This document shows, one piece after another, positions 1-64,000 of a DNA stretch of 64,000 nt. Every line of letters starts with the position of its first letter. Positions within the stretch are counted from its first letter, which is position 1. Under the pieces are notes generated by a model. That model had not been told where the DNA came from, did no database searches, and worked only from the letters and a program-made list of their open reading frames with translations. Source of the DNA: Octopus vulgaris (Eukaryota); the NCBI GenBank assembly GCA_951406725.2, contig OX597814.1, forward strand, positions 135,036,001 to 135,100,000, in the 5' to 3' direction. The translations under genes were made by a program, and so were the position numbers.

Positions 1-836
1 TGCACATGGAGATCAGCCAGTAGACAGAAACTCAAGGTTCATGTAACTGCAATCCCACTGGCACTGTAGAAAGAACCCATTGGAAAAATTAGTCTGACAA
101 AAAGACGGGATGGACAAGGTGAGAATGACTTTGATTATATGTCTGGTTGATCAGGGCTGATTAATAGTAACTATCAAATTCTTTCTTAACTTGTATTTTA
201 TCTGTTATTCAACCAAGAATTATTATGTACTTGCCATTGATTTCAGTAAATGGACCTATCTATTTATTGCATTATAATATAAGAGGTTGAATTTATAGTG
301 AAAATGAGCGAGAATTTTCTAGATACTTATGCTCTTAGTGTAATTTTCAAGAAGACTCAATAAGATACTATATGTTAGATGGCAGATTTTTAAAACTATA
401 GGTGCAGGCATTCTAGTGACCTTCCTCATAGTTTCTGTCAAATTTGACTCATAAGGCTTGAGTTTACCCAAGGCTGTGGCTAAAAAAAAAAAAACATTTG
501 CCAAAGGAGCCGCTTAGTGAGATTTAACGTATTGATGATTTGGTCTTGCTTTGTATCAATACATTTCAGGTTATAACTTGCCACAAGTTTTATACCATAT
601 TCAACAAACTGTGACATCATTCACTCCTAAACTCATTGATATAAATAATTATAAAATCAATCTCTATATGGAGACATAGTTCATAGTCTTAACTAACATG
701 TACAAACCTGATACAATTTAAGAACTGTCACTCCTTTAACTCATTCAAGTTTATATCTAATGAAAGAAATGTTTAGTAACTAAAATACAGCAGTTTAAAA
801 TTTTTGATTTTACTGTTGATGAATTAATATATTTAA

Positions 837-1055
837 CCCTTTAGTATTTAAACCGGCCATATCCGGCCAAAATAGCTAATCTGTTTTATGTTCAAACTGA
901 CAAGATCCAGCCTCTCACACCTACCCTACAATGTTATTCTACATTAAGTAATTACACCATCAAGATCTTGAAGATATGAGATAATGCATGATTAATTCAA
1001 ATCAATGGGAATCATTAAGCATTATGTTTGATTGAATTATCTGAACACTAAAGGG
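837..1055. mobile_element. piggyBac-type MITE with TTAA target duplication
   Basis: TTAA-ccctttag ... ctaaaggg-TTAA; a second copy lies at 55643-55862. Confidence 0.85.
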
Positions 1056-4000
1056 TTAAAGCATGTGACAAGTACTGTAGCATGAAAAAAAAATTTTCAG
1101 TCATCAGAAACTAGAACATAATTTCAATCCTTATTTGATGTTATATCATTTCCTTTACATTACAATTACTTTTGGGAATAATATGCATGTTACAAAAACT
1201 GTTTTATTTTGCCTATATAAAACAGATATTTGAAACTAATGCTGCTAGAAGTTCTGTACAATGGGTTCTACATTTCTGTTCCAAATCTTCATTGGGAATA
1301 AAATTTCTTTCAAGCTTCCAGTTGCTGTCATTATTCATAAATGCTGAATTGTTAGCACACTAGGCTATTTAGCACACTAGTATTTCATCTGCTGCTATCT
1401 TCTGAGTTCAAATTCTGCCAAGGTCGACTTTGCCTTTCATCCTTTCGGGATCGATAAATTAAGTACCAGCTAAATACTGGGGATGATGTAATCGACTATC
1501 CCCCACCTGCTATTTCAGGCCTTGTGCCTATAGTAGAAAGAATTATTCATAAATGCTATTTTAACAGTAAATCTTGACAATGGATTGGTTAAATCAGGTT
1601 CACAGTTGCTAGCAACACTCTTGATAGTTGTCATACACAACAAATATAACCATGAATAAGTATACAGAGAACTTGCTCAGTGAGTCTATTGTTATTTATA
1701 TATAAATCCAAATCAAATACTTACTCAGTAAGCACTGAGTGGATGATATAAGGGTAAATCGGCATAAATTTGTATTAATAATATATAAGCTGTAATTGTT
1801 ATGTATTCAAATAACTGTAACGATAAAAATTTCATAAAAAGTCCTTGCCCTATATCCCAGTATGAGTGTTAGAACTTCTGTTTCACCATTGCATATATTT
1901 TCAACATTTTATCCAATAGTCTCTGTATTTTCATAATTATTGCATAGCCCCAGACTAACCAATAACCAAACATTCCAGCTGAGACTATCTTATCTTTTTG
2001 CATATCAGGAATTAGATTGTCCAGTGTGTTCTTCCTTCTTTTAAGACACTAAGGCTTGATCTGATGAAAATTTAGCTATTAATTCTAGTAGATTTTGTTG
2101 GCTAGCATATTTTAATGCTAAATCCTGCCAGTAAGTTAAAGCTGTCTACTATAATCTATTAAATGCTAGGACACGACCTGCTGGATGATAATTTAATATG
2201 GCAACTCTGAATGTTCAATTCTAATTTATGCTTGAACGTTTATTTCTTCATCAGTAAATGTCTGACATGGAAAATGGTCACATTCCCCTTCTAAACTAAC
2301 AGAAATTACAGTTTCATCTGTCAGAGAAATAACTATTGTTCAAATGTAGTTTCTTCATTGCATAGACAACAATAATAGGCATCAACCAATCCAATTCATA
2401 CCCTGAGTGATGATAATTGCTATTATTCCATAACAGCAATAAATTTACAAATATTTTCCAGTTTAGTCATGTTGTCATGTTTTTGTTAGATGTTGTTATA
2501 GTTAAATTTGAATATATCTACTAACAGCACTTAAGTTGGATTCATTTACACATCTGCTACTTGAAAACTATTAATGATACTTGTCCAAAGTAGACTCCAT
2601 GATTAAGGACGGGTCATAGTTTCATAATGCTATTTCGGAAAGAAGAAGGAAGGGTGATGTGAAAATATTTATTATAGTTTTAATATTTTTTTGTATTGTT
2701 AACAGTTCATATTTAGTGAATATTTTGGATAGAATTAAGGGAAATAGATTGGATAAACATTGTGATATGATTTAGTGTTCAAATATTGACATCATCCAAA
2801 ATTAACATGATGTTTCACTCTTTGGGGAGGGAATTGTTGTTTAACTCCAGGTTATCTCTGACTGTGCAGATTTATGAGCAAATTATTCTAGCCATGACAA
2901 CTCCATCTTCTCAGACAATGCTCTCAGAATCACATTACCCAATACGTTCTTGTCTTCTAAGATGATAGGTGTATGATTTGAGGGAGATTTTGTAATAATT
3001 ACTTGCTGGTCTAGCAACTAACCAGAGGCAATCTCAATGGTTTGTCATCTCTCATTGGCTCAGGTCTCCAACTGCCTTATTGATTTTGGTTCTCTTGTTT
3101 GCTTGTTGATGAAATAGTTATCAGTAATTTTATGGAGCCTAAAGTTTGATTAAACAGCTTCATTCCTTATATTTGGATGGCCTGTAGTAGTGTTTGGAAG
3201 TTTATTTCAATGTTTAATATGATGAGTAACACCCTAGAGAATATACTTTTGCCACTGTGGGTAATATCAGGCAAAGTTACATAGGTATAATAATTATAAT
3301 GTTGCTTTTTTCAAATTATATGGTGCATATGCAAAATAATACAAGTGAATACTAATTTCCAAAATAAAAGTATTTATTAAATCAGAATAAAATTAAAGCA
3401 GATTTCTCATTTGTGTATTTGTAATAAATATATGCTATTGATAACAACAATATTGTTTATAAATTAACTAATCCTTTTCTACTCTAGGCACAAGATCAAC
3501 CCCAGTACACAACTGGTATTTAATTTATCAACCCCAAAAGGATGAAAGGCAAAGTCGACCTTGATGGAATTTTAACTCAGAATGTAAAGATGGACAAAAT
3601 ATCGCTAAACATTTCACCCAGCATGCTAGCGTTTCTGCCAGCTCACCACCAGATATAACATTAATTACAGATATAACATTATCTATAGCAAAGATATATT
3701 CCCAACATTATTTGTCAAGTGACAGCTGACACTTGAGTTAGCCTATAATTTCTAAGGAAGACAAAAAATAAGAGTAACCTTGCTTTGAGGGATAGACAAC
3801 TTGAGAGAGATGGAGGGCATTCTGGAAAGATGGTGTTGTAGAGAAAATAGATGTATAAAGCATTTGGCTTGAGATACAGGAGTGGCAAGTATATTGCCTT
3901 GCATTGTTGTGAAGATTGTTAAACAAATATTTATTTCTTTGAATTCTTTAAATTCAACTTGTTGCTTCTCACTACTTACATCAGTAGGCCTTTGACTTGT

Positions 4001-4139
4001 TAGAAATATTATCAAAATTTTCCCCAAATGTCTTAAATAAAGGATTTATTGAGCAATGTAGTTACTGAAGAGGGCTTGTCTTATCTAGAATGTTTTTTGA
4101 TCAAAAATCTGTTTAATTAGAGCTGACCTGAAGGTTACA

Positions 4140-4245
4140 ACAATAACGACGATGACGACGACGACGACAATGACACCAGCAGCAGCAGCAGCAACAATAA
4201 CAACAACAAAAACACCAGCAGCAGCAGCAGCAACAACAACAACAA
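4140..4245. repeat. Compound trinucleotide microsatellite (GAC/CAG/CAA)
   Basis: Direct inspection; expanded from the AAC-rich tail of a dispersed repeat. Confidence 0.85.
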
Positions 4246-5059
4246 TCATCCGTTATCGATAAGACTTCTGATATATCTTGTCATGGAGATATGATAACCT
4301 GAACTGTGTCTAACGATACTAAAATGTAAATATTATTTCTAGGATTAGAAAACACATTTAATTCTTTTATGAAACTAACTTTCTCAATATTGATTTTCCT
4401 CAATACAGATGCTTGTATTAGTCATGGATATAATCCATCTTAGAAATCTTCCTTTACTTTTTTTCATATTGCAAAAGATGTATCAAGATTTAGCATTTTG
4501 TTGAGAATCAAAATATTATTCAACCCTTAGCAAATACTGGTTGATGCCTCTTATGCCCAATTTTTTTCTCAATACATTTGCATTTTGTTGTATGGGAACA
4601 CAAATTGCACATCCAATGGAGCACACTAGCTTCCATGTCTTTCTATTTTACGCATGACCTCTGCATTCACAGTCTATGTTTCAATATCTTGTAGTATTGC
4701 TGTTCATACATGAGCTTCATATATTGTCTTTCATTTTGAGAGAGGAACCTTTTATTACTGACAGAGGCGACATCACTCTGAACTTTCTCTAGCCAGTTTG
4801 TATTCTAGCAACTATACTTTCAAAATATCCTTCATAACTAATTAAGACACTTAGATAACAGAAACTATTAATAACCCCTAAGTGCTATCCATAAGAAAAT
4901 CTATTTTCCACACATTCTTAATGCTTATTCCTTCTGTACATTTGCCACAAAGTTTACTTTTTTTTTCTCTTAATCTTTGTATGTCCATAATTAGCACTAG
5001 GTAAACCATTTGAAATTTATATCTATATGTTGGACATGACTATTTTCCTGAAAAGGATT

Positions 5060-5550
5060 AGCATCTTGCTTCTTTTCCTGCTTACTAGAACTTTGGCCTT
5101 TGATAAGTTAACTTTAAGGGCTTTTGATTCCAGGTTTTGCTTTCATGTTTGGAATTTCTTCTCTAATTCTACTACAAATTTAGCTTGAAGAAAGAAGGCT
5201 AACAGCATAAAGGAATTCCAATGGGCAACCAGTCTTAAACACTTCTGATATGGCCAGGAGGACAATGATATTTTGGAGAAGACTGAGAACTGAGCCCTAG
5301 TGAACTCCTACCTGCACACTAAATTCCTTGTATCATTGCTAGTTCTCACCTTACTGACAGCACTCACCATCCATCCATTTGTCTACTCCTAGCTTCCACA
5401 GTGATCACCGTATCCGAGAATAAGGGACCCTATTAAAAGCTTTCTCCAGGTCAATAAATGCCAGTTACAGCAATTTACTTTTGGCTAAATACTTCTACAG
5501 CTACTTTACTTTAGAGGGAACATCAGTAGTACTTCTGCCTGGCACAAAAC
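5060..5550 (-). mobile_element. Older copy of the same RTE reverse-transcriptase region
   Basis: Reverse complement matches 13030-13500 (gcatttattgacctggagaaagc, ctcagttctcag, aaagcccttaaagttaac). Confidence 0.75.
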
Positions 5551-5759
5551 TTTTGGAATTTTTGCTGGAACAACTTTGTTTTTTCTTTGCTCATTATAAT
5601 GTAGTGGGAAGCAAGAAAATAAATTGAATGATTAATAAAAATATAAAATTGAAAACACAACTTATCAGTTTGCTGCTAACAATTCTTTCATTCGTCATTA
5701 ACAATTCTTATGTTTGCTGCTTACAAATTCTTGAGGTGAAGAATACTGATTTAGGATGT

Positions 5760-6481
5760 TGGGTGGCCAACTTATAAATGGGAAAGTAAAAGTAAAATCT
5801 GCAGAAATCCTAAAATTGTGTTCTGATATAAACCTGGGAACAACATATTTTGCTTCCAGTCTTACATTTAATATCTATTGTAAAACCACAAATATAACTA
5901 CAATACTTGAAAAAAAAAAGTAAGTGGAAATATAAAGGGGGAGACCCCGCCACCCCTGTACTTCTATACAAGATATATAATCCAAAACAAGCATGAAAAA
6001 CAGTCAAGCTAAAAATAAATCGGTTAACCTGTCATGATAAAAACTCATCACTACACAATAAAGCTTTGTTAGGTCGAATTTCCATGCTTTCATTCTTTGC
6101 AACATATTTACATTATTGTGTAGTGAGTTCAAGTGCTGACATGGGCTATTTTCTCCCCCTACCCCCACTCTGTATCCAAGTCGGTGCAGGGTGGGGGCTG
6201 GAAAATTTCATAACTTGATAAACTTTCATTTGAAGTTTCAAGAAAATGAAAGAAACATTCAACAATAGCCAATAATACTAAATTTTTGTTATAAGATACA
6301 TTAACAAAAGTAGAAAAGGAGGAAAAAGAAGAAAAAAGGGTAACTATTGTGGAAATGTCATAATCAGAGAAAAATGCTAAATAAAATTTTCAACCTGCTA
6401 TTTTCCCTGGTAAATGTTAGATTAAAAAATTTTCTGATAAATGCTTGATCTAGTATAAAATATGCTAAATTGGTAACCCTG
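5760..6481. mobile_element. Possible old hAT-type non-autonomous element with internal hairpins
   Basis: Ends gggtggccaa / ttggtaaccctg resemble CAGGGTTGCCA termini; internal inverted repeats at 6028-6145 and 6162-6197. Confidence 0.35.
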
Positions 6482-8579
6482 CATTTCACTCCTTTGATAT
6501 TGAAACTGCTCTTCTTGAAGGCCTTAAACTTGATTAAACAAATGTGACTCTGTGTGTGTGAATGCTTAAAACCTACACTGAGTTATGGTTAGAGATGGTG
6601 AGATCATCATTCATAGCTCAGCTACAAGAGGTGACACCACTTTTTGTGGCTGGGTATCAATTAAAGATGTTTGTTTCTGTTCACAGACTCTATACTTTTG
6701 AATTTCTCTGGAATATAAAATCCCTTACTTGAAAAATCTTGCCTAAAATACCCCCTCCCCACTTATAAGCCATGCAAGCATAGAAAAAATAGATGTTATT
6801 GAACAACCAACAAATAAAACATTTCATATTTTGTATTAAAATATATATATACTGTCAGTGTTGCATATAACACTTGTTTTGTAAAATGGCATCCATGTTT
6901 ACCTTATTATAATGTTTAAAACATCCTGTTTGGAACACAAAACATGCTACTACTTGAAGCTTATTTAAAGTCCATATCTCATTTATCTGGATTATGTTGA
7001 AATTGAAGAACAAAATGAAGAGCCATTACATATGTATGAAAGTTTTCATGATACTTATGAGGTTTCTATTTTTAGCTTTTAAATTTCCAGTTCCGCATGT
7101 AGTAGGATTCAATATCTCTGTAGTGAACAATGTACATGCGCACACACATACTCATACACAATGGTGTAGTATGGCAGGGGAGTAGTGTTAATAAGGCAGA
7201 GAGAAAAATTTTCATGGTTTAAAATTCATAAACAGGTGTGGCTGTGTAGTAAGAAGTTTGCTTCTCAACCACACAGTTACAGGTTCAGTCCCACAACATG
7301 GAACCTTGGATAAGTGTTAGCCCTGGGCGGACCAAAGCCTTTGGATTGGATTTGGTAGTCAGAAACATGTTGTGTGTGTGTGTGTGTATTTATGTACCTA
7401 TCATGAAAGGTAAATAAACCACTGACTGTATATGTGAGATTATTGAGAGAGGAAGTGGAACCATGGAGACAAGTTGCATATGAACCGAGAGGTGCATGTC
7501 TCATTTGTAACACTTCACATGCATATAAAAGATTATTAACCATCTAGTCTACTTTGCTGAGTGGTTGGTGTTAGGAAGAGCATCCAGCTGCAAAAATTCT
7601 GCCAAAACAGTCACAGAAGTCTGGTGCAGGCTTTGGCCTGGCTGGCTCTTGTGGTATTATCCCACCCATGTTAGCATGGAACATGGATGTTAAATGATGA
7701 TGATGATGTGTTTGTCCCTTACCACCACTTAACAACCAGTGTTTGTTTATATGCTGTAACTTAACAATTTGGTATGGGAGACCAATAGTAAGTACCAGAC
7801 TTAAAAACAGTACTTAGGTTGATTGATTAATCTAAAACCCTTCATACCTGTGCCTCAGCATGGCCACAGTTCAATGACTGAAACAAGTGAAAGTAAAAGA
7901 ACTACCTCACTTCCCCCATGTATGTCTTGTTGGTAAAGTATATATGTGGGTGAATTCTAACAGGTTTATTTTGAATGAGCATACGGTTCTAATATTAGCA
8001 ATGATGACAACAGGTGGCATGATATTTAAAATGTGTGTATTAGCACATTAACAGAGAGATACTGTCAATTTGCCAAACTTTCATATATGAGGACAATATT
8101 TTAATGAAAGCAGCCAGACTTTTATTCAACTGCCAAGGAACAGAGGCCTGTTTGTGTAAAATAAAGCCCATTGATTTAAGACTTCTTATATTGGTAATTA
8201 CCAAAGTCTTTTTATAGAATGCGTAACAAACCTAGTTCATTTGCAAACAATTCAACCACAGAAAGAATAAACATATTAAGTTGTCCTCAACGTGCCTGCT
8301 TCAAAACTAGAGTTCCAAAATATACTGTCTGTAAAATACTAATTAGGCAAAAGTTGCAATAAAATATCGTTTGGCTATTTCTTTCTTTTTTTCCTTTTTA
8401 CCTGTGGCAATCATTGGGCTGCTGCTATACTGAGGTACCATTTTGAATGGTTTAGGTTGAAGAAATCAACCCCAGAACTTACTCTATCAGTTTCATATGT
8501 GAAACTGCTTAGTTATCGAGCTGTAAATAAAACCAACTCCAGTTGTCAAGTGGTTGGTGTGGATACACACACACATTTC

Positions 8580-8663
8580 TATATATATATATTCCTCTCT
8601 CACTTCCCCCCTCTCTCTCTCTCTATATATATATATACACATACATATACATGTATACATACA

Positions 8664-8717
<54 letters not shown>

Positions 8718-8735
8718 TAGGATAGATAGATAGAT
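8580..8735. repeat. Compound microsatellite (TA, CT, GA, GATA)
   Basis: Direct inspection. Confidence 0.9.
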
Positions 8736-8940
8736 CGTTATCCATTGGTCCCAGAAGAACAAAGATCTGTATCTGAAGAATTTTATGTCAGCTGCTGAAG
8801 GTGGTGTGACATCTGCTGTGGCTGTACAAGCCCACACAGGAGTGGCAGTCTCACATGCAGCGACTGCATTTGAAGAAGCTCTCCACTAGTGGTATGACTT
8901 AACCTTTCTTCAAGTGCGCTTTTCTTTAGTGGTTCCAGTT
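8720..8940 (-). mobile_element. 3' end of an RTE LINE with a C-terminal C2H2-type motif and (TCTA)n tail
   Basis: Minus strand reads KEKRT*RK...FFKCSRCM*DCHSCVGLYSHSRC, then a short 3' UTR that runs into the compound microsatellite. Confidence 0.6.
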
Positions 8941-9094
8941 TCTCTTCCTCTCACTCTATCATCTTGTGAGCAATCATTTGTGACTTCTCCCATCACAATA
9001 TCCAGACCTACTGACTACATATCTTTTTTACAGACATCTTTGAATCAAAGATTAGGTTGTCCTTGTGCTCCTTTGCCAGTGTATATGACCATCA

Positions 9095-9360
9095 GTCATC
9101 TTTCTTTCTTTGTCTCCATTGTAGCTGGAACAAGGAAGACGTGTTCTTGTTTGTCCCCTGTCCTAGCTTGATTTTCACGTTCACCACCACAACCTCGTTT
9201 AGGCTTAGCAGCCCTTCCTGTTTGTTTTCACTGTCCTGTTTGTGTTACCAATTTTGACCTTCTGCAAAATCCCAAATTTTATTTAATTTGCTTTGTGGGA
9301 GCAACTGTTTCATCAAAAGCATATGCTCGAAATATGAGACTAGAAAAACAGCCAACAATT
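9095..9360 (+). repeat. Dispersed repeat; direct copy at about 15010-15300
   Basis: Shared cagcccttcctgtttgttttcactgtcctgttt, aaaatcccaaatt...tttaatttgctttg and tagaaaaacagc. Confidence 0.75.
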
Positions 9361-10783
9361 AATGAAGTGAAAAATGTATAGTAAATGCACAAACGGTAAG
9401 TAAAAAACATAATGAATGCACAAACGAATAAAAAAATGTATACTGAGTACACAAACGGATGGAAAACAAAAACAGAAAGTCCCTAATTTTTCTTCAGTTA
9501 TCAACCAGATGGTATTACTCAGTTTCACACCATTAATAAGACTGAGATGCTTCCCATACTAGCGGTGCCCGTGCAAGTTGTGGAGAATATTGGACTGAGA
9601 ACAAGCAGTACATGGATAACAGGCAATACAGGAGTTGACATATAAATGTGAATAAATATAATTCAAGATGATGGACAAAGGACAAGGATGAAATAAATAA
9701 GAAATAAGATGCATGTATGTATGTATATAGAGCCCTGGTAGTGAGGCTCTGGTTCAGGAGCTCCAGGATTTTGAGGAGTATGGCACCACCTTTTCACCAA
9801 TATTATTCCCAGGTTCACTCTGACCTGGAGTAGTAGCATCTCTCAGGACCTGAGTTATGGGTGAATTAGCATGTTATAGAAGACACTTCCTGCACGAACC
9901 TTTGTTGCCTTGAGTACCTTGGGAAAGGAAAATGCTAATGGAGTCAACCTTGACAGCAACCCGAGTGAAGCCCCTCAGGTAGGTCCAGTATCCTTTTTGA
10001 CACTCTCCCAGAAACTCCAGTGTAGGTGGAGTTCTCCAGCACTGTAAGGCAATTCATCTAGGAGAAGGCCATTCTAATGTAAAACATACAGCATACTGGT
10101 CACCACTGTGGTCAAATTGTCAAGTCTACAATGTGGGATTAGATTGCACAGCCTGATGATCAACTTAGAACTACTGAGTGCAAGCAGGAAGAAAGCCAGA
10201 GCCTGTCAAATGAACACTTTTCATAGCCTTTTGATGGCATACCATTCTTCCTCTTGTCTTCAGATGCAAAGAACTGCCATCATATATATATCACAAAATA
10301 CAGACCCCTTTTGAACACATCTACAACAAATGACCTTAGAATAACACACACGCAAATATTAAAAGTGATACATTCAAGAGAGATACCCAAGAATTCATTA
10401 AAACCAGTCCCAATCACTACTATAATCCACAATGGTCCACTTTTAGGTCACTTGACCATTTAACATCCTACTACTATCATACCTCTCTGGCATTCTTCTT
10501 CTTCTCTGCCAAGAATTCACAATGACCTTGAACCCACAAGAGTAAACAAGAGAAAGAGAGAGAGAGAGACAGGCAGAAACAAGGAAAATGCCCCTTGTAT
10601 TTGAATACTATGCAAATATTCTTTAAAAATACTTTTCATTTAATTTTTCCAAAATTTGTTTTCCATAGTGAGAGTTGAAAAAGTCTCAATGATTGAAACC
10701 GGTACTAAAATGTTTTTTATGATAAAAAATTATTTTAGCATTTTCTACCTTGACTTTTTTCCTTATATATATAAATACACAAA

Positions 10784-12047
10784 CAGGATAGTGCAGAGAG
10801 GATGGGTGTTTTTGAAAAATTCACAAAATCATTAATTTTAACTGCAAACAAATTTTACTGGCATCAATGTGTTTGTATTGAATTAGCATTTGTCAAAATC
10901 AAGTATGGAAAACAACAGCAATGATGTGGTGTTTGTTTTCATTTGTGCATTTCTGAAGGCGTTCTTGGAAGTTGGCCTCCACTCTCTCCAGCATTGCTCT
11001 TTTGATTTGGACGACTTCCATGTGAACAGCTTCCTCCAAATCATCCAAAGTACAAGGCTTATGCGCATACACATATGCCTTGAGGTTTCCCCACAAGAAA
11101 TAATCACACATGGACAAATCAGGGAACCGAGGAGGCCAAGGGCTATCAGCAAACCTAGAAATGAGGCAGTCACTGAAGAGAGGTCAAAGAACATCCATTG
11201 ATGCTCTGGCTGTGTGGGCCATCACCCTATCCTGTTGAAACCACACGTCGAATAGACATGTTTTCATCATAATTCAGGCACAAAGGAGTGGTTTATCATC
11301 TTGATGTAATGCTTGGAGTTCACAGTACCAGCATTTCCATTAATGTCTTCTAAAAAGTAAGGACCAATGATGTCAGCTTTTCCAGTAGCACCCCAGACCG
11401 TCACTTTTAGGCTGTATAATGGTATTTTGTGCAGTTCTCTCGGATTTTCAAGAGCCCAATAATGACAGTTCTGTTGATTTACCATGCTACTGAGATGAAA
11501 ATGAGCTTCATCATTCATTAACAAAATGAGGTTGTCATTTGCCTCAAAAATTGCTTCCATCTGACATGCAAAGTTAAGCTGCTGTGCATAGTCCCATGGT
11601 GTCAACTGTTCCCCAACGACCAATTTGTATGGGTGGAAATGCAGGTCTTCATGCAAAATACACCTTACCAATCGATTACTGATGCCAAGTTTAGTGGAAT
11701 GCCTCTGAGCAGAGCGATTTGGACTCTGTATCAAAGTTTGCCTGATGCACTCCACATTTTCTGGGGTCCATACAGTTTGTAGTGTCCCAATTGGTCTCCT
11801 ATTCATTAGTGTACCTCTTGAAGTGGCACTGAAACTCAAGCTGAACTGCTGTGACAGACTCATTCTTCACATAACTGTCGTAGGCAAACATGCGATGCTC
11901 TATTGTCCACAGCACCATGGCTTCACCCGAAAAGAAAAAAAATGCTAAGACACCATGGACCAAATGGTACCTGTTGGACATATGTCCCTCCCACTGGGGC
12001 TGAGTAATAGCCATTTCAAAAAAGTCCATCCTCTCTATCCCACTCTG
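10784..12047 (-). mobile_element. Decayed full-length DD41D (rosa/Visitor) Tc1/mariner transposon
   Basis: Imperfect terminal inverted repeats around agagaggatgg...tttttgaa, TA on the right flank. Transposase pieces: MVLWTIEHRMFAYDSY (DUF4817-like HTH), DEAHF, WFQQD and WPPRFPDLSMCDYFLWG, with 41 residues between the second and third Asp; stops and frameshifts present. Confidence 0.88.
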
Positions 12048-12080
12048 TATATAATGGCAATTCTTCACACTTGAACACCA

Positions 12081-12111
<31 letters not shown>

Positions 12112-13029
12112 GCACACAATGCATATATATTACATATACACATACATATATGGATATCTGACAGTTTTAGTTATCCTATCAATTGAACAAACTAACCACT
12201 GAATTAGTGTGAGGAGGCTGAAAATTCCAGAGACATATTTAATCCTAATATAATTCTTAAGCTGAATCAGTATGACACAGTCTGGCAAAGCTGGACCATT
12301 AACCATTTTGATACTAACCTGCTTGAAACCCTCCTTGGTTTTATGATACAATCTTTCTTCTTTAAAGTGATCTAAATCAAAACTTTCTATCACAATTTCA
12401 TGTTGCTTTATCTTCCAAACAACAGCTTAATAATGCTTTCAAGTTTTGGCACAAGTTGAGCAATTTCAGGGGAGTGGTAAGTTGATTAGATTGACCCCGA
12501 AAGGCAAAGTTGGCCTTGGCGGAATTTCAACTCAGAATGTAAAGATGGATGAAATGCTGCTAAGCATTTTGCCTGGTGTGCTAACAATTCTGCCAGCTCA
12601 CTACCTTAAACTACAGCTAAATGACAAGAAGTTACTCTACTAACTTCATTTTTTTTCCAAAATCAATTGAAACAAAGGTAGTGTATTTCACTGGAAATAT
12701 AACAAAACAGAACATGGAATGAAATGTATTTATTTATAAACTTTAAACTGAACTTCAATTGTTTTATAAACCTAACAGCGTGGTGGTACGTAAATAAACG
12801 GTGTAAATTAACGAAGGTATAAACCTGACGTAAATACACGAAGTTGACGTCAGATTTTTCTACTTTCACTTCTGACAGTTAATACCATGACAGTGCCAAA
12901 GTGTTAAATTATATGTGAGATCCACCTGGGGGGGGGGGGTCCTCACAATGTTTATCTAGCTAGTTTCACATGCAAAGCACAGGTCAATTTGAGTTCATGG
13001 TAAGAGACATATGCCAAAGATTCTATGCA

Positions 13030-13730
13030 GCGTATTTCTGGTAAGGCAGCTGCAGGAGAAATACCTAGCCAAAGATAAACCTCTCTACCTGGCTTTTGTT
13101 GACATGGAGAAAGCCTTTGTCAGGGTCTCCCGATCCCTTATCTGGTGGTCAATGAGGAAACTAGGGATAGATGAATGGTTAGTGAGAGCTGTGCAAGCCA
13201 TGTACAGGGACGCTGTCAGTAAGGTGAGGGTTGGCAATGAGTACAGTAAAGAATTCCTGGTAGAGGTAGGGGTCCACCAGGGTTCAGTCCTCAGCCCCCT
13301 CCTATTTATCATAGTCTCCAGGCAATAACAGAGGAATTCAAGACAGGTTGCCCCTGGGAGCCCTATATGCTGATGACCTTGCTCTAATTGCTGAGTCACT
13401 ATCAGAACTAGAGAAGTTTCAGGTGTGGAAGTAAGGATTAGAATTGAAGGGCCTTAGAGTCAACCTAGCTAAAACCAAAGTCCTAATAAGTAGGAAGGCA
13501 AACAAACCACAAATCCCTTCAGGTAGATGGCCTTGCTCAATCTGTAGAAAAGGCGAAGGTAGAATCTCTATAAGATGTACCCAGTGTAAGCTATGGACAC
13601 ATAAGAGATGCAGCAATATCAAAGGAAGGCAAACCAGGAAGATAGTATTTGTATGTGGCAGATGCTCAGGAGCAATAAACACTGAAAATGTGCAGAGAAC
13701 AACTTCTGCTACATTCCAAGGAGAAAAACT
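13030..13730 (+). mobile_element. Internal fragment of an RTE-clade LINE reverse transcriptase with an embedded PHD-like finger
   Basis: LVRQLQEKYLAK...AFVDMEKAF...GVHQGSVLSPLLF, YADD (tatgctgatgac), GLRVNLAKTKV, then CSIC...CTQCKLWTHKRC...CGRC; frameshifted and truncated at both ends. Confidence 0.9.
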
Positions 13731-14057
13731 ACAGCTAAAATTAAATAGATTTCACAAGTAACAGAATATTCTCATTGATTGAAAACAAAGTTTAAATCAT
13801 AATATACATGAGATATATATATGAAAGAATCTAAAGCACGAAAATTTCTTATGTCATTTAACATATGCTTTCCACACACACACACACACATGAATAATAT
13901 AAGATATGGATTCAGAGAATTGTGCAGCTATCACAGAAAGCTCTTGTTATGGACTCAGCTATCAGTCTACATAGCAATCAATTACAAAGAAATATAATGC
14001 AGAGCGTCTATGTAACTGAAAATTCAGATCTGGTTGATGAAATTATTTCATGAAGAG

Positions 14058-15775
14058 AATATAAAGTTATAAAGTCAGGAGATATGAGAGGTGAATATAT
14101 ATATTTATTTAACCATGTGACTTCCAAAGGGTTATGGCTGTTTCACGACCTTTGTTATGTAGTATTAATTTAAACATGGAAGAAATTAGTGTACATGTTT
14201 GCATTAATAAGTATGCTTAGCATTATATAATACAATTGCACATTTATAAATTATTGCAAATAAAAAGAACTAGCTCATTGGATCACTGGAACATCATGTT
14301 TACACTAACAATTCAACTCTAAATATATACACAAAAATTTCCTCTTTATATATACAATGGAAGGCTGAAACTAGACAAAGTTTAATTTGGTCAGTAAAAG
14401 TAAAGATATATCCTTTCATATCAAGTAAGTTAAAGCACTAGATGAAAATTTAAGGAACTGACTATTGCTTAATGTAAACAAAAAAGAAAATAAGACGAAG
14501 TAAAAATAAATAACATAAAAAAGTATATAAAAAAACTAATAATATAAATGAATTTTTAGTTCAATTATGTAGATGAGTAAAACAGCTGGAAATTTAAAGA
14601 TTCTACAGAAATCATGGATGAATGGCAGGTCAAGTAAAACCAAGAAATGGTATTCAACAAAAATAAATTTCAATACAGGGTTAACAAAGTCACAAAACCT
14701 CACAGAAGGCATTTGAACCTTCATGAATTTTACATATTCCAACTACACCTCAAACATACTTTCCAGCACAGTGAACTGGAGTAAAACAAAAACTATACAC
14801 ATACACACATAAATATACATAGAAAACACACACAGATTGATCCATTTATATATATTTATCTTCCTTTTTCTAATTCTTTTTTATCTCCCCTTCCGTTTTT
14901 TTCTCTATCTCATCCTTTCTCTAATTCTTTTCCTCTCCCCTTCGCTGTTCTCTGTCTATCCCTCTCACTCTTCTGCCTTTGTTCTCTTGTTGCTCACACG
15001 TAACCATTGGTCATCTTTCTTTTCCTAACTTGAATTTCTTTCTTTCTGATCAGCTGCAGGGATAAGATGCATTCTTGTTTGTCTCCAGTCAGAGCTTGTT
15101 CCTCCTCGTTCATCAACTCACTTTGTTCTGGCTTAACAGCCCTTCCTGTTTGTTTTCACTGTCCTGTTTTTGTTACCAACTTTGACCCTCCACAAAATCC
15201 CAAATTATATTTAATTTGCTTTGCAAGAGCAACTGTTTTATCGAAAACGTATCTTGTTGTGAATTGCTTGAAATAGGAAGTAGAAAAACAGCTGACAACT
15301 GGTGAAGGGCCATTTTTTTATGCCGCTTTTCTTGTTTTCCATTTGTTTCTTCCGTTGTTCACAAAAAGGTTCATATTCCATGTTTTCATATTTCATGTTG
15401 TTTATGTTCTGTGGTGTCCTGTGCCCATATATGCATCTGTATATACACATGTATGTATATATGCATAGTTATTTATATTATATATATATATGAAAAAATT
15501 TTGTGTATATTTAGAGTTGAATAGTTGGGTGGTGCAACCATGATTCCAGCGATCTGATGAGCTAGCTTTCTTTATTTGCAAAAATTTGTGAATATACAAT
15601 TGTATTGTATAATGTTGGACATACATACTAAAGCAAACATGTATGCATATTTCCTTTCACACTGAAATCAATACATGAAGAAGGTTGTGAAACAACCATA
15701 AGCCAATGGAAATCACATGGTTAAATAAATATATATTCACCTTTCACATCTCCTGAACTTATGGTTTTATATATG
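14058..15775. repeat. Inverted repeat pair, arms of about 290 bp (14058-14345 and 15490-15775)
   Basis: aggtgaatatatat...ttaaccatgtga, tacatgtttgc, aatacaattg, ttgcaaataaa, ctagctcat and ttcaactctaaatata occur in reverse-complement order in the second arm. Confidence 0.8.
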
Positions 15776-16235
15776 AATATATATAAGATCTCATTCATAT
15801 ATCCTATTATGGTATGATGAAATACATTTTAAGGTTTGTGTATTTATTCATAATATAATAATTGTACAGTGATCTTAAATCTGATATATGAAAATACATT
15901 TCTCAATTACTTACAATGTTAAATAAGTCAATATTATTTCTTCCCCTTCTGGAAATGTTTTAAGTAGAATATAGATTATTTTGAAAAATGCTTTAAATAA
16001 AAATATCACAATGATAAGCGATGAATGTAATTGACATAAAAATGTAGTTATGGAAAGTTGTTATTACACTGTTAAATGTTTTTCCTTTTGTATTTACATT
16101 TACGGTTATGTAAAAAATATTTTTTCAAGGGACGATTTTCAACAGTGGTATTCTCCTGTTTTCATACATATATGTATAGTTAGGGGATTTCTTTTTCTAA
16201 GAAAATGACTTGCCACAGATATCAGTCACATGCCT

Positions 16236-17270
16236 TCAATCAGTATGAATAGATTTATGTGTAGTCAAACAACTTTTTTGCTTGAATGATTTACCACAAA
16301 TATCACAGTGATATGGTTTCTCCTCTATATGAATATACTTGTGTCTAGTTAAGTTGCCAATCTGAGAGAAAGAAATACCACAAATATCACAGATATATGG
16401 TTTGTCTCCTGTATGAATGCGTTTATGGTTGATCAAGGTACTTCTATGAGAGAATAATTTACCACAGATATCACAGTGATATGGCTTCTCTCTTGTATGA
16501 TTGCGTTTGTGTATAGTTAATTCACTTATTTGTGGGAATGATTTACCACAGATATCACAGTGATATGGTTTCTCACCTGTATGAATGCGTATGTGAGTAG
16601 TTAGGTGACTAGTTACAGCAAAGGATTTACCACAGATATTGCAGTGATATCTCTGTTCTCCTGTATGAATATATTTGTGTCTAGTTAATCTATATCTTTC
16701 AGAGAATAATTTACCACAGATATCACAGTGATATGGCTTCTCTCCTGTATGTGTGTATTTGTGTGTAGTTAAGTGACTTCTTTGATAGAATGATTTACCA
16801 CAGATATCACACTGATAGGGCCTCTCTCCAGTATGAATATATTTATGAGTAGTTAAGCTATTTCGAGAGAGTGATTTACCACAGATATCACAGTGATATG
16901 GCTTCTCTCCTGTGTGAATATATTTGTGATTAGTTAAGTGGCTTTTTTGAGAGAATGATTTACCACAGATATCACAGTGATAGGGCCTCTCCCCAGTATG
17001 AATGCGTCTATGTCTAGTTAACACACCACTTTCAGAGAAAGATTCACCACAGATATCACAGTGATATGGTTTCTCTCCTGTATGAATACGTTTATGCTTA
17101 GTTAAGTCACCATTTGCACAGAATGTTTTACCACAAATATCACAGTGGTACGATGGCTTTCTAATCTCTTTCAGTACTTCATCATGAAAACCAATCCTTT
17201 TACAGTTAACACTGACATCACATAATTCGTTTTCCATAATGTTTCCTCTCTCATCACATTTAATAGACAT
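16236..17270 (-). CDS. Tandem C2H2 zinc-finger protein, 11 fingers, cephalopod-expansion type
   Basis: Intact ORF with 11 YxCxICG...HxxxH repeats, mostly joined by TGEKP/TGERP linkers. First in-frame ATG at 17270 (MSIKCDERGNIMENEL...), alternative ATG at 17237; the track's start at 17372 is TTG. No KRAB, BTB or SCAN domain visible. Confidence 0.93.
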   Translation of the reverse strand: MSIKCDERGNIMENELCDVSVNCKRIGFHDEVLKEIRKPSYHCDICGKTFCANGDLTKHKRIHTGEKPYHCDICGESFSESGVLTRHRRIHTGERPYHCDICGKSFSQKSHLTNHKYIHTGEKPYHCDICGKSLSRNSLTTHKYIHTGERPYQCDICGKSFYQRSHLTTHKYTHTGEKPYHCDICGKLFSERYRLTRHKYIHTGEQRYHCNICGKSFAVTSHLTTHIRIHTGEKPYHCDICGKSFPQISELTIHKRNHTREKPYHCDICGKLFSHRSTLINHKRIHTGDKPYICDICGISFSQIGNLTRHKYIHIEEKPYHCDICGKSFKQKSCLTTHKSIHTD

Positions 17271-17607
17271 TTTTTTTTTGCTTTGTATTTTATTCCTAAT
17301 AAATATTTCTTCTACATTTCTATGAATTGTTATCTTTTCTAATATCTGAAGAGGTTGCAAACTCTTTTGCAAATTTGTTCAAGATTAATTAGAAAGCAAA
17401 ATCAGCTTGTACACATTTCAGACAATGAAATACTGAAATTTTGCTATTAGCTTTTCTGAAAATATTTCACAGTAATTCTACCATAGATTTATATGAATAA
17501 AGTTATATCCGTTCTTTATAAAAGTTTCCTTAGTCTTTAAAAGATGATAAATATTGTTGAAGTATCTGAATTAAAACAGTTCTTTACTGCAAATGTCTTC
17601 TGATAAT
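17271..17607 (-). other. 5' UTR part of the zinc-finger coding exon
   Basis: Strong acceptor tcttttatttcag with AG at 17608-17609; contains short upstream ORFs (MVELL*, MCTS*). Confidence 0.6.
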
Positions 17608-18065
17608 CTGAAATAAAAGAGAAAATGTATAACATTTAAAGGATGCTTAAAAAGTAGAGAAGCAATAAAATCTTTATTGTATTTCTATATTGATAAACCT
17701 TAGGTTAAAACTTATCTGAATAAGCAAATATTATTTAATTTGTATTAAAATTCATTATTACAATCTTATTCAGATAGTGTAAAAATTATAGGCTAAATAA
17801 CAAAACAGTAGAAGCTAAAACTATTCTCTCTCAGAAATGGGGAAATTTGGAACCTGGGTTCTAATTCCTAAGGTATTTTTCAATGTTTCAGTCACATTGA
17901 ATCCTGTCAAAGTGTTCAACCATTGTCAGCGTGAAAACGATGTTAACTGATAATGATGATATATGTGTATATAATGTATTGAATATATAACTGTTCTAAT
18001 TTTATCTCTTTTATCAATGATATTTCACATTTCTGTATACCCTTGAGGGATTTTTATCAACAGTA

Positions 18066-18462
18066 GGAGTGGCTGTGTGGTAAGTAGCTTGCTTACAAAC
18101 CATATGGTTCCGGGTTCAGTCCCACTGCATGGCACCTTGGGCAAGTGTCTTCTACTATAGCCTCGGGCCGACCAAAGCCTTGTGAGTGGATTTGGTAGAC
18201 GGAAACTGAAAGAAGCCCATCGTATATATGTTTATATATATATATGCATGTGTGTATATGTTTGTGTGTCTGTGTTTGTCCCCCCAACATCGCTTGACAA
18301 CCGATGCTAGTGTGTTTACGTCCCTGTAACTTAGTGGTTCGGCAAAAGAGACCGATAGAATAAGTACTAGGCTTACAAAGAATAAGTCCTGGGGTCGATT
18401 TGGTCGACTAAAGGTGGTGCTCCAGCATGGCCACAGTCAAATGACTGAAACAAGTAAAAGAG
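18066..18462 (+). mobile_element. tRNA-derived CORE-like octopus SINE with its linked 3' module; best-preserved copy in the window
   Basis: A box tggctgtgtggt, B box ggttcagtccc, CORE-like accttgggcaagtg, internal microsatellite, tail atgactgaaacaagtaaaag; related copies near 7234, 23100 (minus), 29324, 34042, 48960, 52480 and 57570. Confidence 0.85.
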
Positions 18463-18565
18463 TAACAGTAAACTTCTCAAGTCCTTCAATATTTCGAGAC
18501 TTTCATAGTGCCATCATCAGAGTGAAGTAATGTTTGCATGTTATTATTTTCATTTATTTATTTAT

Positions 18566-18900
18566 TTTGCAAAAAACCCACGTTTTCGGATAAGGAGATT
18601 CCAGAAAATTGCCAAAAATCAGACTTTTGAAATTTTTTGCCCCCCTCCGCAGCCCATTCTTCCTTTCCCATTTTTTTCCATAAACCTAACCCTAAAACCC
18701 TAACCAGAAATTTTTTTAGAAATTCTATAATCTCCGTATTTTTCTGCATATTTTGAAAAATAAAAAAAATTCTGAAAAAAGTTTAAAATGAAGAATTTAG
18801 GGGTGGGGTGGGGGATTTAAAATGCCGATTTTTGCCAATTTTCTTTTGCAAATTCGTATTCTCCGTGGCCGAAAACGGTGGGGTTTGTGTACGAAAAACA
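18566..18900. mobile_element. Foldback element with internal CCCTAA motifs in the first intron of the zinc-finger gene
   Basis: Left arm aaacccacgttttcggataaggaga...aaaattgccaaaaatc is inverted in the right arm; core cctaaccctaaaaccctaacc. Confidence 0.55.
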
Positions 18901-18929
18901 TTTTTTTAAGGGGTGTTTTGTGGGAGGTA

Positions 18930-19810
18930 CAAAAGGATGTCTTGCCGCGAAGAAGTACCAGTTATTTTTATAAGTTCCTTCATCGACCGTTCCTTTTGTA
19001 AAGCTAAAACTTCCTCGTAATCATGCATGCGAAATGTTAAATAGCTGTATTATGGTGCGAGAAACGCTGTTGTGAGTAACACCTGGTCCGTTTTAAGAAT
19101 ATCCAGGTAGAAATATACAAGAGCGCGAAAGACAAGACGTTCGTTCACAGAAACTATCTTGGCATTGGATTTCTATGCAATTAGATATCTTAATTTAGAG
19201 AGTGGATTAAAATAAATATGTTGATTTTTCTTGGAGGTTAATCTTTACAGCTATTTAATCATCTCAGACAATACGGTAAAAGAATAATGTGAAGTTGATG
19301 CGGATTTATTACCGATTTTTCACTCACTCAATCTGAGATTTATTTAATATTGCATTTAATAGTCAAGCGTGAGTTTTCAAAAATACAATCAATATATGAG
19401 TTCAGAAACATTAGAAGTCAGAATATCAAATGATAAAAATATTGTATCCGTGAATGAGGGGAGGAGAAATGCATAATTCTATCATTTACGCCATTATAAA
19501 AGCTTTAAAGCTTTAAAACAAATCTGGCAACTTACCGTTCTCAGATGTAAACAATGATTGTGCCTTTTTAATGAAGGACTGGCAAAGAAAGAATTGATCG
19601 AGTTGTTAGATTTTGAGTTTCGAAGGCTTTAACAACTTAATTCTTTGACATGAACATTCGTGTACCTGCTCTAGTACTAGTTCCCTTGGTAGCTGCGTAA
19701 TAATTTTTTTTCTAACGACGTTTAGTTATTTTGCTTAGGAGATTTCTCTGGGTGCGACCGACTTTCAGTATTAATTGTAGCTATTAGACATAAAGGGACG
19801 TAACTTGTCG
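18930..19810 (-). promoter_or_regulatory. CpG-retaining promoter and first non-coding exon region of the zinc-finger gene
   Basis: CpG density clearly higher than the CpG-depleted background; minus-strand donor AACG|gtaagt with GT at 19535-19534 could splice to the acceptor at 17608. Confidence 0.5.
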
Positions 19811-19817
19811 CTCTAAC

Positions 19818-20060
19818 AACCAAGGAAGGCGGTTATGTTTTTATCGGTGTTGGTTTGTCCGTCTGTGTGCAAAATAACTCAAAAAGTTTAGAACGGTATT
19901 TAGTGAAACTTGCAGGAAAAGTTGGTAATGACACAAGGAATAGATGATAAAATATTGGTAGTGATCCGAGAATTCTTGAAGGATTTTTCATTTGTTATAT
20001 TTACTTTACATGGTTACATTCTTTGATTATCTCCCTTGAAAATACGTTCATAGTTTCCAC
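19818..20060 (+). mobile_element. HINE/DINE-like (Helentron-associated) non-autonomous element, 5' part
   Basis: ccaaggaaggcggttatgttttt...tttgtccgtctgtg...aaaataactcaaaaagt...gaaacttg...gatccg layout matches recalled HINE-type elements; not database-checked. Confidence 0.5.
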
Positions 20061-20450
20061 GTAACCTAGGGTGACGTTGCTGATTCCAAAGTTTGTTTTC
20101 GTTTCTCTATTAGTAATTTTACTCGCGTAAAATGACGTGTATTCAGCTGAATACAATTACTGCCGTTGTTTGTCAACAACAACTCTCGGCGGTGTATTTT
20201 TCATTTGTCACTGTTTTCATTTGTCACTGTTCGTGCGTTTGTACTGGTTTTAGCTTTAATGTTTTAGGGTTAGGGTTTTCTTCTTTTTTTTTTTTCAAGA
20301 TGGAGAGTTATGGTTCTTTGACTATTTAATATCATTCCGTTTCAGTAAGGTAGCATTTTACAATTGTCATGCTGAAGTGACTTAGTTACCTTTCACATGA
20401 AATTAGTGTGAAAAAAACTGGTAATCCATCTACTTGAGCCAACTCTATAA

Positions 20451-21005
20451 ATAATAATAATAATGAAATTATTGTATACAGTGCTCAGGTGCACCACAAC
20501 TTGTCAGAAAGTGCATATAATGTACATGCAGTAATGTAGAAATGTCTGGAAAGTGAACATGCTTGTGTGTGTATGGAGGGAAGAAAATCAAGTGTAGTGT
20601 TGGCGAATCTCAGGAAGCATGGAAGTCTTGAAGGATGCAGTGCTCTGACAACTAACAACCGATGCCGGCAGTTTGTTCCACGCTTCAGCAACTCTCAGCG
20701 TGAAAAAATGTTTCCTGAAGTCATGGGAGCTGTGCTGTTTTCTTACTTTGTAAATATGTCCACGGGTGTTAGATGGGTGGAGTTTGAAGAGGTGGTCAGT
20801 GTTATTGTTTGTGCGATGGTCGATAATTTTATGGGTGTCTGCCAGGTCAGCTGCCAGACGTCGGAGTTTCAATGTGTCCATGCCCAGGGAAGTAAGGCGT
20901 TCAGGATATGGCAAATGCCTGATGGAGGGTATTCTTTTGGTTGCACGTCGCTGAACAGCTTCCAGACGATTGATGTCATGGGCAAGATAGGGGTTCCAGA
21001 CCGGT
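20451..21005 (-). mobile_element. 5'-truncated CR1-group LINE 3' end
   Basis: PYPERLTSLGMDTLKLRRLAADL...TRGHIYKVRKQ...RKHFFTLRVAEAWNKLP, typical of CR1 ORF2 C-termini; (ATT)n tail at about 20451-20464. Confidence 0.85.
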
Positions 21006-22125
21006 GTTATATTCCATTCATCTTGAGCGTCAAACTAATACACCTGTTTGTCATTCCCTTACCTGTCTTCGTCTTTTGTTTTCTGTAAATTTGAGCTTTA
21101 TAGTTATGGTAGTTGATTTCATTTTCATGTTTGATCATATGTGATTCACCCATCTACCAATTTTCTAGCAAGGGTTAACTGCTCATGTGATAATTCTAGA
21201 AAATTCCTGCTACAACGGCTTTATAAGAAACCGTTTTGGGGCTTTTAATCAAGAGTTCAACTTCCCTTGCTTCAGTCATGATAATTCTAGGCTTAAACTG
21301 TTTTTAAGGCTTCATATTCAAACCAGATCAATTCCTCCTAATAGCTACTTTCACAGCTAATTGCCAACTTGGAGATGATGAAAAAAATCAGCATCATACA
21401 TTTTTACAGCAATGTGCCAATCAGTTTAACCGTTAAGATTTCAACTCCTGTCCACATGTTCTTATAATTTAACTCTGTTTTTCATGAAGCCCTGTACAAT
21501 TGTAGCAATAAATATGTATATAATTTCCTACCAAGTCTTGTCATAACTACTCGCTACACAGTTATTTTAGAAAATGTATATTATTTACTATTACTGATGA
21601 CATGTTTAACTGTTGGACTTTTCTTGTCTCTATTTACTAATAATGTCTAATCTCAGTTGGGTATAAGAACAATAATTAGTCATAAAGATGTTCTAAGATT
21701 ATGTATATATCTCTAGACAACACCATTTTTTGTGCCTGGCCTTGGAGTGTTAACATGTCTCAAGAATTTCCAAGTGACATTAGATTTTCCAAAATGAGAC
21801 ACTTGACCATATCATTCTTACAATATTTTCTTAAACCATAACTAAAATTATCATTTGAAGGGCTACTTTTCAATGCTGGTATATGTTGGACAAGACACTG
21901 TGGTAGTATCCCATGACTGGATACCTTTTCCTATTTCCAACCCTCTTTTTTATTTTTTTATTTCAAGTACTATTTTTATTCCAGGTTGAACCATTAAGCT
22001 GTGGGAAATGTAAACAATTCTCATTGTTACCCACCTCCTGGGGTCATTGTGAAAATATGAACACACATATACAACTTCTGCAAGCACACAAAAGTTGACA
22101 TTAAAATGATATACGTATATACATA

Positions 22126-22925
22126 CATAGTGTTTGGGCTGAATTTGCATAAAAGGAAAAAGAAACAACATCCCATCTAAAAATTAAAAAGATAGCATCT
22201 AGATTATGACTGGGAGATAATAGTTGACTCAAAGTAGCCACACTCAGCTTCCATCATAGCCTCAACATTGATCTGAAACTTTGCACATGCATTCCTCACT
22301 GTGTCCCTGGGAAGATCTTTGACCTTAACCACCAGCTTGGTGTTGCAGGAAGAGCAGCTGGCATCTTTCTTAATCATGCTTCACATACAGTAATCCATGG
22401 GATTACAATTGGAAGAATTAGGAGGCTAGAAATTGGGGATGGTGAAGATGTAGAAATTCTCCAACAACCACTTCTGGCTTTTTGTGGAGGTATGGCAAAG
22501 AGCTGAATCCTACTATCACACATATGGCCTTCCAACAGCAACTCTCCCCAGCTAGGGTTTGACCAGAATCTCCACATAACCATCTGGATTGGGTCTAAGG
22601 CCCTGTTTAAAGATGTGGGGTGGCATGATGTCACCCTCACTAGAGACACATCTAAAGATCATCACAGTATAGGGGAACTTGGTTTTCACAATGTTGATGT
22701 CTTATAGCCTTTACAGTATTCACAGAGCATTGAGCAGCAATCATGATGGTTAGCATTTTGATACCCGACACAATATTCAGATGGCTTCCAGTCCTCCATA
22801 TCAGCTAACTTTTTCTAAACTACAACTCTAATATGCTCTCTGATGCTGTTGACTGTCCACCAATACAAGCTGTTCCTGAAAAAAGAAGGCATAAAAAAAT
22901 CGTCAAATTTAGCCTGAACACCCAG
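22126..22925 (-). mobile_element. Decayed, internally deleted DD37D (maT) transposon
   Basis: Inverted termini catagtgtttgggctgaatttg / caaatttagcctgaacacccag flanked by TA; remnant RPYV***DSALCHTS...PPNSSNCNPMDY with 37 residues between the Asp residues. Confidence 0.75.
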
Positions 22926-24610
22926 TATAAACTACAAGCACCACCATGTACATAAGTAGGAGTCATACCCCTTAGAGATCTGTAATTATACATGTGGATC
23001 AGCAGCAAGCCTTAAAAGCCACCTTCAAGCCCATGACAAGAAGACTCTACAATGGTAAATAGAAAAATGATGGAAGTTCAAGATGTAATACTTGGTGATG
23101 ATGGGCTTCCATATAGTTTCCTATAATTACCAAATTTCACTCACAGGGCACTGGTCAGCCCAAGGTTGTAGAAGAAACTTACCCAAGGTGCCATGTAATG
23201 AAATTACATTTGAAACCACGTAGTTGTGAAGCAAATTTTGTAACCACACAGTCACAACTGGATCTTGTTTAAAATACTAGTTTTGGCTGTCTAAAGATCA
23301 GGTGACAAACCTTGGTAAGATATTTTAAAAAAATGTTCTTGTTATTCTCTGAGAATAAACTGGTGACATAATATAATAAAGTATATATTTTAATTCTTTA
23401 CTGCACTCTAAAATATGGTGGGTAATTTAGATAAATATTTCCCCAAACATCCCTTATTAGATGTATGTTTTATCATCATTTAGCATGTTTTCTATGCTGG
23501 CATTGATTAGATGGTTTGACTGGAATTGGTAAGCTGGAGAGTTGTACCAGGTTCCAGTCTGGTTTGGCTTGGTTTCTATGGCTGGATGCTCTCCCTAAGG
23601 CCTACCACTCCAAGAGTGTTGTGGGTACCTTTTACATGTCAATGGTAGCGGCCATGACTACGATTTCACTTGGCTTGACATGTCTTCTCAAGCACAGCAA
23701 AAGTCCAAAAAACATGATCACTTGTCATAGCCTCCATGAGACCCAACATCTGAAGATCATGCTTTACCACCTCCTCCTATGTCTTCCTTAGTCTACCTCT
23801 TCCACAGGTTCCCTCCATAGTTAGAGACCGACACATTCCCTCCACAGAGATTGACACAAATGTTTGTTTGAAATAAGTTACTGTTGTTGATAATGTTAGT
23901 TATGGAATACACTGTGTATGTTTCTGGTTTGCAACATCCAACAAAAAGTTTGATATTAATAGATAACTTTTCTACAATCCTTCAAGTTAGCTTTAGTGGT
24001 GCTACTCTTGGAATCAATTCAAAAGGAAAATATTTCAGGTTTTAAATACATAGGGAAGTGGGTATGTCTTTGCTTATACCATGTTGGTATTTGATGCTGT
24101 CAAACCTACTACTACCTATTCCTCTCATAATAGAAATAGGTAGGAGCATAATATTGTGTACCTCCAACAAGTTAAATATGTCTCATAATTAGTTGGAACC
24201 ATTCTTCATACTCTCATTTCTTACCCATAGGCTGTTTCAAGTTTCAGAGCTGTTATAGATAAAACTAATCATGCCACTAACTGTGGTAGTGACTGTATCA
24301 ATGCTATTTTGAACAATACACAGTAAGTCTTTAACTTTTCAATCCAATGTATCAGGTTTGATTAAAATGTTTGCAGCTGTGACTTACAATGAGGTTCCAT
24401 GTCTTGGCTATTTGGATTGTATTGTCTGAAATTAATACTCATCTTCAATTTTAAATATTTACATAAATTGCTGACAAAAAATACATTTCACAAAATGAAA
24501 ATAAGACAATACCAGTTATGAAAATTGAAGCATTTTGATAAGTTTTTATCTCAATAGTATTTATATCTTTTATACATGTAAAATGTTTATAAATTTATGA
24601 CAGTTTCGCT

Positions 24611-26171
24611 TTTATTGAAAGACAGTTTTATTCTTTTATACAGATTTTTGGAGATCAATTTCATCAATATCTTTCCAGAATTCTGATAAAGTGGTTGCGT
24701 TAAAAAAAATAAAACAAAATTATATTTTTATTTTCAAAAGTTAATGTGAACAAATAGAAAATAAAATTTCACTATTTTAAAAAAAAAGTGCCACCTCTTT
24801 TTGGCTGGTACTGTAAGTCTGGACAATTGCATGAGAAGTCAAAGAAGGGAAATTATGGTCAGGTGTCTTTACTAACATCAACAATTCCTCTATAAACAGT
24901 AAATAGCAGAGTCCTGTGTCTTATTTAGCATTAAACATACTAATGTGAATTAGCAGTGGTATTTCAGTTTACAGTTTGGTAAACAGAGACAGAATTATGT
25001 GTCTTGCTTAACATCACTTACACAAATGTAAATGTGGTGGAAGTTCTAAATTTTACAGTTGCATAATCTCTGAACAGACTTGAAGAGTTTAAACCTTTTA
25101 ATACAAACTCACTTGAGACTGCCCTTACTAAAGTATTTCTATTTAAATAGAAATCTCACTCACAATCTCATCACAACATGAATAACATTGTAAGATTTCA
25201 GTCAACACTAGTATATCTATAAATTTAGATATTTTTTAAAGTCCTTCCAAAAACTTGATTATACAGAGAATTAACTGAAACATACAGGCAGTCTGTTCAG
25301 TAAAAATATATCTATGAAAGGGTTAAAAGTCAAAATGTTATAGCTTGCACTCAGGATTTTTGGCACAAAAACTTAGCACTTAAACTACATAGCTGAAACA
25401 TTGATAACAAGTATTTAACATTGTTATTCTAGAAAGAGGACAATGATATTGGCACAGAAGATACAACAATTGTCTAGATGCATTATGGTATTGTAGTTCC
25501 ATGCATCTATTTTCTGAAGTCAAATCCTGGGGAAATTACATTGTATGTTAAATGTACAAGTTATCTTTTGATGTCAGGTTAATCTCCTATATCTTTCCCT
25601 CAACCAAAATAGTGCGGTGCTTTACCCACTCACTCCGGTCTTCTTTCAGAATAGCTTTCAGACTAGCTTATTAGGTTCATTAGTCAAAGTTAAGCAGCAT
25701 GTATTAATTAAACCACACACACACACATGCATGCACACACACACACGCACGTGCACACACAAAATATAATTTTCTTTGAAATAGATATATCACTGAAGAG
25801 GGAAAATAAGACTCACATGAGTACTTGGAATCATCTATGAAGATGTAAAAATAATACTGAAGAAAATGTCAAACTTCTTAATAATAATATCTGAATGAAC
25901 AATAATTAACAGGATTGAATCTACATTTTTAAAATAAACAATTTTTGTAACAGAATTTACTTGAAAGAGGTTGTATGATTATCTTTACTGTAACTAAGTA
26001 ACATTAGCAGGCGTCTATAATTTAGTATTATGGTAAATCATGCAAGGTAAAGAGTCTTTATTGAATTCATTCATCTCTTCAACAACTGAAAATATATTTC
26101 TGTGAAAATTAAAGTTAAGACACATATCATGCCAGAGCTGCAATGTAAGATAGCTAATCTGATGGATTTGA
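24611..26171 (-). other. Probable EEA1 3' UTR with proximal and distal polyadenylation signals
   Basis: About 1.5 kb with no recognisable transposon downstream of the stop; minus-strand AATAAA at 26057-26062 and a cluster at 24727-24732, 24627-24632 and 24611-24616. Confidence 0.5.
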
Positions 26172-26300
26172 TCAATTGCCATCCTGAAGTTCCTTGTAGC
26201 AATTATCACAGACACGGACTGGCTTTTTAGATGATACAATTGATGACTGTTTTGTGGAACATTCATTACAGAAAATATTGCCACAGTTTCTGCAGTGATG
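26172..26300 (-). CDS. EEA1: EEA1 last coding exon, C-terminal half of FYVE and stop
   Basis: tcacag acceptor; [42 protein letters not shown]. Confidence 0.95.
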
Positions 26301-29300
26301 CTGTGAAATAAATTAAAAAAGAAAAAAATATGAAGTGTATATTAAAATGCATTTGATAGTAATCAATATATGGTTGTGGGGAAAGAATTAGACATAATTA
26401 ATGCAACAAAACAAACAACAGTAGTATTAGACATAATTAATGCAACAGAATAAACAATAGTAATATTCCAATTCAAAAACAGAAAGAAATCCCAATGATG
26501 GGCTATTTCAGATAAGCCATTTCTTCAAGTATAAATAATACCTTCTGGTTAATCCACAGCAGAGAAAGAACTAGTTGCAAAAAGTTCAGGGAGCCATTAC
26601 ATCTGCTGGTGACAAAAGGCAGAGTGAAGAGCAGATTGTATGACGCTTGTGGATGAAGTGCAATGTTGTATTGGTAGTGAAACATGGGCCTTGAATGCAG
26701 AGAGTTTGTTAAAGTTAGAAAGTGATGAAGTGAGCCTGCTCCACTAGATGTGTAATACAAGTATGCATGCATGATGGAGAACAAATGAACTGAGTGAAAA
26801 ACTGAACACATCAGGAAATAGATGTTGTGTGCAAGAGAGCAGACTGTGCTTGTGTGAGCATGTGATGCATATGGAGAAAGACAGCAGCTTACAGAAATGC
26901 TCAAAGAGATCAGATTATGTAGAATAGGGTAAATGAGGGAGACTTGAGTTGAAGTGGTAAAAATAGATCATCAAATAGCTGAAAAGGACCATGCTGACTG
27001 TTGACACACTGTACAAGGAAAAGATGTGACAATCTCTCTCTAGTACTGGTACCATGAAAAATTCACTCAGAACATCCTGTAAAGTGATTTATGTTAGGAA
27101 GGGTATGCAGTTATGGAAACTAAGCCAAACAAAACTTATGAGAGCGATGCTGTTCTTTGGTTCCACTAGGAGAACAGCAGTAACCTGTCCAACCCACACC
27201 AGAATAGAAAGTGGACATAAAATTATGATGATGATATATGTGTGTGTGTGTATCTTTTATCTTTTACTTGTTTCAGATATTAGACTGTAGCCATGCTGGG
27301 CCCTCACCTTGAGTTTGTAGTTGAATGAATCAACCCCAATACTTACTTATTAAACCTGGTTCTTTTGCTGAACTGCTAAGCTACACACATAAATGCATCT
27401 GGGTATGTATATATAACTATTTCTTTACTACCCACAAGGGGCTAAACACAGAGAGGACAAATGAATTAAGTTGATTACATCGACTCCAGTGCGTAACTGG
27501 TACTTAATTTATCAACCTTGAAAGGATGAAAGGCTAAGTCGATCTCGGTGGAATTTGAACTCAGAACGTAACGGCAGACAAAATATGGCTACACACTTCG
27601 CCCGGCGTGCTAACGTTTCTGACAGCTCGCCGCCTTTGTATGTATATATATATATAAAACATTAGATTGTATTCTTATTCCTAACATTACAACATTTTTG
27701 AACTACATATTCAGTATATCAAATTGATAGAATCACTGGGCTTCTAGAAAATGACATAGATGTACATTATACATTAGTATCATTGTGCTTGCATTTTTAT
27801 TATTATATCTGAAGTCAAATAATTTCAAATCTCTAATTTTAAGTCTTTCGTAGTTTCCATTAAGCTTATATTAGTTGTTTCCCCTGTACCATACCTTATA
27901 AGGTATTTCTAGCACATCTCATATTTAATTTGTTTCAAAATTTGGCACAAGGCCAGCAGTTTTTTGGAGAAGGGGAATTAGTTGATTACATCAACCCCAG
28001 TACTTGATTGGTCCTTTATTTTATCAACTCCCCCTTTCCCCCCGAAAGGATGAAAGGCAAAGTTAACTTATGCAGGATTTGAACTTGATACATAAAGAGC
28101 AGGAAGACATGTAGCTAAGTATTTTTTCTGATGAGTTAATGATTCTGCCAACAGCTCAATACAGTGTGGGATTACATAAATGTGTGTAAAAAGACAAAAA
28201 ATTGGAAAAACAAATTCAAACAAAATAATTACCCAAAAGGTGATGAAACTTCCAAGGGCTGTAGAAACCTCACAAAATCAGTTACACTGCCCACTTAAGC
28301 AAGTACCCTACTTCAGTTGTTCTCCAAATAACTTATCTTTTGAACTGATATATTTAAAAAAAATTTCCTAATTAAATTTTTGATGATTCCTAAATCTACA
28401 GAATAGATAACATCATTCTCTCATCTACATGTATTTCCCCTCATTTCAATATCTATATGTATTTTAAGGTGGCAGGCTGGCAGATTCATTAACATGCTGG
28501 GCAAAATGCTTAGTGGCATTTTGTCTGTTGTTATATTGTGAGTTCAAATTCCACTGAGGTCAACTTTACTTTTCATCCTTTCATGGTCAATAAAATAAGT
28601 ACCAGTTGAGCACTGGAGGTGATGTAATTAACTTATCCCTTCCCTGATATTGCTGGCCTTGTGCCAAAATGTGACACCAATGACTATATATACTTTACCT
28701 TATACCAATATCAATGTCATTATCCACTCCACATCTTATACACTCCTATCACACACACTAATATATTGGTAATAAATTTCAACATCTTATCAAAGAATGT
28801 GAACAAATCAGTGTTCAACATTTCAGTCTAAATACATAAATATATATCGTAATATACAAGAATGAATGTTCCAAGTTGTCAGCCAGTCTTGCACCCAGGT
28901 ATCTGAAATTTTGAATCATGGCACATCTTTTGGAAGAGAAGGCCATAGGCTATGTGACTTTTTCTGATATTTTCTATAAATAAGTGTAACAAGGCTTGCC
29001 CTTTAAATTATAGAAACAGGCTGTTTGTCAGGTTTCCACATGGTTTCCATCTGCCCAGTTTTATTTATGAAGTTTAGGTTGATCCAAAGATATTGTAACA
29101 AACATGCACAAGATGACATGCTGTGGGATTAAACTCGAGGCCTCATGATGCAAAGTCATCTTCTTAACTGCTCAGCCATGTCCATTTATATACACACACA
29201 CACACACATAGACATCCACACACACATACATACAGGATATGACAAGCAAACCTGGTGTTTTTTTTAATGAATATAATGTTGACAAATATATATTAGAACA

Positions 29301-32300
29301 ATGTATGCCATTAATAAAATAAGTAGGTGTAGCTGTGTGGTAAGCAGCTTGCTTCCCAACCATATGGTTCTGATTTCAGTTCCACTGCGTAGCACCCTGG
29401 GCAAGTGTCCTTTACTATAGGTTTTGCTATAGCCTCAGGCTGACCAAAGCTTTGTGAGGATTTGGTACATGGAAATTGAAAGAAGTTCATTGTATGTATA
29501 TGCATATGTGTGTATGTTCATTTGTGCCTGTGTTTTCCCCTTCATCACCACTTGATAACCAGTGTTGGTGTGTTTATGACCCTGTAACCTAGCAGTTTGG
29601 CAAAAGAGACCAATAGAATAAGTACCGGGCTTCAAAAAATAAGTCCTGGAATTGATTTGTTTGACTGAAGTCAATCAAGGTGGTGCCCCAGCATAGCTGC
29701 AGTCTAATGACTGAAACAAGTAAAAGGTACATATGTCATCTAACTGTTTTGCATTTTTTTCTACATATACTTGTAGTGAAACCTGGAAGTTCTGTCTGGT
29801 ACTTTGCATCATGGCTTGTGGTTTTGCTATAATTACTTTCTGAATAGCAGTTCGTATTTCATCCTGAGTGTGGGGTTGTCATTATTTCCTTTGGGACTAC
29901 CTCAATGTGTTCAATATAAATACAAGTATTCCCAAAATGAAGTAGTCCCAAAGCAACCAATCACAAACTGAAAGGTCAAATGATCAAGCAGGCAATAGTA
30001 TGTCACTGCACTGGGAAATAACCTAGAAAACATTTCTTCATTAACATCAATTTGAAGCACTTGCTTCTGTCATAAATGAATTTCTCACTCTCTATCTTTT
30101 TCTATCATTCACTTATTTTATCATGTTACCTCTCTAATTCTCCTCTTTTCTAGTGTAGAGATCTTTTTCTTTCTACTTCTTTGTTATTCTTTCTTCTATA
30201 CATCCCTATATCTCACTGTTTGCTTGTCTCAACACCTGCCTGACATGCTGATTGACTGCTAGTTATTTATTTTCTCTCTCTCCCACTTTGGTCAATAATT
30301 TACCTATCCAATACTTGTCTCTTAATTCAGTTCTTTCTTGTATTTCTTTGATAATAATAATATGCCAATGCTGATAGGCATTGAATGCCTAAAAATTAGG
30401 ACATATTCCCATTCCTCTGAATTTTGTTTTATCTTTTCCGTGGAAAGACTATGATGTAAAATTATCACTTTTCCCTATATTTTCCTTGTAGTTTGGTACA
30501 AATCCCTTCTGTTTTATTCATATAAGAACTTTTTGTCTTTTACTTATTGTTCATTTGCATCACATGATCATTCAAAGGACAGCACTTCTCCTGCACATAT
30601 ATACTGGGTATTTTCACAACTAGCTACTCTCTCAGCACACTTTTATACTTCCATACCCCAAAATTCTTATCTCCCTGTCTCTATAAGAAATTATTACTAT
30701 TCATGTATTGTGTGTACACTTACCTAGACATCATGTGATGTTGTAAATGAGAATCATTGTTTACAAGTGAGATTGTTCATTTCCAGGCTTTCATGAAAAA
30801 CATGTATAGCAATGGGAAAATAATACTTTGCTTGGAAAAGTTGAGGGTTGGCGATGGAAGGGCATATGTAAATCTGCTTCAACAAATTCCATCTAATCCA
30901 TGCAAGCATAGGATAGTAGACGCTAAATAATGATTATAATGATGATGACGTAGTACACTGGTTTTAATTATATTTCCATCTTTTAGAACAAACTGTTACT
31001 AGGGATGGAATTTTTTGAAATTGTTTCAAGAAAAAAACAGAAATATTTGTGGTAATATCTTTTAGACTTTCAGTTTTAGAATAGAAGTAATACTTTCCAC
31101 TGGGATTTAGACAAGAGCTGGAAAGGGTCATCATTAGCTTCTTATAATGTCTATCTTCTATGCTGGCATGGGTTGGACAGTTTGATAGGATCTGTGGGTG
31201 GAGGACTACATTGGGCTCCAATACCCACCTTGGCATAATTTCTATAGCTGGAAGCCCTTCCTAATGTTAACCACTTTATAGGATATATTGGGTGCTTTCC
31301 TCGTGGCTACAGCTCTAGTAAGGTCACTGTACAGCTCATAAGGAGATTTTAGATTAAAGAAGGTGGACAGTGTCCTTATAAAAACCAAACCACAACAGAA
31401 AACAAGTTTATGTTTAAAATCAATATGCATAGGAAGAAATTCTTGACAACAATTCATAGAAGTTTACAGTTAAACATATTGATAGACAAAATATCTACTT
31501 ACTTTCCGAATTGTCACAGAAAAAAATTTGGCACAACCCATACATTCAGTCACTTGACTATCATCGGTCCATTTTCGACTCTGTACTTTGGTTGTCATAA
31601 TCTAAAGAAATAGAAATGCATAGAAAAGTATTTCTACATATAGTCATAAAGATTTAGAAACAATGCCTCTTAAGAAACAAATTAATATGGCCATCTAACT
31701 GTATTGTAATTAATAATACAAAATATGGAGCTAATCATTTGAGTGATCTTTATTATTCTATTTATATTTCATATCAGAGATAGACATGCTAGAAACTCAC
31801 ATCACTTTAAATGCTGGATAAATTAACACTGTTAAGCTATTTAAAATGCTTAAGATATTTTGACTTGAACAGCTCATGGTTTTAATTAGTACTTTCTGTG
31901 TAATTGTTGTAATAATTATCTTAGGGATTGCTGTCATTTAATGACCTGAAACTAGTGCACTAACATAGCAGAATGTTTTGCAGAGAGCATTAATATCAGT
32001 ATAAATTTGTGATTGCAATAGGACTTGATAATTGCTTAAAATGAATTCAACATCCTGGTATTTCCTAATTGATCCTTTCTTAAGCAAATACTATCTGAAG
32101 CACAGTTTAGTTGTATATTTGCCCTTTTTCAATAGTTCACCATTTTCCACTACACTTATTGTCTGTCTTGTTTTATAGGTCCCCAGAATTGTATCTAGCT
32201 GAAGCTCATTCTTTGTCACGTGAGCAACCAGTCTCTAATTCTCTTTAGGCTCTATATTGAAATGAAGTTCCTTTTGTAAAATTGTCTTTTCATTGAACTG

Positions 32301-33631
32301 TACAAGGTTATGCATGTTCGCCAATCATTGATTTCTCTTTACAAACCTATTTCCTAATTGCCCACAAGAGGCTAAACATAGAGGGGACAAGGACAGACAA
32401 AGGGATTAAGTCGATAACATTGACCCCAGGGTGCAACTGGTACTTATTTAATCGACCCTGAAAGGATGAAAGGCTAAGTCAACCTTGGCAGAATTTGAAC
32501 TCAGAACGCAGTGGCAGACGAAATACCGCTAAGCATTTTGCCAAGCGTGCTAATGTTTCTGCCAGCTTGCTTTTCTCTTTACAAACCTGGCATTAATCAG
32601 TATATACAACTATCTCTTCAGAAGAAATTCATTGCTACACTATGTATTCTCTAAAACAAATAATGTTTTGTTTATTTCCATTTTTTCTTCTGCTTTATAT
32701 CCATTTCACTATCCTTTGATAAATGGAATAGTTTTACAAAAAGGATAATAGGAATCTGTTGGAGCTTATGTCTTAATAGCTCAAAGCTCCCTCTATTATC
32801 AACTTTTCAGTTTAAAATAAAAACTTTCCACAAATCTGAGCTTAGTTAGGAGCTGTATGCAACTGATATAGCAGAATTTTAACTCAAGACTTTGCACAGA
32901 AAAGGCTCAAACTGTAATCCTATAGCATAATGATTGCAAAATAGTAAGAATTCAGAGAAAACAGCCAACAGATCAATATAACTTTGTAGTGATATGGTGG
33001 CAAGCTGGCAGAGTCATTACAACACCAGACAAAATGCTTACTGCATTTTGTCTATCGTTACATTCCGAGTTCAAATTCCATCAAGGTCAACTTTGCTTTT
33101 CATCCTTTTGGGGTCAATAAGATAAGTACCAGTTGAATACTGAGACTGATGCAATCAACTTATCCCCTCTCCTGAAAGCAAAATTTGAAACCATTTTATG
33201 TTTGTAGTGGTTGATTTCATAGACCCAATCCATTGATGAGTTTGAAGTTTTGTTACAAAAACCTTACAATCAACCTCCAACATTATATATGACAACACTG
33301 ACAGGTCTAGTGTCAGAATTCCTGATTTGTCAATCAGTATACTTTATAAAATGTAAAGATTTCTTTATTCTATCCTCACCTGTAATGATTGGTTTTCTCT
33401 ACCTAGTTCCTGTAGGGCTGCTTGAGCATCTTCTAATCTTCTTGTCACCACTGATATCCTTTCCTGAAGTGTTTCACACTCATTTTCACTGGCAAGACAC
33501 CTGTGGAAAAGGAAACATATTAAGACAAAACTATAAACAAAAGCACCATCCACATATCTAGCTACATCAATCATTCAGTCAACAAAACACATTTTACAAA
33601 TAATAACTAACTTTGTTGAAGAAATATTAAA

Positions 33632-33662
<31 letters not shown>

Positions 33663-36600
33663 GTAAAAAAATTTTTAAAATAGGATTAAAATCTTTATAA
33701 GAAATTATCAAGTAGTTAGCGTGAAAAACCTCACAAGGAAAAATTTTATTAATTATTCCCTTTAAATATATTTATTTATATTAAGGGCATTACTAAACAT
33801 AAATACCTCACACTAAGAGGGACTCTTAAAGTCAAAACTACCATAATAAACACATTGTACTGAATGCAAGGGAATGCAACTCTCAAAGTGAGCTCCTTAA
33901 AAACAGGTTCAGCTGCAGGTCATATGATTTCATAATTAGTGCACAAAATGCACTTTTTAATTGTCAGTGCATGCATAATCAAGACACATAAAAATGAACA
34001 AAAAAAATCAACATACCAGACGAACAAAATATATATATATAGGCATGGGTGTGGCTGTGTAGAAATAAGTTTGCTTTCCAACCACATAGTACTGGATTCA
34101 GTCTTGCTGCATGACACCTTGTGTTTTCTATTATAGCTCCAGGCTAACCAAAGCCTTGTGAGTAGATTTGGTGGATGGAAACTGAAAGAAGTCCAGTGTG
34201 TGTGTGTGTGTGCTTGCATGCATGTCTGCACTTGTGTTTTCTTTTCTTGACATCACATGATATTTGTAAATGAATGGCATTGTCATGCAAGCAACGTCAT
34301 TTATTTCCAATATTCTGCAAGAATATGTCTGGCTGTGGGGAAATATTCACCTTACTTGAAAAGAGGTGAGGGGTTGGTGATATAAAGTGCATCCAGTCAT
34401 AGAAAATCTGTCTCAAACTCTGTCTGACTCATATAAGTATGGAAAAGTAGATGTTAAATGATGAAGTTACTTCAATAAAGAACACCACATAAACTTTCCC
34501 TTGTCAATAGCATTGACAGGCCACTAAATTCTCTTTCACAAACACTATTTGACTGACAGTGAAATATGTTTTCTCATTAAAAAAACATTGACTATTAAAC
34601 TTTTACTCTCTAATATATCAATGCCAATCCAAGTGACCCTTTTACTGACCTCTGATTTCCCAGATAACACAATACATTAACCTTATTTGAACAACCTGTA
34701 AACTTCTAATCCATACCAACTTCAATCTTAATTTTAACTTCAATCTTAGGAATACCAGTGTATTGAACCCTTGCTCTATCTCTTCTCATGTTTCTACACT
34801 AATGTTTATTCTTATGAATATTCTGACATCATCAAGCTCTGGTAGAACTGTAATAAAAACTAGTATACTTTTCATTTACTGCTATATTTTTTCACACTAA
34901 TTGTGTCACTAACAAAAATTCAATATTATGTTGGACCACACTTTTGGAAAGATCCTGAAAGAAGGTGCACAGCAGAATATTGTGGATTGCATATGCAACT
35001 GCACATACTCTATGCAGCAGAAACATGTGTTGGCCATTTAAACTAACTAATTATGCTGCAAAATTAACTGTTAGATTGAAAGAAAAATTTGAAGATATAC
35101 CAGTCTCCATATTCTTTGTAGTTTTGGATTTACACTCCCTAAAATATTCATAATCTAGTGAAATGAACCTGGATTTACCCACCAGAAGTAGTGCTTCTTA
35201 CTACTTGATGTGGTTAGCTAGAGCCTGGACCATACCTGAGAGTTCTTACGGTGCCCACCTGGATAGCTTATCTTTATCTGCTCATCGTATATATATATAA
35301 ATTCCTTCTTCACCAGAAGAATGTCACTGTGTTTTACTAAATTCCAACTATTCAATTATCACATTGATTGTACTAAACAACCTCAATAATTAAATCTGAG
35401 ACCTCTTTCTTCCTACTTAATTCAAAGTTTGTGTATCATTTTACTAAGTTTTTATTTAATCCATAGGTTATTACTGAGCTATCTTGACTTGCATTTTATC
35501 AGCCATGTCAGTTGTAGTCCATCATTATACTCTTCTACATTCTTCTAAGCTATTCTGTTACTATGTTAGATATTGTGCTAGCCATCTGTCATCATTTAAA
35601 GTTCAAAAACCAAATATTTCGAAGGGTTTATACAGAGTGGTCCAAAATCTACTATTAAATATATATGTATGTATTAAATGGTAGTGTGACATTTCACCAC
35701 TTAGTAATAATATAATTTCATTGTTCAGGACTTTAAGACCTTAGCAATAAGTTACTGAAATCTTTCCCAAGTACCTTAACATTAACCTATGATAATATCT
35801 TAATAGTCACAACTGAAACACCTTGTCATTTATTTATAATCCTCCAACAATTTTAAAAAGCAAAATCTTTTACCGTTCCAGCAGTAATTTCCTTTCATCA
35901 TTGCTGTTGGCCAATTTTGCTTCCAACTCTGCAGAGAAAAACATAAAAGAATGTTTGGTAATTAGTAATCATGGATTGAATTTAATCATACAGTGTAAAT
36001 AATCATGTTATCTGTCAGACAACATCTCCTATCAAACAGAGCTACTTGTTAATGTGTGTTAGCTGGTTATATTGGAGCATATTCTCATACAAAATTATTT
36101 TACAAATCATATACCATCTTATCACTATCTTTAAGTCACTTGTCCAAAATTGCCATTTTGTCACTAAAGTTGTTACAGCTGTGATCATGCACACAACTAA
36201 GCCCCTCAATTTGTCCCTGTAAAACCTTTCCCATCCCTTCATAACTCTTCTAACTATTGTATTATTCTGATGCTGTAAATGAATGAGTGTGGAATTCTGT
36301 GCTGCCAGTTATCTTACTCTCTCCCCTGAATCATTTCATACTGACACCTATCTTTCATTCTTAATACTGTCTCATATCTACCATTGATCACTCATACCTT
36401 CATTCATCACATACTTACATTCCCCATTTTGTATCTCTGACCATCTCTACTTCTATTACTATACATCTCTCACTTCCCACACACACATGCAATTTTTATT
36501 CACCTCCACTCATTTTCTCCCAATCTCTCATCTTCCACATATCTGCTACATTGCTATTATTATGTTATCATCTCCTCTCCCCAAAGCCACTTCTATTGAC

Positions 36601-39600
36601 ATCTATTCCTCATTCTCTGTCCCCTCATAAACTCATATTTACCATCCACAACTCTCTACTCTTGTTCATCAATCACTACATTTATTCTCACCCTTATCTC
36701 TAACCATCTATCATTCTACCCCCATGTTCACAACCTTTGTCCACTCACCCTTCCTGATCATCTGTCCCCATAGTCTTTTCTATTTATCTTCTTATCCTTG
36801 AGGATATGCTCTGACTCCTCACCATCATTTCACCTCTCTTCCTAACTACACCCTACTTACTCCCAACCAGCTTTATACAACACAGGATAGTCATGTATTT
36901 CCTCTACAAAAAGAAACCTTTTCCTTCAATCAACACCTATCTTAAAGCGACCTCCCTACTAGACTACACTTAGTTGAGGGGGCTCTTTAGTCTTGTGACT
37001 TACATGACAACCGCACTAGTGCTGATGCCATGATGAAAGTACCCAGTGCTCTGTTAAGTAGTTTGCATTAGGAAGGGTATCCAACTGTAGAAACTAAACT
37101 AAAGCAAATATTGAAGCATGATGCAGTCCTCCAACTTGTCAGATCCTGGCAGACATTCTAACATGGAAAATGAGTGTTAGATGGTGGTTGTGACAGTGAA
37201 GAATTTAAATACTGTTTCTAAGAATTATCCTACTTCTTGCATAAATGATGTTACTCTTGTCCTTTCTCCAACATGACATAGGATAGATGAAAAGTAGATA
37301 TTTAGAAGAGATAGCATGAAGCATGATATTAATAAATCATACCAAGTTTTTGTCCTTGAAGCTCATCACAAAGTTTGGTCTGTTCTTCCACAGCTTGTTG
37401 AGATACAACCAGATCCCCACGAACTGTTGTCAAATTCTCAGTTACTACAGCCAGTTGCATTTCATAACGGGTTTCATTTTCTTCAGATTTTTTCTCAAGC
37501 TGCTGGTAACTGTCTTCTTTGGAGCTCTATAATGAGAAAATAAAACATGACCTCTCTGAATTAATGCAATTTAATCACCAAAAAATAGAAGATATTAATT
37601 TTCCATTTAAAGAAGTATTCAGACAAAACACTTCTGGATATTTTGGTGTGTAGTGACAGAGTTGTTCAGCTTGCTGGTTGGTTGGTTCATTTGTTTCACT
37701 TCCTTTTTCCATATGCTAGCATGGATTGGGTGAATACATGTTATTTAAGGTATTGTTTTACAATTCCTGTCGTAAACCCTCGCCTGTTTATCAAATAAGG
37801 GAATTTTATTCTGTTCATCTTTGAAAGTACAAAGCTAGTGAACCATTTTGCTGACATTCCTTGTCACCAAACATAATAGTTTGTAACACACCATTTTTAA
37901 TGTGAAGTACAGAATATAAACATTCATGTACACACACACACACACACACACACATCTCTTCTCTTCTTGGTAGTTTCTTAAATCTAGAAAGATGACTCTG
38001 CAATTTCTTACTGGACAATTTCCACAGATGATTTGTTTATAGTGATCAAATGTTTGTACTGTACATGAGCTAACACCCTACTTCAAATCAACATTACCTC
38101 TACAGGTGCACAGTGTGCCACATGTCAGATGAACAACATAAGAATGAAGTGTTTTGGTCAAGAACGTAAAGCGCTGCCTGGTCCAAGAATCAAAACCACA
38201 CTCTTGTGATCGTTAATGCAACACCCTAAACACTAGGCCATGCACAACACACATGACAAGTTTTTGTGCAGCTTTTGCCTACCAAATTCACTTACATGGG
38301 TTTGGTTGGCCAAACTTTTTGTCTCACTGTGATACAATAATAATTTAATAATGAACTAACTTTTGGATGTGTAAAGAATATCTATTTTTCTGACTCCATA
38401 TAAACAAAGTATTTATATGGACTAAGTGAAGATTATCAGTTAGGGAACATGGAAAATAAATCTTAAAATAATAAATATGTAGGAATCAGGAAAGCCATTA
38501 GTGTTGTTGCGGAATAGCACATCAGAGCTGGGCATGTATTAACACTAGAAGTAGTTATCCATCCCCATAGGTAGGTGCATGTTTTCTGACAGTTAGTGGA
38601 AGAACACAACACAAACATCATGAAACAGCTCCTGGCTTTCTCACCAACTTTGCACTGCAAACTTCTGAATCAAATTAAGCTCTCAACACTGACCACATCA
38701 TGGACATCCTATTACATTTTTGTCAACTTCACCTTGTGAGCACCTTTTCAGTTAGTCTTTATCTACACAACTCTACATATTTTCATCTCAGCTAGCTTTT
38801 TATGGCTTACAACTAAATCATTTGTTCAATCACAAGTTTTATCACTTTCCTTTGACTCCTACACATATGGTCACTTCGCTCATGACTTGTCAGCTCTCAT
38901 TCTTATTTTAATGAAGTTACATTGTTTTGTTTAAAAACTGCCTTCTTATATTCATTATACATGCTTCTCAAAAGCACATTGAATGGACTTTTTCCAAGAA
39001 CACTTTCATACTTTAAATTAGTGACCACTCTCACTAAATTGTGACTTTGCCATGATGGTTCATTTTTACATTGCCATTGTTATTTTTACAAATAGATAAT
39101 TATAAAAAACTTACTAATTGTTCTTTAAGTTCAGCATTTTGATTTTCAAGGGATGTAAGAGATAAAGCAGATTTTTCTTTGACTTTGCTCAGTTCTTCTT
39201 GTACCTAGTAACAAAGAGGTATTTAATAAAAAATTTAGTTACATTTTCTCTAAATATCCAAAAAACAGCATAAACATACTAAAACAATAAATTTTCCACC
39301 AGCAGTAAGAATATATTTTATCTCCTCTTTCCCTGTTCCCACTACAATTTCCCATGACCATAATTATTTTCATGGCAATTGAATAACAACACTTCTCCAA
39401 GATAGAATGCTAATATATTTGAGGTTTTACTAGCAGGAAGACTTGAGCTCAGACTACAAACTCACAGTTTTGTGTGCAAAATACTCAGCCTTTACAGTAG
39501 TCAAGCACATCTAACCATGGTACCTCATTTCAGCAAAGTGGAAAAAAGCTTTTAAGAATGCAACATCAGTGGTGTACTTTTGACAGTATTCAAAGTGTTG

Positions 39601-42600
39601 ACTATTTGGCTACAACTCTAATGATCTGGCCAGTTCCATCTCTTCACTACCTCTTTCACATTCTTTTTTCTACAGTTGTATGGGTTGGAAGAAATCTGTA
39701 ACATGTCATCTTAACAGTAGGACTTAAATTTCTAAGATCCTTTTCTCCAATTCATTAAAAAAAAAATCAAACTCCACATCTAATATCTGTTGCCATCTCA
39801 AGTGACATCACATCTCACCAAGTTTACTGGGCCTCAACTAGTCATTTCAGTGTATTATTCTAAGCTCATTCATCTTTAGATACTGAAATGAAATAAATTA
39901 TTAGGAGATATATTCATTTAATTATAGAGTTGTTGATTTCTTACATAGATAAAGGCTTTAGATTTATGGAAGTTGGAGAAGAAATGTTACAAACATTTTT
40001 ATTATTTCTAAGAAGATCATCAGCTAAAGTCATAATAAATCCTTATGGGTTATTTAAGTTGTTGTAAACTTGGTTAACTTAAAATTTCTCTTTATTGTTT
40101 GATACTTTTCATTAGAAAATTAAATAGCAACTCACTCAGTGTAGCAGGCAAATAATTCTCAATGAATTCTCTGTTGTTACTAAAATGGTGGTCGAATGTT
40201 TTAAGTCCTTAATCTACCTCTCATAATAAAGATAAAATGACCATGACCAAGAAACTGAGGTCTGCTACTCAACAATAGTAACAATAAGAATAAAACCTAC
40301 ATTACTGATAGTTGTCTCTAATTCTGTCTTTTCTGACTGCAACTGGAGTTTCTGATCAATTAACAACTGTTTTGCTTCTTGTAGTGTATTCACATTCTGA
40401 AATCAATCAAGAAAATATCTAAAGTGTATATTTTTGGAGAAACAATCATTACTGAAGGAATTACCATTGTATAATTTACTAACAAATTACACTAGATTTG
40501 AGAAAAAAAAAAAAAAGAAACCAATAGATTCACAGCCAAACCACTACAAAGAACTGACTGCAGTTTCTGACCCTTCCATAGTTATGTCCTCTATCTACTT
40601 TTTCTGTGACACACATCTGCCTGAATAGGAATGAGTGGACCACCTTATTAACAACTGACTATATACTTCTCTCTAACAAGAATTCACACATAAAAAGAAC
40701 CTTTTATTTTTGGAACCATTATTATTTACTGCATAATGTAAATGTGAAGGGAGTACTAGAAAACAGTGTATTATTTAGTGAGTTCAAATCCTGTGCTGGA
40801 CACCAAGTTTTGTTTTCAAAGCAAGACACATTATCAATTTAATCAGCCTAACAAAATAAGTACCCTCTCACCTATCAAGTAGCAATTAACATATTTGACT
40901 GTTAACCTCCTGTCAAAAGCATTGCTTTGATACCAAAAACTTTGGTTTTGGATAACTTGTTTCATATTCTTGACAATAATATCTGTTACTTCTTTTCCAT
41001 TTTTCATTTAACTGTAGTTAGTTCTTCAATGCTAAAAACTAAAAATTTTCTTCAGCTAAAATATGAAGAAGACAACACTAGCGAGCTGTATCAACCAGCT
41101 AACCAATAAAAAAACAAAAACAAAAAAGTAACAAGTATCTAAGTTTTCAGATCCATCAAATACATGCTACATTGAAAACAAAAAAAGTTAAATTTAAAAA
41201 CGAGAAGGAAAAAAAGATTCTCATCTTGTTATATTTACTTGCTTTAACTTAATAGTTTCCTCTTGCATTACATTTCTGGTGTTCTCAAGGTTTTTAGCAA
41301 ATTCATCTCTTTGTTTTTCAGTTGAACTCAGAGAAGTTTCTATTTGGCTCACTTGTGATTTTAACTGTATCTGGAATGGAAAGGAGAAATTGTAAGCTTA
41401 CATTGTATAACATTCAATTCTTTGAAATGAGAAACTTTACAAGTACCTTGTTTAAAAGATTTCAGTCTTTATTTATGATATCTATCAATTATACTACAAG
41501 CCTTATCACCACTGCTAAAACTATCAGTCATTATTTTACTGTTTGCTTTTCCACATTGAAATGGGTTTCAAAGTTTGAACAACTTCAAATGTTCTAATCT
41601 TGACTATTTATAAGCAACACTTTAAAAAGTTGATTTAATTTAGCATGGCTCTTCACCATGTAACTACCTGATTCATATCCAAACCCATCATCAAGAACTG
41701 ATTGAAATTTCTTTCACACCACAGTTATTTCCTCTCTCTACTGTTTTCAATGATTTACTTCTGGTTGACTAGAACTGACCAGGTCAACTCCACAGCATGC
41801 ATAATTCATCCACATTACATACCAATATGATAAGTTCTCACATCTATATTCATTTAAATTTGCATTGCATTTCCAACAGGTATTATCTCATTCTTTTCTA
41901 GTCATTTAAATTATTCTGCATCCTTGCTCTATGTTTAAGTACCATATAACATTACATTTCTAATACTTATCATGTAGACAAAAGATAGAGACAAAAACAC
42001 TATTGTTTTTAATAGGAACAATAGTTCTCTAGGTTCTTCCTCTCCTTTAGTTTATAACTACTAAGCTAAAATTATCAACTACAGCAATGCTTAGGCATTT
42101 GTGGAAAGTCTGTTTTGCAGAACTTATTTAGTCTATCTAGTAAACTGCTTAAACAGGTTAAGTCATTAATCTTCATTATTCAATCATCACATCATCATTT
42201 ACTGTCCATTTTTCATGCTGGTATGGTTTGAATAGTTTGACAAGAGCTGGCAAGCCTGAGGACAACATCACGCTTTATTGTCTGTTTTGGTATAGGTTTT
42301 ATGGCTTGATATCCTTCCTAACACCAACCACCCTACAGAGTCTCTGGGTATTTTTTTTACATAGTACCAGTAGTACCAGGGGGATCACAGAGAAACTTAC
42401 AAGACAAAGATCCTTTGAGAGGTGAGGTGGTATTGAAGGTGGTTGCCTTGTACCAGGTGAAGAGAGATTAGGGTGTGACAGGGGGACAGAAACAGGTGTC
42501 TTGCTGTAGAGGAGATACAACATTCAAACAGAAAATAATTCCTCACTAGAACAAAAATAGCACTTACTGTTTCCTTCTCAAACTGATCTTTAATTCCAGT

Positions 42601-45600
42601 CATCTCTTTCAATTCTTCATCTAATTTAACCATTTTGCTGTTCATAGATGTACGTATCTGTAATGAATAACACTTAACACTTTAGTAAATCTGAATACCT
42701 GGGTTAACAAGTTTTTAATTAGGGATGCAACTTTGATGTTATAAAAGAATATTAAACTGTGATGTTCATGGTATTCACCAGGTGTTTTTGCAAATATATT
42801 AGTCCAAGAAGTGAATATGTTATTACCAGAAACTGAAAGTTCCATATGAGTACATTCATCACAAAAGTACAAAGTATGTCATTGTTATCATTTAATATCT
42901 GTTCTCCATGCTGCCATAGGTTGGATGGTTTGATGAGCTGGCCATCAGAGAGCTGCACCAGGCTCCATTTGTCTGTTATGGCATGGTTTCTATAGCTGGA
43001 TGACCTTCCTAATGTTAACTACTATACAGAGTGTGCTGGGTGTTTCTTATGTCACACCAGCATGAGTGCTTTTGAAGTGGCACTGACATGAGTGCTTTTT
43101 ATGTGGCACTGGCATGAGTGCTTTTTATCTGATACTACCGGCACAAGTATATATATATATATATATATATAAGAGAGAGAGAGAGAGAGAAGGAGAAAAA
43201 GAGAGAAACAGTTCAGTCAAACAAAATACCTCATTTAGTTGTTCTAAAGATGCTGTCAATTCTTTCTCATGTTCTACAGATTTGTTCAGGTCCTTTTGAA
43301 GATTAGCTGATTTGGTCTCAACAAGTTTTAGTTCAGCATTTGTTTTCTCTAGTTTTGATGTTAAATCAGTTTTCGATTCTTCTAGCATCTAAAATTTAAA
43401 TATAGAAATAACATATATCAAATATTAAATAAAGATTTCTCAAATTTCTAAAAGGCAGTGCATTTTTTGAGGGTTGGGAGAATGTTGACTGAATCAAACT
43501 CACAAATGCATGGCACTTATTTCATAAAATCTGTAAAAAGAAAATTCAAGCAATCTAGGAAAACACATTGTACTGTCAACATGGTACACTTTCTTTTCAT
43601 GCATTTTTTTAAGAAGAAAGAGTAGCACCCATGACTCTTATCAAAGTCTCTATATTTGGAGTAAAGGAGTAAGTTATCTTTTAGATAAATTATTCAAGCA
43701 ACAAAACGTGTCATGGCTGAGACCAGTACTGCCTGACTGGCACCCGTGCTGGTGGCACGTAAAAAGCACCATATGAGCATGGTCAATGCCAGTGTCACCT
43801 GACTGGCTCCCATGCCAGTGGAATGTAAAAAGCACCATATGAGCATGGTCAATGCCAGTGCTACCTAACTGGCCCCGGTGCTGGTGGCATGTAAAAAGCA
43901 CCCACTACACTCTTGGAGTGGTTGGCATTAGGAAGGGCATCCAGCTGTAGAAACCTTGCCAGATCAGATTGGAGCCTGGTGCAGCCTCCTGGCTTGCCAG
44001 TCCCCACTTACCATGCCAGCATGGTAAGCAGACAGTAAACAATGATGATGATTGACTCTATACCAAATCCAAGAAGTAGGATTCCATAACCTACTCACTG
44101 CCTATAATGTGGAGAAGCATGTAGGTTAAAGAGCCTGGTTCTTAATTGAAAGTGAGAAGGTAATCCCAATGAGCTTTGTGAGATTGTTGCATTAATCAGT
44201 GACAAATCAGTATTTGATTGATTGCCTCCTAAAGTAACTTTCCAGCTACTTTATCAGTTGTCTGTAAAATCTGTTTTGTCAGACTCAATAAAGGCTCCTT
44301 TGACATTCAATTCTCAGGCATGCATTTCTTCAATCCATGTCAGAGAAAGTCTACAATGCTGTAGTTTGGTTGAGAAATGTGTTGATCTGTCAGCAGGTAA
44401 TCTTACAGTTGTTTATTGACTGCTGCTCTCATTTACATTTCTGGTGATGTTGAATAATGATATAGTGTTGGTTGTTTGAGGACTGGCTGTGGATTCCCTC
44501 TTGTATATAGGTATCAGCCCAGCCTTTAGAGTAAAAATAGAGGGGAAATAAACAACACAAATGGCTGATATTTGATCAGAATTAGTGGCTTTAACTTCCA
44601 CAGTATGTTCATGTCATCCATTGATTCATCGTTTCAAAAACCACACCCTGTTACACTGTATCAAGATTGGTTGGTGGCTGGTTATCATCAGCATCAGTGA
44701 TGTAGCACTATTCTGCAAAGACTTAACAGCAGACAGTGAGAGTGTGTGTGTGAGAGAAAGAGGGAGTGTATATAAATCATCAGTATCATTGCTTTTTACA
44801 TCTATATTATTTTTCCATGATGACATAACTTGGATTTAGACTTCTTCAAGCAGTATTCTATGGTGAGATGTCTTTCCTGTTGCCAACCCTTACATGTTTT
44901 CAAGTAAAACACTTTATTCCATATCTTATAGGCTAAAACAAGAAAATGTATTTATGGTAAGATATTCTATGCCGCAGCTTCATACAACTCAAATGGTTTG
45001 TTTTAATATTATTAGATTATTTGCTTACCTTTATTTTGTTTTCAGATTCTCCAATTTGTGAATTTGCTTCATGTATCTGTTTCTCTAATGAATCAATCTT
45101 AGTAGCTGCGTTCTTACCCTACAAAATACCAACATATCATTCAAATATTATTCATAAATTTTTCTTTTATTCTTTCCCATTTTTTTTCTAGCAATGTTGA
45201 TGTGCATCATCTCTAGTATCACTATTGTACTCAATATATCACTACAATCTTTGGGTGACTGATTAACTTCTATATTAAGCTTACCTAATTTTGTGCTTTC
45301 TGTCTTCAAAATCAGACTCTGGTACACCCAAATGAAGAATGTTGCCCTTTATTTACATGAACAGGGAATTTAAACACAAAGCAATCGAAGATTAACTTTC
45401 AATATTACTTTTATTGAACATTGATAAAGCAATTTTGGTGGTGGTGGGGATATAGTTGATAAAATTGATTACTTTACTCACTTTCAATTCTGCTCTTGGT
45501 GGGATTTGAACTCAGAATTATTATTTTTCTAATCTTTTAGTCAGGAGGGATTATAGTGCCCATGACCCTTTACAAGGCCTACAGGATTGGTGGAAGGGAG

Positions 45601-48600
45601 TGAAGAAGGCATTCTCAAACTGAAGACTTTGTCCAAATGCTTGCAACAGAGTGGATGTTGCTAAAAGTACCCAAGGACCAGGTATGAGTGTTAAACTGGA
45701 TAATGGATCAAGTCTACTGTCCAATAGACCATGGCAGGATTTGAATTCGGAATGCAAGGAACTAGAACAAATACCTTATGTATCTGGTCTGTCAATCTAC
45801 TGCCTTTGATTGGTACTTTTTTTTTATTGGTTCCAAAAGGATGAAAGGGAAGTTGAACTTAATGGGATTTGAACTCAGGGCACTGAGAGTTGAAACAAAT
45901 ATTGTGAAGTATTCTACACAACTGTAATGACTGCCAATTTACTGTCGTGTGGAAGGGGGTAACAAAATATCACAAGGCATTTTGTTTGGTGCTCTACTGA
46001 TTCTGTAATTCACTGTCATTATTTCCTTTTAATAATGATTGCAATAATGAGGGCCGGTCATGGTAATCACAACAAGATTTCAGTACAATATTGATGCATC
46101 AAACTAAATACTGCAATAAAGCATTTAATCCAACTTTTTACTGCTACAGACTTTCTTTTATTTTCACTGCTCATTTTCTATCCCTAATTTACAGGCTAAC
46201 CCCATTTCAGGACAGCATATGTTAAAAATTATACCTTCTCTTCTTTTTCCTTTTCAAGGGCTGACTTTGTATTTTTCAGTTCTGAAACTTGTTTCTTCAA
46301 ACTTGAGTTCATATTGTCAAAATTGGAAATCTAGAGGTGAAGAAAAAAGGTATGTCTATGTGTAATAAAAAATTGATTACAGTGTAATAGGTATAATGAT
46401 GAGGACGAAGAAGTATAATGATGAGGATGAAGAAGTATAATGATGAGGACGAAGATAAATAAGTGAAATAAAGAATATACACCTAACCTTCTCATTTAAT
46501 GATTTTTCAGCTTCTGTTTTTTCTTCAACTAATTTCTATAAAGAAAAGAAAGAAAAAAAATGTTTTATTAGTATGTGGAATGTTTGTGATGTGTTCATAA
46601 CATACATGACATATTCCTTTAAAACAGTGTTTCTCAACCATTATTTTACCTGTGCACCCCTTTGATTCTTATTTTATTTGGGTGGACCCTCCTAGCCATT
46701 TGATGTTTAAAAAATCCTATTCATCATCATCACCATTTAATGTCTGTTGTCCATGCCAGCATGGGTTGCACAGTGTGACCAGAGCTGGCAAGCTGGGGGT
46801 GGCATCAGACACCAGTCTGATTTGACATGGTTTTTATGGCTGGATGCCCTTCCTAAAGCTAACAACTTTACAGAGTGTGCTGGATGCTTTTATATGGCAT
46901 CACACAGACGCTTTTACATGGAGCCACATAGGCACTTTTACGTGACGCTGCACATGCGCTTTTACATGACACCACACAGGCCCTTTTATGTGTCACCATA
47001 ATTAAATATTATTAGGAAGTGCATAAAAATCATTATCAAAATATTTTGTGTTGTACAAATATAACCAATAAATCGGAGATAAATTTTTACAACAAAATCT
47101 TATATGAATCCCCAAGGGCCATATGGACCCCAGTTGAGAACCACTGATTCAGAAGGTTCTTGTCATGTTGGAGTACTGGCACAATCAGCTGGTTCAGCAG
47201 GAGAGATGGTCTTATATAGCTCAATTAGGTGCATACTGTAGAAGGATCTGATGTAGTAAATATATATTGGGTCATCCCATAAATAATGCAGTTGTTTTAT
47301 ACTTTTTTTTATTTTTCAAAATTAAGATAAACAAAGTTCTTTTTTGATCTAAAATATACTCTCCTTCATTTTCTACAATGCTCTTCCACCTATCTGACAG
47401 ACTTGCAAGGCCCCTCTTCCAAAATTCACTTGTCTGTGATGAAAAATACTCCTCCAATACTGTTCTGACCTCATCTACAGAATTCATATTTTTTCCATCC
47501 AAATGATTTTGAAGACTGCGGAGTACATGATAATCAGATGGGGTAATGTCTGCCAAATAAGGTGGGTGGGGCATTGTTTCCCATTCAAACTGCTCCAGCC
47601 TTTGGAATGTCATTCTTGCTGTATGTGGCCAAACATTATCCTGATGGAAGAACACCTTTCATCTTGAAACCACAGATGGTCATTTTTCTTCTAGTGAGGG
47701 TGTTGATGAATAGTTGAATGACCAATTCCAAGCTCCTCTGCTAGTTCTTCAACAGTTACAATGGGATTTTGTTCTACCAGTGTTTGCAAGATGTCCTTGT
47801 CAAGCTCAACAGATCTTCCAGGACAAGACTGATCTTCTAGGTTGTAGTTTCCGGAATGGAATTTCAGGAACCACCATTGACACTGGTTTACACTTATTGT
47901 CCAATTCCCATATACTGCATTAATATTTCTTGCACTTTCCATTGCATTATTGCCTTTATTGAACTCATAAAGCAAAATATGCTGAATACTTTCCTTTGTC
48001 ACTTCCATTATAGCTTTGAAAATATAACTGTTAAAATCGAACTGCAATCTTCAAAACTTGCACTAAGAAAAAGCTAAGGTAAAATTTCTACCTGCTTCTA
48101 TAGCAAGTTGATGCAGGTAGTTTATCCTGTACCCCTCTGACTTTTAATTCATGCAATTGAAAAAAACTGCATTATTTATGGGATGAGCCAATATAGTAAA
48201 GTAAGTAAAGTTACCTTCTTTAGCCATGCCAACTCACATGGGCCAGTTTCCCAATTTTCATGGTAAATAAATTCCCCACCTGGACAGGACACCAGTCCAT
48301 TGCAGATATAGTAGATATGAGATATGTTAATTAGCTTCTCGTTAATTAATTGAGACAGCAATTAAGTCCAACCCATGCTAGCATGGAAAACGGACGCTAA
48401 ACGATGATGATGATGATGATGACAGCAATCAGATAACTATTAAGGAGTATAGATGAACAAGAGAGTTCTAGAGTTGTTTTAATTAAATATTAAAGAATAA
48501 AAGGAGTATGAAAAGTAAACACTAACTATGGAGTAACTTATGTATTTTAACTGAATTCATATTAGGGAGTAAGTTAGGTATTTTAATTAGAGAGCTTCTG

Positions 48601-51600
48601 GAGTAATGGGGACACTTTAATTGATATCATGAAGAGGTAAAACTCACTAGATATTGTTTAAACTTGGATCAGCCTTAACTGAGCAAATCTATGATAAAAA
48701 GCAATGCAGTCATGACTGTCCCATCTTTTTCCCATGTGCCAGGAACCGAGGATCACATTACTTAATGTGTTGGGAGTGATTCAAATGAGATTTGGTTTCT
48801 ATTTCTAGCAAGTTGATCATCACAGAGAGGTTCTCCACTGTCTCAAAAAAATTACAGCTAAAGTGATATTCCACTAGAAAGTGGTGTTGAGCTGAAATCC
48901 TTTCTTGGATCTGGAGAATGCTGTGTATTCTTCCTTGAATAAATTACATGAAGATAAATTTGCTTTCCAACTACATAGTTCTGGGCTGATCAAATCCTTG
49001 TGAGTAGATTTGGTAGATAGAAATCGAAAGAAGCCCATTGTACATATATGGGTATCTTTCTTTTGTTCTCACCACTGCTTGATCATCCGGTGTTGGATTG
49101 TTTATAATCTTGTAACTTAGAATAAGTACCTAGCTAAAAAACAAAAACAAGATATAACAACTAGGTTTGATTAATTTGATTAAAACCTCTTTAAGGTGGT
49201 GCCCCAGAATAGTCAGTCCAATGACTGAAACATGTAAAATATAAAAGATTTATCCATGACTTATATGTATATCATATCATATTTTACATATAAAAATATC
49301 CCTGCACATCCCATACCAACCACTGGTAATGTTTATATAACATGCAAAAATTAAAGCATGATATAAAAGACTACCTAGAAGCCATCAACTATCTCAATGG
49401 CCCACAAATGTATTGAATTTGAAATGTTTGAAGAAAAGGCTTGATGCCTGGACCCTGCTGCTAACCCCCAAAGTATTCTTTTTTTCTTTAGCTTTAAGCA
49501 GAGGGAAAATAAATCTGCCACTGGACAGGACACTATTACAGGAAACTTTCAAACAAAACCTGATATATATCCTCTATATCAAAATGGGCAAATGTTTTGG
49601 TGATAATTCTGAAAGATAATTTAAGAGAATATATACTGGGAAAGGTAAAAAAGGCAATACATACTGTTTGTGATTGTAAATTAGCTTGTAAAGTGGTAAT
49701 TTGTTCTTCATATGCTTGTTTTGAACTTTCGAAAGCATCACCTTTTTCTTTGAGTACTCTCTTATAATTTGTCTGAAACAAAAACAATTAGAGAAATTAA
49801 TAGGACTCTTCCAAGGAAAAATGACTTTATCATAGTATTTATGCAGAACATTAATTTTATACCTATGGTCAATGCATTGTCACGTACACTATGAGTTAAC
49901 AGAATAAAAAGTGGGTCCCCATGCAAACGTAGGAAAATGATTATAAAAATGATGATGATGATGATGATGACTAATTGTAGTGTGCCGATTAATGTTGATA
50001 TTTGAATAATGCTAGTATATTTTCACTAGTTACACAAACGAACGTATAAGGATATGTGACATTTTCTTTACATGTATGTTGTTACAAATCAAATGACAAA
50101 AGAAGAAACAGTAGGTATACTCTGTTCTTATAGCTAAAACATTTTTGGAGTAGTGTACTTTAAGAGCATAGATGACTGAGCAGACAGAGTGCTGCACACA
50201 CAGCTGTAATAGTAGTTGTTTGAATCTTATCTTTGGCACTGTCTTGTGTCTATAAGCAAAATAGTAACTCTCAATTTATTTAATCCACCCAGCTATTCAC
50301 AATAGTTATTGTCACTTGGGATGTTGGTTGCATCGAAGTCAACTCATCTGCCATCATGATCAATGAGGGAATTTCTAAGCTGTCACAGCCTGATAAAAAT
50401 AGTAAATAAATTCCTTCAGATCACATCCTTTCATGAGAAACAGATGGAAATATTGGACAATGTAATCCTAGATGCATACTCAATAAGATAAGATGGTCAT
50501 GGTTAGAATGCCTTTAATAGTAGGCATGTTCATCCGGATTAAATGACAACACTGAAACAAAGGAAGGACACATTTGGAAAATATAATCCTAGATATACAA
50601 AATGATGGTACAGCCATGGATGGAATGCCTTTGATCATAGATTTGCTTAGTTAGGCTTGATCTGAGGCTTAACAACAACAATTGGTATAACAGAGTAGGA
50701 AGCATTTGTTCCTCAAAATAGTGGAAACACTGTAAAATAGACAGTGGCAGCTTGCAGTGCTGATATCACAAAATGTAGAAAGAAGAACCAATGATCTGTT
50801 GACTTGATTTTTCCTAAAATACATTAGGTAGTGCACTTATGACAAAAGGAATCAACAGACCAACTACAATCATAATGGAAATGCTTTCTTTATTTACTCT
50901 ACAGTTAACAATAATGAACTTATTGTATACAGTACTTAGGTGCACAACTCATCAGAAAAAGGAACCAAGGCTGAAAGAACAGTACATAGAATATGGAGAG
51001 AAATTGAACAGTGAAAATGTCTACAAAAAAAGGGGGTGGGGTGAGGTTGGGGGAACCCAAGGTTGTTAATGCTGATAAGACAGTGCAGAAACAAGTGAAA
51101 ATTTGTACAACTTGTAAAAAAGAGGTCTTAATTGTGACAGAGCTGTTACAAGCACAATGTCACAGCAAAATTATTCATAAAATTCTATCTCCACATTTTA
51201 CAAAACTAATGTATTTCTAACTCTAATCCAGAGCAAGTCAAATCATATTTAGCAGAATGGGGTTAGTTTTAAGGTTCTGTCTTGCCAGAATAAGATACAG
51301 AAGAGCAAAAGAGAGAATGAGAAGAAAAAAAAAAGAATACAAAAGAAAAGGCTTTATGTGTAGAAGTGACAAAACTGTAGAAGAAATGGTAGTTCAGTGG
51401 CAATAATATTAATTGCAGCTAGTAAACAACAAAGCTAATACAATATCCACTGCAGATAATACTGAAGGATGTCACATGCAATATATATTAAATCTTTAAG
51501 GACACACAACATGGAAGAGGTGCAATCATGCAGAGTGCATCAAAGAATGAAAGCAAAATAGAACTGACTTTCAATTTACTTTTTTTATTGTTTACATATA

Positions 51601-54600
51601 TGGCAAGGTAAAGCTTTGATAATAAATTAAACTTAACAAATGCTGTTTTGTTAATTATAAAACAAAAACAAAAGGTGTTTATATACCCGGGTCTGAAATG
51701 CAGACAACAAGTAGTTTATTTAACACACCACCCTTAAATATTACATTTAATACATGCCAACAAAGGTGCTTCAATGTGCTAGAAATAGCAACCAATTTTC
51801 CCTTGGATCACACTTTACCATTTAAAACAAAAATAGGAGACACTAGCTAAATGCTGAAAATAATAAAGAATGATCATGATTGGAATGTTTTTTGATCATT
51901 AGTCTACTAAATCAAACTGGACTTGGGGTTAAACAACAACAGCAATCACATTTGGTAATCAATAATAAATAAAAAAAATTCTTAATCTCTTAATACAAGA
52001 TACACAAGTCAACAAATTAGATTCTACATGATCATTCAAGCTGCTAGAAACAGCAGCTATATCTACACACCAAATCACCTTATGCATGACATGACAAAGA
52101 TAATATCCTACATACCTCTAAAAATACAATATAGCCACAGATAGAATGTCTTTGAACAAAAGTCTGCACAATTAAGGGTAATCTGAGGCTAAACAACAAG
52201 GTACATTCTGAGCTAACAACAAAGGATCTAAAAGCTTGCTAGACATGCTAAAAATAGCAGCAAAATCTCATTCAAATCACAAACGACTGTCTTAAAAAAA
52301 GGACACACTGGAAAAATTAGTCCCTGATTTACAAAAGAGATGGGAACATAACAGATTTGTGTGATCAAAGCAGACTTCAAGCTAAACAAGATTCAGTTTA
52401 TTTCTGATATTTATTTTATTCAAGTTGTACCTAACAGCTGATCTGTCCACAAGCATTCATAGTGTTAGTACAGTTGTGTGTGTGTGTTGTGTTTGTCCCT
52501 TATTTCTGCTTGACAACGGGAACTGGTTTGTTTGTGCCCCACCACCCAACATAGCAGTTCAGCAAAAGACACCTATAGAATAAGTATCAGGTTTAAAAAA
52601 GTAAGTACTGGGAGTGATTTGTTTGACTAACCCCTTGAAGGCAGCGCACCAACAGGGTCACAGTTCAACAACTAAAACAAGATATGTATATTGTTATTTT
52701 TTATCTTTTACTTGTTTCAGTTATTAGACTGCATCCTTCAAAACTTCCATGCTTCCTGAGATTTGCCAACACTACACCTGATTTTCTCCCCTCCATACAC
52801 ACGCAAGCATGTATCTGACTCATACACTGTTCACTTCCCAGACATTTGTACATTACTGCATATGCTTTATATGCACTTTTGACAAGTTGTGGTGCACCTG
52901 AGCACTGTATACAATAATTTCATTATTATTATGTGTGAAATGGAAATGGAATCAGTTGATAGCTACATAGACTAAGGTAAAGTAATGTGAAGCCTGGTTG
53001 TCTGAGAGCACAACTGTATGACTGCAACAAATTATGTAATCATGACTATTAATCTTAAAACACACACACAGATATGAATACAAATATCTTTTTTCATCAA
53101 TATATGACAATGATGCAATTAGTGGAATAATCACACAATTAACAGACAATAAGAATCTTCGAAATGGTACTGACCTACACACATTAAAACTGTGTGGGGC
53201 TCAAGAGGGAGCCTTTATGTGGCTGTTCAATCTGCTAAAAATGACAGCCAAATGCCCCACAAATTGCATTCCACCAGCTTAAAAAAGGAACACGTTGAAT
53301 AATGTAGTTTCAAATACACTGCATCTGGTGGGGGGATGGAATGGTTAAGACTACTTAAAGAGATTTTTAATTCCTGATCTTTTGGACCAGGGTGATCTGG
53401 GACTAAACAACAAATTCATGATGAGTGTCAGCCTCCATAGCTAAGAGCCAACCTCCCCTTGCTCGAATACAAAATAATAAAGATATATAATTGAGTTTCA
53501 GCTTCAAAGACATGATGACAATTCCACCACTACCACTACTACCAGAACCATATCATCATCATCCTCATCATTAACATCATCAGTTTTATTTGTATGTTGT
53601 TTTTTTCCCCACTGTTAAATGCAGCCTGATAAGAGAAAATTTGATTAAAGTACCAAAACTAGTTATTTCCAAAACAAAAAAAAGCGATCACTTACCAACC
53701 TCTCAATACCTAGGAGAGGAGGGAGGGTCATCTGGTGAAAAATTAATGCCACTGGGCATGCGGTATATATTGTGTTAGTATGATATTATGGAGTAAAGTG
53801 TATATAGTATCAGTGACTATGGGTTTTAAATATTTCTGATGATAAAATGAGCATATTTCCTTTCAATAAATATATTGAGTGTGTGTGTGTATATGTGTAA
53901 TTATATATTTATATATATGTATGTAATATAAATGAGCGTGCAAGTATATGTATGTATATGTAAGTGTATGTGTATATATGTATATCTATACACACACATA
54001 AACACATAAATATATACATATACATGTACATATATATATACATACATATTTATATATAGATACACATCTGTATGTACATATTTATATCTATATATATATA
54101 CTGGATGCAATATTACCTCTTTGTCTTCAAAAGCTTTCTTCCCAGACTCCAGTTCTCCAGCTTTAATTTCCAGATTTTTCCTCACTTCTTCCAACTGGGT
54201 CTCTACTTGACATTTGTCTTCACAAGTTGCATTATGTTTCTCAGTCAGTTCTGAAATCTGTAAATGTACACAGACTAACTTTTATATCTAGAAATTCTTG
54301 CCTTGAACAGATATAATACTTATGTATCATAAATAGTAGATATAGTACTGTTATGTCACAAGTTCAGGACAAACAGTATTGCAGTGTGATATCTCCTGGA
54401 TATACAGTATTATTGAGTCATATCTCTAGCAGTTAGTGTTGCTGTGTCATACCTCTTGCAGGTACTATACTGCTGTGTCATATCTGTAGCAGATATATTG
54501 CTGTCTCACATCTCTACCAGATACAGTTCTATGGTGATATATCGCACATTGATATACCAGAGCACTAGTCACCACATCTCTAGCATGTATGACACATATT

Positions 54601-57600
54601 ATTTTTGATAATATTATGCTAACCAATATCATATAAATATAGTCTTGTTGTAACAAATCTCTAACAGATAAAATAGTACTATGTTACATCTGAAACAAAT
54701 ATAACATTCAGCCATATCTTTAACTTTATACAACATTTATGTCGTTGTTGTAGAGAGGAAATGCTTGAATAGATAAGGTATTGCACTGCCAGCTAAGAAG
54801 GCTTTTGTTCAAATCCACTGCAGGTATTTCATTATGAGTCTTAATATGTGCTTCTGTTCATCTCACCACAGTGAATATATCTGAAACTGCTACAAAAGAC
54901 AAACATCACATCTAAGAGAAGGCTTATTTGTGTAATGCCATGAATATAATTTTTGAATGTATCAGAATTCTTTAACTTTTTCTCATTTGATTTGGGATTA
55001 AATACCTTACATGAGAGAAGGTATATGGTCTAGTGGCTAATCATCTGGCTCTCAATCATAAGATTGTGGGTTTGATTCTTCATCTAGGGGTTATGTTGTA
55101 TCTTTGGGCAAGACTCTTTACTTCCCATTGTTTCAGTTCACTCAGCTAGCAAAGTAAGTATTAAGACTGGCAGTGTTTGGTCAGTGTCAAGTAAGTGTAC
55201 AGCATTAACAAATCAGTGGTATGACCAAAATCCATCAGTTATGAAGAGGGATATGTCCAGGAGTGGACTACTATATATTATCTATTTTCACCTTGTCTGA
55301 ATTCAGAAGATTTTATAAAGGACTGAATGTTAATGAGTGAACAAATAAATTATTGATAAATATAGTAAAATACCATGGGAGTTGATAATCATCAGTAATT
55401 TGTGTACAGAAAATTGAGAAATGATTGGAAGGTGAAATATAAAAAAAAAGTCTTTTGATGTAAAATTCTATCATCAAGAGAGCCTTACTTTTGCAAGGCT
55501 TTATCATACTCCAAGAATATTGTTTCTAGAAGTAAAGTCGTAACATTAAAACAATGTTTATTTTTTAGAATAATACAGTTTGAGATTTGTAATTAAATAG
55601 TGGAGTGTAGTTTGGGTTATGTGTGATATGTGGACAAGCTAACCCTTTAGCATTCAAACTAGCCATATCTGGCTCAAATATTCTACTTGTTTTATGCTTA
55701 AACCATCCAAATCTGGCCTCTCACCCTTACCCTACAATGTTATTCTAAAAATAAACAATTACATGACTAAAATCTTAAAGCTATGAGACAAAGTATGATT
55801 AATTCAAAACAATGTGAATAAATAAGCATTACATTTGACAGAATAATTTGAATGCTCAAGGATTAAATTAATCTTTTATTTGGATTTCTTTGTGTTGAAG
55901 TTGAATAAAGCTGAGATGAGTTACAGTTCAGATAGTAGTAAATTGTTTTTTTATTTAATTAATTAATTGTTATTTCTGCTTAGAGTTCATTTGTATTTGC
56001 CTTAAGCTTGTAGCTGTCTGTGGTACAATTAAAGTTTGTAGCTTATAGTTGAACAGAGTCCATAGTAAGTATAGCTGTTTAGGACATAGCTTCAAAGTAC
56101 CCAAAATAATTCGGCATTATAGAGTAGACCAATTAACCTGTCACATTAAAAGAAGATAATATTGAAGAAATAATATGCTGAATATTGATTTTAAAATAAC
56201 GTTCAGTACTAATTGATTTTTAAATGGCCCTCTTTTATACTTTTACATGCATAGATAGAAATTCCAGAAGAAAACAGTTGTGATAAAGAGATATTAAATA
56301 AAAAAAAAAACCCAAAAAGATGGATGCAAAACTTTTTTTTTCTTAATCTTTAATCTCTTCATGCTATCATGATTGATAAATTAGGACATTTTCTTATGAC
56401 TTAGAGAAAATGCTTTTGTAATGACGCTTTTCTAACCAATAACTACTCAGCTAAGTGAGAAGAATGCTTAATTTCAGTAGAACCACCTGAAGAAATTAGA
56501 ATTATTGCATTTATTTGTATATAATATGCAATCATATATAATGTGTACACATAAATATAGGCAATCAAATCTCAGAACTTGTAGCCAATGCATAGAAAAT
56601 AAAATATGTGCAGAAAAAGTTTGTTGTGTAAAATAATGTTTTAATTAAAAACTGTATAATAAGTATGCACATACTTTGGTCACAAAAAAAAGATTGCACA
56701 AAATGAGATTTTCCTGTACAATGATTACTGATTTTTCTTTGGTAGTACAATGTGTAGGAAAAAGAGTGTCTAGTCAAATTTATAATACCTGTTCAACCAG
56801 CTGATAGGGACTAAACAACAATAACAATACTTATGTACCATCAACTCTATAGTGAGAAATTTCTGTTATGCACAAATTGCATATGGCCAATAAAGAACAA
56901 AGGTGAATAGATAGAAAAGTATTAAATAAAGATGTATATTTGCAGTTTTAGAAACCAGTGTTTCATGAATAAGACAACTGATAGCTTTTGAAAGGGGAAA
57001 CAATGAATTTAACAGTATTAGTAATGTTAGTAACAGTAGCAGCATTAGCAGTAGTAGTAGTAGTTGTATTAGCAGTTACTGCAGATTGAATATGGGTTGT
57101 TTAGTAATAAAATATTGAATATTATACTTTTAATCACTCTGTAATAGTATTCTGTTGAATAAAATGTGTAGTTTGGACTATATTTAATGTCACTTACAGC
57201 AATTTGTGGTCAAACCAAATATTGTTCTGCAAGAACAGTGGATAACTGGAAGATTTCCAGTTTGCAACTAATTGCATCTATCCTAAATTCGAGAGCAAAC
57301 TGATTATTCTCTTCAACATATAAAGGAAGTCTTTATATTTAGAAATTACTTATAGAAATCAGTTGAAACTTTAAGTTCAACTAATGAATTGTACTTTAGG
57401 CTTGCAAGTCTAAGGATTCTGCCAAGGTGTTCTTTACAGTTTATGTCTGTGCAATATATTGTAGCAGAAATAGTCACAGAATCTGTGCTTTTAGACTTTG
57501 TTCTAATTTGGGAGAAAATTTATTATTTAACTAGTGTTCTAATTGAAGTCATGCTTTTAAAGAAAGTAACAGGCATGGCTGTGTGGTAAGAAGCTTGCTT

Positions 57601-60600
57601 CCCAACAACATGCTGGGTTTAGTCCCACTGCATGGCACCTGGGGCAAATGTCTTCTACTGCAGCCTCAGACCCACCAAAGCCTTGTGAGTGGATTTGGTA
57701 GACAAAAAATGAAAGAGGCCTGTTGTATATGTATATATCTATGTGTGTGTGTGTACTTTTGTGTCTGTGTTTGTCCCTCCATCACTGTTTGACAACTGGT
57801 GTTGTGTTTATGTCCACATAAGTTAGTAGTTTGGCAAAAGAGACCGATAGACTAAGTACTAGGCTTAAAAAAAATCCTGAGGTTGATTTGATTGACTAAA
57901 ACACTTCAAGGTGGTGCTCTAGCATGACTGCAGTCAAATGACTGAAACATGCAAAAGAATAAAAGAATATGTCTATTTATCTACATTGTAGACCATACAG
58001 CAATACTGTATTGTAGGATATACTTCTTGGATGTAAAGTGAATGAGTAGCAACAAAATCAGCCTAAACTTGTGATATGGCTGTTAGAACATACTTTGTCT
58101 TCACATAAAAGAATATCACAGCAATAATGGAATGTTTCAATTATTTACATGAACATAGTTCCATTCACTTCAAATAACTTTGATTACAAATATACAAACA
58201 TCCTGACAGGTTATTAGGTTGTTATAACATTTTGTAAATCCTAACATGTCTTAAACTCATGTTAGGATTTAGACACAAGAATAGTTAATGAAAAAATGAG
58301 CAGTTACTATCAGCTTAAATAGCTTGCTAATTATGCAAAGCTATCTGTATTAGGCTGCTTTTTCTAGACCTGGGAACATGTAGTTTTAGTACTCAAGACA
58401 ATAAGGATAGTTTTGTTGTTCTCACATGTGATTTAATTTGATTGATTTCTCAGTAAAATTAGGTTTTTCTAAAAGATGTTTTCTGGAATGACCAAGTATG
58501 CCCCTTAAATATGAGAGAAAATTGGCAAGAACAATTTTTAATTTTTAAGTTAATATTCTTGTATAAATATTAAGACTGCAAGCATATGTAATAATTTCTT
58601 AAGCAAGCATAAAGCTTCAGATTTATAAAAAAAAATATAAATTTTAATGTGTCATATTTTCCCACTGGACACAAACCATGTTAAAGAAATACAAGAAAAA
58701 GTTTGTCTGTTTAGCTCCCTCTCTTTTACACGAGCATGCACGCACGCACATACTATGATAAAAAATTTTTTTCAATATGGTAGCTCTCAGCAGCTACATA
58801 TCTCCCAACTGTGTATCAACTACATTTTCTACATCCCAAATTTATCATCATATTTCAAAATTCGAGTATATGTGGGATTGATTGATAGCTTGATATGAAC
58901 TTTGCATATTTAAAGCTATGCAACAATATTTAAAATACTCAACATCTCCTTGGTCTAGCAATAAATATTCCGTTTCTGATAAATATGCTTTGTCATTCAG
59001 CACAACCATTATCAACATTCCAACATCAACTACAAACATAGATATATTTACTAACACCATCACACACATTCATTTATTCGTATCTCAAATAAAATAAAGT
59101 AATAAATCAAGTTCCAGATACAACTTTTTTTTTCACACTTCACTATATCTCACTTCATTCTTTATATTATGTTAAAAATAATTTTAAATGGTTTTTCTTT
59201 TAAAACCAATTCTTCTTTAAAACATTATGAACATTTGATCTTATTTGTATTTAGGTTTGGATTTTACAAATTTTATTTTAAATCGTCTAGAGATAAGTTG
59301 ATAAATAGAAACTTCCATTGACACATGATATTTGTGTTGACCATCATAATATAAACTTGAACATTCTTCATTTTAAATTAAATAAATTCTCTGTATTTAA
59401 TTGACAGTATGTTTGCAAATAGTGCTGAAAATATGAAAAAGGGTAAAAGTAATGTAGAAGAATATTAGCAAAATAGCCTACACCAGTGAGATTAAGTATA
59501 TATGTTGGGGAGAGGGACATGCATAAGAAGCAAGCAAAGTTACAACTGAAGCATAGACAGCAATAGGCCAATGCAGTGCATTTGAGCAAAGCAGAAAACC
59601 TTTATTTGATATAACAAGTTACTTACCTGTTTCTCCAGTTCCTTTTGAATTGACAATGCCTTCTCCAGCCTTTGTGCCAATTCTTTATTATTCTTCTCAC
59701 TACTTTGCTGAAGCTGCAACATATATGTACACATTAGTTGAATGACTAATGAGTGACAAGATTTGCAATTGTTTGTGGAAAGGTGAATGAGTTGTGTCAT
59801 GTTACATGGGTATTGGCATCATAATTTGAATGATGTTATAATAAATGAGTGATGTGGTAGTCAATAGCATTATGTCAACAGCAATATGAACAGCAATTTG
59901 CAATAGCAATATGAATTAATAGCTGCTCAACTGACAATGGTTTTATTAATAATTTGATATTTGCTACTCAGAAAAATATTTTGAGTCTACTTCCCTACAT
60001 CATAAGAATCATGCCTTCTGGGTTTCTTATCTCTCATCCCAGAACCTGTTATTATTCACAGTCTTCAACAGTTGAGGATGATGCCCTTTTGAATTCCTTT
60101 TACTCCAATGTATTCTTGCCCCTATTTAACATTCATGATTTGAAACTGCTGTGCTAATTATATCAGAAAGGGCACTGGTCTTTCAGAAAAAAATGAGAAA
60201 GGGTGAAAGGAAGGTAATGAGAAAAATAAAAGAAAAAAGAAAATTAAGAGTTGTATCCCTTCAGCCCATTTGATTCAGAATTAATATGGTTGGTATAATT
60301 AAATGGGAATGCCAAAGTTAGTAAAGCTGCATGCTTAATCTGGAGAGGATGGTGTTTTCCAGTTCAATAAAAGAAACTTGTATAGAATTTAGGAGGTCAG
60401 TAGAGTTCTTCAATCTAAAAGTATGAGCTCTTTCAGCTAAATAAAGCCTGCATCTCTTTGATTCATTAATTCATTCCACAATGCCCACATTGATGGTACA
60501 TGGTGTGCATTTAACCTTCAGGTCCCAGATATGGCTAGCTAACTTTGTGGCCTTCTGTTTCCTCATACATTTTGATGATTTAATTACAATTATGTTGAAA

Positions 60601-62620
60601 AAAACCCCAAAAAAACAACGAACTTTTGATACTCATGTGATTCTTGCTATTTTTAGCATACTAAACGACCATGTAGAGGATGAACAAATAACCTTTGAAT
60701 TTGTTTGAAAGAGAGAAATTAAAATTGTAATAAAGTAATGAAATAAATATATTGAATGAAAAAACAAAAACTCACTTTTTCTAATGTTTTTGCCAAATTG
60801 TTACATTTCAATGAGCTTTCTTCTAAATTTTTTTTCGTAGTATCAAAGAGCTTTTCAATATTTTCAGAATCTTTATTTTTCTGTTCAAGTGTATTTATCT
60901 AAAAAAAGAAATGCGATGATATAATATTTACAATGAAAGAATAATTAAGTAAATGAATATGCATGTTGTCATGATCAATGGTAAAAGTGAGGCTTTGGTT
61001 ATTAAATGTACAATTATTATGCTTATTGGCTAGATCATCCCTGTGGATCTATCCTTGATGAATACATAGGTGCAGGCATGGCTGTGAAGTTAAGAAGCCA
61101 TGACCAACATTGACCAACATGTAAATCATGTAATATTAGTAAGTGAGAAAAGCTTTGCTTTGCTAAACATACATTGAAAGGATAAATTTGGATTTTAGCT
61201 GTTTATAGATTTCAATAAGAATACAAGAAATATATTTCTCTTTCTTGAAATTTTTGCACATAAAAGATATAAAGATAACATATTTCACTCATATGCAAAG
61301 TTACCACTTACACTGGAATTCAGTTCTGCTGATAAGGTAGCAATTCTGGCTTCAGATTTTTCAAGCTTTTCTCTCAAGGAACTATTTTCTTTAATATTTG
61401 CTTCATTTGTCTACAATAAATTCAAGAAACAGCTTTTCTTAATGATGTATTCAACTTATATACAAATAAATTATCTATTTCAATTTTGATTGATTTATTA
61501 ACACTAAAGAGAAACACAAGTATAGAGCATTATTATTATCAAGGATAACATTTAAGAATTCTCAAGTTAATTCTCGGGGTTGTAGTAGTTAAATAAACTT
61601 TTATAAATTAAGGCCCCTGTAAGGGGTATAAAAGATGAGTTAAAGCTAAAGGAAAACTTGAGATGAAATAGTTTTCTTTTCAGACATTAGACTTGAAATT
61701 TAAGCTTCAGAAATGAGATTACAACAGGCTAGGGACAACAAAGGAATAATCTGCTTTGTGTTATAAATAATCTTTGTTGTTGGCAGCAAACTGCATCCAG
61801 TAGTGTCATTTCACCTTGTCCATTTTCACCCTTCCAACATTGACAGGACAACCAGTCAAAAGCTTGGGGAAAGTCTTTGACAGCAGACTGGAGAATACTG
61901 TTTCCATTTATAGAACTAGCAAAACGTCTTGAGAACTGGCTTATCAGAGTTGACAAATGGATTGCTCAGCCTCTTCAATGCTTGGGTATAACAGCATGCC
62001 ATTCTGCTCAAGATTTTGTGGCCTCAGCCATTATATGTCGGCATGTCAACTCTGGAAATCCTGCAGAGGAAGATGAACAGATTTTCGAGGAGGTGGCTTG
62101 GCTTAGCAAGGAGCCTGTATGAGTCAACCAAGATCTTATGACTCCCATTCAGCAAACTTCCAGAGGGCTAACATGCCGTACTGAGATCCAGCATATTAGA
62201 TTTTCAGATTTCTAACCAAGGCTGTCTACAACAATTTACCAAGTGCATCCACAAGATGTCTCTTAAAACTGAATATATGTTAATATTTATACGAGACAGT
62301 ATTACTGATCTTTTTCAGTTAATTTTACCAATTGATTTCACACACAAGTTAGGAGATAATTCAAGATGGTACTCATCAGAAAGGCTGGCGTAAAGAATAT
62401 GGCCATACTTTGCATGCCAGCCCCTCTGATGAGCATTGCCTTAGTTTTCCTTTAATTTGTATGTGAAACCAATTGGTAAAAATCAACTATAATGGATCTA
62501 TAATACTGTAAAAGATAAATGATATACTCACTCTATTGATAAATATACGAGTGCCTGTTTTTTTCTGATTAATGGATTCTTACATGACCTATGTGTGTGT
62601 GTGTGTGTGTGTTTCATATA

Positions 62621-62671
<51 letters not shown>

Positions 62672-62786
62672 TCAAAATGGAGATAAATACCATTTCTCCA
62701 TGTGATCGGCTTGAAAAACTGCTAAGATATTAAGATACTTTTTCTTAACATGAAACCAATGGTAGCCTTAATATACAAATAAAGAA

Positions 62787-62864
<78 letters not shown>

Positions 62865-63405
62865 AGTAAAATGAAGATTATGAAGAAAGGAGGAGAAAAT
62901 AAATAAGATGTTAAACACATACTAGAAAAAGTGTAGAAATATGAAATGAAACAGGAAAAAAGGATCTAGATTCTCTGATGAATATAAAAATGAGGATGAT
63001 GATGATAATGATTATTGCTTTTAAGCTCTAAGACAGCCCAGATTAAGCAAACATATATTCAAAGACATTCCATCCATGATCACTCCAGTCTTCCACATAC
63101 TGAAGAATATACTATCCTATGTGTCCTGTTGTCAAGAGATTTGAAGGAGCTTACGCTCCAATTTGTAACAGGCTGAGCAACCATGTAGAGGCTCCTTCAT
63201 TAATGATGATGAAGATGATGTTAGTAATAGAGATGATGACAAAATTCTTTATAATAATAAAAATTAAAGAAAAAAACCTTACTTTATTCATTTCTTTTGT
63301 TGTTTGCTTCAATTGTGAGGAAGTTTTCTTAAAATTTTTTGTAATTTCTTCAACGTTCTGTTCCAGCTGACTTATTGTTTCTTCTTTCTGAGCCAGTAGT
63401 TTTTT
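26172..63405 (-). CDS. EEA1: EEA1 ortholog (early endosome antigen 1), 3' part; 19 exons, about 689 aa visible; long coiled coil plus C-terminal FYVE domain; 5' end outside the window
   Basis: Hand-spliced GT-AG exons join in one open frame. The C-terminus reads ...[125 protein letters not shown]. This has the WxxD, RKHHCR and RVC FYVE motifs and the EEA1-type [11 protein letters not shown] segment; [16 protein letters not shown] upstream also resembles vertebrate EEA1. Confidence 0.95.
26555..27010 (+). mobile_element. Decayed 3' region of an RTE LINE in the last EEA1 intron
   Basis: Remnant [16 protein letters not shown]...[12 protein letters not shown], typical of RTE ORF C-termini. Confidence 0.65.
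27418..27634 (-). mobile_element. tRNA-derived SINE with a conserved central domain (gtcgactttgcctttcatcctttc...taagtaccag; Meta/MESC-like)
   Basis: B box gagttcaaattcc; copies near 1400 (+), 3480 (-), 12450 (-), 27940 (-), 28468 (+), 32345 (-), 32995 (+) and 45810 (-); family name from memory. Confidence 0.8.
28468..28680 (+). mobile_element. Same Meta-like SINE family, plus-strand copy
   Basis: ggtggcaggctggcag...gagttcaaattccactgaggtcaacttt...aagtaccagttgag. Confidence 0.8.
29324..29727 (+). mobile_element. CORE-like octopus SINE copy
   Basis: Aligns along its length with 18066-18462. Confidence 0.8.
31503..31601 (-). CDS. EEA1: EEA1 exon (99 nt), N-terminal half of FYVE
   Basis: ctttag acceptor, gtaagt donor; [33 protein letters not shown]. 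Confidence 0.95.
33380..33500 (-). CDS. EEA1: EEA1 exon (121 nt, phase 2-0)
   Basis: ccacag acceptor, gtgagg donor; [40 protein letters not shown]. Confidence 0.95.
35874..35928 (-). CDS. EEA1: EEA1 exon (55 nt, phase 1-2)
   Basis: ctgcag acceptor, gtaaaa donor; (E)[17 protein letters not shown](R); phases fit both neighbours. Confidence 0.92.
37343..37526 (-). CDS. EEA1: EEA1 exon (184 nt, phase 0-1)
   Basis: ttatag acceptor, gtatga donor; [61 protein letters not shown]. Confidence 0.92.
39115..39204 (-). CDS. EEA1: EEA1 exon (90 nt, phase 0-0)
   Basis: tactag acceptor, gtaagt donor; [30 protein letters not shown]. Confidence 0.88.
40301..40396 (-). CDS. EEA1: EEA1 exon (96 nt, phase 0-0)
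   Basis: tttcag acceptor, gtaggt donor; [32 protein letters not shown]. Confidence 0.9.
41239..41370 (-). CDS. EEA1: EEA1 exon (132 nt, phase 0-0)
   Basis: ttccag acceptor, gtaaat donor; [44 protein letters not shown]. Confidence 0.87.
42568..42657 (-). CDS. EEA1: EEA1 exon (90 nt, phase 0-0)
   Basis: ttacag acceptor, gtaagt donor; [30 protein letters not shown]. Confidence 0.85.
43230..43388 (-). CDS. EEA1: EEA1 exon (159 nt, phase 0-0)
   Basis: ttttag acceptor, gtattt donor; [53 protein letters not shown]. Confidence 0.88.
43712..44050 (+). mobile_element. Octopus SINE-like repeat with about 63-bp internal tandem units and the ggttggcattaggaagggcatccagc core
   Basis: About three units containing gtaaaaagcacc, then the conserved core and a (GAT)n tail; relatives near 7545, 23475, 31140, 37000, 42185, 42885 and 46722. 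Confidence 0.75.
44150..44560 (-). mobile_element. Heavily decayed LINE (CR1/Jockey-like) reverse-transcriptase fragment
   Basis: [32 protein letters not shown] resembles the WKxAxVxPIxK...NYRPISLL motif; VKGAF follows downstream. Confidence 0.5.
45029..45118 (-). CDS. EEA1: EEA1 exon (90 nt, phase 0-0)
   Basis: ttgtag acceptor, gtaagc donor; [30 protein letters not shown]. Confidence 0.85.
46235..46330 (-). CDS. EEA1: EEA1 exon (96 nt, phase 0-0)
   Basis: ctctag acceptor, gtataa donor; [32 protein letters not shown]. Confidence 0.85.
46391..46455. repeat. 22-bp tandem repeat x3 inside a 157-nt EEA1 intron
   Basis: gtataatgatgaggacgaagaa repeated three times. Confidence 0.9.
46488..46535 (-). 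CDS. EEA1: EEA1 exon (48 nt, phase 0-0)
   Basis: long pyrimidine tract then tatag acceptor, gttagg donor; [16 protein letters not shown]. Confidence 0.83.
46625..47146. mobile_element. hAT (Charlie-like) MITE with a nested SINE-like insertion at about 46722-47000
   Basis: Termini cagtgtttctcaac / gttgagaaccactg; degenerate 8-bp flanks ctttaaaa / attcagaa. Confidence 0.7.
47267..48191 (-). mobile_element. Internally deleted DD34D mariner in an EEA1 intron
   Basis: TIR ttgggtcatcccataaataatgcag with TA duplications. ORFs give the HTH ([25 protein letters not shown]) and HQDN...[14 protein letters not shown] with 34 residues between the Asp residues; the WVPHEL linker and first Asp are missing. 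Confidence 0.9.
49665..49772 (-). CDS. EEA1: EEA1 exon (108 nt, phase 0-0)
   Basis: tttcag acceptor, gtatgt donor; [36 protein letters not shown]. Confidence 0.88.
51687..51692 (-). CDS. Candidate 6-nt EEA1 microexon (ACC CGG = Thr-Arg)
   Basis: ttgttgtctgcatttcag|ACCCGG|gtatat; UGC just upstream of the AG, U-rich tract and two TGCATG downstream; preserves frame. Confidence 0.45.
52731..52932 (+). mobile_element. Short 3' end of the same CR1-group LINE
   Basis: Near-identical to the reverse complement of 20451-20640 (gcacctgagcactgtatacaataatttcattattatt). Confidence 0.85.
53696..53731 (-). CDS. Candidate 36-nt in-frame EEA1 cassette exon ([12 protein letters not shown])
   Basis: ttttcaccag acceptor, TTG|gtaagt consensus donor, TACTAAC branch point at 53774-53780, phase 0-0 with no stop; not coiled-coil-like; no transcript evidence available. 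Confidence 0.45.
54117..54257 (-). CDS. EEA1: EEA1 exon (141 nt, phase 0-0)
   Basis: tttacag acceptor, gtaata donor; [47 protein letters not shown]. Confidence 0.87.
54308..54720. repeat. Degenerate minisatellite, unit about 31 bp
   Basis: Recurring cagatatagtactgctgtgtcatatctctag-like units. Confidence 0.7.
55643..55862. mobile_element. piggyBac-type MITE, second copy
   Basis: Aligns end to end with 837-1055 (ccctttag, ggccatatc-like, cctacaatgttattct motifs); TTAA on the right flank. Confidence 0.8.
57570..57965 (+). mobile_element. CORE-like octopus SINE copy
   Basis: Aligns along its length with 18066-18462. Confidence 0.8.
59627..59713 (-). CDS. EEA1: EEA1 exon (87 nt, phase 0-0), probably an alternatively spliced cassette
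   Basis: ttgcag acceptor with a weak pyrimidine tract, gtaagt donor; [29 protein letters not shown]. Confidence 0.85.
60776..60898 (-). CDS. EEA1: EEA1 exon (123 nt, phase 0-0)
   Basis: poly-T tag acceptor, gtgagt donor; [41 protein letters not shown]. Confidence 0.88.
61312..61410 (-). CDS. EEA1: EEA1 exon (99 nt, phase 0-0)
   Basis: ttgtag acceptor, gtaagt donor; [33 protein letters not shown]. Confidence 0.85.
62297..62508. mobile_element. Fully palindromic (foldback) Tc1/mariner-type MITE
   Basis: cagta...tactg termini with TA on the right; the two halves are reverse complements around the central tggcca (62400-62405). Confidence 0.8.
62593..62862. repeat. (TG)n/(TA)n/(CA)n microsatellites
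   Basis: Direct inspection. Confidence 0.9.
63283..63405 (-). CDS. EEA1: EEA1 exon (123 nt, phase 0-0)
   Basis: ctag acceptor, gtaagg donor; [41 protein letters not shown]. Confidence 0.85.
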
Positions 63406-64000
63406 CTAGAGAAGTCAGAGAAATACTAAATGAACAAAGCAGTCATCAAAATATTCAAAGATTCAATAATAATTTAGTCATTTGCAATTGTATAAAAGTA
63501 AACACAGAACAAAAAAAAATAGCATTATCAAATTAGAATTAACTGTTAATTGCTTGAACAAATTATTAAAAGAAACAGGAGACAGCCAATCTAATTAGCC
63601 AATATGTGTCTCATAGTAATAAATATTAATGGTTATATGTGATGATTTGGTGAGTCCCATAACACTCTGAAACATAGAGGTCTATCAAACATTTCATCTT
63701 TATGTAGTACACAAAGAACAAGTTAGCTTTGCAGAATCCATTCCTGTCTGAGCTAATCCACAGGAAGAATTCAATGTAAAACTCTGCAATATAAGCTTAT
63801 GATGCACTTAGAAGTTTATAATTCTCACTATTTACACTGTTGTATCTATTTACAGCTAGGCAGTCTTGGCTATTTGAGAGTTAAATGTTTTGGTCACAGA
63901 TACAAAACAGTATTAGTGACAAGATATGTATAAACAACTAATGTCTTGATTACTTATCTGGTATCCTACCAATTTGGCCTAGAAGATTGACAGAGATTAT

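What the first reader, a model, noticed from the sequence alone, without database searches (positions are those of the whole stretch)
59510..59860. 87-nt EEA1 exon between an upstream YCAY cluster and a downstream YGCY/TGCATG cluster
Seen (minus strand): 11 YCAY motifs within 59742-59857 upstream of a weak acceptor (gtgtacatatatgttgcag), six TGCT motifs within 59529-59593 and a TGCATG at 59518-59523 downstream of the donor. A second AG 6 nt inside the exon offers a tandem acceptor. Known: upstream YCAY clusters mark Nova/Pasilla silencing; downstream YGCY (MBNL) and UGCAUG (Rbfox) mark enhancement. The exon encodes 29 residues, almost exactly 8 helical turns (about 4 nm), so skipping would keep the hydrophobic face in phase. 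Inference: a muscle-included, neuron-skipped segment that changes tether length.
Basis: partly seen in the sequence, partly recalled or inferred. Interest (0 to 1): 0.72.

Follow-up and report, generated by a model that had tools for sequence, protein, structure and literature searches.

The report
Weak EEA1 exon, skipped neighbour
In a likely octopus gene for the endosome tether EEA1, a short exon flanked by splicing-regulator motifs is kept in all six transcript assemblies examined, while the next exon is likely skipped in one of them, so the motifs probably help keep a weakly signalled exon in rather than switch it off in neurons.

Summary
The gene is EEA1-like: FYVE domain, match to human EEA1, long coiled coil. 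The 87-nt exon (59713-59627) is spliced. Among 36 exons scored it has the weakest acceptor, strongest donor, most upstream YCAY and most downstream YGCY. The downstream cluster is weakly conserved in two relatives (p 0.03-0.18); the YCAY flank is not clearly conserved.

The muscle-in, neuron-out reading is not shown. The exon is included in 6 of 6 RNA assemblies from 4 studies, with no skip branch. These runs were picked for holding the exon, their tissues are unknown, and assemblers drop minor forms, so it is not refuted either. The helical-phase argument is weak: 29 is not a multiple of 7, and 6 of 22 in-frame rod exons fit 3.6 residues per turn as well.

Unexpectedly, 1 of 6 runs has a contig of exactly the shape predicted for skipping the next exon (141 nt, 54257-54117). 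A regulated EEA1 cassette exon is already known in mouse (PMC9550651). Three look-ups in the scan's earlier notes found no such finding. Modest interest.

The parts
59627..59713 (-). 87-nt phase 0-0 coding exon of EEA1 (29 residues of coiled coil)
   Evidence: spliced at both ends in 6 of 6 RNA assemblies
59714..59733 (-). weak acceptor, 53% pyrimidine, lowest score of 36 exons
59733..59738 (-). ACTAAT, branch-point-like (consensus recalled), unchanged in two relatives
59742..59857 (-). 11 YCAY motifs; the one at 59752-59749 is absent in both relatives
59866..59915 (-). four upstream TGCT, partly in a 12-nt tandem repeat; one broken in relative X18
59708..59709 (-). second AG (possible tandem acceptor, +6); not seen used
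59621..59626 (-). consensus-like donor, highest score of 36 exons
59529..59593 (-). six TGCT (YGCY) motifs, no change shown in two relatives
59518..59523 (-). TGCATG, no change shown in two relatives
60776..60898 (-). upstream exon (123 nt), joined to the 87-nt exon in 6 of 6 runs
54117..54257 (-). downstream exon (141 nt, 47 residues); likely partly skipped in run X5
   Evidence: contig of 29+141+28 nt equals the predicted skip geometry
49665..49772 (-). predicted next exon (108 nt), inferred landing site of the skip
33380..33488 (-). exon matching the coil before the FYVE domain of human EEA1
   Evidence: 1JOC, E 1.2e-5
31503..31601 (-). FYVE exon 1
   Evidence: PF01363 positions 1-24, E 2.3e-4
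26175..26300 (-). FYVE exon 2, last coding exon
   Evidence: PF01363 53 bits, cut-off 27.8

Best explanation
The 87-nt exon is a spliced EEA1 coiled-coil exon with the weakest acceptor of 36 exons scored and is included in all six RNA assemblies laid; its strong donor and the downstream UGCU/UGCAUG cluster likely act as an intronic enhancer that keeps it in, and the alternative event visible here is likely partial skipping of the next, 141-nt exon. Mechanism (inferred): U1 binds the consensus donor, MBNL- or Rbfox-type proteins bound 34-109 nt downstream help define the exon, and this makes up for the poor pyrimidine tract. The YCAY run is either partly chance in CA-rich intron or a weak silencer that is outweighed in the bulk samples seen.
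For: Shown: inclusion joints in X1, X5, X9, X13 and unbranched contigs of 3235 and 4780 nt in X7, X8; a skip would isolate the exon on a 147-nt contig, seen in 0 of 6. Acceptor rank 36 of 36, donor rank 1 of 36, downstream YGCY rank 1 of 36. 59514-59626 has 1 change in 113 nt in X18 against 14 in 320 nt of control intron (p 0.064; both relatives pooled p 0.03-0.18); all 7 downstream motifs show no change. The same method did detect a branch at the neighbouring exon in X5 (29+141+28 = 198 nt), so it can see skipping. Literature: YGCY downstream marks MBNL-activated exons (PMC5041496, passages).
Against: The anatomy (weak acceptor, short pyrimidine tract, upstream YCAY) is that of Nova-silenced exons in flies too (PMC8379844, passages). 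Runs were selected for holding the exon's words, tissues are unknown, and the assembler simplifies graphs, so rare or cell-type-limited skipping is invisible. No binding was tested. Conservation is borderline, and up to 2 changes of X19 in that stretch are hidden in the cut table. Shuffles do not single out the YGCY cluster (p 0.36).
Confidence: 0.45

Rival explanations
1. One reading: a true cassette exon, silenced by Nova through the upstream YCAY cluster in neurons or another Nova-rich cell type and kept elsewhere by MBNL/Rbfox.
For: Top or bottom rank on four independent features among 36 exons; spacing-aware YCAY score above the 0.6 cut-off of PMC2014790 and close to the acceptor; 10 of 11 YCAY unchanged in X18; fly Nova targets show the same map and short pyrimidine tracts; octopus alternative splicing is highest in neural tissue (PMC9699675, passages).
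Against: 0 of 6 assemblies from 4 studies show a skip branch; upstream flank not more conserved than control (5 of 177 vs 14 of 320, p 0.27); three other EEA1 exons have stronger YCAY scores from CAT repeats; Rbfox co-enrichment was not found in flies; skipping would not keep the heptad register. The strict 'muscle-only inclusion' form needs all 14 exon-holding runs of 4 studies to be muscle-rich.
Confidence: 0.22
2. The downstream UGCU/UGCAUG cluster works on the next exon: it lies at the 5' end of the intron upstream of the 141-nt exon, where MBNL or Rbfox binding would favour joining the strong donor to the exon after next.
For: The 141-nt exon has a weak donor (rank 29 of 36) and poor pyrimidine tract (rank 31 of 36) but almost no motifs of its own from the panel, and shows skip geometry in X5. 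YGCY in upstream introns marks MBNL-repressed exons.
Against: The cluster is 5.3 kb from that exon's acceptor; the skip rests on contig shape in 1 of 6 runs; nothing links it to the motifs.
Confidence: 0.15
3. Both clusters are chance products of low-complexity intron drift beside an ordinary constitutive exon.
For: 9 of 36 exons have some motif of a 10-motif panel at p <= 0.02, and 2 of 36 have two distinct classes; shuffle p values 0.047, 0.36 and 0.19; the exon's three changes in relatives all alter residues.
Against: The coincidence with the weakest acceptor and the low change rate downstream.
Confidence: 0.18

Closest known systems
Mouse Eea1 126-nt cassette exon (chr10:95978160-95978286, ESRP-dependent, dPSI about 0.5; PMC9550651 Table 1, passages read)
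   Same: An in-frame internal EEA1 exon under control of tissue splicing factors; the precedent for EEA1 isoforms.
   Different: 126 nt is 42 residues, six whole heptads; regulation is shown by knockout; the regulator is ESRP. Orthology of that exon to either exon here was not tested.
Nova/Pasilla-silenced cassette exons (PMC2014790, passages and score section; PMC8379844, passages)
   Same: YCAY cluster within 200 nt upstream of a weak acceptor.
   Different: No skipped form seen here; no neural depletion or Nova dependence shown.
MBNL-activated exons (PMC5041496, passages)
   Same: Several YGCY within 100 nt downstream of the donor.
   Different: Four more YGCY lie upstream; inclusion looks broad, and dependence on Muscleblind is untested.
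Human EEA1 tether (PDB 1JOC; bioRxiv 10.1101/2020.05.04.076919, first half read; 10.1101/2022.07.18.500463, passages)
   Same: C2H2 finger, long dimeric coiled coil, FYVE; coil discontinuities are tied to the Rab5-driven flexibility switch.
   Different: This gene appears to have two N-terminal C2H2 fingers; its mechanics are unstudied.

Membership tests
EEA1 | C-terminal FYVE domain | tested here: met
   PF01363 over two exons, 53 bits against cut-off 27.8 for the second
EEA1 | Similarity to EEA1 outside the FYVE domain | tested here: met
   Best PDB hit 1JOC, E 1.2e-5; oyster protein named EEA1, 44%, E 4.5e-6
EEA1 | Long central coiled coil | tested here: met
   1061 codons without a stop over predicted exons, heptad pattern by my own model; 4 of these exons confirmed by RNA
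EEA1 | N-terminal C2H2 finger | tested here: met
   Two CxxC-x12-H-x4-H motifs in locus L004, by pattern only; the exon chain linking them to the rod was not closed
EEA1 | Reciprocal orthology, Rab5 and PI3P binding | not tested
   No tree or binding test was made
Nova-silenced cassette exon | YCAY cluster within 200 nt upstream of the acceptor | tested here: met
   Cluster sum 14 (log10 1.15; cut-off 0.6, log base not stated in the section read), rank 4 of 36
Nova-silenced cassette exon | A skipped isoform exists | tested here: inconclusive
   0 of 6 assemblies, but runs selected for holding the exon and minor paths may be dropped
Nova-silenced cassette exon | Cluster conserved above background | tested here: inconclusive
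   10 of 11 motifs kept in X18; flank 5 of 177 vs 14 of 320, p 0.27; X19 does not cover 59772-59813
Nova-silenced cassette exon | Lower inclusion in neurons, Nova-dependent | not testable with these tools
   Tissues not on record; contigs give no PSI
MBNL/Rbfox-enhanced exon | YGCY and UGCAUG enriched downstream | tested here: met
   Rank 1 of 36; 2 of 355 background windows reach 6 YGCY; own-flank shuffle p 0.36
MBNL/Rbfox-enhanced exon | Motifs conserved above background | tested here: inconclusive
   0 changes shown in 7 motifs; stretch p 0.03-0.18
MBNL/Rbfox-enhanced exon | Inclusion depends on the factor or is muscle-high | not testable with these tools
   No perturbation data or tissue labels
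Register-preserving coiled-coil cassette | Length a multiple of 7, or deletion adds no heptad break | tested here: not met
   29 mod 7 = 1; junction cost 2.4 at both penalties in my own model, against 0 and -5.1 for the 141-nt exon

The most novel reading that the evidence does not exclude
The cephalopod EEA1 rod is a tunable tether built from in-frame exon modules: one motif-rich switch around the 87-nt exon lets Nova-rich neurons drop it, while the adjacent 141-nt exon is dropped in other cells, removing about 7 nm and two or three predicted heptad breaks. Cell types would then make tethers of different stiffness, a natural test of the idea that coil discontinuities drive EEA1's collapse, evolved separately from the mouse ESRP-controlled exon.
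Probability: 0.15. Interest if true: 0.6.

Novelty: new member of a known kind. Interest (0 to 1): 0.3.

Why it matters
EEA1's switch from rigid to flexible is tied to breaks in its coiled coil (bioRxiv 10.1101/2020.05.04.076919). Natural isoforms that delete such breaks would be ready-made tests. The 141-nt exon is the better candidate: it shows skip geometry, and deleting it lowers the predicted breaks from 15 to 12 or 12 to 10. The 87-nt exon is also a caution: a textbook RNA-map anatomy did not come with visible skipping. If it is simply a weak exon held in by an enhancer, it is ordinary.

Tried and rejected
Protein searches for full-length cephalopod EEA1 isoforms with or without the exon found nothing (weak evidence, the collection holds few such proteins). 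The representative search gave 30 hits, mostly single-exon fragments; the two long C-terminal ones read (P0011, P0017) do not reach this region. The atlas search gave only generic coiled coils. No listed holder is on record as RNA; I treat the six runs as RNA because they join exons at GT-AG ends and leave most intron bins empty. Use of the +6 acceptor was not seen, but a 6-nt bubble could be removed by the assembler (recalled), so this is no evidence. A hidden mutually exclusive exon that could mimic the X5 contig: one poor 39-nt candidate (52117-52079), not coil-like, rejected. Inverted repeats spanning the 87-nt or 141-nt exon: none at E 1e-5 in 46601-63200. Table 5 hid 54 joints and table 7 hid 740 loose ends; contig continuity in table 8 was used instead. 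The isoform annotation of PMC9699675 (data S1) could not be read, and its PDF supplement was not searched; it may hold the answer. PMC12445529 gave nothing on non-chordate Nova. I did not check for Nova, Muscleblind or Rbfox genes in G000.

Full report
1. Observation.

2. The gene. The window lies in a 2.8-Gb genome. A compositional exon scan of the window and 60 kb upstream gave 36 scored exons; the last coding exon was not scored. They encode two C2H2-like motifs, a long coil with 1061 codons free of stops and a FYVE domain. One exon matches human EEA1 in 1JOC, another an oyster protein named EEA1. The N-terminal exon chain is incomplete. Only 4 exons were confirmed by RNA.

3. Chance. Among the 36 exons, the 87-nt exon has the lowest acceptor score, the highest donor score, most upstream YCAY and most downstream YGCY. 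Background windows rarely match: 6 of 355 for YCAY, 2 of 355 for YGCY. Against this, shuffles of its own flanks give p 0.047, 0.36 and 0.19. Nine of 36 exons have some panel motif at p <= 0.02, and 2 of 36 have two distinct classes. The spacing-aware YCAY score of PMC2014790 (section 9 read) ranks it 4 of 36 behind CAT repeats, with 18 of 264 background windows as high. The arrangement is unusual within the gene, but not overwhelmingly so.

4. RNA. The run search listed 24 runs; 14 runs of 4 studies hold 0.12 of the words, the share expected from the three exons in the query. I laid 6 of these 14. All 6 join 60776 to 59713 and 59627 to 54257. With 31-mers a retained skip path would isolate the exon on a 147-nt contig. 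Instead it lies in contigs of 4945, 2808, 2902, 913, 3235 and 4780 nt, so 0 of 6 show skipping. Limits: the search ranks runs by words held, so samples that skip fully would rank lower; tissues are not on record; singleton k-mers are dropped and graphs simplified (Logan preprint, passages). That passage says contigs over 150 nt are reported, yet one search lists records of 71-125 nt, so a 147-nt contig would probably be present.

5. The neighbour. In X5 the long contig stops one letter past 59627, and the 141-nt exon sits alone on a 198-nt contig at record positions 30-170. Skipping of that exon predicts overlaps of 29 and 28 nt and a total of 198, an exact match. No plausible hidden exon explains it. 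The skip joint itself lies outside the stretch laid, so this is inferred; I put it at about 0.8. The other 5 runs continue unbroken through this exon's ends as far as their contig lengths show. It also serves as a positive control for the method.

6. Conservation. Two relatives were laid (X18, X19; 40 of 50 difference rows shown). Downstream 59514-59626: 1 change in X18, 0 shown and at most 2 hidden in X19, against 14 and 15 in 320 nt of control intron; p 0.064 for X18 and 0.03-0.18 pooled. All six TGCT and the TGCATG show no change. Upstream 59714-59890: 5 changes in X18 (p 0.27); one YCAY is absent in both relatives; X19 has a 10-nt deletion and a gap in cover. Motif letters overall: 1 of 80 changed in X18, p 0.16. 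The three exon changes all alter residues. These relatives differ by only about 5%, so power is low.

7. Protein argument. 29 residues are 8.06 turns at 3.6 but 8.29 at the 3.5 period of a heptad coil. Six of 22 symmetric exons fit 3.6 as well or better, the 141-nt exon among them. In my own rough heptad model, deleting the 87-nt exon costs a new break, while deleting the 141-nt exon removes two or three. Eighteen consecutive exons are phase 0-0, so staying in frame says nothing about this one. 4.3 nm and 7.0 nm are 2% and 3% of the human tether's 222 +/- 26 nm (rise per residue recalled). Any effect would more likely come from breaks or binding sites than from length.

8. Mechanism. Most likely (0.45): a broadly included exon whose poor acceptor is offset by a strong donor and a downstream UGCU/UGCAUG enhancer. 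Shown: splicing, inclusion, site ranks. Inferred: the enhancer role and the proteins involved. Rivals: Nova-silenced cassette skipped in unsampled cells (0.22), cluster acting on the 141-nt exon (0.15), chance (0.18).

9. Known. Mouse Eea1 has a 126-nt ESRP-regulated cassette (PMC9550651 Table 1, passages); human EEA1 appears in a table of mutation-linked skipping (PMC7145592, one passage). The Nova map holds in flies, where targets have short pyrimidine tracts but no Rbfox co-enrichment (PMC8379844, passages). The MBNL map is from PMC5041496 (passages). Octopus splicing rates are ordinary for invertebrates and highest in neural tissue (PMC9699675, passages; EEA1 not mentioned in its main text; isoform file unreadable). 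The listings of nine searches showed no paper on cephalopod EEA1 splicing; none was aimed at both terms together, so this is weak. The scan's earlier notes hold nothing near this place or on EEA1.

10. Verdict. Observation confirmed; interpretation partly supported and unproven. New member of a known kind; interest 0.3. The best lead is the 141-nt exon.

Noticed in passing
window 54117-54257 (-): Contig of 29+141+28 nt in run X5 equals the shape predicted for skipping this exon; it has a weak donor and deleting it removes predicted heptad breaks.
   Followed up: partly
window 39115-63405 (-) and L002: 18 consecutive phase 0-0 exons (14 in the window), 22 symmetric exons in the rod; 8 of 23 donors follow an AAG codon. 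Possibly insertion at AG|G sites in K/E/Q-rich sequence (recalled idea, untested).
   Followed up: partly
window 60783-60811 (-): In run X13 two contigs overlap by 29 nt inside the 123-nt exon; unexplained, probably one missing word at depth 7.
   Followed up: no
L004, about 8098-8202 and 6508-6614 (-): Two C2H2-like fingers in successive exons at the N-terminal end; human EEA1 has one (recalled).
   Followed up: no
window 59672, 59677, 59691: All three differences in the exon between the window and two relatives change the residue.
   Followed up: partly
window 16236-17378 (-): C2H2 zinc-finger array ORF of 380 residues with an 84-nt repeat.
   Followed up: no
window 55640-55870 and 57550-57970: Highly repeated elements in the long intron draw thousands of contigs from the RNA runs.
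   Followed up: no
window 62296-62509: Imperfect palindrome of about 216 nt (73% self-complementary) in an EEA1 intron; a possible hairpin.
   Followed up: no
window 10899-11866, 12993-13761, 20588-21034, 47272-48050: Broken transposase-like and reverse-transcriptase-like reading frames, judged by eye from translations.
   Followed up: no
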